Part shown: positions 1 to 39,805 of the stretch, one piece after another
How positions within the stretch are numbered: position 1 is the first letter of the stretch
How the letters are laid out: each line of letters opens with the position of its first letter
Source: a virus
DNA: 39,805 bases
Direction: 5' to 3' (one strand)
Virus record (IMG/VR): IMGVR_UViG_3300045988_129469
Span: 1 to 39,805 of that record
Notes under the pieces: generated by a model
What the model was told of the DNA's origin: nothing
Database searches by the model: none
Seen by the model: only the letters and a program-made list of their open reading frames with translations
Translations under genes and position numbers: made by a program

Positions 1-141
1 AGCCAGTTATTGACCTCCACGATTATGCGGTGATACCAGTCCCCAATCTCGGTATCTGCACGCCCTTTCACGCCACCAATGAGGACGTGCTTTGTGGGTG
101 ATGCGGCAATCATTTCCACCATGCGGATATACCCGGCAACG
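1..141. repeat. Terminal direct repeat, copy 1 (identical to 39665..39805)
   Basis: Base-by-base comparison of both ends: 141/141 identical. Confidence 0.99.
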
Positions 142-1163
142 AGGTGACCACGCAGGTCATCCTCCGGGATATTCTTCACCGAGGAGCGCTTATCGTTACC
201 GCCGGAGACGATGATGTGGGTGGCGTATGGGTCGAAGACGGTACGAGACTCCAACGGTTTCGGCTCGGAAACTTTAACCTCATTGCCAGCAACTTCGCGG
301 GTAAACCGGGCGCCAACAAAGCCGCCACCTTCAACCGAATTAGAGTACTCAAACGTGCCCTTGACACCGGCATAGGTCATTGGCACTTTGCCCTGCGACA
401 TCATGCCCACGTCTGCCCCATGCAAGTTCAACATCACCGGCGACGTTGTAGCGGGAATCACCCCACCCTCCGGGGTGGCCCACAGCCTGATGCCACCCAT
501 GCGCAAAAGCGCATTATCCAGAGTGGAACCACCCACCGCGTTTTCTACCACGCCCTGGCGCAGCACGTTCTTCAGCCCGTCTGCCATACGCTGGCCAGGG
601 TCACCACGGTCAATACCAGAATCACCCCACAGCGTAATCGGCTTAGACGCGTCCCACTGCCCCACCACGCCAGCACCGCCGGTAGTAGGCTCACCACCCA
701 ATGCGGCAGCAGCGCCGAAAGCAATAGACGTAGCCACACCCAACGTCGGGCGCTGCGCAATACTACTGTTTAGTCCTGCCCATGCTTCGCTAGTCTTTTG
801 GTCCACATAAGAGTCAATCTTTGTGGTCGCATTAGATAAAGCGTCCGTGTAGTCAGTTATTCCGTTCGGGCCGAGTGCGTTTACTACTGCCTCCCACAGG
901 GTGGTCATGCCTACGGCGGCGACAAACTTAATGCTTTCGCTCCACCCTGGGCCGTCAATGTAGAGCCACCCGATTCCGGCGACGGTGTTGACCGTTACCC
1001 TGCCGTCTGTATCTAGTGTGACTTGGTGGGGCTGGCTGGTTGTAATTTCTACATCGGGTCCAGGCCGGTACGCGGGGGCTTTGACGGTGCAGGTTGAAAT
1101 TTCTTGTACTGGCCGGCTGGTGATGTCCGCAAGGCGGCCGGTTAAGGTTACTGTGCGTGCCAT
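1..1163 (-). CDS. Minor tail protein with SGNH/GDSL-hydrolase domain, first 387 codons. The ORF runs off the left edge and continues at 39664..39328.
   Basis: ATG at 1163 preceded by AAGGA. Every in-frame triplet from 1163 down to 3 was checked and none is a stop. Translation carries SGNH blocks I-III (ITLWGDSG, ENAVGGSTL, IIVSGGNDK). Absent from the ORF track because it has no in-window stop. Confidence 0.8.
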   Translation of the reverse strand, partial: MARTVTLTGRLADITSRPVQEISTCTVKAPAYRPGPDVEITTSQPHQVTLDTDGRVTVNTVAGIGWLYIDGPGWSESIKFVAAVGMTTLWEAVVNALGPNGITDYTDALSNATTKIDSYVDQKTSEAWAGLNSSIAQRPTLGVATSIAFGAAAALGGEPTTGGAGVVGQWDASKPITLWGDSGIDRGDPGQRMADGLKNVLRQGVVENAVGGSTLDNALLRMGGIRLWATPEGGVIPATTSPVMLNLHGADVGMMSQGKVPMTYAGVKGTFEYSNSVEGGGFVGARFTREVAGNEVKVSEPKPLESRTVFDPYATHIIVSGGNDKRSSVKNIPEDDLRGHLVAGYIRMVEMIAASPTKHVLIGGVKGRADTEIGDWYHRIIVEVNNW

Positions 1164-1166
1164 GGG

Positions 1167-1523
1167 TTAGTTTCCTTTCTCTATTTGTCCGGTCGCCCCG
1201 TTGAAGAGTCGCCAGTTTGGCTGCAGCGGGGGCTTTTTTGATGTGCCGTCCCAGTAGAGGACGAGGGGGAGGTTGTTCAGGGTTTCGGTGGGGACGTATT
1301 TGGATAGGTCGGGCTGTTTCTTCCCTTCGAGTGCGGCCACTCGTTTGGAGAGCTCGCTCATGCCGGTGTTGGCGGAGTCGGATTGTGCGGCGATTTGGGC
1401 GAATACTTTTCCGGCTTCTTTGCCGGTGCTTTCGGAATCAGTGACGAGGTTTTCAGCGTCGTGTCTTCCGTCGATGATGTAGTTCTTTTCGACACCATCA
1501 CCGGCGTTGGGGTTAATGCCCAT
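1167..1523 (-). CDS. Hypothetical minor tail / fibre-associated protein (118 aa)
   Basis: ORF within the tail-tip gene block, tightly packed (11-nt overlap with the upstream gene). No recognisable motif. Confidence 0.6.
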   Translation of the reverse strand: MGINPNAGDGVEKNYIIDGRHDAENLVTDSESTGKEAGKVFAQIAAQSDSANTGMSELSKRVAALEGKKQPDLSKYVPTETLNNLPLVLYWDGTSKKPPLQPNWRLFNGATGQIEKGN

Positions 1524-2106
1524 CGTCTAGCTCCTCCATTGCTTTCAGGCGCTCCAAGCGCATCGCCTCGGCAGCGAGCTGGGATAACTCCAACGCGGTG
1601 AGACCGTCAAGCGTCTTAGGGGCCGGGGTGGTGGACTGGGCACGAGCACGCCTAGCCCCCACGGGTATCCACGCGACCTGTTCGCCTGGTGTGCCGTTGC
1701 CGCCTAGTGGGTCGAGTTTCACCGCCGGGCCAAGCACTACGGTCACGTCATACAGGCCGGGCTTAGTAAACGTGCCAGTCAGGGTGCCGTTGTGGCGGTG
1801 TAGTTCAATCCCTGGCGGGAGATGCCCCTCAACGATGCGTACGCCACGACGGTCGGCACCTGGAATCTGGAAGTCCAGCCCCTCGCCCACCGTGGCACGC
1901 TCACGGTCACTATCAGTGGCGAAATCAATCGCCCACCCAAGCGTGACAGTCTCCGGCTCCCCCACCTGAAAGCGGGCACCTAAATCGTCAAAGATGTGCC
2001 GCGCCACGGCAGACTCACGCCCCTCCGGCACAACCCCCAGAAACAGGCCCGCGTACGGGTGCTCTGACTCCGGCACCTCTGTCGGCACAATGTAGCGGTA
2101 ATCCAC
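1513..2106 (-). CDS. Minor tail protein with putative Ig-like (He_PIG-type) segment
   Basis: The string HLPPGIELHRHNGTLTGTFTKPGLYDVTVV resembles the 'LP.GL.....G.ItGTPT..G.Y' putative-Ig repeat. Position is after the Tal-like gene. Confidence 0.6.
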   Translation of the reverse strand: MDYRYIVPTEVPESEHPYAGLFLGVVPEGRESAVARHIFDDLGARFQVGEPETVTLGWAIDFATDSDRERATVGEGLDFQIPGADRRGVRIVEGHLPPGIELHRHNGTLTGTFTKPGLYDVTVVLGPAVKLDPLGGNGTPGEQVAWIPVGARRARAQSTTPAPKTLDGLTALELSQLAAEAMRLERLKAMEELDDGH

Positions 2107-2108
2107 GT

Positions 2109-3743
2109 TTATCCTCCCTTTGTCACGGCCAGCCGGCCAATCACAGCGCGAATATTCTCTTTATTGGCCTGGTACAGCTCACCCGGCGACGCGAGCGAGG
2201 AGTAATCACCAATGCGCAGCGTCCAGCCGACCTCATTGCCGGGCTTAGAAGTCCACGTCAACCCACTGACGTAGGCCGCCCACACCACACCCCACGCGGT
2301 AACACCAATGGTGTCGCCAAGGTCGAAATCACGCCCCGGCAAATACGGGTCGGGGTTATCGATGGAGAACTCGGCGGAAATGCCGCCCTCCGTCTCCTGC
2401 TTCGCCTGCCACGCCTTCTGCAGCGATTCCACCGTGTTGGCTTCACCAGTTTTGGAAATAGCCGTGAAACGAGACCGGCCATAGTGGAATTGGCGATTCT
2501 TATCCACGTACTCGTTGAGGACGAACAAGCGGTCGGCAGACATCTCCGCCAGCAGCTCACTGCCGCCCTTAATCAACTCCGCTGCCACAGGGCCAAGCCC
2601 CGGAACGGCAGCAATCGCCGCTGCAAACGCGGACTTGATGCCAATGTTCGTAGCCTTATTCACCATGTCCGGAGACTTACCGCCCACTAGCCAGCGGTGA
2701 TCCGTTGACTTGCGCAGATTCACATCCAGTGCGTCCATGAGTGTGTAGACCACCCACGGGCGCCGCCCATCCGAATTGCGAACATCCACGTCCGCAAACT
2801 CCGTCGTAGAAGTAATGAAATCGTCGCTACTAATCGTCCGCTTCAACTGGCGGAAAGCCTGCCCAACAATGCCGGCCGCGCCCGTCACCGTAGCCCTAGG
2901 GGCGAAATCAATAATCGTCGTCGGCAACGAGAGCGTCGTATAAGACGGGAAGGGCTGCGGGTCGCCCGGTAGCCACAGCCACGCAAACGGTTGCACGCCT
3001 GCCGCTGCCCACGTTGCTTTGAGTAGGTCCCAGGCGTTATCCCAACGAGCGGACACCACACACCATTCGGACTTGTTGCCCGACATGACCGGTGAGCAAA
3101 TCACCGGGTGCATCGATGGATTAAAGCCGCGCCACTGGCTGGGGTCAGTGTATCCCGCTGTCCACGCGAACATGTTGTCCAGCAGGCTTGGCTGCTGGTA
3201 GCCAATGAGATTTCGGCCAATGAGTTTGCGGGAGACTTTTTCGGCGCTGCCGTCTTGGCGGTCCTCCCACTGCAACTGAACCACTTTGCTGCGGTTGGAC
3301 GGGTCCGCCCACAGCGGCAGGTGCTTTAGGTGCTCCATCGAGTCCACACCCGTGAGCTCTACCTCGGCGGGATTGCCCTGCGGGTCACCACCACGAGGAT
3401 TAATTTCAAGGATGCGGTAGCAGCGTCGTTTAAGACCGGGGCGTTCCACCACGACATGTACCGCGCCGTGAATAAGCGCATCCAGGCTCCCGCCACGGTC
3501 GAGGTTGCGCAAATCGTCACGCAGCAAATGGTCCACCACGGGGTTGACCACACCCGGCGAAATCTCACCCGGCAAGGTCATGGACATATTGCCCACGTCC
3601 GCAAAAATGCCACCCCACTCGGCCTCCAGCCAATCCTCAATATCGAGCACCGGCTCCCAATTCTTGTCATACAGGCCGACGTACTGCCCGTGGGCTTGCA
3701 TGACCTCTTCACGGTGGGCCTTATGCTGTACCCAATCAACCAT
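2109..3743 (-). CDS. Tail-tip protein in the Tal position (544 aa)
   Basis: Large ORF directly after Dit. GGAGG lies 6 nt before the ATG. Synteny is TMP-Dit-Tal. The family call is by position only. Confidence 0.65.
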   Translation of the reverse strand: MVDWVQHKAHREEVMQAHGQYVGLYDKNWEPVLDIEDWLEAEWGGIFADVGNMSMTLPGEISPGVVNPVVDHLLRDDLRNLDRGGSLDALIHGAVHVVVERPGLKRRCYRILEINPRGGDPQGNPAEVELTGVDSMEHLKHLPLWADPSNRSKVVQLQWEDRQDGSAEKVSRKLIGRNLIGYQQPSLLDNMFAWTAGYTDPSQWRGFNPSMHPVICSPVMSGNKSEWCVVSARWDNAWDLLKATWAAAGVQPFAWLWLPGDPQPFPSYTTLSLPTTIIDFAPRATVTGAAGIVGQAFRQLKRTISSDDFITSTTEFADVDVRNSDGRRPWVVYTLMDALDVNLRKSTDHRWLVGGKSPDMVNKATNIGIKSAFAAAIAAVPGLGPVAAELIKGGSELLAEMSADRLFVLNEYVDKNRQFHYGRSRFTAISKTGEANTVESLQKAWQAKQETEGGISAEFSIDNPDPYLPGRDFDLGDTIGVTAWGVVWAAYVSGLTWTSKPGNEVGWTLRIGDYSSLASPGELYQANKENIRAVIGRLAVTKGG

Positions 3744-3746
3744 GCT

Positions 3747-4556
3747 TTACCTCCACGGGCTCAAGTAGCGCGGGGTGACCTCTAGGGTCAGGCCCGCGCC
3801 CAGTTGGAAACTATTCTTTGTGTGTGGCTGCAGCGTCTCCCCTACGAGCACGCCGCGCAGCGAAGACCACGTGCCAGAATCAACCACGCCATTGGCGTCG
3901 GTGACCTGGCCTTGCATGCCGCGCTCCAAATCAATCCACCGAGTGCCCGGGCCACTGCCCAAGCTGACACGCAGCCCGCTAGGCAAGGTGAAACTGGTTG
4001 AGCGCCCATCCCATTTCAGGCGAAGTTTCGGCGGCAAATCACCCGGAACCGTCACAGTGACGTTACCCGTGTATGTCCTAATACCCCCAGACCAGACGCC
4101 AGAAAAGTTCTCCCACTTAATCTCATCCTCCATAACGTGCAACCCCACGAAAGAAGACGGCAGCGGAGCAGCGTCCGCCAGCACAACCTCAATCTCCGAG
4201 GTATGCCCGTCGCGCCACTCCACCTTCAGCTTCCCCGGCTGGGTGTATGACCAGGCCGCACGCCACCGCCGGAAAGCCACCGACAAATCCTCAACATCAT
4301 CAGTTACGAGAACGTTCAGACTGCCGGAAATCGGTGGAACCTTAAACCCCGTGCGGCGCACACCGTAGCGCGTCACCGTCTCATGGGTCGTATGGTCCAC
4401 CTTCCCCTCACCACCGTCAAAGCCTTCCGCCAAGAGGAGGACGGACTGCTGCCCACGCTGGTGAGGGTCAGCAATCCGAAACTGGTCACCAGAGGGGGCG
4501 ACCACCGTAATAGTTATCGGGTCACGGTAAATGGACCGCGAGTTGAAGAACCCCAT
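3747..4556 (-). CDS. Distal tail protein (Dit-position, 269 aa)
   Basis: Start overlaps the TMP stop (TAATG). Canonical position immediately downstream of the tape measure. Confidence 0.7.
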   Translation of the reverse strand: MGFFNSRSIYRDPITITVVAPSGDQFRIADPHQRGQQSVLLLAEGFDGGEGKVDHTTHETVTRYGVRRTGFKVPPISGSLNVLVTDDVEDLSVAFRRWRAAWSYTQPGKLKVEWRDGHTSEIEVVLADAAPLPSSFVGLHVMEDEIKWENFSGVWSGGIRTYTGNVTVTVPGDLPPKLRLKWDGRSTSFTLPSGLRVSLGSGPGTRWIDLERGMQGQVTDANGVVDSGTWSSLRGVLVGETLQPHTKNSFQLGAGLTLEVTPRYLSPWR

Positions 4557-7500
4557 TACATTGCACCTCCCCTAGTCGTGCCAGCTACAGCCACGCTCGT
4601 ACGGCGCCGCAGCTTGCCAATTTCCTCGGTGTTAATAGTGACCTCACCTTCGACCTTGTCTACGCGCTTACGCAGCACTTCCTGGCCGTCAAGGTTGATA
4701 ACCACCGTCGTGCCAGCACCACCGTCACGCTGCTTCGGCATTTCCTTATACACAAGGTCATCGAAAGCGCGAGTCTGCTGCGGCGACAGAACACGCTCCG
4801 GCGCCACAACGTCCTTCGGAAGTAGACCCTTGCCGTAACCAAGACCGCCCCGGTCAAACACACCGGAACGCTTCGCCAGCTGCAGACCACGCCCCATTTG
4901 TCCGGCGTACCGGTCAGGGAATGCGGACACCTGTACACCCTGCGCCACAGCGCCCGGGTCCATGCCCTTCCAGTTCGGGAACTTACGCAGCATCACGTCA
5001 AAGAACATGCCCGCACTGTCGTACGGCGTCATCCTTTGCTTCACCGTGCCCCACGCGCCGTTATCACGCTGCTGGAAAAGACCCACAGAATCGTAGTCCG
5101 AACCAACAGCGTCATGCCGGAACTTCAAGGACTCCGGCACAGCGCGGTTCGCCCACATTTTGAGCGGGCTACCCGACTCCACCAGCGCCGTCGCCAGACC
5201 AATCTTCGCACCGTGCACGTCCAACTTGTGATCCTTGGCCGAGCGTGCAATCTCGTGCGCAAAGAAAGGCTCGCCCCACTGCGGTGCCTTTTTCTTCGGC
5301 TTCGGCGGTGCGAGCTGCGGGTCTTTAGCCATCTTCGCTTCCGGCATAGTGGCGACTGCATCGGACTCAATCGCCTGGGCGTTCTTCGCGGCCACATTGG
5401 TGCGCGGCTGCTCCTTGACCTGCTTAGTCGTGACGATACTGTCACCGTTTGGCAGCAGGTCTTTGCCCTTGGTGGTCAGCAGCTTCTTGATGGTGGAATC
5501 TTTCATTCCCAGCATGTCGAAGATGCCGTCTACCGCGAAGTCCAAAATGGACTGGTCTCCCAGCCCCTTCGCGGCGGTGGCCTTGGCCGCGTCCTCCGGG
5601 GACAACGCAACCGTGACCGTGTTCTCGCCAGTGCTACCCGCGGTGGTTTCATCGGCACTTACAGAGACGGGAACGCCGTCAATGGTCATGGTGCTGCCGT
5701 CCGGGATGGCATTCTGGTCGAGAATTTTGTTCATCTTCGGCGGCTTCGGCGGCTTGATGGTCTTATAGAAGAACTCGTTGAAATACGAGTCCCACGCGCC
5801 AGCGGCACGGCCACCAATCTGACCGTTACCACGACCGCCACCCATCTCAATGTTGGTGCCGTCCGGCAGAGTACCCGCGGTGTGACCGCCGGCAGGCCCG
5901 CCGTTCTTGAAGCCGATACGCAGGTCACCCTTCTTGCCACGCCCGTGGCGGAAGCCGTGCGAGGACAGCCACGCAGCTTCATTGCCAGTAGCGAACTTAC
6001 GAGGGAACGGGCTAATTCCAGCAGCAAACGCAGCTACAGCGGACATGGCGCCAGAGCAGTCGCCCCAGTTTGAGCCGCCCCACACGTAGGGAGCACCCTC
6101 TAGGGAACGCGACGCCTGGTGCCCGTTGGCAGGACGTCCTTCCACGAAATCACGCAGGCTTTTGACCGTGATTCCGCCGTTGGCGAAATACTGCGTTCTA
6201 GCCGGGGCAACCTGGGAAGACGTACCCGGCTTAACCGGCTCGCCCTTCTTGTCCACAACCGTCAGGCCGAAAATATCGGCAGTCTTGGCAAGAATCTGGG
6301 TAGACCGCTTCCGCTTCGACTTGGCTAGTGGGATGTAGGACTCGCCGCCGGTTTCCGGCTCCGCCCAGATTCGCCACTCGCCGCCCTTAGCAATCTGCGC
6401 CTTGTGCTGCTCTTTCGAGCCGCCGTTAGCGTAGCGCTCTAGCTTGTCGATGCCGCCGTCAATGTAAGCGCGGGTGATACCACCCTGCGCCATGTAGACA
6501 CCGCCGTCCATGAAGCCAAGCATGCCGCGAATCTTGTCCGGCATAACCGAACCAATCGCGTTACCAACCTGGCCAAACATCGACTTAATACCATTAATCA
6601 AGCCCGAAATGATGTTCTTACCAGCATTAACCAGCCACGTGCCAGCAGAAGCGAATACGCCTTGGACCTTGCCCGGAATCTGGCCCAGCACGCCCATCAT
6701 CTCGCCAATCTTGCCGCGAACCGTGCCAACCATCCGGCCAATAGCCTGACCAAACGACGCAGCCACCCGCTTCGCATTCTCGAAGATGGACTTAAAGAAG
6801 TTCATCGCCGAGTTGATAACGCCGTGGACGATATTGGAAATCGCCTGGCCCATCGAGCTGAAACGATTACGAATATTCGCGAAATTACCCGTCAGAACGT
6901 CCGCCAGCAGGCCGGCCGCGTTACGGAAGAAATTCCACGTTGGCTTAATGACTCCATTCCAGATACTGGAGATTACGCTGCCCATTACACGGAACGCGCC
7001 GCCAATCACGGCAGTGAACACCGAGGCAACGAACGTACCCACGGCCTGCGCAACCGACATGAACAGCGACAGAATAGGCTGAATAATCCCAGACCATACG
7101 GAAGAAATGACGCTGCCGACGAACTGGATAGCCGTCCAAATTCCGTTGAAAGCTGCGGACACAACAGAGCCCAGGAACTGGAAGCCCATCATCATGGCAT
7201 CGACAATCGGCGCAATCCAGGTTTGATAGAACTGGCCGAAGCCAGTAGTAAATTCGGCCCACTTTTCCTGCATGCTATTCCACGCGTTAATCGCAGTAGT
7301 TTGCAAAACGAAAAAGGCCGCTTTCAGGAACTCCACAACCGGAGCAATCCACGTTTGGTAGAACTGCCCGAACCCGGTCGTGAACTCCGACCACTTGGCC
7401 TTCATATAATCCCACGCGGCGACAGCAACATTCTTCAAATCCACGATGCGGTCGCGGAAGAACGTCAACGCCGTAAAGATTGGGGAATCTTCACTAATAC

Positions 7501-9556
7501 CGAGCGCGGCGGCATAGTCAGTCGTGTCACCTGTCTTCAGGAAATCAAGGGCGCCGGAGAAAATCTGCTTCACACGGTCGACCGCGCCAGTGACCTTCTC
7601 TACTGTGGCGTCCCACGCGCCAGAAATCATGTCACCAATCTGGGAAAACACCGGGCCAAAAGTAGACTGAACCCAATCCAGGCCAGCCTTAAACTTTTCG
7701 ACCACCCAATCCCAGCCGGCGGCCAGAGCATGGGTGAAAGCGTCCCACATGTTCCGGCCGATTTCCGTCTTGGTGAAGAATGCCCACAGTGCTACGCCGA
7801 CCGCGGCCACCGCGGCGACCACTGCAAGAATTGGGGCAATCGCTGCAGCCTGGGCCGCGACATATCCCCACATGGACATCTCTGCAGCGGCAGCGGCGCC
7901 GCTAATCGCAGTAAAGATTGGAGCCACGGTCGCCATCGCCACAATTGCAGCAGCGGCAATTCCTACGGCAGTACCCAAAGCGATAAACGCCTTCGGATGC
8001 CGACCGATAACACCGGCGAGAACTGCCCCCTTCGAAGCAAGCTCCGCAAACATCGGCAACAAACCAGTACCAATGGCTTCCTTAGCATCATTGAACTTCG
8101 CCGTTGCTACCTGCTGTTTGTGCGCAGCTGTGTCACTTTCACGACCGAATTGTCCCTGCGCGTCGGCAGTCTGCTCCGTAAGCATTTCCAGCATCGTCTG
8201 TGCCTCGGCCTGCTTCGCCGCCGCCCCCGTCAACCCGTCCAGGCCCTTTGCTGCCATGCGCGCATTAATGTCAGACTTCTTAAGCGACACGCCGTATCGC
8301 TCAATAGGGTCAGCTTCGCCACGCATAAGCGCATTCACGGCTTCGATAGCGTCCTTGGTAGATCCACCAAAGGTAGCCGCCAAGTCAGATGCCACACCAA
8401 CGAGATTCTGCGATTTCGACGCGACCTCGTCCATGGGCATGCCCATGTTCTTCAGCATCGCGCCCGTAGACGCGGTGAGTTCGCGGTACTCGCGCCCAGA
8501 CAGACCTACCGCTTCGGCAGCACCCTTAGACGCGGAAATAATTCCCTGGGCGTGGTCACCAAAGATAGATTCCACAGCACCGTAGGACTGCTCTGCCTCC
8601 GACGCGTAAGCAATCGACTCTTTAGCGATGAGACCAATACCGCCCAGTGCGGCAGTGGCATGCACCTTGTACTTACCGGCGAAATCAGCGGCTTTGCCCG
8701 CGGCACTCTTGAACGAGTCGCCCATGGTCTTCGTCTTTTCAGCAGCCCGCTGCGAAGACCGGGACAGGTCCTCCTGCACGGCTTTCAAGCTAAGTTCCTT
8801 GGCTTTCAAGGTATCGGCAGCGCTTTGAGATTCCGCACGGGTTCGCTTTACTCGCCCCTCGGCGGTAGCTACCTGGTTGTTAGCCGTGGCCGCCTGCTTC
8901 TTCGCGGTCTCGAGTTGGCGCTCCGCAGCGGCAGTCTGCTTAGTATTCGCGCCGTAACGGTCGCGAGTATCCATAAGATTCTTCTCGGCAGCAGACACCG
9001 CGTCAGACTTCGACTTCGCGTTAGCTCGTGCCTCATCAAGCTGAATCTCCGCGGTGCGGATCTTCGCCGACGCAGTCTGCTGCGACGTGCGGGCATTCGC
9101 CAGCTGGTCTTCCGCACGAGCCAGCGCAGTGGACTTAGTCTGCCCACCGCTGCGGGCGGCGTCTAAGTTCTTCTCCTCACGAGACACACGCACAGCTGCA
9201 TCGGCCTGCTTGTTCTTCGCCGTCTCGAGCTGCTGCTCCGCCTTCGCGAGCTCCGAAGCCTTGGCATTGCCAGAATTACGTAGGTTCTCGAGCTTCGCTT
9301 CCGCAGTTCCCACGTCTGCCGCCGCCTGGGCCTCAGCCTTACGCGCCGTCGCGAGCTTAGTGGAGACTTGGGAGACTTTCGCCGCAGACGCCTGCAGCCC
9401 ACTAGCCATGGACTCGCCGGCGCGCTTACCACTTGCGGCGAACTCCTTCTCGACAATCTCGCCGCCCTTTTTCGCCGCGCCCGATGCTTCCTTTACCAGC
9501 GTGCCGATGAAACCCTTCATCTCGGCGTTTACTGGTACCCACACGGCATCGGACAT
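4556..9556 (-). CDS. Tail tape measure protein (1666 aa) with embedded NlpC/P60-like and SLT/lysozyme-like domains
   Basis: Longest ORF. Ala/Gln-rich coiled-coil N-terminus and a hydrophobic central block. Motifs YVWGG..WGDCSG...GGHTAG (aa 1157-1226) and VESGS...VGLFQQR (aa 1459-1497). Confidence 0.95.
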   Translation of the reverse strand: MSDAVWVPVNAEMKGFIGTLVKEASGAAKKGGEIVEKEFAASGKRAGESMASGLQASAAKVSQVSTKLATARKAEAQAAADVGTAEAKLENLRNSGNAKASELAKAEQQLETAKNKQADAAVRVSREEKNLDAARSGGQTKSTALARAEDQLANARTSQQTASAKIRTAEIQLDEARANAKSKSDAVSAAEKNLMDTRDRYGANTKQTAAAERQLETAKKQAATANNQVATAEGRVKRTRAESQSAADTLKAKELSLKAVQEDLSRSSQRAAEKTKTMGDSFKSAAGKAADFAGKYKVHATAALGGIGLIAKESIAYASEAEQSYGAVESIFGDHAQGIISASKGAAEAVGLSGREYRELTASTGAMLKNMGMPMDEVASKSQNLVGVASDLAATFGGSTKDAIEAVNALMRGEADPIERYGVSLKKSDINARMAAKGLDGLTGAAAKQAEAQTMLEMLTEQTADAQGQFGRESDTAAHKQQVATAKFNDAKEAIGTGLLPMFAELASKGAVLAGVIGRHPKAFIALGTAVGIAAAAIVAMATVAPIFTAISGAAAAAEMSMWGYVAAQAAAIAPILAVVAAVAAVGVALWAFFTKTEIGRNMWDAFTHALAAGWDWVVEKFKAGLDWVQSTFGPVFSQIGDMISGAWDATVEKVTGAVDRVKQIFSGALDFLKTGDTTDYAAALGISEDSPIFTALTFFRDRIVDLKNVAVAAWDYMKAKWSEFTTGFGQFYQTWIAPVVEFLKAAFFVLQTTAINAWNSMQEKWAEFTTGFGQFYQTWIAPIVDAMMMGFQFLGSVVSAAFNGIWTAIQFVGSVISSVWSGIIQPILSLFMSVAQAVGTFVASVFTAVIGGAFRVMGSVISSIWNGVIKPTWNFFRNAAGLLADVLTGNFANIRNRFSSMGQAISNIVHGVINSAMNFFKSIFENAKRVAASFGQAIGRMVGTVRGKIGEMMGVLGQIPGKVQGVFASAGTWLVNAGKNIISGLINGIKSMFGQVGNAIGSVMPDKIRGMLGFMDGGVYMAQGGITRAYIDGGIDKLERYANGGSKEQHKAQIAKGGEWRIWAEPETGGESYIPLAKSKRKRSTQILAKTADIFGLTVVDKKGEPVKPGTSSQVAPARTQYFANGGITVKSLRDFVEGRPANGHQASRSLEGAPYVWGGSNWGDCSGAMSAVAAFAAGISPFPRKFATGNEAAWLSSHGFRHGRGKKGDLRIGFKNGGPAGGHTAGTLPDGTNIEMGGGRGNGQIGGRAAGAWDSYFNEFFYKTIKPPKPPKMNKILDQNAIPDGSTMTIDGVPVSVSADETTAGSTGENTVTVALSPEDAAKATAAKGLGDQSILDFAVDGIFDMLGMKDSTIKKLLTTKGKDLLPNGDSIVTTKQVKEQPRTNVAAKNAQAIESDAVATMPEAKMAKDPQLAPPKPKKKAPQWGEPFFAHEIARSAKDHKLDVHGAKIGLATALVESGSPLKMWANRAVPESLKFRHDAVGSDYDSVGLFQQRDNGAWGTVKQRMTPYDSAGMFFDVMLRKFPNWKGMDPGAVAQGVQVSAFPDRYAGQMGRGLQLAKRSGVFDRGGLGYGKGLLPKDVVAPERVLSPQQTRAFDDLVYKEMPKQRDGGAGTTVVINLDGQEVLRKRVDKVEGEVTINTEEIGKLRRRTSVAVAGTTRGGAM
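7133..7396 (-). repeat. Two tandem 132-bp (44-codon) units inside the tape measure gene
   Basis: KWSEFTTGFGQFYQTWIAPVVEF / KWAEFTTGFGQFYQTWIAPIVDA. The DNA landmark gcaatcc occurs at 7212 and 7344, a period of 132. Confidence 0.85.
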
Positions 9557-9565
9557 GACGGCCTC

Positions 9566-10272
9566 CTAAAGAGAGTCGAGATAGTCCAGGACCTCTTCCG
9601 GTGAGTGGTCACCGAACGAGCCATAGGACGATTGATTAACAGGTTTCGACCACGGAAACTGGGGCATGTTGTCAAAAATGGTTTTGCCCTTATCCACACC
9701 GGATAAACCGGTGGCGGCGGTGGCCGTGGCCCAGAACATGCGCCAGATTTGGGCGTCCGCCAGCGTCCACGGGGTACGCGCACCGTTCGGGGTTTCCAGC
9801 CAGAACGCTGGGGCGTCCGGCGGCAACCCCTCCAACAGAACGCGCAGCTTCCGCAGAGTGATGTCCCCACGGTAGAACTGGCCGAGGACATCTTTCCCGT
9901 AGTGGGCTTCTAACGACGCTTCCGCTGCTTCCGGGCCGCCGAACGACGCGAGGAGCGATTCAGTCGAGTACCTTTTCCCGAAGAATCAATATCCTGATTA
10001 CGCTCCATGTACTCGTTGAACACGAGGAACCACAGGTTCGAAGAACCACCCGCGGTAACGAACTTTTCGTACTGCTCATCACCCATGTACCAGGCGGCAA
10101 GGTCAGGCTCCCAATCAATAGCGTTGAGCTCTTCCTTATCCTCGTCGGACAGGGTCAGCGGGTCCTGGAAGTCGTAGGTCTGGCCCTTAAAGTCGAATGG
10201 GATTCGGCCCTCGTTGGAGCCGGTGGCTTCTGCACGCTGCTCAATGAGGGCGTCAAGATTGATATTGGACAT
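9566..10272 (-). CDS. Tail assembly chaperone GT, produced by -1 programmed frameshift at 9973..9979
   Basis: The -1 frame is open from the slip site to the stop at 9566 (translated by hand, no stops). Track ORF 9566..9835 is the distal part of this frame. Confidence 0.7.
9910..10272 (-). CDS. Tail assembly chaperone G (120 aa)
   Basis: Acidic small protein between major tail and TMP. Contains the slippery heptamer near its 3' end. Confidence 0.8.
   Translation of the reverse strand: MSNINLDALIEQRAEATGSNEGRIPFDFKGQTYDFQDPLTLSDEDKEELNAIDWEPDLAAWYMGDEQYEKFVTAGGSSNLWFLVFNEYMERNQDIDSSGKGTRLNRSSRRSAARKQRKRR
9973..9979 (-). other. -1 slippery heptamer G GGA AAA
   Basis: Minus strand reads TC G GGA AAA GGT in the G frame. 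This is the X XXY YYZ pattern used by many G/GT pairs. Confidence 0.7.
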
Positions 10273-10393
10273 GGCTGGTCCCCTTTCAAAAGTCTTTGGG
10301 TGGCTGGCCCTTTAGTGCGGAAGTGAGGATTTAGCGGGGAGCGGGCGGGCCAGCCAACAATGGTTCCCGCACCCCTACCCCAAGGGAGTTGAA

Positions 10394-11311
10394 TTAGTCA
10401 GCAGCGACGTTGAGGGTCAGCTGCTTGGTCGCAGACAGCTTGTCCGCGTCGGTGGCCTTCACGGTGAAAGTAGCCTTGCCTGCGGCGGTCGGAGTACCGG
10501 TGATAGCACCAGTGGACTCGTTCAGCGACAGGCCCTCCGGCAGAGTGCCGGCGGACACCGCAAAGGTGTACGGGGACTTGCCGCCCTTGACCGCCACGGT
10601 CGCGTTGTACTCCGCGTCCTGCGTACCAGCCGGCAGAGAGCTGGTGGAGATGGACAGCGGAGTGGAACCGTCGGTCGCGCCAGAGATGTTAGCGCCGCCG
10701 GTGGCCCACGCGGAGTTCATCTGCCAGCGAGCGGTCTTGCCAACGCCCTTCGAAAGGGTGGAGTTGTAGTCCTCGTAGGATGCCGGGTAGGAGGTGTAGG
10801 TAACCTCAAGGCCGAACATCTCGTCCTTCTTGAAGACCATCGAGCCACGCTCGGTAATCTGCGCGTCCAGCAGGTCCAGGCGCAGCGCCTTGTCGCCATC
10901 GACTACGTCAATGTGCAGGTGCTCGTGGCCGAACTGCGGCAAAGCGTCCTCGTAGAAGGAGAAAGAACCGTCGCCCTGTTCTTCTAGCGCGTCCTCGGAT
11001 ACGCCGAGGAACTTCGCGAAGTTCTCGATGCCGGTCTCCCACAGGGTCAGCTTGATGGACTTCACGGCCTTGGTGATGTCGGTGCGGATTGCGGAAACTT
11101 CCTGCCAAGGAATGTATTCCTGCTTATCCTCATCGAAGCTAATCTCCAAACCATCCGGGGAGATATAGCCAAGGTTGTAATGAGTCTCGGTATCGTACTT
11201 TTCACCGAACGGGACAGGCGCGGTACCGAGGGCGGAGGAGCGGACAGCGCCGGTCATACCGACGCGGGCCTTGCGAGCATTAAAGCCCTCTAGGGTCTTC
11301 TGCTTTGGCAT
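10394..11311 (-). CDS. Major tail protein with C-terminal Ig-like (He_PIG-type) domain
   Basis: Position upstream of the chaperones. C-terminus reads LPAGTQDAEYNATVAVKGGKSPYTFAVSAGTLPEGLSLNESTGAITGTPTAAGKATFTVKATD. Confidence 0.8.
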   Translation of the reverse strand: MPKQKTLEGFNARKARVGMTGAVRSSALGTAPVPFGEKYDTETHYNLGYISPDGLEISFDEDKQEYIPWQEVSAIRTDITKAVKSIKLTLWETGIENFAKFLGVSEDALEEQGDGSFSFYEDALPQFGHEHLHIDVVDGDKALRLDLLDAQITERGSMVFKKDEMFGLEVTYTSYPASYEDYNSTLSKGVGKTARWQMNSAWATGGANISGATDGSTPLSISTSSLPAGTQDAEYNATVAVKGGKSPYTFAVSAGTLPEGLSLNESTGAITGTPTAAGKATFTVKATDADKLSATKQLTLNVAAD

Positions 11312-11343
11312 GGTTGATTCCTTTCAAAGAATGATTGGGCATA

Positions 11344-11377
11344 GAAAAACCCGCCCAGGCCACACGGCCCGAACGGG
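11344..11377 (-). terminator. Strand-specific intrinsic terminator/attenuator between tail terminator and major tail genes
   Basis: Minus RNA CCCGUUCGGGCC-GUGU-GGCCUGGGCGGG forms a 12-bp stem (3 G-U pairs) followed by UUUUUC. Confidence 0.55.
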
Positions 11378-11403
11378 ATGGAAACTTGAACGACGGCGCT
11401 TAT

Positions 11404-11808
11404 CTAGGTCTTGAGCACCATCAAATCGACTGCAGCCCCCAAGACCCGGAGCTGCGGGTTAATATCCTCGCGGGTAGAGAAACGAGGGCAATCAACGCTT
11501 TTGACACCACTGCCTTCTAGGAACGGCAGCTGGTGCAGCGCGGCGCGCACCTTGTCCCCCACCGGAGTGCATTGGGCACGCGAGACACCCACGACTTCCA
11601 CATCGAGCGAGATAATCTCCGAGATGTACTCGCCAGAGTCCGCGCCCCAGGGCACGACTTCGCTGCCGGGGAGGAGGTCGACTGTTACCGCGGGGGTTAG
11701 ATTCTCGAGCTCGTCCGCGGGCGGTAGATGATCCGCCACCCACAGGTCATCGCCCAAGACTTCTGCCACCGCGTTAATAGCGAACTTGAGTATGTCCACA
11801 TCGTTCAT
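11404..11808 (-). CDS. Tail terminator / tail completion protein (position-based)
   Basis: 134-aa ORF immediately upstream of the major tail gene. ATGA overlap with the upstream gene. Confidence 0.55.
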   Translation of the reverse strand: MNDVDILKFAINAVAEVLGDDLWVADHLPPADELENLTPAVTVDLLPGSEVVPWGADSGEYISEIISLDVEVVGVSRAQCTPVGDKVRAALHQLPFLEGSGVKSVDCPRFSTREDINPQLRVLGAAVDLMVLKT

Positions 11809-12077
11809 CGACGTACACTCCTTCCTGCTCGGCGGGCAATGCGCTTCGCTTTGCGCGAATCCTCATCGCTGGCGTTCCCCATGACGTTGACACCATAGCG
11901 GCCATTAGCGTGTGCGTACTCGCGTATGGAGACCGTCGCGTCGATGCCGGCACGGTTCAAGTCACGGCGGATGCGGCCAGAAATCTTTGCCGCCCGCTCG
12001 TTAACTTTCGCCTGCACCTTCGTCGTACCCATGACTTGCTGGAAGATGGCGTCAGAATCAATCTCGACTCGAACCAC
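11805..12077 (-). CDS. Head-tail connector component (HK97 gp10-position, 90 aa)
   Basis: Start moved to the GTG at 12077 (GGAGG 6 nt upstream). The longer track ORF lacks an SD. Confidence 0.5.
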   Translation of the reverse strand: MVRVEIDSDAIFQQVMGTTKVQAKVNERAAKISGRIRRDLNRAGIDATVSIREYAHANGRYGVNVMGNASDEDSRKAKRIARRAGRSVRR

Positions 12078-12423
12078 GAAACACCTCCAGCTCCATCTCG
12101 GTATGCGGCAAAAGCGCACCGCGCCAATGCTCCGGGTCACCAACCACCCACGTGCCACCAACGCCGCCAATAACCCGAATACGGTCATTGGGCTTAATCT
12201 CCGTCAGCAGACTGGGCGGCTGCGAATACAAACGCCACCGAGTGCTAATCATCTGCCCGCCACCGGACTCATCCTCCGACGTACGCACCTGCTGCACGCT
12301 CACGGGCGTGTCCACGGGGATAATTTCCGGCTCGTCCCACGATTCAACGAAACCGCCGTACTCACCCCGCACCCGCTTTGGGCGGAGAATTTCCACACGT
12401 TCGGTAAAGATCAGCTGCATCAT
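12058..12423 (-). CDS. Head closure / head-tail joining protein (121 aa)
   Basis: Size and position typical. ATGA overlap with the upstream adaptor gene. Confidence 0.6.
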   Translation of the reverse strand: MMQLIFTERVEILRPKRVRGEYGGFVESWDEPEIIPVDTPVSVQQVRTSEDESGGGQMISTRWRLYSQPPSLLTEIKPNDRIRVIGGVGGTWVVGDPEHWRGALLPHTEMELEVFRGSSRD

Positions 12424-12974
12424 GGGCGGGCCTTTAGCTTGTACTCGTCAAGGATTCGCCACTCGGTAGACACCGGCGCCACAGCCCCACCAACACCATT
12501 GCCAGCGGAAGCACCAACACTGATACCACCTACTGAAATGCGGTCGAGTGAATACGAGGATTGGGACTGTGCGGCGCGCAGCGCCATGGACGTAATCACG
12601 CTAATAAGCTCCACCGGCTCGTTGAACCCGTGGCGGATTTTTGCCACGACGCGGCGAGGAACACCATCACGGCGGGGCTTAAGTCCTGGTATCCACACCA
12701 CACCCGCTTCGTCATAGACCAACTTGTCTACTTCGAAAGTGTGGCCATCAACCACGACCGATTCCACATCAACAAGTCGCTTCGTCGGCAAAATAACCTG
12801 ACCATCCCCCGGCGCAAGAAGAACAAGTTCTTCTACACGTTCCGGGAAAATATGCCAGCCTGCCAGCACCCGCACCGACTGCACGGCACGGTCGACGAAC
12901 TCCTGGGGAACCTTCGGGTCGGTGGATACCACACCGTGTTCGGGGGCGATACCGCCGGTTTCAGACTCGGCCAC
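12420..12974 (-). CDS. Head-tail adaptor (gp6-like position, 184 aa)
   Basis: One small ORF (12993..13199) lies between it and the capsid gene. Part of the co-oriented, overlapping connector operon. Confidence 0.6.
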   Translation of the reverse strand: MAESETGGIAPEHGVVSTDPKVPQEFVDRAVQSVRVLAGWHIFPERVEELVLLAPGDGQVILPTKRLVDVESVVVDGHTFEVDKLVYDEAGVVWIPGLKPRRDGVPRRVVAKIRHGFNEPVELISVITSMALRAAQSQSSYSLDRISVGGISVGASAGNGVGGAVAPVSTEWRILDEYKLKARP

Positions 12975-12992
12975 AACAAGCCCCCTTTCCGT

Positions 12993-13199
12993 CTAGGACT
13001 TCTTCGTTTCGGACTTCGTTCGGGTGGACTTGCGGCGCGGCGCACGCTTCGGCGCGGCCTGCTTTGTCTCTACCACTCCGGGCTTCACCTCACGTGCCGT
13101 CGGATAATCCCGCTCGGCGGTTTCCTGCGACAGCATGAGGGTGGCTTCGAACCCGCCCGGAATCATCACCCGAAACGGCTTCAATTCAGGGCGCGCCAT
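12993..13199 (-). CDS. Small basic-tailed hypothetical protein (68 aa)
   Basis: ATG at 13199 just after the capsid stop. C-terminus is Lys/Arg-rich. The track start (13232) would overlap the capsid gene. Confidence 0.45.
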   Translation of the reverse strand: MARPELKPFRVMIPGGFEATLMLSQETAERDYPTAREVKPGVVETKQAAPKRAPRRKSTRTKSETKKS

Positions 13200-13200
13200 A

Positions 13201-14466
13201 CTAAGCAGCCGCCTCTTCGCCAGCGCCTGCACCAGAGTTAATGGTGCCGGTCACGAACGCAGCCGGGCGAGGAACCATCAGCCCCAGGCGCTCCTCGGCG
13301 CGCAAGGTGGTCAGGTTGTTCTCGAAATCGTCCACGTTGGAGTTAGTAGCATCGACGCGGATACCGCCCTTGCGCAGCACGGTCGCGCCCTGGCGGAATG
13401 CGCCCACCATGTACTTTCCCTTCTCGACCGCTGGGGTGGATACAACGTTAAGGCCCCAGATGGACGGATTGAGGATAATGCCACCGTTGCCGTACTGGCC
13501 CTGGAATGGGCCACCGGCGAGGTACTGGCCATTATTATCCTTAGCGATGCGCAGGGACTGGAAGTCAGACGGGTTCAGCAGGATACCGTCCGCGGTAAGC
13601 GGGGTAACCAGAGCGACCATCTGGATAGCTTCCAGTAGGCCGTCGAAAGCGTCACCGCTACCAATGTCCAGCTGCTGAATACCCTCGCGATTAAACAGAC
13701 CAGTCAGGTTAGAGCCCTGACCGTCACCCTTGAGCAACTGCTCCTCTTCCTTAACGGAAAGGTCGTAGACCAGCTGCTGGTTGATGTAGTCCGCGAGGAA
13801 CGGAAGATCCTCAATCATCTCGTCGGAAATCTTGGTCAGCGCCGCAACCTTAGCCGGGGACTCGGTGACCAGCTCGAGCGGGTTGTAGCGCACGAAGGGC
13901 TTCTTCGCGCCCTCGGCGACAGTCTCCGGTCCGCCCTCGGCGATACGCTGCGCCTTCTCCACCAGGTACTTGATGACCGCACCGTTCATGCGGGCAGAGC
14001 CCATGATGTCGGCTGCTACCAGACGCTCACGGCGCTGGTTGACGATAGCGCGCTGGTACTCGGCGGCATAGCCATCGATAACGCCCTGGCCCTGCGCAGA
14101 GGTCAGGGACGGGTCAGAGGCGGCCTTAAACTCCGGTGCCTGCACCGCGAGGTGGTCGCCCGCGGAGAAAGCCTTAAGTCGTGGCTCCGCGTGCTTGATG
14201 AAGTGGTCGCCCAGGCTCTTGGCTGCTTCCACGCCGGTGTTCTTGGTGTCTTCGTCGGCGTCATCGTAGTCGTTGGAGAATGCGGCGCGCAGGTTAACCT
14301 GCTTCTGTGCCTTCTCAATGCGGGAGTCGAAGTCCGCGGCCTTGGCCTGGAAATCCTCCACGGTTGCCAGGTCCTCGTCGGTCAGGCCGTCGGGGTTCTC
14401 GTCCAGAATCTTCTTCGCCTTGGCTACTACGTCAGCCTTGGCTGCCTTCAGCTGCTTGATGTTCAC
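13201..14466 (-). CDS. Major capsid protein, HK97 fold (421 aa)
   Basis: Charged coiled-coil delta-like N-terminus (MNIKQLKAAKADVVAKAKKIL...). Size and position after the prohead protease. GTG start with AGGAG upstream. Confidence 0.9.
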   Translation of the reverse strand: MNIKQLKAAKADVVAKAKKILDENPDGLTDEDLATVEDFQAKAADFDSRIEKAQKQVNLRAAFSNDYDDADEDTKNTGVEAAKSLGDHFIKHAEPRLKAFSAGDHLAVQAPEFKAASDPSLTSAQGQGVIDGYAAEYQRAIVNQRRERLVAADIMGSARMNGAVIKYLVEKAQRIAEGGPETVAEGAKKPFVRYNPLELVTESPAKVAALTKISDEMIEDLPFLADYINQQLVYDLSVKEEEQLLKGDGQGSNLTGLFNREGIQQLDIGSGDAFDGLLEAIQMVALVTPLTADGILLNPSDFQSLRIAKDNNGQYLAGGPFQGQYGNGGIILNPSIWGLNVVSTPAVEKGKYMVGAFRQGATVLRKGGIRVDATNSNVDDFENNLTTLRAEERLGLMVPRPAAFVTGTINSGAGAGEEAAA

Positions 14467-15614
14467 TAGTCATCGCTCCTTTCAGCGAGCATGAAAAAAG
14501 CACGTACCCGGTTGGTGCGTGCCTTGGTTGGATTGTTGGTTGTGGCTTCGTCGTCGCCTGGCGGCGCAGGCGGCGATTTCAGCCGGTGCGCAGCGCTAGA
14601 CAATTCAGCGGATAGTGCGGCGCGCTCATCGTCGGCGAACCCCTCGGCCTGCTTCACAGCGGTCGAAATTAGCTCACGAGCCGACTTCACAGTCAGAATC
14701 TCCGTCTCCTCATTCGCCCCAATCGGCACGACGGAAACCTCGTAGAGCTTCAAACGGTTAAGCTCCTGCACCGGCTCGCCGTCCACCTCACCTTGGGCGG
14801 AATCGAGCACGCGGAACGCGAAACTCATCTGTGACAGGCGCCGCTCCTTAATTAGCCGGTACACCTGCGCCGCCTTCGCATTATCCAAGTCCAGGCGGGC
14901 TGTAATCTTCAACCCGTGGTCATCCTCCACGGCGGACGTAACCGCACCAATGTTGGAGAACGGGTCGGCGAAATCATGCCCATAAAGAACCGGAATCTGA
15001 TTACCCGACTCTTCCCATTCCTTCAACGTTTCTGCGAACGCGCCCGGCCGAATCACGTCACCGTAGGAATCAATGTTTCCGAAGACAGCAGCATAGGCCT
15101 CAAAGACACCTTCCTCACTGTCTTCCACGGTGGGGGCTTTAACCTCCACCTGAAAATCTTTCTGCACGGGGTCCTCCCCCTCCTTCTCATCGTCATCTTC
15201 ACCCGGAAGCACGGGTGGGTTCTCGTACCAGCCGCGGATACGCTCCGCAGTACCTGCTGGGCGCCCATCTTCTTCGCAGCGGTCCAGGCACTCCTGCATT
15301 CCGGGGTCTACCTTATGGAACTCGGCGCCGGCCGCATGGAACGCACTAATCAGCGACGGGGACGGGTTGGAGTGGATTACCCACACATCACCCTTTGGGG
15401 CGGTCTCCGGGTCGAGCGCCCACCCGTACATGCCGCGGCGCAAAGCACCGACAACAGCACGAATCTCCTCCGGCTGGTCGTGCCCCAATTCCACGCCGGC
15501 CACGGTGGAGGCAACCTCGTCATAATCAAACCGCGGGGTACCCGCCCCAGCATGAGACTTAACGTAGGTGGACTTACCCGCACACGACGGGCCAACAACT
15601 ACATGCAGCGTCAT
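14466..15614 (-). CDS. P-loop kinase-like domain fused to HK97-family prohead (capsid maturation) protease (382 aa)
   Basis: N-terminus carries Walker A GPSCAGKST plus an Arg-rich lid (aa 1-135). An acidic linker follows. The C-terminus carries FEAYAAVFGNIDSYGDVIRPGAF...LYGHD...SFAF, typical of S78/U35 proteases. Confidence 0.8.
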   Translation of the reverse strand: MTLHVVVGPSCAGKSTYVKSHAGAGTPRFDYDEVASTVAGVELGHDQPEEIRAVVGALRRGMYGWALDPETAPKGDVWVIHSNPSPSLISAFHAAGAEFHKVDPGMQECLDRCEEDGRPAGTAERIRGWYENPPVLPGEDDDEKEGEDPVQKDFQVEVKAPTVEDSEEGVFEAYAAVFGNIDSYGDVIRPGAFAETLKEWEESGNQIPVLYGHDFADPFSNIGAVTSAVEDDHGLKITARLDLDNAKAAQVYRLIKERRLSQMSFAFRVLDSAQGEVDGEPVQELNRLKLYEVSVVPIGANEETEILTVKSARELISTAVKQAEGFADDERAALSAELSSAAHRLKSPPAPPGDDEATTNNPTKARTNRVRAFFMLAERSDD

Positions 15615-16900
15615 TCCTGCCCCTCCTGTTCATCTCCACCCTCGTCCTGCTCTGGGGCACTTTCCCCAAAGTCCGTATTCAGCGGGCGCGCCAACTCGTC
15701 GCCGCCGTCAATCTTCGGCAGGTTGTTCATCACACGACCCTCGTTGACGGTCATCCACGGCGCGCCGATAGCCTGCGAGGTGACGGCCGCCTGCTCCTCG
15801 AAGCGAGCGCGCAGACGCTCCTGCATGTTGAACTCCACATAGAACGTGGCATCATCCACACCAAGCATGGGCAGAAGGTAAGCGTTAATGGACTCCTCAA
15901 TACCCTTCATAATCGGCAACAACGTATCGCCATAGAGGGACTGGCGGAACTCCTTCACGTTGGAGTAGTTCGCATTGTCCAAAATGCCCACCATCGTCGG
16001 GTTCACGTGGTAGACCTGCGCGACCGTCTCCAACGACAACTTGGTCTGCTCAACCAACTGCTCATCGTCAGCCTTAAGATGGTGCGGCTGAAACTTCATG
16101 CCGTCTTCCAGCAGTGCGACGCCACCGGCGCCGGAACCACCGGCGGAGAACTGCGCCCGCAAATCAGACTTGAACCGCTGCCGGTCCTTATGGTCCCACT
16201 TCGCATCCAGAGGGCGTTCAATGAAACCAGCCATGCGCGGGCCACGCTCCCACAACTGTTCCTGATACTCGCCGCGAGCCTTGTTCTGCTTCAACACATT
16301 CTTCAAAGCAAGAATCGGCGAAGTACCAAACTTCAACGTCGACGGGTTATAGCCCGTATGGCGAATGATGTTCTCCGCGCCTATATACATCGGCCGGCCA
16401 TTATCACCACGCCACAGGGTAATTCCCTCGAGCGTCCAGGGGTCGGAGAAATGACGCTTCTGAATCCAGTGATGCGGGATAGGCAGAATCGCCGCCTCGC
16501 CGTCCTGCTCACCACCCACCAACCAAATCCACTCGTCGTACAGGCACAAGTCCATGACGGTTTGGGTCAGCAGCTCGGCCATGAGCATGTTGTCATTCGC
16601 CCGGCGCATCAACCGCGCAAGCCCACCAGCCTGCGGGTCATTCTCCCGAACCCGCTCACGACCACCATCATCTTCGCGGCGATACACGTGCAGCGACACC
16701 GTAGACACCATGCGAGCAATGAAGCTAGTGACCGTCCGCAAATGCGGCTGGTCTCGATACAGCTCCTCCACCGTCATCGAGTCCACCCGCACGCCCCACG
16801 GGTCGATAAAGCTAAAGTCACCGGGCGCGTCCCACGTAGGCGTCTCCCAATCCTCCGGCTTCGACCGGCGCCACGGGATGAAACTGTCAAAGATTCCCAC
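15611..16900 (-). CDS. Portal protein, HK97 family (429 aa)
   Basis: Position between TerL and the protease. Size fits. ATGA overlap with the downstream gene. Confidence 0.9.
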   Translation of the reverse strand: MGIFDSFIPWRRSKPEDWETPTWDAPGDFSFIDPWGVRVDSMTVEELYRDQPHLRTVTSFIARMVSTVSLHVYRREDDGGRERVRENDPQAGGLARLMRRANDNMLMAELLTQTVMDLCLYDEWIWLVGGEQDGEAAILPIPHHWIQKRHFSDPWTLEGITLWRGDNGRPMYIGAENIIRHTGYNPSTLKFGTSPILALKNVLKQNKARGEYQEQLWERGPRMAGFIERPLDAKWDHKDRQRFKSDLRAQFSAGGSGAGGVALLEDGMKFQPHHLKADDEQLVEQTKLSLETVAQVYHVNPTMVGILDNANYSNVKEFRQSLYGDTLLPIMKGIEESINAYLLPMLGVDDATFYVEFNMQERLRARFEEQAAVTSQAIGAPWMTVNEGRVMNNLPKIDGGDELARPLNTDFGESAPEQDEGGDEQEGQE

Positions 16901-16915
16901 GCGGTACTCCCTTCT

Positions 16916-18613
16916 CTAGAAAATCAACATGCCGCCGTCCTCGTCTTCCAACTCGGCGTCAAGCTCTTCTTCCTGCCACTCCTCATCCGCATAAGCAGAC
17001 GTAGGCCTCTCCTCCACGCGGTGCCCCATCCACCACGCAACATTCGTCGCAATAAACGGCGCAGCATCACCCGTGGACTTATCACGGTCCCACAGGGCAA
17101 CGTCACCGAGCTTGCGGTCTTTCACACCAAGCGCCGAAGTTTCCAACAACGTCGGCACCTCCGAACCAGGTGCACGCCCAGGGTGACGAACAAGCCCGTC
17201 ACGAATCGCCGACGTGTACGCCAGCACCGAACCAGTCATAGCCGCACCACGCCACTCAGCAACCTCGATGCCAGCTTCATCCAAAAGCGGCACCAGCACC
17301 GTCGACGGCGCGTTACCTGTTGACTGCAGGCCAACGACCCCGTCGAACCACGAGCCGCGGCGAGCATTCAACCAATCCGGCACCCACGAGAACCCGGCGC
17401 GGGAAGCCACAACCTCCACGTGCCAATACCCGTCCGGCCGCTCAAAAGCCACAGCGATATTCGCCTTACGCGCCTCCAACGACAGGTCAATACCGACATG
17501 GATTTCCACATCTTCCGGCAAGCCGTCCAGCGGGTCAGCCAAGGCCTCCCACTGCGCCGTGGTGAACTTGCCCGGCTCCAACGACTCGACCCACTGGCAT
17601 AGGTACTCGGTGCGGAACGAGGACTCGTCTGCTTCCTCGTCCTCCGGGTCCAGCGCGGCGCGGGCAATCGCCGCCATGTCCTCCGTCGTTGAGTTTCCCC
17701 AGCCCAACGACGGGTTAGCCTCGTAGTATCCCTCCGGGTCGAAGATGGAACGCTCCGGCTCCGCCGACCACTCCATCAAGCACAGCTTTTCTTTAGCCGT
17801 ATCGTCTTCCTCGATAGCCTTCAACGCATTATTGCGAAGACGCCGAAGAACCACAGAGCGCACATCACCAGCATTCGAAAAAGCCCAAATCTGATTGCGC
17901 GGCCGCTCTCTCGTAGTCGGCTCAATCGCGTCCCACATGTCAGACTTCTTATGTTCGCGAAGCTCGTCCAGCATCGCCAAGTCCGCGGAGAACGAACGGC
18001 CAGCGCCACCCGCAGCAATCACATACCACGATGGCATAGCGCCGGAAATATCCAGCACGTTTTCCAAACCTGGCGGCACGGTCGACAGTTCAATCTGATT
18101 CGAACCATTCGCCTGCCGCATGTACGGCACCCAATTGCCGCGCTCATTGCGATACGGCAAATACCGAGCCAACGTCGGATTACGCGACGCCATCTTAAAA
18201 GCATCACGCAACGAACGCTCCGCATTCGACAGATTCTGCGCAGTCGACAAAATCTCCGACGCCCCATCCGAGAACAAACGCCACAGGCCCAGCAAGTCCA
18301 TCACCACAGTCTTGCCGTTCTGGCGAGCCACCAGCACGAGCACCTGGCGGAAACGGTAATCGTACAAGCGCCTGTCCGGCGTCTCCTCGTCGAACACGTC
18401 CGAGCCCGGAACCGTTCGCATATCCAACTCGAGCCCATGAATCAGAACGAACTTCTGCCACGGTCGAAGTTCCAACCCCAGGAACGATTCGCAGAACTCG
18501 ATCGCTTCGAACCCCAACGATGTTTCCGGCGTGAGCTCCACCAACGGCGGGGTGAATATGCGCGGCTCCGGGTTGCCCTTACGCCCGCCCACGGTGACGC
18601 GACCTAAGCGCAC
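16916..18613 (-). CDS. terL: Terminase large subunit
   Basis: 565 aa. Walker A-like VARQNGKT. C-terminal nuclease-size domain. The start is uncertain (GTG 18613 or 18592). Confidence 0.9.
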   Translation of the reverse strand: MRLGRVTVGGRKGNPEPRIFTPPLVELTPETSLGFEAIEFCESFLGLELRPWQKFVLIHGLELDMRTVPGSDVFDEETPDRRLYDYRFRQVLVLVARQNGKTVVMDLLGLWRLFSDGASEILSTAQNLSNAERSLRDAFKMASRNPTLARYLPYRNERGNWVPYMRQANGSNQIELSTVPPGLENVLDISGAMPSWYVIAAGGAGRSFSADLAMLDELREHKKSDMWDAIEPTTRERPRNQIWAFSNAGDVRSVVLRRLRNNALKAIEEDDTAKEKLCLMEWSAEPERSIFDPEGYYEANPSLGWGNSTTEDMAAIARAALDPEDEEADESSFRTEYLCQWVESLEPGKFTTAQWEALADPLDGLPEDVEIHVGIDLSLEARKANIAVAFERPDGYWHVEVVASRAGFSWVPDWLNARRGSWFDGVVGLQSTGNAPSTVLVPLLDEAGIEVAEWRGAAMTGSVLAYTSAIRDGLVRHPGRAPGSEVPTLLETSALGVKDRKLGDVALWDRDKSTGDAAPFIATNVAWWMGHRVEERPTSAYADEEWQEEELDAELEDEDGGMLIF

Positions 18614-18884
18614 TCAACTCGTCGGTAACCCGCGCCGCCTCTGGCGCCGTAGTCACCTCCGCCTTCGGCTTCTTCTCTGGCGTCAGACCAAGCTCAATAA
18701 GCGTGTTCAAAAGGTGCGGGCCAAGGTACAGCGCCTTAGTGAGCGTCTGCCCGCCCTCTAGCCCGGCCTCGTCGATAGCGCGGGCGTAGCGGAGGGCGAG
18801 TTGTACGCCGCCCTGGTCCTTTTCCTCGATGGCGTCCCCTGCGGCGTCGACACAGGCGCGTACAGCTGCTTCCAGCGTTTCCAC
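18579..18884 (-). CDS. terS: Terminase small subunit (101 aa)
   Basis: GTG start with AAGGAGG 6 nt upstream. Small helical protein directly upstream of, and overlapping, terL. Confidence 0.7.
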   Translation of the reverse strand: METLEAAVRACVDAAGDAIEEKDQGGVQLALRYARAIDEAGLEGGQTLTKALYLGPHLLNTLIELGLTPEKKPKAEVTTAPEAARVTDELSALRSRHRGRA

Positions 18885-19029
18885 AGGTTACCTCCTTTCT
18901 GCGCGTGCGCGTGCGCGATGGGGTGCTAAGTCGCGTGGGGAGAGAGGCCTAGGACCCGCCCGCACATCGGCCGGGTGGAAACCTTCTCGTGATTTTTTGG
19001 CCCCTTCCCCTTTCCTGGTTGGTTGGTGG
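18885..19029. other. Candidate cos/packaging-initiation region
   Basis: ORF-free gap between HNH and terS, the usual cos position in HNH-dependent HK97-like phages. Contains (TGCGCG)x3 at 18900..18917. Confidence 0.3.
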
Positions 19030-19320
19030 TCACCAATCAATTGTGGTTGGGCCGAGTGCGGTGGGTGCGTCGCGTTTGCCGCGGGCGCGGTTACATGATG
19101 CGTGTGCTGGGCGAAAGTTTGTTTCTTCCCAGGTGAGCTCGGGGTAGTCGGCTCGTGGGTAGAAGTGGTCGAGTTCGAAGGCGTTGGTTGTGCCTGGTGG
19201 TGCGGTGTAGTCGATGGGCTGTTCGCAGAGCCAGCAGCGTGCGCCCATTTCTTGGCATTGTTGCTTATAGGCGGCGGTGGTTTTTCGGCGGAGTCGGCCT
19301 GTCCATTCGGGAATGTCCAT
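19030..19320 (-). CDS. HNH endonuclease (96 aa)
   Basis: CWLC...ELDHFYP...NFRPAHASCN matches the HNH/zinc pattern. Located just upstream of terS. Confidence 0.85.
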   Translation of the reverse strand: MDIPEWTGRLRRKTTAAYKQQCQEMGARCWLCEQPIDYTAPPGTTNAFELDHFYPRADYPELTWEETNFRPAHASCNRARGKRDAPTALGPTTIDW

Positions 19321-19549
19321 TGGGCTCTCCTCCCCTTTTTGCGCCTTGTTCTGGTCGTGAGCCAGCGGCCTGCGCCTCGGTGTTGTTGCTCAGAGTTGCT
19401 CTAACTTTTCAATGCGTGATGGTTAGTGCAGGGTGAGATGGCTACAAGGCTTGGTGTCTTGTTCCGGTCTTGAACCGGTGGCCTGCACTCGAGGGTCTAA
19501 TTCTGTCCTGGTGAATAGGTGGTGAGTCAGGCGACAAGACTTGTGAAAA

Positions 19550-19576
19550 CGACAAAAGCCCGCTCTTAGGCGGGCT
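19550..19576 (-). terminator. Intrinsic terminator ending the early/replication operon
   Basis: Stem AGCCCGC / GCGGGCU with a 6-nt loop, followed on the minus strand by UUUUGUCGUUUUC. Lies 26 nt after the stop at 19602. Confidence 0.75.
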
Positions 19577-19601
19577 CTTTCAACAGCGCAATCATATCAT
19601 T

Positions 19602-20084
19602 TTATTTAGGCTTCTTGTCAAGTGGTGGCAAGTACTTAGCAACGAGGTGACGTTTCACTCGCGCTGACTTGAGTAGTGCTTGGCCGTGTTCTGGTGGGTG
19701 TGTCCATCGGTTGATGGTTCGGGCCTGGTCTTCCAGCTCCTGCATGAGGTCTGCCGACCAGTCCAGCTCTGATAGTGGCTGTGCGTGCCAGGCGATGAGC
19801 CGGCATAGCCTTGGTGCGGTGAAGTCTGACTCGTCGATGTGGATGCCGATACCGTCGGTGCCGAAGGCATTAAGGCAGAGTTCGCGGAGGTTCTGCTCCA
19901 TGGTGACGTATCGGTTGAGCCATAGCCAGTTGCCGGGAGACTTCGGGCCCAGGCCCTTGACGCTGTTTCTGGTCTTTACTTCTGGCGGCGTTGGTGTGGT
20001 GTCTTTGAGTTCGTGTAGTTCGGTGTAGTGGCCGGCTAGTTCGCGGGCTAGGTCTCTGAGTTGGAACTCGTCTACTTGTTTCAT
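19602..20084 (-). CDS. Hypothetical protein (160 aa), last gene of the early operon
   Basis: Good coding character. 4-nt overlap with the SNF2 gene. No motif recognised. Confidence 0.7.
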   Translation of the reverse strand: MKQVDEFQLRDLARELAGHYTELHELKDTTPTPPEVKTRNSVKGLGPKSPGNWLWLNRYVTMEQNLRELCLNAFGTDGIGIHIDESDFTAPRLCRLIAWHAQPLSELDWSADLMQELEDQARTINRWTHPPEHGQALLKSARVKRHLVAKYLPPLDKKPK

Positions 20085-21439
20085 GCTGCCTCCTCGAGTT
20101 GGGCTTTGACTGCCGTGATGAGTGCTTGCTGTGTGGTGTCTTTGCGGGTGAGGGCTTGGTGGACTGTTTGGTCGATGCTGTCGGCGGTGTCGATGTGGAT
20201 GATGCTGACGGGCTCGGTTTGGCCTTGGCGATGGAGTCGAGCGTTAGCCTGTTCGTAGAGCTCCAAGCTCCAGGGGGTGGTGTACCAGACCATGATGTGC
20301 CCGCCGGCTTGGAGGTTGAGTCCGTGGCCGGCGCTGGCGGGGTGGATGAGTGCGACGGGTATATCGCCGTTGTTCCAGTCGTGGAAGTCCTGCTGTGTGT
20401 CGAGTACGCGCGCGCCGGGGATGGCATCAAGAATGCGGTCGCGTTCGTGTTTGAACCAGTAACACACCAGCATGGGGTTGCCTTGGGCTTGGTCGACGAG
20501 CTCGGTGAGTGCCTGGATTTTCTCGTCGTGGATGGTGATGTAGTTGTCGCCGGCTTCGTTGTAGATGGCGCCGCCGGCGAGTTGCTGGAGTTTGAGTGAG
20601 AGGGTGGCGGCGTTGGCGGCGTCGATGGTGTCGTCGTCGAGGTCCAGGACGAGGTCACGTTTGAGGGTGTCGATGTGCTTGCGCGCCTTCGCGGGGAGTT
20701 GGACGGTGATGTGCTGGTGGGTGGCGTCGGGGAGTTGGAGGTAGTCGGTGGTGAGCATGCTGACTGTGATGTCGGCGATGTTGTCGTAGATTGCTTGGTC
20801 GGCGCCGGGCCGGAGGTTCCAGTTGTAGACGACGGTGCCGTTGCGCCGGCCGGGTGTGAAGTATTGGTCGCGGTAGTGGGTGATGTATTTGCCGAGGCGT
20901 TGGCCGTTGTCGATGAGTCGGAATGGTGCCCAGATGTCCAGCAAGGAGTTGGGGGCGGGCGTGCCGGTAAGGCCCACGATGCGGTGTATCTTTGGGCGGA
21001 CTTTCTTGAGTGCTTTGAAGCGTTTGGCTTGTGGGTTTTTGAAGCTGGATAGTTCGTCGATGATGACCATGTCGTAGGGCCAGTGGTTGCCGTGGTGCTT
21101 CACCAACCAGGGGATGTTCTCGCGTCCGATGGTGTAGATGTCCGCGCGGCGGTTGGCGGCGGCTTCGCGTTGTTTTGCGGTGCCGGTGATGGGGCTGACA
21201 GTGAGGCCGGCGAGGTGGTCCCATTTTTTGATTTCTGCGGGCCATGTGTCGCGGGCGACGCGGACGGGTGCGATGACGAGGACTCGTCTGGTTTCGAAGC
21301 GGTTGCGGATGAGGTCGTTGATGGCTGTGAGGGTGGAGATGGTTTTGCCCATGCCCATTCCTAGAAATATCGCAGATTCTGGGTGGTCGATGATGAATTG
21401 GGTGGTGTGGGCTTGGTAGTTATGCGGACTGTATTGCAT
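20081..21439 (-). CDS. SNF2-family helicase (452 aa)
   Basis: GMGMGKT (motif I), IIDELSSFKN (motif II), GLTGTPAPNS (motif III), QANARLHRQGQ (motif VI). Confidence 0.85.
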   Translation of the reverse strand: MQYSPHNYQAHTTQFIIDHPESAIFLGMGMGKTISTLTAINDLIRNRFETRRVLVIAPVRVARDTWPAEIKKWDHLAGLTVSPITGTAKQREAAANRRADIYTIGRENIPWLVKHHGNHWPYDMVIIDELSSFKNPQAKRFKALKKVRPKIHRIVGLTGTPAPNSLLDIWAPFRLIDNGQRLGKYITHYRDQYFTPGRRNGTVVYNWNLRPGADQAIYDNIADITVSMLTTDYLQLPDATHQHITVQLPAKARKHIDTLKRDLVLDLDDDTIDAANAATLSLKLQQLAGGAIYNEAGDNYITIHDEKIQALTELVDQAQGNPMLVCYWFKHERDRILDAIPGARVLDTQQDFHDWNNGDIPVALIHPASAGHGLNLQAGGHIMVWYTTPWSLELYEQANARLHRQGQTEPVSIIHIDTADSIDQTVHQALTRKDTTQQALITAVKAQLEEAA

Positions 21440-21707
21440 CGAGGATTTCCTTGATGGTCAAAGTATCGGGGCTGTCCAGTATGTAGACGGGGACCTCTAG
21501 GTTTCGTAGTTTCTTGTGTTGAAGGTTTTGGAGAGGTCGTGGTTTCTGGCCAGGAGCTTTTACTTCGATGAATCCCATTTTTCCGCCAGGGAGGATTATG
21601 AGCCGGTCGGGCATTCCTGCTGTTCCTGGGCTGGTGAATTTTGGACAGTACCCGCCTCGTTCTTTGGTGAGTGATACTAGTTTTCGTTCAATCACTTTTT
21701 CGAGCAT
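21420..21707 (-). CDS. VRR-NUC domain nuclease (95 aa)
   Basis: PD-(D/E)XK signature GMPDRLII...GFIEVK. This is the usual partner of a phage SNF2 helicase. Confidence 0.8.
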   Translation of the reverse strand: MLEKVIERKLVSLTKERGGYCPKFTSPGTAGMPDRLIILPGGKMGFIEVKAPGQKPRPLQNLQHKKLRNLEVPVYILDSPDTLTIKEILDAIQSA

Positions 21708-21718
21708 TATTTTTTCTT

Positions 21719-21734
21719 CTTTTGTTGATGGGGG
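21719..21734 (-). repeat. 16-mer CCCCCATCAACAAAAG (minus), copy 1
   Basis: Exact match to 30233..30248. Lies 11 nt upstream of the VRR-NUC start codon. Confidence 0.9.
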
Positions 21735-21972
21735 AACAAACGGAACGGTATTTCTACTTAGGTAATGGGTTTAGGCAGTATGTGTGCATTTTTGTACATA
21801 CTGTTCCCTATTTCTCTATATAGTCTTTAGGTATATTTTTTGTTCCACTTGTTCCACATACGATGTTTCTGCTGTATGGGGCGGCTATCCGCCCCGGAAC
21901 AATAGCCGGAACAATCTGGAAGTTTGGGGCATTTGTTCCGGGGCGGAACAAAGCTGTGCTAAGCCTTGTTCC
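21733..21972. repeat. Iteron cluster plus AT-rich stretch: candidate origin of replication
   Basis: GGAACAA at 21733, 21896, 21908 and 21945. TTGTTCC at 21840, 21849, 21933 and 21966. Degenerate copies at 21742 and 21801. Palindrome TTGTTCCGGGGCGGAACAA at 21933..21951. Hairpin at 21878..21895. Confidence 0.7.
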
Positions 21973-21984
21973 TCCGCTTTTTCA

Positions 21985-24498
21985 CTACCTCGCGTCTAGA
22001 ACATTCGTTCTTGATTCGGCGCGTTGGAAGACCCTCTGTTTCCCGTAGATAGGCAGCCTTCGCTGTACCCCGTTGTCTTCCCAGCCGTCGATTTGGCGCA
22101 TGATTGCAGTGATTTCGTAGGCGTCAATTCGGCGCATGGTGTCAGGGTCGCGGCCGAATGCTTCGGCCCAGATTTCCATCTTCGATACGCTCGTCCTCTG
22201 GTAGTACTGGTCGGCCAGGCCGGTTGCGTGGTAGTGGTCTGGGAGTGTTTCGCCGTCGAGCCAGATGCGGCGCATACCCAGTGGCAGGACATCCCAGTTT
22301 CCGGGGAGTGTTTTATCGAGGTATTCGGCGACGATTCCGACGCGGTCGTCGGCTTCTACACTTTCGGCTTGGATGTGTTCGGCGGTGTGGAGTAGGTCGC
22401 CGGTGAGGTAGAGTTTTTCTCCTTGTTTGTCGCGGTGGCGTGCTTCTGCCCAGAGTTGGTCGATGGTTTGTTGGGTAAGCGTGTGTGGTTTGCCGAGCCA
22501 GCCTTGGCCGGTGACGTGTACGGGCCACCAGCGGCGGTTGCCTGTGGTGTCGCGCAGGAAGCCCTCATCGGCGTTGGTGGAGCCGACGATGATGCCTTGG
22601 CGTGGGAAGCTTTGTACGTTGCGCCCGTAGGCGGGGCGGTACTTGTCCTCTGTCCTTGAGATGAAGCCTTTGACTGGTTCGGCTTCTGCTTTGCGCATGC
22701 CGGCGAGCTCGGAGAGTTCGACGATGAGGTTGCCGGCGAGTTTTTCGGCGGCGGTCTTGTCTTTCATGTCGGTGATGGTTAGTGAGTCGGAGAACCAGGG
22801 GTCGGCCATGCGGTTGAAGATGGTGGATTTGCCGGCGCCTTGGGGGCCTACGAGGGTGAGGACTTGGTCGAATTTGCAGCCGGGGTTGAAGGTGCGGCGG
22901 TGGGCGGCGACGAAGGTTTTGCGGGTGACTGCGCGGACGTAGTCGGTGTTGTCGGCGCCGAGGGTGTCGATTAGGAGTGTGTCGAGTCGTTCTATTCCGT
23001 CCCATGGTGGGAGGTGGTTGAAGTAGTCGCGGACGGGGTGGAATGCGCGTTTGGTGGCGGTGGAGAGTAGTGCGTCGTTCATTTTGGTGGGTGCATAGAG
23101 TCCGCCGTAGGTGCGGGCTATGTGTGTTTTGAGTTGGGCTTCGTCGTTGTCGGTCCAGCCGGGGTTGATTTGGTCCCATGGGAGGGCTTGTGGGTCTTGG
23201 ACTTCGAGGTGGTTGGCGTGGGAGTTCCAGGCGATGTGGTTGATGTGTGGGTCGTGGGTGAGGATGAGTTCGAAGTTTCCGATGGTGTCTTTGAAGGTGC
23301 CGTCTTTTTTGGTTTCGAGTTGGGTGAGCCAGGCGGTGGGGTCGTTGGTGTTCTCCCCTTCCTCGGATGGTGCTGCGTCGTCCTCTTCGCCGCGCGCGTC
23401 CTGGCCCTCGGTGATGGGCTGGAAGACGTCGTTGATTTTGGCCGCGGTGGCTTTCGCGTTTTCAGCGCGCGTGGCGGCGTCTTGGTTGATGAAGTCCATC
23501 ATGGCGAGGTAGCTGGGTTTCTTGTTGGCTGGTGTGCCGGCTTCGGTGTCTGTGTCTAGGTCGCCGTATTTGTGGATGCGGACGAGGTCGAAGGCTGCGT
23601 GGGAGTGTCCGTCGGCGGCAGGGTCGGTGGCGTGCTGGCTGTAGGCGTAGTGGCCTTGGTTGTAGATGATGAGGCCGTTAGAGGAGGTGCCGCCGGTGTA
23701 GGTGTAGCGGTCCTTTGTGGTGCCGGGTTTGTAGACGTCTGCGAGGAAGGTTGTGATGGCGGTGGGGATTGGGTAGGCGCGGTTGAAGGCGCCGAGCATG
23801 CCAGGTTTGTCGCGCGGGTCATCAAGCTTGCCGGTGGCTTGGAATGCTTTGGCTTGTTCGGGTGTGATGCCGGGCCAGGTGGTGACGTCTTGCCAGGTGT
23901 CGTAGCGGTCGAGGTAGTCGTCGGGGTTGAGAATGTCCTTTTTCGAGCTGACCTCGACGTGGTAGTCGCCGTCTTCGAGGGTGGCGGGCCAGTAGAAGAA
24001 TCGTTCTGGTTCGAAGGTGGTGGGGTCGAACCATGCGAGTCCGGGGTTGATGTCTTGGGCTACTCGGCGGGCGACGGCGCCGTATTCGTCGGCGGTGACG
24101 TCGCGGGTCAGCCATACCCAAATGCGCCATCGTTGTTCGGCGTCGAGGTGGCTGAGTGTGGTGTGGGCGAGCCAGGCGTAGGGGACGGTGTCGGCCAGGG
24201 CGGCGGGGAGGTCTACATCTTCGGGGATGTTGTCGAGGTCGAGGGTGATGAGGCTGCGGGTGAGGATGTGGCCTTTGCGGCGGCGCCCGTGTTTGAGGTG
24301 ACCACCGACGAAACCGCCTACGTCTTTGTTCTTGTCGCGCTCGGCCTTGGTCATCTTCTTGTATTCGTCTTTGGTGCAGTTGACGATGATGGGCTCATAC
24401 GCGCGCGCGGTGAGGTCTTGGAGGGTGGTGAGTGTGTTGGTCCAGTGGGAGGAGGTACGGGTGGTGGCGGTGGCGATTTTGAGTTCGCGGTTTTTCAT
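21985..24498 (-). CDS. DNA primase / SF3 (P4-D5-type) helicase (837 aa)
   Basis: Walker A LVGPQGAGKST in the C-terminal half, with a large N-terminal primase-like region. Start set to the ATG at 24498 (GGAGGAG 9 nt upstream). The track's Pro/Arg-rich N-terminal extension was rejected. Confidence 0.8.
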   Translation of the reverse strand: MKNRELKIATATTRTSSHWTNTLTTLQDLTARAYEPIIVNCTKDEYKKMTKAERDKNKDVGGFVGGHLKHGRRRKGHILTRSLITLDLDNIPEDVDLPAALADTVPYAWLAHTTLSHLDAEQRWRIWVWLTRDVTADEYGAVARRVAQDINPGLAWFDPTTFEPERFFYWPATLEDGDYHVEVSSKKDILNPDDYLDRYDTWQDVTTWPGITPEQAKAFQATGKLDDPRDKPGMLGAFNRAYPIPTAITTFLADVYKPGTTKDRYTYTGGTSSNGLIIYNQGHYAYSQHATDPAADGHSHAAFDLVRIHKYGDLDTDTEAGTPANKKPSYLAMMDFINQDAATRAENAKATAAKINDVFQPITEGQDARGEEDDAAPSEEGENTNDPTAWLTQLETKKDGTFKDTIGNFELILTHDPHINHIAWNSHANHLEVQDPQALPWDQINPGWTDNDEAQLKTHIARTYGGLYAPTKMNDALLSTATKRAFHPVRDYFNHLPPWDGIERLDTLLIDTLGADNTDYVRAVTRKTFVAAHRRTFNPGCKFDQVLTLVGPQGAGKSTIFNRMADPWFSDSLTITDMKDKTAAEKLAGNLIVELSELAGMRKAEAEPVKGFISRTEDKYRPAYGRNVQSFPRQGIIVGSTNADEGFLRDTTGNRRWWPVHVTGQGWLGKPHTLTQQTIDQLWAEARHRDKQGEKLYLTGDLLHTAEHIQAESVEADDRVGIVAEYLDKTLPGNWDVLPLGMRRIWLDGETLPDHYHATGLADQYYQRTSVSKMEIWAEAFGRDPDTMRRIDAYEITAIMRQIDGWEDNGVQRRLPIYGKQRVFQRAESRTNVLDAR

Positions 24499-24535
24499 GG
24501 GTGGTTTCTCCTCCATGGGTTGGGTGGTTTTGGGT

Positions 24536-24567
24536 ATTAAAAATGGCCCCGCGGTATGTGCGGGGCC
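24536..24567 (-). terminator. Intrinsic terminator/attenuator upstream of the primase gene
   Basis: GGCCCCGC-7 nt-GCGGGGCC stem, followed on the minus strand by AUUUUUAA. Confidence 0.6.
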
Positions 24568-24581
24568 TGGTGGTGTGTGGG

Positions 24582-24842
24582 CTAGTGGGCGCGGGGGTTG
24601 ATGGCCGTCTTTAGCTTGTATCCGAGTTCGCTTAATGCTTTTGCGAGTGCGTCGGGGTTGGTGGGGTGACCGATGGTTTCGGGCTGGGCGGTGCGTGCCA
24701 TACGGTTGGCATACTGCACTGCCATGCCCCATTCAGGAAAGCGGCGGCCTTGGGGCCTTTCCCACCAGTTCTCATGGGCGGGTATTGCTATCCAGCGCAG
24801 CCACCTATCCTCATGGTCTTTGTAGACTCGCCAGCGTCTCAT
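24582..24842 (-). CDS. Hypothetical protein (86 aa)
   Basis: ATG at 24842 with GGAGGA 4 nt upstream. ATGA overlap with the upstream gene. The track start was rejected. Confidence 0.6.
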   Translation of the reverse strand: MRRWRVYKDHEDRWLRWIAIPAHENWWERPQGRRFPEWGMAVQYANRMARTAQPETIGHPTNPDALAKALSELGYKLKTAINPRAH

Positions 24843-25180
24843 GCTTCCTCCCATTCCCCTATCCAGCGGCGACGCGTGGAATTCTCCTTGCCGCAGAGGT
24901 AGACGGTTGTTACTCCCTTGCTTAGATGTTCGGCGTGCTCCCATTTCCCTGCTGGTGGTGTGCCGTCTGGCGTCCAGGCGCGGGGCAGGTCGGGGCGCGG
25001 GGTGATTAGGTCGTATTTTGCGGCGATTACGCCTACGCGGTCGGGGTAGATACATACGGCTAGCCAGTTTGGGCCTCGGTGGTCTGCCCTGTAAATGCAT
25101 AGTCTGCCGTCTTCGTCTTCACACCACATTCCTCGGCACTGGGCGCGTTCTTCTTCGGTCATGTCTGCGAGGGCGGTCAT
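24839..25180 (-). CDS. Hypothetical protein (113 aa)
   Basis: ORF in the early operon. No motif recognised. Confidence 0.6.
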   Translation of the reverse strand: MTALADMTEEERAQCRGMWCEDEDGRLCIYRADHRGPNWLAVCIYPDRVGVIAAKYDLITPRPDLPRAWTPDGTPPAGKWEHAEHLSKGVTTVYLCGKENSTRRRWIGEWEEA

Positions 25181-25185
25181 GCTTG

Positions 25186-25551
25186 CTACTTGGCGGATTG
25201 GTCTGCGGCGAGTACGACGAGGGTTAGGGGTGATCTCTTATCCTCATAATCAGCGGCGGCGTATAGAGCTGACATTATGTTTCGTGACAATTCTTTAGCC
25301 ACGAGGGGGTGCAGCTGTTTACCTCCTAGGAAGATTTTTCCCTCACGGAGGGTTACATGCAGGTCCCCGTCCCTTGTTAGCTCCCATACAAGGGATCCAT
25401 CTTGGAGCGTATTAGTGAGTTCTGGTAGGTCATCCGCGAGTAAGCCTGCTTTGGCGAGTGCTTCTACCGCGTTGACTGCGGTTTCGGTTGGGAGTTCCGA
25501 TTGGCGTGCGGCCTCCATGATGAGGTGCGCGGCCCTGTCTCGGTTAGTCAT
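25186..25551 (-). CDS. Hypothetical protein (121 aa)
   Basis: GGAG 7 nt upstream of the ATG. 8-nt overlap with the upstream gene. Confidence 0.6.
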   Translation of the reverse strand: MTNRDRAAHLIMEAARQSELPTETAVNAVEALAKAGLLADDLPELTNTLQDGSLVWELTRDGDLHVTLREGKIFLGGKQLHPLVAKELSRNIMSALYAAADYEDKRSPLTLVVLAADQSAK

Positions 25552-25807
25552 TGTGGTCTCCTAAGATTTCCCAGATTCGGTTATAGATGGTCTTGTGGGT
25601 GGATACGATTCCGGCGCCGCCCGCTTCCTGTGCTCGCTTCACTAGGGCGTTGTGTGCTCTGGCTTCGTCGTTAGCCCAGTCGATAAGCTCTTCCCGCAAA
25701 CGGATTACTTCTTCCGCCAGTTCTAGCCAGCTGTATTTAGGTGTGGCTGCAACGCCCTGCTTCATCTCAGCGACTAATCGCTTTAGGTGATTGTGATTAA
25801 TGCTCAT
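25544..25807 (-). CDS. Hypothetical protein (87 aa)
   Basis: ATG at 25807 with GGAGG 7 nt upstream and an ATGA overlap. The longer track ORF was rejected. Confidence 0.6.
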   Translation of the reverse strand: MSINHNHLKRLVAEMKQGVAATPKYSWLELAEEVIRLREELIDWANDEARAHNALVKRAQEAGGAGIVSTHKTIYNRIWEILGDHND

Positions 25808-26178
25808 TCCTGCACCTCCGTGAGGATGTAGCGCTTGCCGGTCAGGGTGAGCATGTCTGGCGAAAAGTACCCGACGACGCGCTTGTTGGGATGCAGCGCA
25901 AAGCACTCAATTACGTCTCCAGGCACATCTTGCTTGAGCATGATTGCCCTCTTGTACTTCTCGTGATCGACCTCAACTACTGCAAGAAAGTGCTTCCTGT
26001 TATCCCATTCGACCTCGGCCATTGTGGGGCGTGGGACCGGCGGGAGCGCGTCGAGTACCTGGTCTTTTATCGAGTGAGCCGCCTGTTCACTGATGAACAG
26101 TCCGTCACTTGCAGCGTTACATAGGTGGGCGAGTGCTCTGTGCGCAGCGAGGATTTGGTCACGGGTTGGGTTGGTCAT
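25804..26178 (-). CDS. Hypothetical protein (124 aa)
   Basis: ORF in the early operon. No motif recognised. Confidence 0.6.
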   Translation of the reverse strand: MTNPTRDQILAAHRALAHLCNAASDGLFISEQAAHSIKDQVLDALPPVPRPTMAEVEWDNRKHFLAVVEVDHEKYKRAIMLKQDVPGDVIECFALHPNKRVVGYFSPDMLTLTGKRYILTEVQE

Positions 26179-26267
26179 GGATGGTGTCCTTAATCAGTAA
26201 AGTTTTGTGAGGTAATTGGAAAGGTCCCCGGCCTGGCGCGGGCCAGGGACTAATGGTTGCGTGGCTT

Positions 26268-26858
26268 TTAGAAGCCAAGGTTCGGGGAAGCAGCCGGAGT
26301 ACCGCCGCCGAGCGTGGAGAACACGTCCTCGGCCTCCAGCGGCTGGCCACCTAGGCGCTCGCCGTCCTTAACCTTCTGCACACCCACCAAGGAAGCACTA
26401 ATGCCCTTGTTGCCGGAGTTATCGTAGGCGAAGAACTGGACTGCGGCGTTGATGTAGCAGCCGGAGTAGATTTCCGACTCATCAATAATTGGCTGCAGGT
26501 TTCCATCTACGACGAAAGGCTTACGATTCGTGCCGGCCTTGGCTGCGATGAACCAGTGGCCGGCGAACTCCGGGCCGCGGGGCTCGCCGCTGTCGTTGGG
26601 CTTGTCGCCGTCGCGCAGTGGTGGGTACTTGGTCTGTGCGGGGTCGACGGCCTGCTTGAAGACGTGGCGTTCGACGCCGTCCTGAACTGCGTTATTGATT
26701 GCCGTGTTGAGTGCCTCGACGGTCTTGGTGTCCGTCTTGGGGATAAGCAGGGTCATGGAGTACTTGGGGTTTGCGTTTTCGTTGACCTTGTGCGGGGTAA
26801 ATAGGTGCTCGAAGGACAGTCGGCCGTATACGGTGACATCGCGGTTGGTCTTTGCCAT
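26268..26858 (-). CDS. Phage ssDNA-binding protein, gp2.5-like / DUF2815-type (196 aa)
   Basis: N-terminus VTVYGRLSFEHLFTP and an acidic C-terminal tail ending in Phe. AGGAGG upstream of the ATG at 26858. Family assigned from motif memory. Confidence 0.6.
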   Translation of the reverse strand: MAKTNRDVTVYGRLSFEHLFTPHKVNENANPKYSMTLLIPKTDTKTVEALNTAINNAVQDGVERHVFKQAVDPAQTKYPPLRDGDKPNDSGEPRGPEFAGHWFIAAKAGTNRKPFVVDGNLQPIIDESEIYSGCYINAAVQFFAYDNSGNKGISASLVGVQKVKDGERLGGQPLEAEDVFSTLGGGTPAASPNLGF

Positions 26859-26947
26859 GGTGTGGTTCCTCCTTGGAACTAGTTGGTGATGGTGGTTGGT
26901 ATCTTTATGCCGGTGAATCATCTGTCGACCAGCGGCAGCATGGTGGG

Positions 26948-27052
26948 TTAGGCGGCGTCCGGGTAATCCGGCTCCGGGTCGTCTCCGAACTTCTCCCCTG
27001 TCGGGTTGAAGACGGCTTGAATCTTTGCGTACTTGGTTTCCTGGTCAGTCAC
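26948..27052 (-). CDS. Small acidic ORF (34 aa)
   Basis: GTG at 27052 overlaps the upstream stop (GTGA), with AGGAGG 9 nt upstream. Below the track's size cut-off. Confidence 0.4.
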   Translation of the reverse strand: MTDQETKYAKIQAVFNPTGEKFGDDPEPDYPDAA

Positions 27053-28488
27053 TGGTTCTTTCCTCCTAGTGGTTGGAATACGTTTTCTGGCGTGGCCGCC
27101 TGCAGAGCCGGACGCTTATCCGACTCGGGCACCAACGTCGGCTTGCCCGCGGGCTTATGTACGAGGTCGCCGAGCGTGTCCTGGAATTGCTTCTTGCCGA
27201 GCAACTTCGTCATCGCGGTAATACTCAACAGCTTCTTCTCATAGGGGTCGTGGCCGGCCTTTTCGACCGCGGCAGCAACCGCGTCCTCGTCGGTGTATTT
27301 GCTCACGCTACGTCCTTCCACGAGCTTCAACCCGGGGTAGGAATGCCCGTTATTAGCTTCATCTAGGGCGAACTTTTCTACCTTCGATAGCCACTTTTTA
27401 ATCTCGCCGGACCAGGCCACGATGTTGGCTATCTGGTCGTCGGTGAGTGTTTCCGGGTCAGGCGCCGCCGGCGTCATCTCATCCGATTCCTTCGGCAGCG
27501 GCTCAAGGTATTGGGCGGCGAGTGCTGGGCACTGTGGCGCGTGCCGGCAGAACCGGCACCACTCACCAGCGTTGAGCTCACCTTCGCCCTGGATTGCGAG
27601 CTGCGCGCGCGGGGCGACTACTTCCCTACCCCAGGTGATGAGTTCTTCGACACTGATTTCATCAACGCTGGTGTTGTTTAAGCGTGGTTGGAAAATCACC
27701 ATGCGCACTCGGTCGACGTTGTAAATCATGCCGAACTGGGCCAAGGCGCCGAGCGCGTACAAGCGCATCTGCGGATTACCCACAGCGGAGACCTCTACGC
27801 CTTTGCCGTATTTCAGGTCGATAACGGTCATGGTTCCATCTCCGACGATGAGGGCGTCACCAGTGCCGAAACCATCGGGCACGATGTGGCTAAAGTCAAG
27901 GCGTTGTTCAATCGCGAGGAACGCGGCGGCGCTGGTCTCTTGGGCGCGGGCGAGTTCTGCCATGACGTTATCGACGTAGTCGTCGGTGTAGGAGTCCATT
28001 TCCTCGTTTATCCAGTCGGATTCTCCTACGAGGGTGGACTCGTCTCCGTTGAGGAGGCGTAGCTTGTGCTCCGCGAGCTCATGGGCGGCAGTGCCTTCTG
28101 CCGCGGCGTCAGACTCACTGTCCGGGTATTGGGCTTCGAGCCGTGGGGCTGGTGTGCAGTTGAGCCACCTGTGGGAACTAGAGGCAGACAGTATGGCGTG
28201 CGCGCGGCCGGCGTGCTGCACTTCGGCCGCTGCCTTGTCTTTCTTTTCCTCCATCGTGCCGAACGTCTTTACCTTGTCGAAAGTAAGCCGCTGCGGGCTA
28301 TCACCACCGTTGTTGAGTGGGACGGTCTTTTTGTTGAGTCGGCCGAAGATTTTCCTGATGTCTCCGCGGTCATCTTCGATGTGGGTGATGCCGGCTTGGG
28401 TGATGGTCTTTTCTACCCCGGCGCGCTCATCGTCATTGGTGAAGTCGATGCTGGTGGCGTCAAGTAGGGGGACGTAGACTTCTGCCAT
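27049..28488 (-). CDS. PD-(D/E)XK nuclease with Cas4/RecB-like 4-Cys cluster (DUF2800-like, 479 aa)
   Basis: VIDLKYGKG (D-x-K) plus WLNC...CRFCRHAPQC (C...CxxCx5C). Confidence 0.7.
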   Translation of the reverse strand: MAEVYVPLLDATSIDFTNDDERAGVEKTITQAGITHIEDDRGDIRKIFGRLNKKTVPLNNGGDSPQRLTFDKVKTFGTMEEKKDKAAAEVQHAGRAHAILSASSSHRWLNCTPAPRLEAQYPDSESDAAAEGTAAHELAEHKLRLLNGDESTLVGESDWINEEMDSYTDDYVDNVMAELARAQETSAAAFLAIEQRLDFSHIVPDGFGTGDALIVGDGTMTVIDLKYGKGVEVSAVGNPQMRLYALGALAQFGMIYNVDRVRMVIFQPRLNNTSVDEISVEELITWGREVVAPRAQLAIQGEGELNAGEWCRFCRHAPQCPALAAQYLEPLPKESDEMTPAAPDPETLTDDQIANIVAWSGEIKKWLSKVEKFALDEANNGHSYPGLKLVEGRSVSKYTDEDAVAAAVEKAGHDPYEKKLLSITAMTKLLGKKQFQDTLGDLVHKPAGKPTLVPESDKRPALQAATPENVFQPLGGKNQ

Positions 28489-28491
28489 TGT

Positions 28492-28899
28492 TTAGTCTCC
28501 CTTGCGGTGTTTTTGGGCCATGGTGATGAGCTCCGGGAGTTTGTCGGCTGGTACGTCGGTAAGTGATTGGACGTTGAAGTGTGGGAATAGGGTTCCGGTA
28601 ATCCAGCCGGGGCCTTCGTCCATGCTGATGGCTCGTAGTGTGTTTTGTGCTTCGGGGAGGAGGTCTGGGGTTTCTTCTTCCTGTGGTTCGGGCTTTGGCT
28701 CCGGGGCGGGCGCGGCGTCTGGTTCTTCCTTTGGCGCGGGTGCTTCCTCTACTGGGTGCGGTTCCGCGGCTGGCGCCTCCTGCTTCGGCCATGGGGCCTG
28801 CGTGTCAGGTTCTTGTTTGATGCGGTCGAAGGTTTTTTGCATGGCGTGGATGCCGATTGCGAGGAGGTCGAGGGTGAGGTTTTTACTAATCCAGGTCAC
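28492..28899 (-). CDS. Hypothetical protein with Pro/Glu-rich linker (135 aa)
   Basis: GTG start overlapping the upstream stop. Low-complexity PEPKPEPQEEE centre. Confidence 0.55.
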   Translation of the reverse strand: MTWISKNLTLDLLAIGIHAMQKTFDRIKQEPDTQAPWPKQEAPAAEPHPVEEAPAPKEEPDAAPAPEPKPEPQEEETPDLLPEAQNTLRAISMDEGPGWITGTLFPHFNVQSLTDVPADKLPELITMAQKHRKGD

Positions 28900-29072
28900 T
28901 GTTTTGGGTCCTTTCCGGTGATGAGTCGGGTGCCGTGGACGGTGAGGCGGTTTTGTCCGTCCTCCAGCGTGGTGATGAGTCCTTGTTCTTTGAGGTCTTG
29001 GAGTTGGGCTTTGGTGATGTGTTTTCCTGCTGCCCAGCGGCGCAGGTTGGCGCGTGCTTGAATCTCTGTCAT
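28896..29072 (-). CDS. Small ORF (58 aa)
   Basis: Hand translation MTEIQARANLRRWAAGKHITKAQLQDLKEQGLITTLEDGQNRLTVHGTRLITGKDPKQ. ATGA and GTGA overlaps at its two ends. Confidence 0.55.
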   Translation of the reverse strand: MTEIQARANLRRWAAGKHITKAQLQDLKEQGLITTLEDGQNRLTVHGTRLITGKDPKQ

Positions 29073-29323
29073 TGGGGTGGCTTCCTGTAGTGCTTCTTGA
29101 TGAGTGCGTCGATGCGGTCGGATTCTTCTTCTGTCGGAACGCGCGTTGGTAGTTCTCCGAGGTGCTGGTTGATGCGCCGGTGAAGGCTGATGGTGGCGTC
29201 GGATACGGCTGCGATGCGGAAGTTGGTTTCGCGTAGCCGTTTATTGGTGATGGTTGAGAGTGCGGCCGCGCCGAGGGCGTTGAGGAGTGTTAGGGCGGTG
29301 AGGGTGACTATCCAGATGGTCAT
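29069..29323 (-). CDS. Small membrane-anchored protein (84 aa)
   Basis: N-terminal hydrophobic helix IWIVTLTALTLLNALGAAAL. Confidence 0.6.
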   Translation of the reverse strand: MTIWIVTLTALTLLNALGAAALSTITNKRLRETNFRIAAVSDATISLHRRINQHLGELPTRVPTEEESDRIDALIKKHYRKPPQ

Positions 29324-29502
29324 AGGTCTATGGAGTCCAGGAGCGTGTGGCGGTCATTCCGGTTAAGGGTAATGTCGGTGAGCTCGAGGGCGGTGTCTTC
29401 GCTGTAGCCGCGGTCGAGGAACATCATCATGGTGTGGTGTGTTTCTTGGATGCGGCGGTCAAGCTCAGTGGGTTTGAGGTCGCTTGGTTTGGGTGGGGTC
29501 AT
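29320..29502 (-). CDS. Hypothetical protein (60 aa)
   Basis: ATGA overlaps on both sides. Confidence 0.55.
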   Translation of the reverse strand: MTPPKPSDLKPTELDRRIQETHHTMMMFLDRGYSEDTALELTDITLNRNDRHTLLDSIDL

Positions 29503-29678
29503 AGGTTTTCTCGTTCGAAGTCGATGGTGACGCTGATTTCGTGGCAGAGGTCTCTCAGTGTGGGGAAGGTGTCTCCGTGGTCGCGTGCCCAGTCCAGGAC
29601 TTCGCCCTCGAGTCGGGATAGGGCTACTTTCTTGGCTTCGCGGCTGGGGTATGTGGACTCTGGTGCGAATAGGGGCAT
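29499..29678 (-). CDS. Small ORF (59 aa)
   Basis: Codon-by-codon hand translation MPLFAPESTYPSREAKKVALSRLEGEVLDWARDHGDTFPTLRDLCHEISVTIDFERENL. AGGAG upstream and an ATGA overlap downstream. Confidence 0.55.
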   Translation of the reverse strand: MPLFAPESTYPSREAKKVALSRLEGEVLDWARDHGDTFPTLRDLCHEISVTIDFERENL

Positions 29679-29703
29679 TGGGGTTCTCCTAGTGTGGTGT
29701 TGG

Positions 29704-29883
29704 CTATAGCCAGACGGGTGGCATGGAAATGATTGCGTGAAGGAGGAATCCGAGCATGCCGCCGAAGATTCCGGTAGCCCAGCACAGGCGGACTCGCTTT
29801 GCGGCGGTGTCTTGCCAGTAGGCGAGTTCTTTGTAGGAGGGTGTTTTGCGTTCCGGGCGACTATTTGGCGTGGTGGTTGGCAT
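29704..29883 (-). CDS. Small protein with C-terminal TM helix (59 aa)
   Basis: ATG at 29883 with AAGGA upstream. C-terminus reads LCWATGIFGGMLGFLLHAIISM. Confidence 0.5.
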   Translation of the reverse strand: MPTTTPNSRPERKTPSYKELAYWQDTAAKRVRLCWATGIFGGMLGFLLHAIISMPPVWL

Positions 29884-30061
29884 GGCGAGTTTTCCTTTCA
29901 TAGGCGGCGATTTGTCCGGTGACGAGGTGGGTGTGTGCGGCGGCGTCTTTAATTTGGCGCCGAATACTCTCCGGGATATGCGTGTAGCGGTAGATGAGCT
30001 TGAGCCGGGTTTCAATATCTTTGAGGTGGTTGATGGCTTCGGCGTGGGTGATTTGGTGCAT
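29861..30061 (-). CDS. Hypothetical protein (66 aa)
   Basis: ATG at 30061 with GGAG 7 nt upstream. The track start is a TTG at 30073. Confidence 0.55.
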   Translation of the reverse strand: MHQITHAEAINHLKDIETRLKLIYRYTHIPESIRRQIKDAAAHTHLVTGQIAAYERKTRHANHHAK

Positions 30062-30232
30062 GATTATCTCCAAGTCATGGTGAATGTGGACACGCGCGGC
30101 CTGTGGTGCCGGCCGCGGCTGAAGAGTGCTTTGAGGAGTTTCATGCGTGTTCTCTTCTGGTAGTGTTCATGGTGTCCTTTCCGGTTTAAGTAGGGATTTT
30201 GACCTCGCGGTGTGTGCTGAGCCGCGGGGTTC

Positions 30233-30248
30233 CTTTTGTTGATGGGGG
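30233..30248 (-). repeat. 16-mer CCCCCATCAACAAAAG (minus), copy 2
   Basis: Exact match to 21719..21734. Lies between the structured region and the next gene block. Confidence 0.9.
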
Positions 30249-30324
30249 GTGGGTGCAGGTGCGGGTCAGTGGCGGGCCGCCCGCGCCTTCACTTACGACG
30301 GCAGTTACACGTCACACCCACCCC

Positions 30325-30700
30325 GGTGGCCTGCCGGGGAATCGAACCCCGGAGTCTTTTGTAAGCACATTCCTTAGCCCCTGTAGTAGGTGTAAAAGAA
30401 TTGTGATTTGTCCATTCAGGCCTGGTATTTCTGTCAGCGCTGTTCGCTCCCTCCTCACCACTCCAGGGTGAGGGTTCCTGTACCTAAGTACTTGCCGGAG
30501 TCCTGGCACCCTGTCGGGCGGCCCAATGGGGCCTGATCTATGAACCACGCTCGTCCGGCCGGTATCTTCCAGCGCTCTTCACTATTGAGTTCTCTGTACT
30601 GCGTGGCCGTCCAGTCCCTCGTCTATCCCCTAGGGAGGGTCTGGCGGCCTGGTGCCCGCGGGGAGGCTTGCACTCCCCTGCCTGCTAAGTCGGGCTAAGT
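30325..30700 (-). ncRNA. Candidate structured RNA ending in a tmRNA/tRNA-like T-arm plus acceptor module
   Basis: No convincing ORF across 30171..30716. T-arm CCGGGG-TTCGATT-CCCCGG at 30334..30352. Acceptor-like pairing GGCCUG (30417..30422) with CAGGCC-A-CC (30325..30333). At least six further helices, listed in the findings. Confidence 0.3.
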
Positions 30701-30716
30701 TTCTCTGTTTGGGTGC

Positions 30717-30872
30717 TTAATGCCCTGCCCTTGCGATGGCAGCGTCGAGAGCGGCCTGCTCTGCTTCGGTAAAAAGCTCTTCGACGATGCTTGGTTTGAG
30801 GTGTTCCTTGAGTGCGGCTTTGAGGTAGCCGAGTATGTAAGCGTCGGTGTATACAGTGTCGAGAGTGTTCAT
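30717..30872 (-). CDS. Small ORF (51 aa)
   Basis: Codon-by-codon hand translation MNTLDTVYTDAYILGYLKAALKEHLKPSIVEELFTEAEQAALDAAIARAGH. Follows xis by 14 nt. Confidence 0.5.
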   Translation of the reverse strand: MNTLDTVYTDAYILGYLKAALKEHLKPSIVEELFTEAEQAALDAAIARAGH

Positions 30873-30886
30873 GGTGGGGTCTTTCG

Positions 30887-31072
30887 TTAGTAGATGCGGT
30901 AGGTGTGTTTTTCGAGGTGTTTCTCGATTTGTTCTCTGCGGTAGAGGACGTGGCGTTGGCTTGGGCGAATGCGGTCCCAGTTGTTGTTGCGGGCCCAGCG
31001 GCGCAGTGTGTCGGGGCTGCAGCGGAGAAGTTCGCAGGCTTCTTCCGTGTTGAGGTATGGGGAGTTGTTCAT
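30887..31072 (-). CDS. xis: Excisionase-type HTH DNA-binding protein (61 aa)
   Basis: YLNTEEACELLRCSPDTLRRWARNN is a typical MerR/excisionase-family HTH. ATG at 31072 with AAGGAA 7 nt upstream. Confidence 0.65.
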   Translation of the reverse strand: MNNSPYLNTEEACELLRCSPDTLRRWARNNNWDRIRPSQRHVLYRREQIEKHLEKHTYRIY

Positions 31073-31083
31073 AGGGGCATTCC

Positions 31084-31329
31084 TTATGCAGCGGTTTCTT
31101 CGACTTGGTCGAACCATGCCGCTATGTAGTTTTTGTCGCCTTGTAGTGCGGATACTCGTAGCGCGAGTTCTGCGGTTACCTTTGCCCCGGCGCGCAGCTT
31201 TGGCACGTCTGTGGTGCGAACGCCAATGAGTAGTGCGAGCTGTTCTTCGGTCTGTAGATTCCTTGAGCGCATGATTGCGTCTAGGGCTCCGGGGCGGAAG
31301 GTGAACCGAGGCGGTGCCATGACAGCCAT
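31084..31329 (-). CDS. Cro-like XRE-family HTH regulator (81 aa)
   Basis: First gene of the leftward early operon, divergent from the repressor. Has an HTH-like segment LQTEEQLALLIGVRTTDVPKLRAG. GGAGG lies 7 nt upstream. Confidence 0.7.
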   Translation of the reverse strand: MAVMAPPRFTFRPGALDAIMRSRNLQTEEQLALLIGVRTTDVPKLRAGAKVTAELALRVSALQGDKNYIAAWFDQVEETAA

Positions 31330-31382
31330 GTAGTTACCTCCATGTAGTTTGAAATTTTTGTGTGCGGTGCTGTTCTGCGCCG

Positions 31383-31506
31383 GTGACTAAAGATTGCCAC
31401 AGTTGACTATCGGCTGCAATACACCCTACATTTTTCACCCCCGGTGGACACCCTCGCCACATGTAACAAGCTGCACAAATGGCAGTTGACTACAGATTGC
31501 TATAAA
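31383..31506. promoter_or_regulatory. Divergent immunity-switch region: three 15-bp operator-like repeats and promoter elements
   Basis: gTGACTAaaGatTGC (31383), tTGACTAtcGgcTGC (31403), tTGACTAcaGatTGC (31486). TTGACT-18 nt-TACATT at 31403..31432. Extended -10 TGcTATAAA at 31498..31506, 9 nt before the repressor ATG. Confidence 0.6.
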
Positions 31507-31515
31507 GTGTTTCCC

Positions 31516-32016
31516 ATGAACGTTAATGACTGGCTAATCGACCTCAAGGGCGAGGACTCAATGCGCGCCGCCTCCAAAAAAAGTGGATATGCGCAAACCA
31601 CCCTCCAGCGACAGATCGACAAGGGAGTCCTATCACCTGAGATGGTCATTGCCTTATGTCGCGCTTATGACCGCTCCCCCGTCTCAGGCCTTATCGAAAC
31701 CGGCTACATCAACGACTACGAGCTACACGGCCCCGACGTGGAAATAGCCCTCCGTGAAGCCACTAATGAGCAGCTGCTAGACGAAATCATGCGCCGTTCC
31801 GACCCCCAGGCGCGCTACCTATTCGGCAATGAGGGAGATGGGGACACCATCGGTCTAGCCCCACATCTCACCCCCGTGTCCGATGCATCTGCTTCACTGC
31901 ATGGTGATGATGATGGCCTGGTCGAGGAGTGGGATGATTCCGTACCGCACGCGGCGGATAGTAGCCCCGACGAGCAGGCCGAACGTGAAAAGCGAGGTGA
32001 GGATTTGATTGATTAA
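31516..32016 (+). CDS. Immunity repressor, HTH N-terminus with acidic C-terminal tail (166 aa)
   Basis: ATG at 31516. HTH-like SKKSGYAQTTLQRQIDKGVLS. Divergent from cro and followed by ImmA. Confidence 0.7.
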   Translation: MNVNDWLIDLKGEDSMRAASKKSGYAQTTLQRQIDKGVLSPEMVIALCRAYDRSPVSGLIETGYINDYELHGPDVEIALREATNEQLLDEIMRRSDPQARYLFGNEGDGDTIGLAPHLTPVSDASASLHGDDDGLVEEWDDSVPHAADSSPDEQAEREKRGEDLID

Positions 32017-32386
32017 CACCGATGCCCTCATTGATGTGGCGCAGCGACGCGGGTATCGGGTGAGGTGGCATCGTGGCGGGCCGAAAGCAGCATGGCTCCC
32101 CCACCGGAACACCATCACCCTGCGCGTAGGAATGGACGACACAACCACCCTGTGTTCTCTCGCCCACGAGCTAGGCCACGCTCACTACGGCGACCCACCT
32201 GGCCACCATGGCGCCCATGAGCTACGCGCCGACAGGTTCGCCGCCCGCTTATTGATTAACCCCGTCGACTACGCCACTGCCGAAGCAATCTACGGACCAC
32301 ACCCGGCCACCCTGGCGCACGAGCTAGGCGTCACGGTCAAAGTCCTAAAAACTTGGCAATCTCTCTACGAAAGGCAAGCAGCATGA
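32009..32386 (+). CDS. ImmA/IrrE-family zinc metallopeptidase (125 aa)
   Basis: HEXXH motif (AHELGHAHYGD). TTG start overlapping the repressor stop, with GAGGTGAGGA upstream. Confidence 0.85.
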   Translation: MINTDALIDVAQRRGYRVRWHRGGPKAAWLPHRNTITLRVGMDDTTTLCSLAHELGHAHYGDPPGHHGAHELRADRFAARLLINPVDYATAEAIYGPHPATLAHELGVTVKVLKTWQSLYERQAA

Positions 32387-33018
32387 CTAATCAGTCCCCC
32401 TATTCCCAGCAGCAGGAAGAACCGCAGAAAAGGAAGCCGTGGTGGAAGCGCTGGTGGGTAATTCTCATCATCATCTTTGTCCTCATGGTCATTATCGGGA
32501 TGTTCCGCGAGGACACCCCAACTGATACTTCTACTGGTTCGGATGAGGCCGCTACAGAGCAGGCCCCGGCCGAGGACAAGCAAGAGGAGGAATCTAAGGA
32601 GGAAGAAGCCCCCGCGGACGAGGAAACTGCGCAGCAGGAAGAAGCGCAGCAGGAAGAGGTACAGCCGGAGGAAGAAAAGAAAAACACCGTGAATGTGGCC
32701 GGCCAAGACTGGGAATGCCAGCCAGTTCCGGATGAGACGATGCAGCGAATCATGGGCGGCGATAAGTGGGACGATGGTGCCCACGCCACTGTGGATAAGG
32801 CTGTCATGGTCCAGGGCGCGGACAACAACTTCATCGCAGCGAATATCGCTTGGGAAGGTGAAGATGAACCATTTGCCGCGGACTTCACCGCACCAGTGGA
32901 CGGTAGTGGCCCGATTACTTCCGCAAGCCCCGGCACCGCGGAGCTGTTCAACTGGCCGGAAACGCCGGGCGGCCCGTTCGACGGCACCGACGCCGCTAAG
33001 GAGTGCTTAGCGCAGTAA
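32383..33018 (+). CDS. Single-pass membrane protein with acidic low-complexity linker and Cys-containing exodomain (211 aa)
   Basis: ATG at 32383 overlaps the ImmA stop (ATGA). TM helix WWVILIIIFVLMVIIGMF. E/Q-rich linker. C-terminal ~120 aa with 2 Cys. Confidence 0.75.
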   Translation: MTNQSPYSQQQEEPQKRKPWWKRWWVILIIIFVLMVIIGMFREDTPTDTSTGSDEAATEQAPAEDKQEEESKEEEAPADEETAQQEEAQQEEVQPEEEKKNTVNVAGQDWECQPVPDETMQRIMGGDKWDDGAHATVDKAVMVQGADNNFIAANIAWEGEDEPFAADFTAPVDGSGPITSASPGTAELFNWPETPGGPFDGTDAAKECLAQ

Positions 33019-33024
33019 AACTGG

Positions 33025-33065
33025 GGGTGGCCCCGTGGAGCTGAGCTCAATACACGGGGCCACCC
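33025..33065. terminator. 13-bp perfect inverted repeat at the convergent junction
   Basis: GGGTGGCCCCGTG-15 nt-CACGGGGCCACCC. A second 7-bp hairpin lies at 33071..33093. Confidence 0.6.
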
Positions 33066-33181
33066 TATAAGGCCCACGGGGGGGATGTGGGCCACCAGCA
33101 GTATAAGACAAGACCGCGCCCAGCGCTCGGCAAGGGAAAGATCACTAGAGACTAGGGGCATCACCAGGGCCGTTGGCCCCC

Positions 33182-34078
33182 TTAGACCAACGTCGAAGAT
33201 TCAGAAATGCCACGGATTGCGTCAATCCGATATACCGGCTTTCCTATTCGTCCACTATTGAATTTCAATCGTTGAGCTGTAATTGTTGCAGTAACTTTCT
33301 TGTCGATATATCGAGGCATTTGCTGAACTAGTTCAGCCTCAATTGTTCCCGTCAATTCCGTTCCGTTGTCGCACTCAAGGAAAAATTGGCGGCGCCGGGA
33401 ACGCATTCCGTCCAGTCGGCCAGTAACTTTCATCTGCCACGTCTCAGGTTTGGAGTCACTTAAATTCTCCCAAAGTACGTTAGCTTGATCCGCAGTAAGG
33501 ATACCTTCTGAAGTTACCGCGCCGTCTAAGCTGAGCCCGAGGCGGATTGACTTTCTAAACTTACGTAGAGTTTCAGACAGTTTATATAAACCGTTTCTTT
33601 CCACATCTAGTAGCGCCAGCGCATTATCAAGGGACGCGTCATCATCTTCAGAGCTTGGCAAAGATAACGCTAAGTTTTCAGCAGATTTCTCCCCTAATGA
33701 AGGCAGGCTGGATTCATCTATAAGCGGGGTTTGTGGGTCGTCGGCCGGCTGGGTAAAACCAAAAACAATACGGTTGCCCGAAGACGCAACATTGCGAAGT
33801 CCAACCTTTTTATGGAATCGGTTGCTCATTCGCGCATTGGTCGTGTGTGGATCATCAAACGCTTTGGCAAAATATGCTGTGCTATTGGAGATAGTCTTGG
33901 CAACTTCAGAGCTCAGATACGCTTCAACCTCAGCTCCTAGAATGTCGACATTAAGATAGGCTTGGCGCGGAGGAAAGAATTTAGATTCTGCAGCCAAAAG
34001 TGAACTCTGAAAAATTCGTGATGCAAAAGTTCCATCATTGTCAATGGACTCCAATTGCTGTCTAAATGGATTGGTCAT
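33182..34078 (-). CDS. Unknown protein (298 aa), partner of the NTase-like gene in the AT-rich cassette
   Basis: ATGA overlap with the upstream gene. Helical N-terminus containing RMSNRFH (Rx5H), an acidic linker, and a beta-rich C-terminus. No family recognised. Confidence 0.75.
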   Translation of the reverse strand: MTNPFRQQLESIDNDGTFASRIFQSSLLAAESKFFPPRQAYLNVDILGAEVEAYLSSEVAKTISNSTAYFAKAFDDPHTTNARMSNRFHKKVGLRNVASSGNRIVFGFTQPADDPQTPLIDESSLPSLGEKSAENLALSLPSSEDDDASLDNALALLDVERNGLYKLSETLRKFRKSIRLGLSLDGAVTSEGILTADQANVLWENLSDSKPETWQMKVTGRLDGMRSRRRQFFLECDNGTELTGTIEAELVQQMPRYIDKKVTATITAQRLKFNSGRIGKPVYRIDAIRGISESSTLV

Positions 34079-34593
34079 ATTCTCACCTCCGCAAACCCTT
34101 TTGTGAGTTCTTCGATAATTATGTCGTCGAGTTTGACTCTACTCCAAATGCCTCGCCAATAATCACGATTTTCAAATGGACTAATGAACGCATCCAGCAT
34201 TCCCGCCATCGGTTGGACTCGCGGTACAAGACCATCACTCGTCACGTTTGAAGAGACATCTTGGTGGGTAATTGATGACCAAAGTCTCTTCTGCCCCTCA
34301 CTGTCGAGACTATTTATGCATTCCCAATCGTCGGGAAATATCACTATGTCTACGTCGTTCGGTGGTGCATTCTTTCTCATAGAGAATCCGCCGTCAATCC
34401 ATATCGATGCCGGGCCAACTAATGGTCGAATCCAATTTAGATAAAGCGTTAGTGCGTTAAACAGCACTTCACGTTCATCTTTGTTAGGAGCATCATCGAC
34501 AAACCTGTCATGGATACCTTGCAAATCCGTAGGCCATGCCCCTTCGGGAAGAATATTTTCATCCGTCCAATTGGGTAAACTCACCCGGCGCAT
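34075..34593 (-). CDS. Minimal nucleotidyltransferase-fold protein (MNT / DUF6932-like, 172 aa)
   Basis: IWIDGGFSMRKNAPPNDVDIVIF fits the Pol-beta NTase G[GS]-x(9-12)-DxD pattern. The N-terminal LPEG...H...F segment resembles my memory of the DUF6932 family. Confidence 0.6.
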   Translation of the reverse strand: MRRVSLPNWTDENILPEGAWPTDLQGIHDRFVDDAPNKDEREVLFNALTLYLNWIRPLVGPASIWIDGGFSMRKNAPPNDVDIVIFPDDWECINSLDSEGQKRLWSSITHQDVSSNVTSDGLVPRVQPMAGMLDAFISPFENRDYWRGIWSRVKLDDIIIEELTKGFAEVRI

Positions 34594-34649
34594 CCCTTCT
34601 TGCTCTGTTCAAACCTCTACGTATGTTAGCTGCAGTAAGGCGCAGGTAC

Positions 34650-34672
34650 ACTTATTTTCTGAAAAAATAAGT
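34650..34672. terminator. AT-rich hairpin separating the integrase from the cassette
   Basis: ACTTATTTT-CTGAA-AAAATAAGT (9-bp stem), 17 nt after the integrase stop. Confidence 0.45.
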
Positions 34673-34688
34673 AACTAATGCCCGTCGA

Positions 34689-35972
34689 CTACTTTGTGTC
34701 CATAGCCATCTCTGCCCCTTGCCCCTGTTTCTGTTTCTGGCTCCGCTTCGCGTCTAGGTCTCCCACCCCATCGGGGACTGTCAGTGTGGCATTCACCGCG
34801 TCGAGGACAGCTGCCTTACGGTCATCCGTGGCGCGCATATACACCTCAGTGATGGTGCGCAGGTCCCGCTGGCCAAGGAACTCACCAATCGCGGGAATGG
34901 GCATACCAGCCTCAGCTAGCGTCGTAATAACCCAGTTACGGCCATAGTGCGGGGTAATGGTCACACCCTTATGCCCGGCGCGCGTCTTCGCCCGGTCGAG
35001 AATAGACCTATAAGAAGTATCGGTAACGATCTTTCCAGCGCCAGTAGTAAACAGCATCGCGCCGCGCGCGGCGGCGGTGCGGTGTTTCAGATGCCAGCGC
35101 ACGTCATCATGGAAAGCGGGGAAAATGGGAATAGTGCGGTAGCCGGCGTCGGTTTTGACGGTGTCTTTGCGTACCATGCCCACGCCTGGTTCTTGGGAGC
35201 GGTAGCAGTTGCCGCGGATGTGGATGAGGATTGTCTCTCCCTGGTCCTCGATGTCACCGCGGCGCAGGCCCAGTGCTTCACCAATCCGCAGCCCATGGAA
35301 GAAGGTGAGGATGGCGATGAGTTTGTGGCTGCCGTCAACGCGTGGCTTGGTGTGGTCGAGTTCGTTGACGATGTCTTGGAGTATTTGGCGGGTGGGGAGT
35401 TCTTTCTTTTTGAGTTTGGGGCGTTTGGTGGCTTCTTTGAGGGTGACGGGGTTGGCGGGAATCATGTCGCGTTCTACTGCTGCAGCTAGTGCGGTGCGCA
35501 GTCGCTTGTAGGTGTTGAAGCAGGCGGTGGGGGCGTGGTCGATGGTGATGGCGTCCCACCAGGCGGCGATGTCGCGCTTGGTGAGTTGGGTGAGTGGTAT
35601 GTCGCGAAGGCGGGCTGCTTTGCCGCTTGCCTGGGTGATGCGTAGGCGGATGTCTTTGGCGTAGTTCTGGGCGGTGGAGGGCTCGAGTGCGTCTGGGCCG
35701 TGGGAGCGTAGTTGCATCCATTCGTCCATCCATTGGCCTACGGTGCGGGCCTTGTCCTCGCGTGACTGGGTGCGGGTGGCCGGTGGGGTCCATTCGTCGA
35801 ATTCGATGAGCCGTTGCTCGGCGCGTAGCCATGCGGCGGCGTCGTCGGGTGATTGGTAGGTGCGTGGGGCTTTGTGGCGTTTGCCGTCGGGGCCTTTGTA
35901 GTAGGCGCGATAACGGCCTGATTTAAGGGGTTCGATGGAGCCGAATTGGCGGCGTCGTGGGGCTGGGGACAT
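34689..35972 (-). CDS. int: Tyrosine integrase (427 aa)
   Basis: Arm-binding-type N-terminus (SGRYRAYYKGPDGKRH). Catalytic motifs HGLRIGEALGL, HYGRN (HxxR) and LGQRDLRTITEVYMRA (Tyr). Confidence 0.95.
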   Translation of the reverse strand: MSPAPRRRQFGSIEPLKSGRYRAYYKGPDGKRHKAPRTYQSPDDAAAWLRAEQRLIEFDEWTPPATRTQSREDKARTVGQWMDEWMQLRSHGPDALEPSTAQNYAKDIRLRITQASGKAARLRDIPLTQLTKRDIAAWWDAITIDHAPTACFNTYKRLRTALAAAVERDMIPANPVTLKEATKRPKLKKKELPTRQILQDIVNELDHTKPRVDGSHKLIAILTFFHGLRIGEALGLRRGDIEDQGETILIHIRGNCYRSQEPGVGMVRKDTVKTDAGYRTIPIFPAFHDDVRWHLKHRTAAARGAMLFTTGAGKIVTDTSYRSILDRAKTRAGHKGVTITPHYGRNWVITTLAEAGMPIPAIGEFLGQRDLRTITEVYMRATDDRKAAVLDAVNATLTVPDGVGDLDAKRSQKQKQGQGAEMAMDTK

Positions 35973-36016
35973 GTGGTGAATCCTGTGGGGCTTGGTTGGG
36001 GATTTTGTGGGACTTG

Positions 36017-36055
36017 CGTGGGACTAGAAGGCGTTTCGTGGGACTAGCGTGGAAC
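36017..36055. repeat. Arm-type integrase-binding repeats, int-proximal arm (3 x GTGGGACT)
   Basis: GTGGGACT at 36017, 36028 and 36048. The last two sit within CGTGGGACTAG. Confidence 0.6.
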
Positions 36056-36135
36056 CCGAGTGCTTCTAACTGCACGTTACTGCACGCACCAGACATGTGC
36101 CATAACCCCAGCTCAAACCCACAAAACAAGAAAAA

Positions 36136-36165
36136 GCCCCAGCTAGAACACAATCTAGCTGGGGC
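36136..36165 (-). terminator. Strong intrinsic terminator abutting the attP core
   Basis: 12-bp perfect stem GCCCCAGCUAGA / UCUAGCUGGGGC with a 6-nt loop, followed on the minus strand by UUUUUCUUGUUUUG. Confidence 0.75.
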
Positions 36166-36168
36166 CTA

Positions 36169-36191
36169 TCGGTGGAGCTGCCGGGAATTGA
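36169..36191 (-). other. Putative attP core resembling the 3' end of ssrA (tmRNA)
   Basis: Minus strand TCAATTCCCGGCAGCTCCACCG. This is a T-loop/T-stem remnant plus the conserved tmRNA acceptor 3' strand CAGCUCC-A-CC. Confidence 0.5.
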
Positions 36192-36237
36192 CACAATAAC
36201 CACACTGCCACGCCAAATAAGAAACCATAAAGCTCAC

Positions 36238-36256
36238 GTGGGACCAACATGGGACT
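36238..36256. repeat. Arm-type repeats, distal arm (GTGGGACC, ATGGGACT)
   Basis: Same orientation and consensus as the three int-proximal copies. Confidence 0.5.
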
Positions 36257-36280
36257 GCATAAAGGGAAAACCAGCCCCCA

Positions 36281-36320
36281 AAAACGCAGAAAAGACCCCC
36301 ACCCCGCGAAGGGGTGAGGG
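36281..36320 (-). terminator. Intrinsic terminator of the late/lysis operon
   Basis: 10-bp GC stem (1 mismatch) with loop GCGAA, starting right after the stop at 36322. Followed on the minus strand by UCUUUUCUGCGUUUU. Confidence 0.7.
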
Positions 36321-36321
36321 T

Positions 36322-36687
36322 TTAAAAATCATTCTCTAGCTCGTCAGGAATCGGCATATCGGCCACGCTCTCTGGGTGCCGGAGTCGCCACTGGCGGATG
36401 TGGTTCACGGCGATAAAGTACCGGCTTTTCCACACCTCCAACTTGTCGCGCAGCTCCGCAATTTCGCCCCGCATCTCCGCAATGGACTTGTCGCGTTCTT
36501 TCAGCTGCTCATTCGTCCACTCACGGATACTATTGGTGAATGATTCCCATTCGGGGCCTCGGGCTTCGATTTCCGTCTTTTTCTTCTGGCTTTTCTCCGT
36601 CAGGTGAGTACCTATAAGGGTGCCGAGCACGCCAATCACGCCGACGATGATGGTTGCCAGCGGCCCGTCTACGGGCATGCCCGTCAC
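36322..36687 (-). CDS. Lysis-cassette membrane-anchored coiled-coil protein (121 aa)
   Basis: N-terminal TM helix IIVGVIGVLGTLIGTHL, then a charged helical region. ATGA overlap with the upstream gene. Confidence 0.6.
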   Translation of the reverse strand: MTGMPVDGPLATIIVGVIGVLGTLIGTHLTEKSQKKKTEIEARGPEWESFTNSIREWTNEQLKERDKSIAEMRGEIAELRDKLEVWKSRYFIAVNHIRQWRLRHPESVADMPIPDELENDF

Positions 36688-37118
36688 CTCCCATCGACCA
36701 GCTTCATCTCATTACTTTGCCCGCGCCCATACGCGTAGAGGGTCATGGCGGCGATACCGATATATCCGAGGGAGGACACCCAAGCACGGGGCAGGTCACC
36801 AAAGATGGTCGCGAAAATGAAGCTCAACGCCCACATGGAATGTAGCCCCACGACGGCACCTACCGCAGCGGGCACGAGCCTGTGCCACTTGACCGCGCAT
36901 AGGCACAGCGCACCCATGAGAAGCCACACCACAGCCCACGACGGAGGGTTAAGCACACTTTCCATAAAATGCGTTGGCTTGCGTTCTGGGTCCACCAGCA
37001 GCGGCGTATAAGACATTCCGCGAGCGATGGAGATACTGCCCAGAATCAACAGCCCGGCAGCGTCGGATACGAGCCACCTGGCGGCACGGCGCTTAAATCT
37101 TTCCCAATCCATACTCAC
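36684..37118 (-). CDS. Four-TM membrane protein of the lysis cassette (144 aa)
   Basis: Four hydrophobic segments. ATGA overlaps on both sides. Confidence 0.6.
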   Translation of the reverse strand: MSMDWERFKRRAARWLVSDAAGLLILGSISIARGMSYTPLLVDPERKPTHFMESVLNPPSWAVVWLLMGALCLCAVKWHRLVPAAVGAVVGLHSMWALSFIFATIFGDLPRAWVSSLGYIGIAAMTLYAYGRGQSNEMKLVDGR

Positions 37119-37480
37119 TCCCCCGCGGTGGTGGAGCCGGTGTAGACCGGCAGGGTGGTGGGTGCTTCTGCTGCTTCGCGGCGCTCCGCCTGGTCTGCCA
37201 ATCGTGGTGCCATGCTGGGGGTGACACCATCAACGGTAAGCCGGTTAGTCAGGGCGGTGACGAAGAAACCAATTCCGCCAACGAGAATGATTGTCCATTC
37301 TGGCGCGTCCGCAAGGTACACGGGGATTACGCCAGCAACCCACGCAACCGCCTGCAAAATAAGCATGATGGTGCCCTTGTAGCGCAGCCACCACGGCTGC
37401 TCCTGTAGCTCAACCGCAACAGCCTCCGCCACGTGCTCCGATACGGAATTAAGAACCGCCTGATTATAGTGCTTTGCCAT
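37115..37480 (-). CDS. Holin-like two-TM protein (121 aa)
   Basis: Two TM helices and a charged C-terminus. Starts one base after the endolysin stop. Confidence 0.65.
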   Translation of the reverse strand: MAKHYNQAVLNSVSEHVAEAVAVELQEQPWWLRYKGTIMLILQAVAWVAGVIPVYLADAPEWTIILVGGIGFFVTALTNRLTVDGVTPSMAPRLADQAERREAAEAPTTLPVYTGSTTAGE

Positions 37481-38896
37481 TTACTTCTTCCTCCGCTTCA
37501 ATTCGTTCACGTCTGCTTGAATCTGCGCGAGCTGGTGGCGAATCGCGGCAACTGCATCCACGAGGGTTAGATTTTGCCCCTTGTCGTTCTGCCCCAGTTG
37601 TTCCCAGCCCTTGCCGCCCGGACCTCGTAGCTGCCGCCAAATTTCCTGAATCGCGTCAATCTGGGGCCCAAGGTAGCCCGAGATAAAGGCAGTAATCTGC
37701 CGATATAGCTTGTTCATTTCTTCCTCCGTAGGTTTCTCATCTGGTGCTGCCTTTCCGGTGAATAGGGCGCGTAGCTGAGCCTTGCTTCCCCTGTATGCGT
37801 TGATGTCTACGTTTGGGCGGCCTGCGACGGTGCCACGCGACCCGTACTGCAAAAGGTCTGGTTTGCGGTCGCCTAGTGGGTAGTCCCAGCCAGAGTGGTG
37901 GTCGCCACCCTCGCTCGCGTATAGGGCACGCGGTTCACCGGCCCCGTTGTTTAGCCCATAGTCAGATGCCCATAGGTAGCCGAGGCCCTGCATGGAGGGT
38001 TCGCCGCCGCGCATGTTCTCCCAATACCAGCGGCCGGTGTAGATGCCGGGCACATGGTAGCCACGCCGTTCCAGTTCGCGCTTCGCGTCCCAAACATCCT
38101 TTTCTACGAGTAGGTAGCGGCGCGGGTCGCTGGCGGGATAATTCATATCGACGGATTCCACGTCAATCCACACCGGCAGGTCTCGGCGACCACCCATCTG
38201 CCGGTCGATTACATCAACCTGCTGGGCGATGCTGGTTCCCTCGGATGGGGCGCGCAGATACCAGTAGGTGGAGACGAGCATTCCGGCCTGCTCCGCGTCC
38301 GCGAGGTGCGAGCGGAATACCCTATCGACATGGGTGCCGTCGCATAGGCGAATAATGGCGAAGTCCATGCCCTCCTGCTTAGCCTTGACGCAGCTCAAAC
38401 CGTCGTTATGTTCACTGATGTCAATGCCGTAGAGGGTGTCGCCCTGCTTCCCCACGGGGCGGGCGGTAGACTCGCCGGGCTGTGCGGCGCCAGCCAGATA
38501 CGGGGCCGGGTCTTGATGAGCACCACCTAAGCGGCCCGGCGACCCCCACACCTCGAAATGCAGGTGCGGGCCGGTGGACTGGCCCTCGTTACCTACAACG
38601 CCAATCTGTTGGCCGGCGCGTACACGGTCTCCCGCCTTGACGAGGATGCCGTCATGCTTCACGTGCCCGTAGATGAAGTCCTTGCCGACGCTATCTTGGC
38701 AGTCGAGCCAAATCCAGGAGCCGAAGCCGGACACGTTGTAGCGCTCTTTGCCCTCCACCACGACACCATCTGCTGCCGCGTAGATTGGTGTGCCGATAGG
38801 GGCGGCGAAGTCTAGCCCGGCGTGGAATGTGCCCCACCTCGGGCCGTAGCCCGATGACACCTGATAGGTGCCTTGTTTCATTGGGTGAGTAACCAT
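37481..38896 (-). CDS. Endolysin: M23 peptidase + GH25 muramidase + C-terminal domain (471 aa)
   Basis: M23 motifs HAGLDFAAP...GNEGQSTGPHLHFEV. GH25-like GIDISEHN...DFAIIRLCDGT...WIDVE. Confidence 0.9.
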   Translation of the reverse strand: MVTHPMKQGTYQVSSGYGPRWGTFHAGLDFAAPIGTPIYAAADGVVVEGKERYNVSGFGSWIWLDCQDSVGKDFIYGHVKHDGILVKAGDRVRAGQQIGVVGNEGQSTGPHLHFEVWGSPGRLGGAHQDPAPYLAGAAQPGESTARPVGKQGDTLYGIDISEHNDGLSCVKAKQEGMDFAIIRLCDGTHVDRVFRSHLADAEQAGMLVSTYWYLRAPSEGTSIAQQVDVIDRQMGGRRDLPVWIDVESVDMNYPASDPRRYLLVEKDVWDAKRELERRGYHVPGIYTGRWYWENMRGGEPSMQGLGYLWASDYGLNNGAGEPRALYASEGGDHHSGWDYPLGDRKPDLLQYGSRGTVAGRPNVDINAYRGSKAQLRALFTGKAAPDEKPTEEEMNKLYRQITAFISGYLGPQIDAIQEIWRQLRGPGGKGWEQLGQNDKGQNLTLVDAVAAIRHQLAQIQADVNELKRRKK

Positions 38897-38901
38897 AAGC
38901 T

Positions 38902-39318
38902 CTACCTCACCTCGTCGTACCCAGGCATCGGAATGACCTTTACCGTGGCGCGGGCAGCAATGTAAGGGGCGCCAACGTTTGCGGATTCGTCAAGTACAAG
39001 ACGGAGCCCAACACCACCACCTACAGTGGTCATGGGGATTTCCACGATGTCGGAGACAAACGGCTCTGCCTTACTGGTGGCCTTTCCCTTCCCGGAAGAA
39101 ACATTGGACCACTTTTGCGAATCGTGAATCTGCAAGTTGATTACGTCTTCGCCTGTCCACACAAGCTGAATGGCCACGTGGTTAATAGCTTTACCGAAGT
39201 AGAACACCGTCGGATTGGTGCCGTTTCCGGAGCGGTGAGCCGGGTCGAGTTCTAGCGTTTTTTCGCCTTTAACCTGGCGAAAGTGCAGCACATACGGGAT
39301 AAGGTTTTTGGTGTCCAT
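38902..39318 (-). CDS. Hypothetical beta-rich protein (138 aa) between the tail esterase and the endolysin
   Basis: ORF with good coding character. No motif recognised. Confidence 0.6.
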   Translation of the reverse strand: MDTKNLIPYVLHFRQVKGEKTLELDPAHRSGNGTNPTVFYFGKAINHVAIQLVWTGEDVINLQIHDSQKWSNVSSGKGKATSKAEPFVSDIVEIPMTTVGGGVGLRLVLDESANVGAPYIAARATVKVIPMPGYDEVR

Positions 39319-39327
39319 GGTGTCCTC

Positions 39328-39805
39328 CTATGCCCCTAGGGCTTTCAGTCGATTTTCAAGGTCGGCCACACGAGATTGCAGGTCGTACGGAACTCGGTTC
39401 GTAATATCCATCGGGGTGCGCTCCAGTGGCTTGGTTGCCTGCGCCCACCCACGAATTGCTAGTTCCGGGGCCCACAGGTGTTCGCCCTCAATGACACGCA
39501 GTTCTGGCACCGTGTGGGTAGCGTCCTGGAGGACTGCCTTGGGTGGTAGCCATGCTTCGGCGCGTCGCTTATCTTCATCGGACAGTTCAATGTTCAGCAG
39601 GCGTGGGGCGTGCTCACACAGCCAGCGGTTACGGTCCACAAACAGATGCGGGTACATCTGTTTCAGCCAGTTATTGACCTCCACGATTATGCGGTGATAC
39701 CAGTCCCCAATCTCGGTATCTGCACGCCCTTTCACGCCACCAATGAGGACGTGCTTTGTGGGTGATGCGGCAATCATTTCCACCATGCGGATATACCCGG
39801 CAACG
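39328..39805 (-). CDS. C-terminal part of the SGNH-hydrolase tail protein (continuation of 1163..1)
   Basis: The frame is open to the right window edge and is in phase with 1..1163 once the 141-bp overlap is collapsed. Carries SGNH block V (LQDATHTV). Confidence 0.8.
   Translation of the reverse strand, partial: VAGYIRMVEMIAASPTKHVLIGGVKGRADTEIGDWYHRIIVEVNNWLKQMYPHLFVDRNRWLCEHAPRLLNIELSDEDKRRAEAWLPPKAVLQDATHTVPELRVIEGEHLWAPELAIRGWAQATKPLERTPMDITNRVPYDLQSRVADLENRLKALGA
39665..39805. repeat. Terminal direct repeat, copy 2 (identical to 1..141)
   Basis: 141/141 identical to the window start. Confidence 0.99.

Follow-up and report, generated by a model that had tools for sequence, protein, structure and literature searches.

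To our knowledge, large and intricately folded RNAs are rare in bacteria and their phages, and nearly every class that has been studied showed unusual biochemistry. GOLLD and ROOL are encoded by phages and prophages, often beside tRNA islands, and adopt complex multi-junction folds supported by covariation (PMC12286853; PMC5737381). GOLLD is expressed during lysis (PMC12286853; PMC5737381). ROOL is ∼580 nt and GOLLD > 800 nt in size, and both have lately been shown to form RNA-only cages. GOLLD carries tRNAs in its linker and has been reported to bind ribosomes in pull-downs (PMC12286853).

Here we describe a gene for a structured non-coding RNA at positions 30203–30695, minus strand, of a temperate Corynebacterium phage. 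All positions refer to the window, by which we mean the whole stretch of viral DNA that was analysed (39,805 nt). By context, and as an analogy, the RNA is best placed beside GOLLD and ROOL, ornate RNAs that are phage-borne and tRNA-adjacent and that were the closest of the identities listed in an earlier note on this DNA; it is a member of neither, however, and Rfam gave no match to either family at E ≤ 10. Like GOLLD, it occurs in phages and prophages and lies beside, or includes, tRNAs, with a tRNA-Leu inside the element at three homologous loci (L104, L149 and L284). Unlike GOLLD and ROOL, to which it has no sequence or structure homology, it is much smaller (a 144-nt core and about 0.25–0.5 kb in total), is flanked on both sides by tRNA-like minihelices at set distances and, among the matches listed, has so far been found only in Corynebacterium phages and prophages and in metagenomic and viral contigs.

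Other systems offer partial parallels. In MALAT1–mascRNA and MEN-beta, RNase P cleavage at a tRNA-like structure makes the 3′ end of the upstream non-coding RNA. The likeness lies in a tRNA-like structure immediately 3′ of a non-coding RNA, and mascRNA-menRNA was the only Rfam model to touch the T-arm in the window and the minihelix of one homologue (L206), below threshold. Those RNAs are eukaryotic and have one module, whereas the phage RNA is bacterial, has modules on both sides that can be swapped with real tRNAs, and has a cleavage that is predicted. In the tRNA gene cluster of phage T4, stable RNAs are co-transcribed and co-processed with tRNAs, and a homing endonuclease gene lies within it. 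The parallel with our locus is a phage-encoded RNA, here predicted to be stable, together with tRNAs and a homing endonuclease in an RNA gene cluster, but the T4 RNAs belong to another phage group, are small and are not known to be bracketed by degenerate minihelices.

The locus and its relatives

The element, which contains no plausible ORF, lies in the largest ORF-free stretch (∼0.55 kb; 30171–30716, minus strand, which is the gene-sense strand), bounded by a 51-aa ORF (30717–30872) and by the next ATG at 30170. Only one 78-aa GTG ORF and plus-strand shadows fall within this stretch. The locus is part of the early lytic gene cluster and has the immunity region on one side and the replication genes on the other, with cro-like/HTH genes upstream of the element and Xis-like and replication genes downstream. 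An Arg-rich micro-ORF just downstream of the RNA (30064–30144) is conserved in at least 10 members of the family. A promoter scan directly upstream of the 5′ tRNA-like minihelix, TLS#1, found nothing convincing in the window or in L005; for the window, this is consistent with transcription of the RNA as part of the operon. A divergent gene begins ∼15 nt (L054-type) to ∼120 nt (L119) upstream of the tRNA-like module in members such as L054 and L119, where the RNA may be made from a promoter of its own instead of being cut out of an operon transcript.

We scanned viral, genome and metagenome collections with sequence patterns and obtained at least 44 distinct homologues. Because the core pattern is degenerate, its matches in genomes and metagenomes were mostly due to chance, and true members were sorted by secondary motifs and by a covariance model. 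This model of the core, R1, scored 123.1 bits in the window (E = 1e-27) and 44–160 bits over 44 members; IME1320_01 and L011, which have a variant core and match the model only partially (25–27 bits), were omitted from the statistics. Among the matches listed, all homologues with an identifiable source came from Corynebacterium phages or prophages, the prophage copies occurring in several Corynebacterium species; the remaining homologues were on metagenomic and viral contigs. The cultivable phages IME1320_01, StAB and Stiles, the latter two being Corynebacterium xerosis phages, have homologous unannotated gaps of 450–590 bp at the same early-operon position, and none of the three deposited phage genomes checked carries an RNA annotation at the homologous region. 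In some members an HNH homing endonuclease is inserted within the RNA gene. A duplicated piece of the core is left behind, and the HNH gene can separate the core from the genes downstream. Because the targets of homing endonucleases tend to be well conserved, these insertions suggest that the RNA is under constraint.

All three sense frames contain stops in nearly all members. One antisense frame of the core is open in most of them, but core lengths vary (144, 145, 146, 147, 148, 149 and 151 nt), and 1-nt differences between near-identical members break any reading frame on either strand. The minimum free energy z-score was −2.79 for the minus strand and −0.69 for the plus strand. Counting G-U against A-C for the strand gave 31 versus 41, with helix X misaligned in one subfamily. 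We assign the RNA to the minus strand because the gene-sense strand carries all of the genuine tRNAs, T-loops and GNRA tetraloops, and because of gene orientation.

We searched for known RNAs with ARAGORN, which found no tRNA or tmRNA genes in the window, and with Rfam 15, in which no family matched the core. Over the window nothing reached the Rfam gathering threshold, with no tRNA, tmRNA, RNase P, intron, GOLLD or ROOL match. The cmscan searches covered a 901-nt region (E ≤ 10), three phage loci (E ≤ 1) and six member loci (E ≤ 5), and the GOLLD and ROOL covariance models matched in none of them. The two programs, whose use the earlier note had proposed, thus placed no catalogued family, tRNA or tmRNA in the window. 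Individual candidates were rejected as well. By tRNA finders, the window holds no full cloverleaf with a D-arm and an anticodon arm. RNase P RNA was discarded since a CR-V-like string (GACAGAAAU) has no P4 partner and varies (RUAAA), an M1-RNA-like string (CAGGGUGCCAGG) is confined to a 27-nt subgroup insertion, and Rfam was negative. An ACAGAA-like string spotted by eye is likewise subgroup-confined or lacks a P4 partner. A group I intron was set aside, as Rfam gave no match and the flanking ORFs are complete, independent genes. In the literature we found no description of a structured RNA from Corynebacterium phages; a catalogue of 10,006 viral csRNA candidates (PMC10690425) might hold it unnamed. 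Given that it matches no catalogued RNA family, the element looks like a new class of phage RNA.

A modular RNA with covarying helices

The RNA is made up of TLS#1, a variable hairpin domain, the 144-nt core, a second tRNA-like module (TLS#2), an accessory 3′ hairpin domain and a terminator-like hairpin, all on the minus strand. Its helices are kept by compensatory substitutions, and its tRNA-like positions can be filled by genuine tRNAs.

The conserved core (30427–30606), 144 nt as shared by the family, is a multi-helix junction closed by the long-range helix X and is not tRNA-like at all. In the core alignment 89.5% of cells were paired, compared with 65.7% in shuffles; double-sided changes numbered 204 against ∼61 (60.6), and the covariation score was 0.598, against 0.18 when shuffled and 0.03–0.10 for slid partners. 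RNAalifold independently predicted three of the core helices (Z, H7 and H8), with compensatory changes in 13 of their 14 pairs. When the alignment was scanned by mutual information for extra pseudoknots, the top pairs were the known helices and the rest reflected subfamily structure. Conserved single-stranded blocks in the core are GAGAACUSAAnAGUGRA, GAWGAUAC, GAGCRUGGUUCWUAGAU, AGGMACC, GGGAGGGARC and RUAAAU.

Helix X pairs AGCGCUG (30570–30576) with CAGCGCU (30436–30442) and exists family-wide in at least nine complementary versions, such as AGCGCCG/CGGCGCU and GUCACCC/GGGUGAC; others are GUCCU/AGGAC, GAGCCCCG/UGGGGCUC and GUCGCC/GGCGAC. The 5′ strand of an alternative hairpin, Y (CUGG-AAGAUA-CCGG, 30559–30572), overlaps the last 3 bp of helix X. 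Its loop, GAWGAUAC, is invariant, and its stem has compensatory versions of its own (CCAG/CUGG in L078 and CAUG/CAUG in L191). Hairpin Y and the end of helix X are mutually exclusive, yet both covary, which hints at a conformational switch that the explanation we prefer below leaves unaccounted for.

Helix Z (30494–30559) is formed by GCCGGA (30554–30559) and UCCGGC (30494–30499), with 99.6% of cells pairing and double-sided changes in all six pairs. It encloses a conserved internal region together with a 27-nt insertion specific to the window's subgroup, in which a further hairpin (30520–30524/30529–30533) is found in that subgroup only. In most members, hairpin H7 (GUAC-UUAG-GUAC in the window, 30480–30491) has a stem of 3 bp and a GNRA tetraloop (GCAA, GUGA or GACA); every cell (100%) pairs, and double-sided changes affect 3/3 pairs. 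Hairpin H8 (CCUCACC/GGUGAGG, 30453–30473) pairs in 91.9% of cells, has double-sided changes at five of six pairs, and is followed directly by an invariant GGAGGGA block (30446–30452).

The variable hairpin domain, H3 (30605–30649), has an outer stem of GGCCGCCAG and CUGG-A-CGGCC, an inner stem CCCUC/GAGGG and an apical loop with a conserved CUAGGGGAUAG. It exists in two unrelated versions and is missing in five members (L273, L119, L232, L198 and L112), where the gap between TLS#1 and the core is only ∼15 nt; H3 is therefore dispensable. The 3′ hairpin domain (30246–30324) begins directly past the ACC of TLS#2 and is closed by pairing of GGGGUGGGUGUG (30313–30324) with UGCACCCACCCC (30246–30257), a stem that covaries among members (GGGGUUGU/GCAACCCC, GGGGCGGGG/CCCCGCCCC, GGGGUGCGAU/GUCGCACCCC and GGGCGGGGCGUG/UGCGCCCCGCCC). 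Some members do without this domain (L283, L131, L116 and the HNH carriers), and we therefore regard it as an accessory module. The terminal GC-rich hairpin (CCCCGCGG...CCGCGAGG, 30203–30229) lies 33 nt ahead of the next start codon and has no U-tract after it in the window. Its equivalent in L004 is a canonical intrinsic terminator with a U-tract, and sequence reading places U-tract terminators at the equivalent hairpin of L222, L111, L281 and L284 also.

tRNA-like modules on both sides of the core

TLS#1 (30650–30695) consists of an acceptor-like stem, GCCCG (30691–30695)/CGGGC (30654–30658), and a T-like stem, GGGGAG (30673–30678)/CUCCCC (30660–30665), capped by a 7-nt loop of the T-loop type, UGCAAGC (30666–30672), and it ends in a discriminator A followed by CCA (30650–30653). 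It is present in 37 of the 44 members, in four acceptor and five T-stem versions, every one of which is complementary. In the alignment of this module (A6), 90.8% of cells pair compared with 81.9% when shuffled, and double-sided changes number 19 versus 3.7. StAB has a tRNA-Sec-like element (35.9 bits, sub-threshold) in place of TLS#1.

TLS#2, a module of 98 nt (30325–30422), begins 4 nt past the core. Its acceptor stem, GGCCUG (30417–30422)/CAGGCC (30328–30333), leads into a D-loop-like AAUGG, a long variable arm (∼64 nt) and a T-arm (CCGGGG-UUCGAUU-CCCCGG, 30334–30352); there is no D stem, and the module ends in a discriminator A and CC (30325–30327). The acceptor covaries, with 13 fully complementary versions (GGCCUG/CAGGCC, GCCCAG/CUGGGC and GCGCAG/CUGCGC, for example). 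A tRNA or tRNA-like module lies 3–8 nt past the core in 41/43 members, compared with 6% of shuffled sequences. At this position ARAGORN recognized a genuine tRNA-Leu(CAA/CAG) in L104, L131, L149, L181, L204, L239, L278, L283 and L284, and a genuine tRNA-Lys(UUU) in L256. In many members the module is exactly an acceptor stem plus a T-arm, 42–44 nt in all, the long arm being missing. All modules at the TLS#2 position have G+1, and nearly all have a discriminator A followed by C; the nucleotide at −1, before G+1, is mostly A. Loops of the T-loop type (U at position 1, A at position 5) are retained where tRNA function is impossible. The shape of a minimal RNase P substrate, an acceptor stacked on a T-arm with G+1 and a single-stranded 3′ RCC, was found in 41 of 43 members.

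Much of what the earlier note had read from the window alone agrees with these comparisons. Its ORF-free, densely paired, minus-strand non-coding element is borne out by family covariation far above shuffled and slid controls, and the covariation check on homologues that it had suggested supported the helices (204 double-sided changes against ∼61 in shuffles). The tRNA-like module that it placed at the T-arm 30334–30352, with the GGCCUG/CAGGCC acceptor, is upheld by the 13 acceptor versions, and its view that this module is no functional tRNA and no Ala-accepting tmRNA stands, as ARAGORN reports no gene in the window and the 3:70 pair is C-G. Of the helices it had paired by hand, 30660–30665/30673–30678 coincides with the covarying T-like stem of TLS#1, and 30605–30614/30641–30649, with its inner 30616–30620/30635–30639, coincides with the covariation-supported variable hairpin domain; 30494–30499/30554–30559 and 30449–30459/30467–30474 correspond to core helices Z and H8, each supported by covariation. 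The pairing 30520–30524/30529–30533 is a real hairpin, though one confined to the 27-nt insertion of the window's subgroup. The proposed long-range helix 30505–30510/30651–30656 has to be abandoned: it lies in the subgroup insertion, competes with the covarying TLS#1 acceptor, and has a partner that varies without compensation. An alternative CCCCGG/CCGGGG hairpin (30321–30339) is present in the sequence, but covariation backs two separate helices, the T-arm and the stem that closes the 3′ domain. Absent from the earlier note were the second tRNA-like minihelix, at the 5′ end, and the separately conserved 144-nt core in the centre.

Proposed processing and alternative readings

The enzymes that process tRNA 5′ and 3′ ends need a minihelix with an acceptor stem and T-arm, G+1, and a discriminator A followed by C. 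TLS#1 and TLS#2 keep the features required by these enzymes, and we propose that they mark sites of processing. With a cut at G+1 of TLS#2, or of a substituting tRNA, 3–8 nt past the core, RNase P would generate the 3′ end of the core RNA. Processing of the tRNA 3′ end after TLS#1 would generate its 5′ end, while an RNase P cut at TLS#1 would detach the upstream mRNA. The predicted product is a stable RNA of ∼230 nt, comprising the variable domain and the core, or of ∼160 nt where the variable domain is missing. Processing would also divide the polycistronic early transcript into separately stable parts, and the freed core RNA would act in trans during lytic growth. On balance, we consider it somewhat more likely than not that this model holds as a whole, with the TLS modules being cleavage signals that release a stable, trans-acting core RNA. 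Cleavage at the modules by RNase P and 3′-end enzymes is the step that we infer purely from their shape; since genuine tRNAs (Leu, Lys) are able to replace TLS#2, a processing role would be the simplest explanation, and the earlier note's suggestion of a processing element is compatible with it. Bacterial RNase P prefers U at −1. The −1 nucleotide is mostly A rather than U, which counts against processing, as does the consideration that the tRNA-like modules could be working parts of an uncut RNA.

In that case the RNA would stay intact and its two tRNA-like ends, mimics of an acceptor stem and T-arm that end in ACC and are displayed on a rigid core, would be the active part. Host factors that recognize the top half of tRNA would be lured away, soaked up or brought together by it (a decoy, sponge or scaffold). 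Candidate partners are SmpB, EF-Tu, the CCA-adding enzyme, the ribosome and those anti-phage toxins by which the acceptor end of tRNA is modified or cleaved. This would make sense of mimics of the tRNA top half on both sides with conserved G+1, discriminator A and then C, of the T-loop-type loops kept even where tRNA function is impossible, and of the tmRNA-like 'acceptor-AAYGG' segment, with no D stem, in TLS#2 of the window's group. The invariant GGAGGGA block can be read as Shine-Dalgarno-like, and GOLLD, with its linker tRNAs, is reported to bind ribosomes (PMC12286853). We nevertheless think an intact, tRNA-mimicking RNA unlikely: genuine and presumably processed tRNAs substitute for TLS#2, the TLS stem sequences drift freely, so that no specific identity set is conserved, and a consistently co-occurring partner protein gene was not seen. 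We are equally doubtful that the element represents a new RNA class whose compact core, possibly one with catalytic or self-assembling ability, permanently bears two acceptor-arm mimics and acts with them, as an intact molecule, on the host tRNA machinery. If this were true, X/Y would be a functional switch, and the RNA might, for example, sequester anti-phage toxins directed at the 3′ end of tRNA, or bind to SmpB or the ribosome.

Less probable again is a cis-acting leader of the delayed-early genes, in which the nascent RNA, once folded, would alter RNA polymerase or govern the terminator hairpin at its 3′ end, so that processive antitermination or attenuation would gate the Xis-like and replication genes. 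The site in the early operon, after cro-like/HTH genes and before replication genes, suits such a leader, as do the GC-rich hairpin that always lies between the RNA and the next gene, with a U-tract terminator in L004 and several others, the switch-like, mutually exclusive and covarying alternatives X and Y, and the conserved Arg-rich micro-ORF just downstream in at least 10 members. The put RNA of HK022 and the EAR RNAs are likewise structured RNAs that precede terminators in an early or a long operon; they are much smaller than the RNA described here and are not known to have tRNA-like modules. Indeed, we know of no antitermination RNA that is not much smaller, or that has tRNA-like parts, and this argues against a leader. 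Several members lack the 3′ domain together with its context, and an HNH gene may intervene, so that the core is not bound to one terminator, and tRNAs placed between a 'sensor' and a 'terminator' fit poorly.

A tmRNA-like RNA working in or against trans-translation, an identity that the earlier note had entertained, is very improbable and already largely refuted. TLS#2 does resemble the tRNA-like domain of tmRNA in its acceptor, its D-loop-like AAUGG without a D stem, its T-arm, its ACC(A) end and its long arm, which stands in for the anticodon stem, and the attP-like site of the phage is a tmRNA 3′ end. Unlike tmRNA, however, TLS#2 has no G3:U70, tag ORF or pseudoknot ring, and just ∼95 nt separates its acceptor strands. 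The 3:70 pair is C-G in the window instead of G-U, and it is C-G or G-C in other members with an extended arm. Reading the arm in three frames in several members revealed no conserved tag frame or stop (QFFYTYYRG* in the window, none in L004). ARAGORN reports no tmRNA, no Rfam tmRNA model matches at E ≤ 10, and relatives have an ordinary tRNA-Leu or tRNA-Lys, or a 42-nt minihelix, instead.

We give hardly any credence to the idea that there is no RNA function, the locus being a decayed tRNA array, an old att/ssrA module, a site that works as DNA (such as an origin or an array of operators) or a gene for a small protein. In its favour are the tRNA-like fragments and the real tRNAs at the locus, the resemblance of the TLS#2 3′ end to the attP core and an antisense frame of the core that is open in most members. 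Against it, compensatory double substitutions in at least eight helices point to selection on RNA pairing; neither decay nor binding of a protein to the DNA nor a coding frame would be expected to leave such changes. Single-nucleotide length differences break every frame, and the core itself is not tRNA-like. Covariation already refutes this idea unless the alignments are artefactual. The earlier note had also raised a relic of an att module targeting ssrA, which is not supported, given the 13 covarying acceptor versions and the selection on RNA pairing that they imply. The likeness to an attP core on which it drew is real in that an attP-like sequence occurs at 36171–36192 (minus strand), one mismatch from the string given there; the likeness is, however, generic to a T-arm plus acceptor end.

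Whether released by processing, as we favour, or not, the element is in spirit a smaller, and thus more tractable, relative of GOLLD and ROOL, with a strongly covarying core and a clean modularity. The family provides natural 'experiments' in the form of swaps between tRNAs and tRNA-like modules, two accessory domains that some members have and others lack, and insertions of homing endonucleases. The finding is also relevant to annotation, because this RNA gene is unmarked in the three deposited phage genomes checked and is recurrent in Corynebacterium prophages. Its presence in cultivable phages makes directly testable the question of why ornate RNAs of phages accompany tRNAs.

Anatomy and strand of the element

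On the minus strand there is no credible ORF between the stop of a 51-aa ORF (30717–30872) and the next ATG (30170), and the helices of the intervening sequence covary throughout a family of homologous loci, which confirms the earlier note's proposal of an ORF-free, structured element. The neighbouring genes all share its sense. The early lytic operon (minus strand) diverges from the immunity region (31444–32386, plus strand), where a 190-aa ORF without a family match occupies the repressor position together with an ImmA-type peptidase; it carries an 81-aa ORF and an HTH_17 protein (30887–31117), and, downstream of the element, small ORFs, a DUF2800/PD-(D/E)XK exonuclease and a primase-helicase.

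Read 5' to 3' on the minus strand, the RNA begins with a tRNA-like module, TLS#1 (30650–30695), a 46-nt minihelix composed of a 5-bp acceptor-like stem (GCCCG/CGGGC), a 12-nt linker, a second stem of 6 bp (GGGGAG/CUCCCC) that closes a 7-nt loop of the T-loop type, and an A-CCA end. A variable hairpin domain (30605–30649) leads into the core (30427–30606), a multi-helix junction that contains a long-range helix X (30570–76 with 30436–42), a GAWGAUAC loop, helix Z (30554–59 with 30494–99) around a conserved internal region, hairpin H7, whose loop in most members is a GNRA tetraloop and which is followed by AGGAACC, and hairpin H8, followed by an invariant GGAGGGA and a 3' tail, RUAAAU. The 98-nt tRNA-like module described in the earlier note, TLS#2 (30325–30422), is present 4 nt past the core; a 79-nt hairpin domain, the 3' domain (30246–30324), starts immediately after its ACC, and a GC-rich terminal hairpin (30203–30229) lies 33 nt ahead of the next gene. 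Compared with shuffled sequence, folding is better on the minus strand (z = −2.79) but not on the plus strand (z = −0.69). Most of the helices drawn by hand in the earlier note coincide with covarying ones, with some exceptions.

Two unrelated forms of the variable domain exist, and five members lack it (about 15 nt from TLS#1 to core); the 3' domain is absent from several. Because these accessory domains come and go, the constant unit is a tRNA-like module, the core, and a tRNA or second tRNA-like module, about 250 nt in all. The many invariant unpaired purine-rich blocks of the core, and its multi-helix junction, suggest tertiary folding, tied to a specific partner or activity.

The last 3 bp of helix X and a competing hairpin, Y (CUGG-AAGAUA-CCGG), share nucleotides (30559–30576 with 30436–30442, minus strand). 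Compensatory changes in other members are found for both pairings, and additional nucleotides in two loci, L116 and L198, permit X and Y simultaneously. The overlap may be a conformational switch.

Two short reading frames follow the RNA in the window. One is a 9-codon ORF, MNTTRREHA* (30141–30170, minus strand), with the same start, ATGAACACTACC, as the HTH_17/excisionase-like gene that most other members have after the RNA; from the window this gene seems to have been deleted, its start alone remaining. The other is a 26-aa arginine-rich micro-ORF, MKLLKALFSRGRHHRPRVSTFTMTWR (30064–30144, minus strand), shorter than the usual ORF length cut-off. In at least 10 members, one of the first two ORFs past the RNA encodes a similar peptide of 22–28 aa (M..L.K.LF.RGRH.KPR...W.R), and the micro-ORF product may be an RNA-binding peptide.

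Distribution and covariation of the family

By BLASTN against deposited phages, the Corynebacterium phages IME1320_01, StAB and Stiles share short conserved blocks with the element, in each case within an unannotated gap of 450–590 bp that has the same early-operon location. Pattern scans based on conserved blocks were run on viral, one-genome-per-species and metagenome collections. The viral and metagenome collections each yielded further members, and the one-genome-per-species collection gave real matches only in Corynebacterium (C. yonathiae, C. hiratae, C. kefirresidentii, C. aurimucosum and a Corynebacterium sp., five in all), with L104 as a sixth motif-bearing locus. Once chance matches had been removed, the family comprised at least 44 distinct members.

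A core covariance model (144 positions, 22 pairs) recovers 44 of 44 members at 44–160 bits. In its alignment standard pairs fill 89.5% of cells, against 65.7% after shuffling, both sides change in 20 of the 22 pairs, and double-sided cells number 204, against 60.6 in shuffles, although such cell counts overstate independent events since the members come mostly from one genus and include many close relatives. The covariation score is 0.598, compared with 0.18 in shuffles and 0.03–0.10 when partners are slid by 1–3 columns, and paired cells reach 99.6% in Z, 100% in H7 and 91.9% in H8. An alignment fitted to a model is biased towards the given structure; RNAalifold, to which our structure was not supplied, and explicit extractions of strands both agree with it, the former returning the same helices Z, H7 and H8 with compensatory changes in 13 of 14 pairs.

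The number of distinct helix versions is a safer measure than cell counts. Helix X, which the model partly misaligns in one subfamily, exists, by explicit extraction of its strands, in at least nine complementary versions (5'/3' strands AGCGCCG/CGGCGCU, AGCGCUG/CAGCGCU, GUCACCC/GGGUGAC, GUCCU/AGGAC, CUCCCC/GGGGAG, GAGCCCCG/UGGGGCUC, GUCCCC/GGGGAC, UCCCCAU/AUGGGGA and GUCGCC/GGCGAC). TLS#1 has four acceptor and five T-stem versions, every one complementary; on alignment A6 it has 90.8% of cells paired and 19 double-sided cells, where shuffles give 81.9% and 3.7. Covariation extends to the stem that closes the 3' domain. The element is a structured RNA of modular build whose helices are under purifying selection, and it is obligatorily coupled to tRNA-shaped modules.

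It is neither a protein gene nor a DNA site. In nearly every member, each of the three sense frames of the core is interrupted by stops, and the core length (144, 145, 146, 147, 148, 149 or 151 nt) differs by single nucleotides between near-identical members, so that any frame is broken on either strand, including a stop-free antisense frame; paired double substitutions, moreover, are the kind of change that selection on RNA helices yields. A coding gene, a DNA site or a functionless relic is accordingly very improbable. The RNA strand is fixed by the co-oriented genuine tRNAs, T-loops and GNRA loops.

Two variant cores fall outside the model. IME1320_01 (2128–2581) and locus L011 (4702–5070) have an additional insertion of about 30 nt and a different segment in place of GGAGGGAACGA; they match the model partially (25–27 bits) and keep the 5' minihelix, helix Z, hairpin H7 and a 3' minihelix. 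A distant, lower-GC member on metagenome contig Ga0172378_10273391 (L206, 635–888, plus strand; core 43.8 bits) has a tRNA-like minihelix 3 nt past the core, seen as a sub-threshold mascRNA match, and no recognised 5' minihelix. It hints that the family reaches beyond the sampled Corynebacterium phages.

tRNA-shaped modules beside the core

The tRNA connection is the defining feature of the family. Of the 43 members whose downstream sequence is long enough, 41 have a module that starts at most 14 nt, and typically 3–8 nt, past the core end, and in which an acceptor stem of 6 bp or more stacks on a 5–6-bp stem closed by a 7-nt loop; the same search succeeds on 6% of shuffled sequences. The 3' module has thirteen different acceptor stems, all with G first and nearly all with discriminator A then C. 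Its slot is occupied by a genuine tRNA-Leu(CAA) or tRNA-Leu(CAG) in L104, L131, L149, L181, L204, L239, L278, L283 and L284, by tRNA-Lys(UUU) in L256, by an odd tRNA in L137, by a bare 42–44-nt minihelix (acceptor plus T-arm) in about 15 members, and by a 91–101-nt long-arm version in the window's group, one example of which, in L149, ARAGORN calls a 90-nt tRNA. Some members have tRNA-Leu and then the long-arm module.

At the TLS#1 position StAB (MK937613, 2623–2704, minus strand) carries an unannotated 82-nt element resembling tRNA-Sec, whose anticodon loop reads UUUCAAA (anticodon UCA). At 35.9 bits it falls below the Rfam tRNA-Sec cut-off of 47, and ARAGORN does not call it; about 10 nt of it lie within the 3' end of the annotated antirepressor CDS. 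It could be an opal-suppressor-like or degenerate tRNA. Locus L119 (4050–4170, minus strand) has three CGUCAC repeats between a remnant of the common-type 5' minihelix and a type 3 5' minihelix, an arrangement repeated in L273, L232 and L198; the repeats may represent an inserted operator or promoter block ahead of the RNA. These four loci and the L054-type members have a divergently oriented gene whose start lies upstream of the RNA, at about 15 nt from the minihelix in the L054 type and, in L119, at about 120 nt from the functional minihelix.

The integrase gene (34689–35972, minus strand) adjoins an attP-like copy of a tmRNA 3' end, GTCAATTCCCGGCAGCTCCACC (36171–36192, minus strand), which suggests that the phage integrates into the host ssrA gene. 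The likeness of this attP core to the 3' end of TLS#2, remarked on in the earlier note, exists and is generic, a T-arm plus acceptor strand.

Proposed processing, other readings and relation to known RNAs

The best explanation of the tRNA-shaped modules, which we favour with modest confidence from their shape and position, is that they act as processing signals. An acceptor plus T-arm minihelix is the minimal RNase P substrate, and in many members the modules are cut down to exactly this; they are also interchangeable with tRNAs, themselves certainly processed, and their spacing from the core is fixed and very short. RNase P cleavage at G+1 of TLS#2 would free the 3' side of the core from the early transcript, 3'-end processing after TLS#1 would free its 5' side, and the product in the window would be a stable RNA of about 230 nt (variable domain plus core). 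MALAT1–mascRNA and tRNA-punctuated transcripts may offer a parallel to such release.

That the RNA instead stays intact, its two acceptor-arm mimics serving as decoys or handles, we consider unlikely. Rather improbable, too, is a cis-acting antitermination or attenuation leader, a reading favoured by the early-operon position, by the terminator-like hairpin downstream and by X and Y, two covarying pairings that exclude each other.

The earlier note's comparison with tmRNA does not survive, and we give a tmRNA-like RNA very little credence. The module lacks G3:U70 and a conserved tag frame, neither ARAGORN nor Rfam detects it, and ordinary tRNAs take its place in relatives. ARAGORN found no tRNA or tmRNA anywhere in the window, and cmscan against Rfam 15 gave no match there at gathering thresholds, tmRNA, tRNA, ROOL and GOLLD included; at E ≤ 10 a scan of 30000–30900 returned noise and a 17-nt T-arm match to mascRNA. 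The core was without an Rfam 15 match in the window, three phage genomes and six small member loci, where tRNAs alone were matched, and Rfam scans likewise gave no matches to RNase P RNA, group I introns or Y-RNA-like RNAs. Another of the note's suggestions, a phage structured RNA of the GOLLD/ROOL kind, stands as far as context goes: these phage and prophage RNAs often lie beside tRNA islands, and tRNAs sometimes lie inside GOLLD (PMC12286853, PMC5737381). They are the nearest kind to the element by context, without a match to their Rfam models. The element is not described in the literature searched, and might be among 10,006 unnamed viral candidates (PMC10690425). The family of structured phage RNAs is real and, to our knowledge, has not been described before.

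In seven members (L073, L012, L054, L119, L264, L279 and L122) an HNH endonuclease gene lies within the RNA gene, directly after the minihelix. That of L073 (4178–4732, plus strand; flanks 3822–5130) follows a 42-nt minihelix and matches phrog_1492 (E = 1e-73); 3' of it come a second, partnerless copy of the core's 3' segment, tRNA-Leu(CAA), a long-arm module and the 3' domain, in that order. The duplication looks like a co-conversion tract left by endonuclease homing. The HNH insertions suggest that the RNA gene is a conserved target common to co-infecting phages.

What the first reader, a model, noticed from the sequence alone, without database searches (positions are those of the whole stretch)
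33182..34593. Compositionally foreign two-gene cassette (MNT/DUF6932-like nucleotidyltransferase + unknown 298-aa partner) in the prophage defence slot
This is the only markedly AT-rich coding DNA in the window. Hand counts give 39 G+C per 100 nt at 33241-33340, against 61 at 13301-13400 and 55 at 35401-35500. It is bracketed by hairpins (34650..34672 upstream; 33025..33093 and 33167..33179 downstream). It lies between the integrase and the immunity operon, the place where actinophage prophages are known to carry lysogen-expressed defence genes.

Gene 1 (172 aa) has the minimal Pol-beta nucleotidyltransferase signature IWIDGGFSMRKNAPPNDVDIVIF, with an N-terminal LPEG..H..F segment I associate with the uncharacterised DUF6932 family. 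Gene 2 overlaps it by ATGA, which indicates a strict operon. It has no motif I recognise. Its helical N-terminus contains RMSNRFH, which matches the Rx4-6H spacing of HEPN RNases, though this is only a weak hint. An acidic disordered linker and a beta-rich C-terminal domain follow.

The architecture is reminiscent of MNT-HEPN (type VII toxin-antitoxin) pairs, but both proteins are larger and divergent. I rate it the best candidate for an undescribed toxin-antitoxin or abortive-infection / anti-phage system acquired horizontally.
Basis: partly seen in the sequence, partly recalled or inferred. Interest (0 to 1): 0.8.

Follow-up and report, generated by a model that had tools for sequence, protein, structure and literature searches.

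The report
Prophage nucleotidyltransferase plus OB-fold partner operon
A Corynebacterium prophage carries an AT-rich, horizontally acquired two-gene operon, a small nucleotidyltransferase (DUF6932) coupled to a 298-aa protein ending in an OB-fold, that recurs beside the repressor and integrase of many actinobacterial prophages; it belongs to an already catalogued but functionally untested phage-defence candidate (PADLOC PDC-M63) and is not an MNT-HEPN toxin-antitoxin pair.

Summary
Two minus-strand genes, A (34075-34593, 172 aa) and B (33182-34078, 298 aa), overlap by ATGA. Their G+C is 0.46, against 0.587±0.017 elsewhere (z = -7.5). They lie between a tyrosine integrase and a convergent repressor/ImmA operon.

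A is a full-length Pfam DUF6932 protein with a Pol-beta nucleotidyltransferase (NTase) fold and an intact G-G/D80-x-D82/D134 set. It hits PADLOC PDC-M63A at 2.7e-16.

B has no Pfam family. Its AlphaFold model is confident (pLDDT 95.7): an N-terminal alpha/beta region, a conserved acidic LPxxxxDD segment and a basic C-terminal OB-fold with an invariant G-x-L-D-G-x-R-x-x-R-x-F motif. It is not HEPN: R83 is unconserved and H89 is Arg in 87 of 89 homologues. Other members of B's family hit PDC-M63B (best 2.6e-13).

A-then-B adjacency held in every locus examined. Among prophages the pair is often co-transcribed with the immunity repressor (M. abscessus MabG, Gordonia phage Holliday). In Pseudonocardiaceae it is a syntenic chromosomal locus.

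So this is a divergent member of a catalogued, unvalidated defence candidate. The most likely function is a lysogen-expressed NTase/OB-fold toxin-antitoxin-like or abortive-infection module; the mechanism is inferred, not shown.

The parts
34075..34593 (-). Gene A: 172-aa DUF6932 protein, a small Pol-beta-fold nucleotidyltransferase
   Evidence: ORF. Pfam PF22014 DUF6932 at E = 1.4e-19, 71.4 bits against a cut-off of 27, covering residues 7-170. PADLOC PDC-M63A at E = 2.7e-16. phrog_9194 at 5e-12. AlphaFold2 pLDDT 94.8. All top Foldseek PDB matches are Pol-beta NTases, but weak (best E = 0.033).
34348..34392 (-). NTase motif G68-G69 ... D80-V-D82 of gene A. The third carboxylate, D134, is at 34192-34194.
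   Evidence: Read from the sequence. Among 89 distinct homologues, G68 is kept in 88, D82 in 86 and D134 in 89. D80 is kept in only 35, but in all 9 prophage-borne copies.
34075..34078 (-). ATGA overlap: the stop codon of A overlaps the start codon of B (translational coupling)
   Evidence: An equivalent ATGA or GTGA junction appears in nearly all 83 homologous loci.
33182..34078 (-). Gene B: 298-aa partner protein with no Pfam family and a three-part architecture
   Evidence: ORF. No significant Pfam, NCBIfam, PADLOC or PHROG hit of its own. Its family has 113 representatives at 50% identity, almost all about 300 aa. All 95 aligned members match a profile of the top 26 at E <= 1.5e-19. Five of the 95 hit PADLOC PDC-M63B, best 2.6e-13. 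AlphaFold2 pLDDT 95.7, pTM 0.86.
33638..33661 (-). Conserved acidic motif L140-P141-x4-D146-D147 in the middle region of B
   Evidence: P141 and D146 are invariant in 89 of 89 distinct homologues. The middle region has net charge -7. It is modelled confidently, not as disorder.
33203..33454 (-). C-terminal OB-fold domain of B (about aa 209-292), carrying the invariant G220-x-L-D223-G224-x-R226-x-x-R229-R230-x-F232 motif (33377-33421)
   Evidence: The secondary structure is beta1-3, helix, beta4-5. The only Foldseek PDB matches are OB-folds (IF1, CspA, CusF/SilF, Rim1 SSB, BrxL N-terminal region), best E = 3e-3. Invariant residues. Net charge +7.
34594..34688 (-). AT-rich (G+C 0.42) 95-nt spacer between the integrase stop and the start of A. 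It holds a 9-nt perfect inverted repeat (34650-34672) and an AGAAGGG ribosome-binding site. It is a possible own promoter or operator, which is an inference.
   Evidence: hairpin z = -2.3. No sigma-70-type consensus promoter was found in the spacer.
33025..33093 (.). Strong bidirectional terminator between the convergent A-B operon and the immunity operon
   Evidence: 13-bp perfect G+C-rich stem plus a 7-bp stem; folding z = -6.0 on the minus strand and -5.4 on the plus strand. It lies in DNA shared with phage IME1320_01, whose homology runs to 33138.
34689..35972 (-). Tyrosine integrase, immediately upstream and co-directional (context)
   Evidence: Pfam Phage_integrase at 1.7e-12. G+C is 0.606, native to the phage. 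The same int-A-B order occurs in a C. striatum prophage, locus L004.
31444..33018 (+). Convergent lysogeny/immunity operon (context): 190-aa repressor-like protein, ImmA/IrrE metalloprotease, 221-aa acidic protein
   Evidence: Peptidase_M78 at 6.5e-9. 90% DNA identity to phage IME1320_01, which lacks the cassette. The 190-aa protein is homologous to the gene that directly precedes A-B in locus L088.

Best explanation
**What is shown.** The cassette is a horizontally acquired two-gene accessory operon ('moron') in the lysogeny module of a Corynebacterium temperate phage. It is a divergent actinobacterial member of the gene pair that PADLOC lists as phage-defence candidate PDC-M63.
- Gene A is a small DUF6932 enzyme with the Pol-beta nucleotidyltransferase fold and a complete catalytic set (G68-G69, D80, D82, D134).
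- Gene B is translationally coupled to A. It has an N-terminal alpha/beta region, a conserved acidic LPxxxxDD segment and a basic C-terminal OB-fold with an invariant Arg cluster.
- A and B are always adjacent, co-diverge and are under purifying selection.

**What is inferred.**
- The two proteins form a complex that is made in the lysogen. In several related prophages the pair sits in one operon with the immunity repressor.
- The complex works as a toxin-antitoxin-like or abortive-infection guard against superinfecting phages.
- The OB-fold of B binds a single-stranded nucleic acid or an oligonucleotide.
- The NTase either holds B in check or uses B as its substrate-recruiting subunit. Holding B in check would be by nucleotidylylating it or by making a nucleotide ligand, as the NTases of MntA-HepT, Hailong and Clover do. 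Substrate recruitment would let A add nucleotides to RNA or tRNA 3' ends, as MenT and AbiEii do.
For: **Identity of A**
- Pfam DUF6932 at 1.4e-19 over the full length.
- PDC-M63A at 2.7e-16.
- AlphaFold2 pLDDT 94.8.
- The top Foldseek PDB hits listed are almost all Pol-beta NTases: TUT7, CCA-adding enzyme, ANT(6), HI0073, CdnE, GLD-2, Pol mu/lambda.
- The catalytic residues are conserved in all prophage copies.

**Identity of B**
- A coherent family of about 300-aa proteins.
- Confident model with a C-terminal OB-fold.
- Invariant R226, R229 and R230, and an OB domain with charge +7.
- Whole-length structural matches to uncharacterised phage proteins, including a DUF6575-annotated one at E = 3.3e-12.

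**Link to PDC-M63**
- Five of 95 family members hit PDC-M63B.
- The bridging protein P0115 scores 2.6e-13 to PDC-M63B, 4.4e-4 to the window protein in a 1.8-billion-protein library and 1.5e-19 to the family core profile. It is itself preceded by a DUF6932 gene with a 4-nt overlap.

**A and B as an obligate pair**
- A lies immediately upstream of B in 83 of 83 loci found through B.
- B follows A in every A-seeded viral locus with room for it.
- The NTGA overlap is conserved.
- Pairwise divergences of A and B correlate at r = 0.95.
- dN/dS is 0.15-0.18 for both genes.

**Expression in the lysogen and mobility**
- The order repressor-A-B with 4-nt overlaps occurs in M. abscessus MabG prophages and locus L088, and A and B overlap likewise in L091, where the upstream gene is cut by the contig end. 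Dietzia (L006) has the same repressor-like gene-A-B order.
- Gordonia phage Holliday has the same repressor-A-B' order.
- The cassette is absent from phage IME1320_01, which has the same immunity operon at 90% identity.
- The pair is AT-shifted relative to its flanks in six different hosts.

**Independent defence association**
- PDC candidates were chosen because they are embedded inside BREX, DISARM or type I RM loci (bioRxiv 10.1101/2024.01.29.577857).
- The repressor-integrase interval of actinophages is a documented site of lysogen-expressed defence genes (cited in PMC9934374).
Against: - No experiment shows defence, toxicity or enzymatic activity for any member.
- The one published test of PDC-M63AB (deletion from an E. 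coli NILS69 prophage, 10 phages) found no defence phenotype.
- In Pseudonocardiaceae the pair is a syntenic chromosomal locus with native G+C, seen in at least 60 species-level genomes. This is unusual for a mobile defence system and fits a housekeeping role.
- In the Amycolatopsis clade the first catalytic Asp is replaced by Gly, yet the gene stays under purifying selection. Catalysis may therefore not be essential to the conserved function.
- The window's own B protein does not reach any PDC-M63B model.
- B has no recognisable effector domain: no nuclease, pore or NADase.
- In this window the pair follows the integrase rather than the repressor, and no consensus promoter was found.
- Foldseek support for the NTase fold is consistent but weak (best E = 0.033, TM 0.34).
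Confidence: 0.45

Rival explanations
1. Non-defence cellular function. A and B form a split terminal nucleotidyltransferase, with a catalytic subunit and an OB-fold RNA/ssDNA-binding subunit. It tails, repairs or marks RNA or tRNA 3' ends, as GLD-2 does with its RNA-binding partners. Prophages merely carry copies as fitness morons.
For: The pair is a syntenic chromosomal locus with native composition across Amycolatopsis, Saccharomonospora and Prauserella. It is under purifying selection there. The best structural matches of A are terminal uridylyl/adenylyl transferases and CCA-adding enzymes. The OB hits of B are RNA- or ssDNA-binding proteins such as IF1, CspA and SSB.
Against: The largest chromosomal clade has lost catalytic D80. 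The pair is patchy outside Pseudonocardiaceae, and where seen it sits at prophage ends. It is AT-shifted, and therefore mobile, in six hosts. The wider family was picked up embedded in BREX, DISARM and RM loci.
Confidence: 0.2
2. Prophage-selfish module. The pair is an addiction-type toxin-antitoxin system that stabilises the prophage, or an accessory input to the lysogeny switch, rather than a defence against other phages.
For: In the M. abscessus MabG prophages, L088 and Gordonia phage Holliday, A and B sit in one operon with the immunity repressor, and Dietzia L006 has the same order; L091 places the pair next to an integrase with its upstream gene cut by the contig end. The pair is always next to the integrase. 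Gene overlap and tight co-inheritance are typical of toxin-antitoxin pairs.
Against: Phage IME1320_01 has the same immunity operon at 90% identity and lacks the pair, so it is dispensable for immunity and induction. The partner repressors belong to different families, and the pair's position and orientation relative to the integrase vary. Chromosomal copies exist without any prophage.
Confidence: 0.15
3. One reading: a divergent MNT-HEPN (MntA-HepT, type VII) toxin-antitoxin pair, in which gene 2 is a HEPN RNase that uses R83...H89.
For: A small NTase gene lies upstream of an overlapping partner gene, as in MntA-HepT. The MNT protein HI0073 (1no5) and an MNT-HEPN complex (7bxo) appear among weak Foldseek matches of A.
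Against: R83 is not conserved, and H89 is Arg in 87 of 89 homologues. The model of B is alpha/beta plus OB-fold, not a HEPN helical bundle, and no HEPN structure appears among the matches listed by the PDB fold search. Neither protein gives a HEPN or NTP_transf_2 Pfam hit at E <= 1.
Confidence: 0.03
4. Counter-defence. The phage uses A and B to repair or shield tRNA or nucleic-acid ends that are attacked by host defence systems.
For: The NTase fold resembles CCA-adding and tailing enzymes. The partner has an OB-fold. The genes are phage-borne.
Against: The pair sits in the lysogeny module and is co-transcribed with repressors, not with early lytic genes. Stable chromosomal copies exist in non-prophage contexts.
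Confidence: 0.07

Closest known systems
PADLOC phage-defence candidate PDC-M63 (PDC-M63A + PDC-M63B; cassette CAS_00189, FAM_00167>>FAM_00523, of Payne et al., bioRxiv 10.1101/2024.01.29.577857)
   Same: Gene A hits the PDC-M63A model at 2.7e-16. Gene B is homologous to proteins that hit PDC-M63B, best 2.6e-13. The sizes (about 160-170 aa and about 300 aa), the order A then B and the 4-nt overlap are the same. The E. coli NILS69 copy is also prophage-borne.
   Different: The window's own B protein is below detection by every PDC-M63B model, so PADLOC would not call the system here. This is an actinobacterial branch. PDC-M63 is only a computational candidate, with unknown mechanism and one negative functional test.
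MntA-HepT (MNT-HEPN) type VII toxin-antitoxin systems
   Same: A minimal Pol-beta NTase is encoded upstream of an overlapping partner. In that system the NTase controls its partner by nucleotidylylation (established knowledge; PMC13000451 was listed). That is a plausible working analogy for A and B.
   Different: The partner here is not HEPN: no conserved Rx4-6H and a different fold. A carries a conserved N-terminal LPxW...LPxG extension and matches DUF6932, not the MNT Pfam family.
NTase toxins AbiEii and MenT (DUF1814), with antitoxins AbiEi and MenA
   Same: These are two-gene, NTase-based toxin-antitoxin or abortive-infection modules, common in Actinobacteria. The NTase acts on tRNA 3' ends (my own knowledge of the literature, not tested here).
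   Different: Those NTases are larger (about 250-300 aa), are encoded second and belong to another family. Their partners are wHTH or other antitoxins, not an OB-fold protein. Neither A nor B hit any PADLOC model other than PDC-M63A (A) and a weak PDC-M02A match (B, E = 0.025).
Guard-type NTase systems: Hailong (HalB NTase + HalA channel) and Clover (CloB NTase + CloA dNTPase)
   Same: These are two-gene defence operons in which a small NTase constitutively makes an oligonucleotide or nucleotide that keeps the effector off (review PMC13434031). An OB-fold partner that could bind such a product fits this logic.
   Different: Their effectors are a membrane ion channel and a dNTPase, whereas B has neither feature. 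No sequence relationship was detected. This is purely a mechanistic analogy.
Lysogen-expressed defence genes of actinophage prophages in the integrase-repressor interval (the Phrann, Sbash and CarolAnn systems cited in PMC9934374)
   Same: The genomic slot and the expression logic are the same. M. abscessus MabG prophages (prophiGD21-3 genes 3 and 2; phiT46-1 genes 38 and 37) and Gordonia phage Holliday (gp53 and gp52) carry A-B homologues directly after the immunity repressor.
   Different: The proteins are unrelated. None of the published actinophage defence systems uses a DUF6932 or OB-fold pair. The M. abscessus and Gordonia homologues are annotated only as 'nucleotidyltransferase' or 'hypothetical protein'.

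Membership tests
Pfam DUF6932 (PF22014) | Whole-protein score above the curated gathering threshold, with full-length coverage of the model | tested here: met
   71.4 bits against a cut-off of 27. E = 1.4e-19. Residues 7-170 cover model positions 1-141 of 142.
Pol-beta-type nucleotidyltransferase superfamily | The hG[GS]-x9-13-[DE]h[DE]h motif plus a third carboxylate on a later strand | tested here: met
   G68-G69, then 10 residues, then D80-V-D82, and D134. D82 and D134 are near-invariant. D80 is kept in all prophage copies but lost in 47 of 89 homologues.
Pol-beta-type nucleotidyltransferase superfamily | The alpha-beta-alpha-beta-alpha-beta NTase core fold | tested here: inconclusive
   The model is confident (pLDDT 94.8). 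The top 50 Foldseek PDB matches listed are almost all NTases, but each match is weak (best E = 0.033, TM 0.34).
Pol-beta-type nucleotidyltransferase superfamily | Nucleotidyl-transfer activity | not testable with these tools
   Requires biochemistry.
PADLOC PDC-M63 | Protein A matches a PDC-M63A model | tested here: met
   PDLC04744 at E = 2.7e-16 and PDLC04745 at 9.5e-5.
PADLOC PDC-M63 | Protein B matches a PDC-M63B model | tested here: not met
   The window's B protein gives no hit at E <= 1. Homology is only transitive: 5 of 95 family members hit PDC-M63B. P0115 bridges the two, with 2.6e-13 to PDC-M63B and 4.4e-4 to the window protein.
PADLOC PDC-M63 | A and B adjacent and co-directional | tested here: met
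   ATGA overlap in the window. The same arrangement holds in 83 of 83 homologous loci.
MNT-HEPN (type VII toxin-antitoxin) | The partner carries the HEPN Rx4-6H catalytic motif | tested here: not met
   The R83 column is Y/F/Q/I/S in homologues. The H89 column is Arg in 87 of 89.
MNT-HEPN (type VII toxin-antitoxin) | The partner has the all-alpha HEPN fold | tested here: not met
   The model is alpha/beta plus a C-terminal OB-fold. Fold-search matches are OB-fold proteins only.
Toxin-antitoxin system (general) | One component is toxic and the other neutralises it | not testable with these tools
   Only the gene overlap and co-inheritance are shown.
Anti-phage defence system (general) | Confers resistance to phage infection | not testable with these tools
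   The literature has one negative test of PDC-M63AB in E. coli NILS69 and no test of any actinobacterial member.
Anti-phage defence system (general) | Genomic association with defence loci or prophage defence hotspots | tested here: inconclusive
   The prophage lysogeny-module location was seen in the window and about eight other prophage lineages, and PDC selection was by embedding in BREX, DISARM or RM loci. Against this, at least 60 Pseudonocardiaceae copies lie in a conserved non-defence chromosomal context.
OB-fold nucleic-acid-binding domains (S1/IF1/CSD-like) | Five-stranded beta-barrel with a helix between strands 3 and 4 | tested here: met
   DSSP on the pLDDT 98 region gives strands 209-226, 231-236 and 241-246, a helix at 254-257, and strands 261-273 and 282-290. 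Foldseek matches to IF1, CspA, CusF and SSB have probability about 1.0 and E = 3e-3 to 5e-2.
OB-fold nucleic-acid-binding domains (S1/IF1/CSD-like) | Binds nucleic acid | not testable with these tools
   Only suggested, by the invariant R226, R229 and R230 and a net charge of +7. CusF and SilF, which bind metal, are equally good structural matches.

The most novel reading that the evidence does not exclude
The DUF6932/OB-fold pair is a mechanistically new class of prophage-encoded immunity. A minimal nucleotidyltransferase continuously loads or modifies an OB-fold partner that has no canonical effector domain, using an oligonucleotide or a covalent nucleotide. Infection is sensed when a phage factor strips or competes for that ligand. 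The freed OB-fold protein then blocks translation or replication by binding RNA or ssDNA directly. This would be a guard system whose effector is a nucleic-acid-binding protein rather than an enzyme or a pore. The Amycolatopsis chromosomal copies, which lack the first catalytic Asp, would represent a domesticated non-catalytic derivative.
Probability: 0.2. Interest if true: 0.75.

Novelty: new member of a known kind. Interest (0 to 1): 0.5.

Why it matters
- **Where it occurs.** The pair is a conserved, co-evolving module in the lysogeny region of prophages of medically relevant Actinobacteria. These include Corynebacterium striatum/simulans-type phages, Mycobacterium abscessus MabG prophages such as phiT46-1, and Dietzia and Gordonia phages. 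In these hosts prophage-encoded defences shape susceptibility to therapeutic phages.
- **What is unknown.** Its biochemistry is entirely unknown. Protein B has no Pfam family and no solved structural relative.
- **What this work adds.**
  - It links an actinobacterial branch to PADLOC's PDC-M63.
  - It identifies the partner as an OB-fold protein and rules out HEPN.
  - It defines precise residues to mutate: D80, D82 and D134 in A; P141, D146, D223, R226, R229 and R230 in B.
- **What a positive result would mean.** A defence phenotype would validate one of the 145 untested PDC candidates and add an NTase/OB-fold mechanism to the defence repertoire.
- **What a negative result would mean.** Combined with the syntenic Pseudonocardiaceae locus, it would point to an uncharacterised RNA- or DNA-end-modifying activity.

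Tried and rejected
- **HEPN in gene 2.** Rejected on residue conservation and predicted fold.
- **Sequence searches of A, B and the B-family profile against all PDB sequences.** No hit even at E <= 10.
- **Pfam, NCBIfam, PADLOC and PHROG scans of B itself.** Nothing significant.
- **Pfam scan of all 95 B-family members at E <= 10.** No recurrent family, and no DUF6575 signal despite the structural match to a DUF6575-annotated phage protein. I could not determine from the held text or supplements which validated PD- system of Vassallo et al. 2022 contains DUF6575.
- **Literature searches.** 'DUF6932' found no paper. 'PDC-M63' found only the NILS69 study. The M. abscessus prophage papers do not discuss the pair.
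- **The search for related loci with the broad alignments A1 and A2.** Failed for lack of a sufficiently conserved stretch. The narrower alignment A3 worked.
It was repeated with database proteins.
- **Promoter scan.** No consensus sigma-70 promoter in the integrase-A spacer. The scan is not tuned to Corynebacterium.
- **The 33167-33179 hairpin.** No better than shuffled sequence.
- **Essential part of the immunity circuit.** Considered and rejected, because phage IME1320_01 has the same immunity operon without the pair.


Full report
**1. The observation**

The start of B overlaps the stop of A in the tetranucleotide ATGA.

The compositional anomaly is strong.
- The 1412-bp cassette has G+C 0.460, against 0.587 ± 0.017 (minimum 0.530) for 712 equal-sized windows elsewhere; z = -7.5.
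- GC3 is 0.43 and 0.41, against 0.61-0.74 in the integrase, lysin, primase, tape-measure and immunity genes.
- The change is abrupt at about 33200 and about 34700, so the 95-nt spacer upstream of A belongs to the AT-rich block.
- The only other dip (21500-21900) lies mainly in the gap between the ORFs ending at 21439 and 21985.

Of the hairpins:
- 33025-33093 is a very stable double stem-loop (z about -6 on either strand).
- 34650-34672 has 9-nt perfect AT-rich arms (z = -2.3).
- 33167-33179 is not distinguishable from shuffled sequence.

**2. Genomic setting**

The window is a Corynebacterium temperate phage or prophage.
- Upstream of A, on the same strand, lies a tyrosine integrase (34689..35972).
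- Convergent to B lies a plus-strand operon: a 190-aa repressor-like protein, an ImmA/IrrE Peptidase_M78 and a 221-aa acidic protein (31444..33018).
- An HTH_17 excisionase-type gene, an M23+GH25 lysin and a VapE-like primase/helicase complete the picture.

The nearest GenBank phage is Corynebacterium phage IME1320_01.
- It shares the immunity operon at 90% identity, but the similarity stops at window position 33138 and resumes only at 36277, in the holin/lysin region.
- In between, IME1320_01 has a different integrase in the opposite orientation, and no A or B.
- The segment 33139-36276 is therefore a swapped module, and within it only A-B and their upstream spacer are AT-rich.

**3. Gene A**

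- A is a full-length member of Pfam DUF6932 (E = 1.4e-19, 71.4 bits against a cut-off of 27). It matches phrog_9194.
- It also matches PADLOC PDC-M63A (E = 2.7e-16).
- No PDB sequence matches it.
- An AlphaFold2 model built on 50 database homologues is confident (pLDDT 94.8, pTM 0.88).
- Its Foldseek matches in the PDB are essentially all Pol-beta-fold nucleotidyltransferases: TUT7, CCA-adding enzymes, ANT(6), the MNT protein HI0073, CdnE, GLD-2 and Pol mu/lambda. All are weak (best E = 0.033). The fold assignment is therefore consistent, but A has no close solved relative.
- The sequence carries the canonical G68-G69-x10-D80-x-D82 motif and a third carboxylate, D134.
- Across 89 distinct homologues, G68, D82 and D134 are essentially invariant. 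D80 is retained in only 35, including all nine prophage-borne copies, and is Gly in 47, the Amycolatopsis chromosomal clade.

**4. Gene B**

- B has no significant hit in Pfam, NCBIfam, PADLOC or PHROGs.
- An exhaustive phmmer search of 1.84 billion cluster representatives finds 113 relatives, almost all about 300 aa and aligned end to end.
- All 95 relatives that I aligned match a profile of the 26 closest at E <= 1.5e-19.
- The AlphaFold2 model is very confident (pLDDT 95.7, pTM 0.86, no disordered segment). It shows:
  - an N-terminal alpha/beta region;
  - a helical middle region carrying the near-invariant L140-P141-x4-D146-D147 motif (net charge -7);
  - a C-terminal five-stranded barrel with classical OB topology (net charge +7), whose first strand carries the invariant G220-x-L-D223-G224-x-R226-x-x-R229-R230-x-F232 motif.
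- Foldseek against the PDB matches only the C-terminal domain, to OB-folds: IF1, CspA, CusF/SilF, the mitochondrial SSB Rim1 and the N-terminal region of BrxL.
- Against predicted viral structures there are whole-length matches to uncharacterised phage proteins. One is annotated DUF6575 (E = 3.3e-12). No sequence-level DUF6575 signal exists in the family.
R83 is Y/F/Q/I/S in homologues and H89 is Arg in 87 of 89. The fold is not helical.

**5. The pair is a unit and is already catalogued**

- A scan of one genome per GTDB species found 151 B relatives. In all 83 loci analysed in that step (80 from this scan plus three fetched earlier), a DUF6932 gene lies immediately upstream on the same strand.
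- The ATGA or GTGA stop-start overlap recurs in nearly all of these loci.
- Conversely, every viral contig found through A that has room downstream encodes B.
- Pairwise divergences of A and B correlate at r = 0.95 (0.72 within the prophage-type subset). Both genes are under purifying selection, with median dN/dS of 0.15-0.18.
- Five of the 95 B-family members hit PADLOC PDC-M63B. One of them, P0115, scores 2.6e-13 to PDC-M63B and is itself preceded by a DUF6932 gene with a 4-nt overlap.
- The window's pair is therefore a divergent branch of PDC-M63.
- PDC-M63 is one of 145 'phage defence candidates' chosen because their genes are embedded within BREX, DISARM or type I RM loci. They were added to PADLOC untested (bioRxiv 10.1101/2024.01.29.577857; PDC-M63 = FAM_00167>>FAM_00523).
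- The only functional test I found deleted PDC-M63AB from an E. coli NILS69 prophage and saw no defence against ten phages (bioRxiv 10.1101/2024.12.20.629700).

**6. Two kinds of context**

(a) Prophage lysogeny modules.
- M. abscessus MabG prophages (prophiGD21-3 genes 4-3-2; phiT46-1 genes 39-38-37) have immunity repressor, A (annotated 'nucleotidyltransferase', 38% identical) and B (31% identical) in one overlapping operon next to the integrase.
- The same repressor-A-B order occurs in locus L088 (followed by an integrase), in L091 (upstream gene cut by the contig end, integrase downstream), in Dietzia (L006) and in Gordonia phage Holliday. In Holliday, gp52 is only a marginal B homologue (hhalign 62%, E = 7e-5).
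- C. striatum (L004) shares the window's int-A-B order. In C. hylobatis the pair faces a homologous integrase.
- In these hosts the pair is AT-shifted relative to its flanks, by 0.045-0.12.

(b) A syntenic chromosomal locus in Pseudonocardiaceae.
- At least 60 Pseudonocardiaceae genomes in the scan (Amycolatopsis, Saccharomonospora, Prauserella) carry the pair after an OmpA-like gene and a 132-aa gene. In many it lies near a SARP-type regulator, and near an ectoine operon in the one locus with Pfam annotation (L085).
- There the composition is native.

**7. Interpretation**

Shown:
- A is a DUF6932 protein with a Pol-beta NTase motif and a predicted fold consistent with that family.
- B is an OB-fold protein of a family absent from Pfam.
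- The two form an obligate, co-evolving, translationally coupled pair.
- The pair is mobile, and prophages preferentially place it in the operon or interval expressed during lysogeny.
- It is homologous to PDC-M63.

Inferred:
- A and B form a complex.
- The complex is made in lysogens.
- It acts as a toxin-antitoxin-like or abortive-infection defence.

I consider two mechanistic variants most plausible.
- The NTase acts as a negative regulator of its partner, by nucleotidylylation or by producing a nucleotide or oligonucleotide ligand that the OB-fold binds. The analogy is with MntA-HepT, Hailong and Clover.
- B acts as the nucleic-acid-recruiting subunit of a terminal transferase that modifies RNA or tRNA 3' ends. 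The analogy is with MenT and AbiEii.

The main counter-evidence:
- the negative E. coli test;
- the absence of a recognisable effector domain in B;
- the stable, syntenic Pseudonocardiaceae locus, whose A protein lacks D80 in the Amycolatopsis clade yet remains under selection. This keeps a non-defence RNA- or DNA-end-processing role alive.

I put about 0.45 on the defence/toxin-antitoxin reading, 0.2 on a cellular nucleic-acid-processing role, 0.15 on a prophage-selfish role, 0.07 on counter-defence and 0.03 on MNT-HEPN.

**8. Novelty and score**

- The pair is not an MNT-HEPN system, and it is not 'undescribed' in the catalogue sense. It is a new, divergent member of an existing but uncharacterised candidate family.
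- What is new here:
  - the OB-fold assignment for the B family;
  - the exclusion of HEPN;
  - the strict A-B linkage and co-evolution;
  - the recurrent repressor-A-B arrangement in actinobacterial prophages, including clinically relevant M. abscessus prophages;
  - the existence of a domesticated chromosomal clade with a degenerate active site.
- This makes the pair a good, well-defined target for experiments, but not a startling finding. Interest: 0.5.

Noticed in passing
window 33139-36276: Relative to Corynebacterium phage IME1320_01 this whole segment (A-B, the integrase and the presumed attP region) is a swapped module. Similarity of 90% ends at 33138, and similarity of 78% resumes at 36277. 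IME1320_01 has a different integrase in the opposite orientation. Within the swapped module only A-B is AT-rich; the integrase has native G+C (0.606).
   Followed up: partly
loci L011-L084 (Amycolatopsis clade), column of window gene A residue D80: In 47 of 89 distinct DUF6932 homologues, all chromosomal and mainly Amycolatopsis, the first catalytic Asp is Gly ('RGLDVV'). A and B nevertheless remain under purifying selection there (median dN/dS 0.17 and 0.15). This may be a non-catalytic or altered-chemistry derivative.
   Followed up: partly
window 21500-21900: This is a second AT-rich stretch (G+C 0.37-0.50 per 100 nt). It lies mainly in the gap between the ORF ending at 21439 and the VapE-like primase/helicase gene (21985..24732, minus strand), so it sits downstream of that gene's stop codon. 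It may be a replication origin or a regulatory region.
   Followed up: no
window 32353-33018 (+): The third gene of the immunity operon encodes a 221-aa protein with an N-terminal hydrophobic segment and a long Glu/Gln/Ala/Pro-rich acidic low-complexity region. Its only Pfam hit is below threshold. It is conserved in IME1320_01. It may be a lysogen-expressed membrane or surface protein, for example a superinfection-exclusion candidate.
   Followed up: no
window 36134-36167 and 36295-36321 (minus strand): Two strong terminator-like hairpins (14 and 11 pairs, each followed by a T-rich tail) lie in the non-coding stretch between the holin-like genes and the integrase. The phage attachment site is expected there. 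No tRNA-like sequence was found anywhere in the window.
   Followed up: no
L090 (Gordonia phage Holliday OQ129412) 3971-5501: Holliday gp53 is a DUF6932 protein (PDC-M63A at 7.7e-8). Its downstream partner gp52 (329 aa) is only marginally related to the B family (hhalign probability 62%, 253 co-linear columns). This suggests that DUF6932 pairs with very divergent, or alternative, partners. The PADLOC source table also lists FAM_00167 with another partner family (FAM_01519, a rejected cassette).
   Followed up: partly
BFVD entries A0A8S5QA00, A0A8S5T657 and Q6NE06 (Leptospira phage LE1): These are whole-length structural matches of B to uncharacterised phage proteins (E = 3e-12 to 5e-8), one annotated DUF6575. 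That domain is reported in one experimentally validated E. coli PD- defence system (Vassallo et al. 2022). I could not identify which system, and found no sequence-level link.
   Followed up: partly
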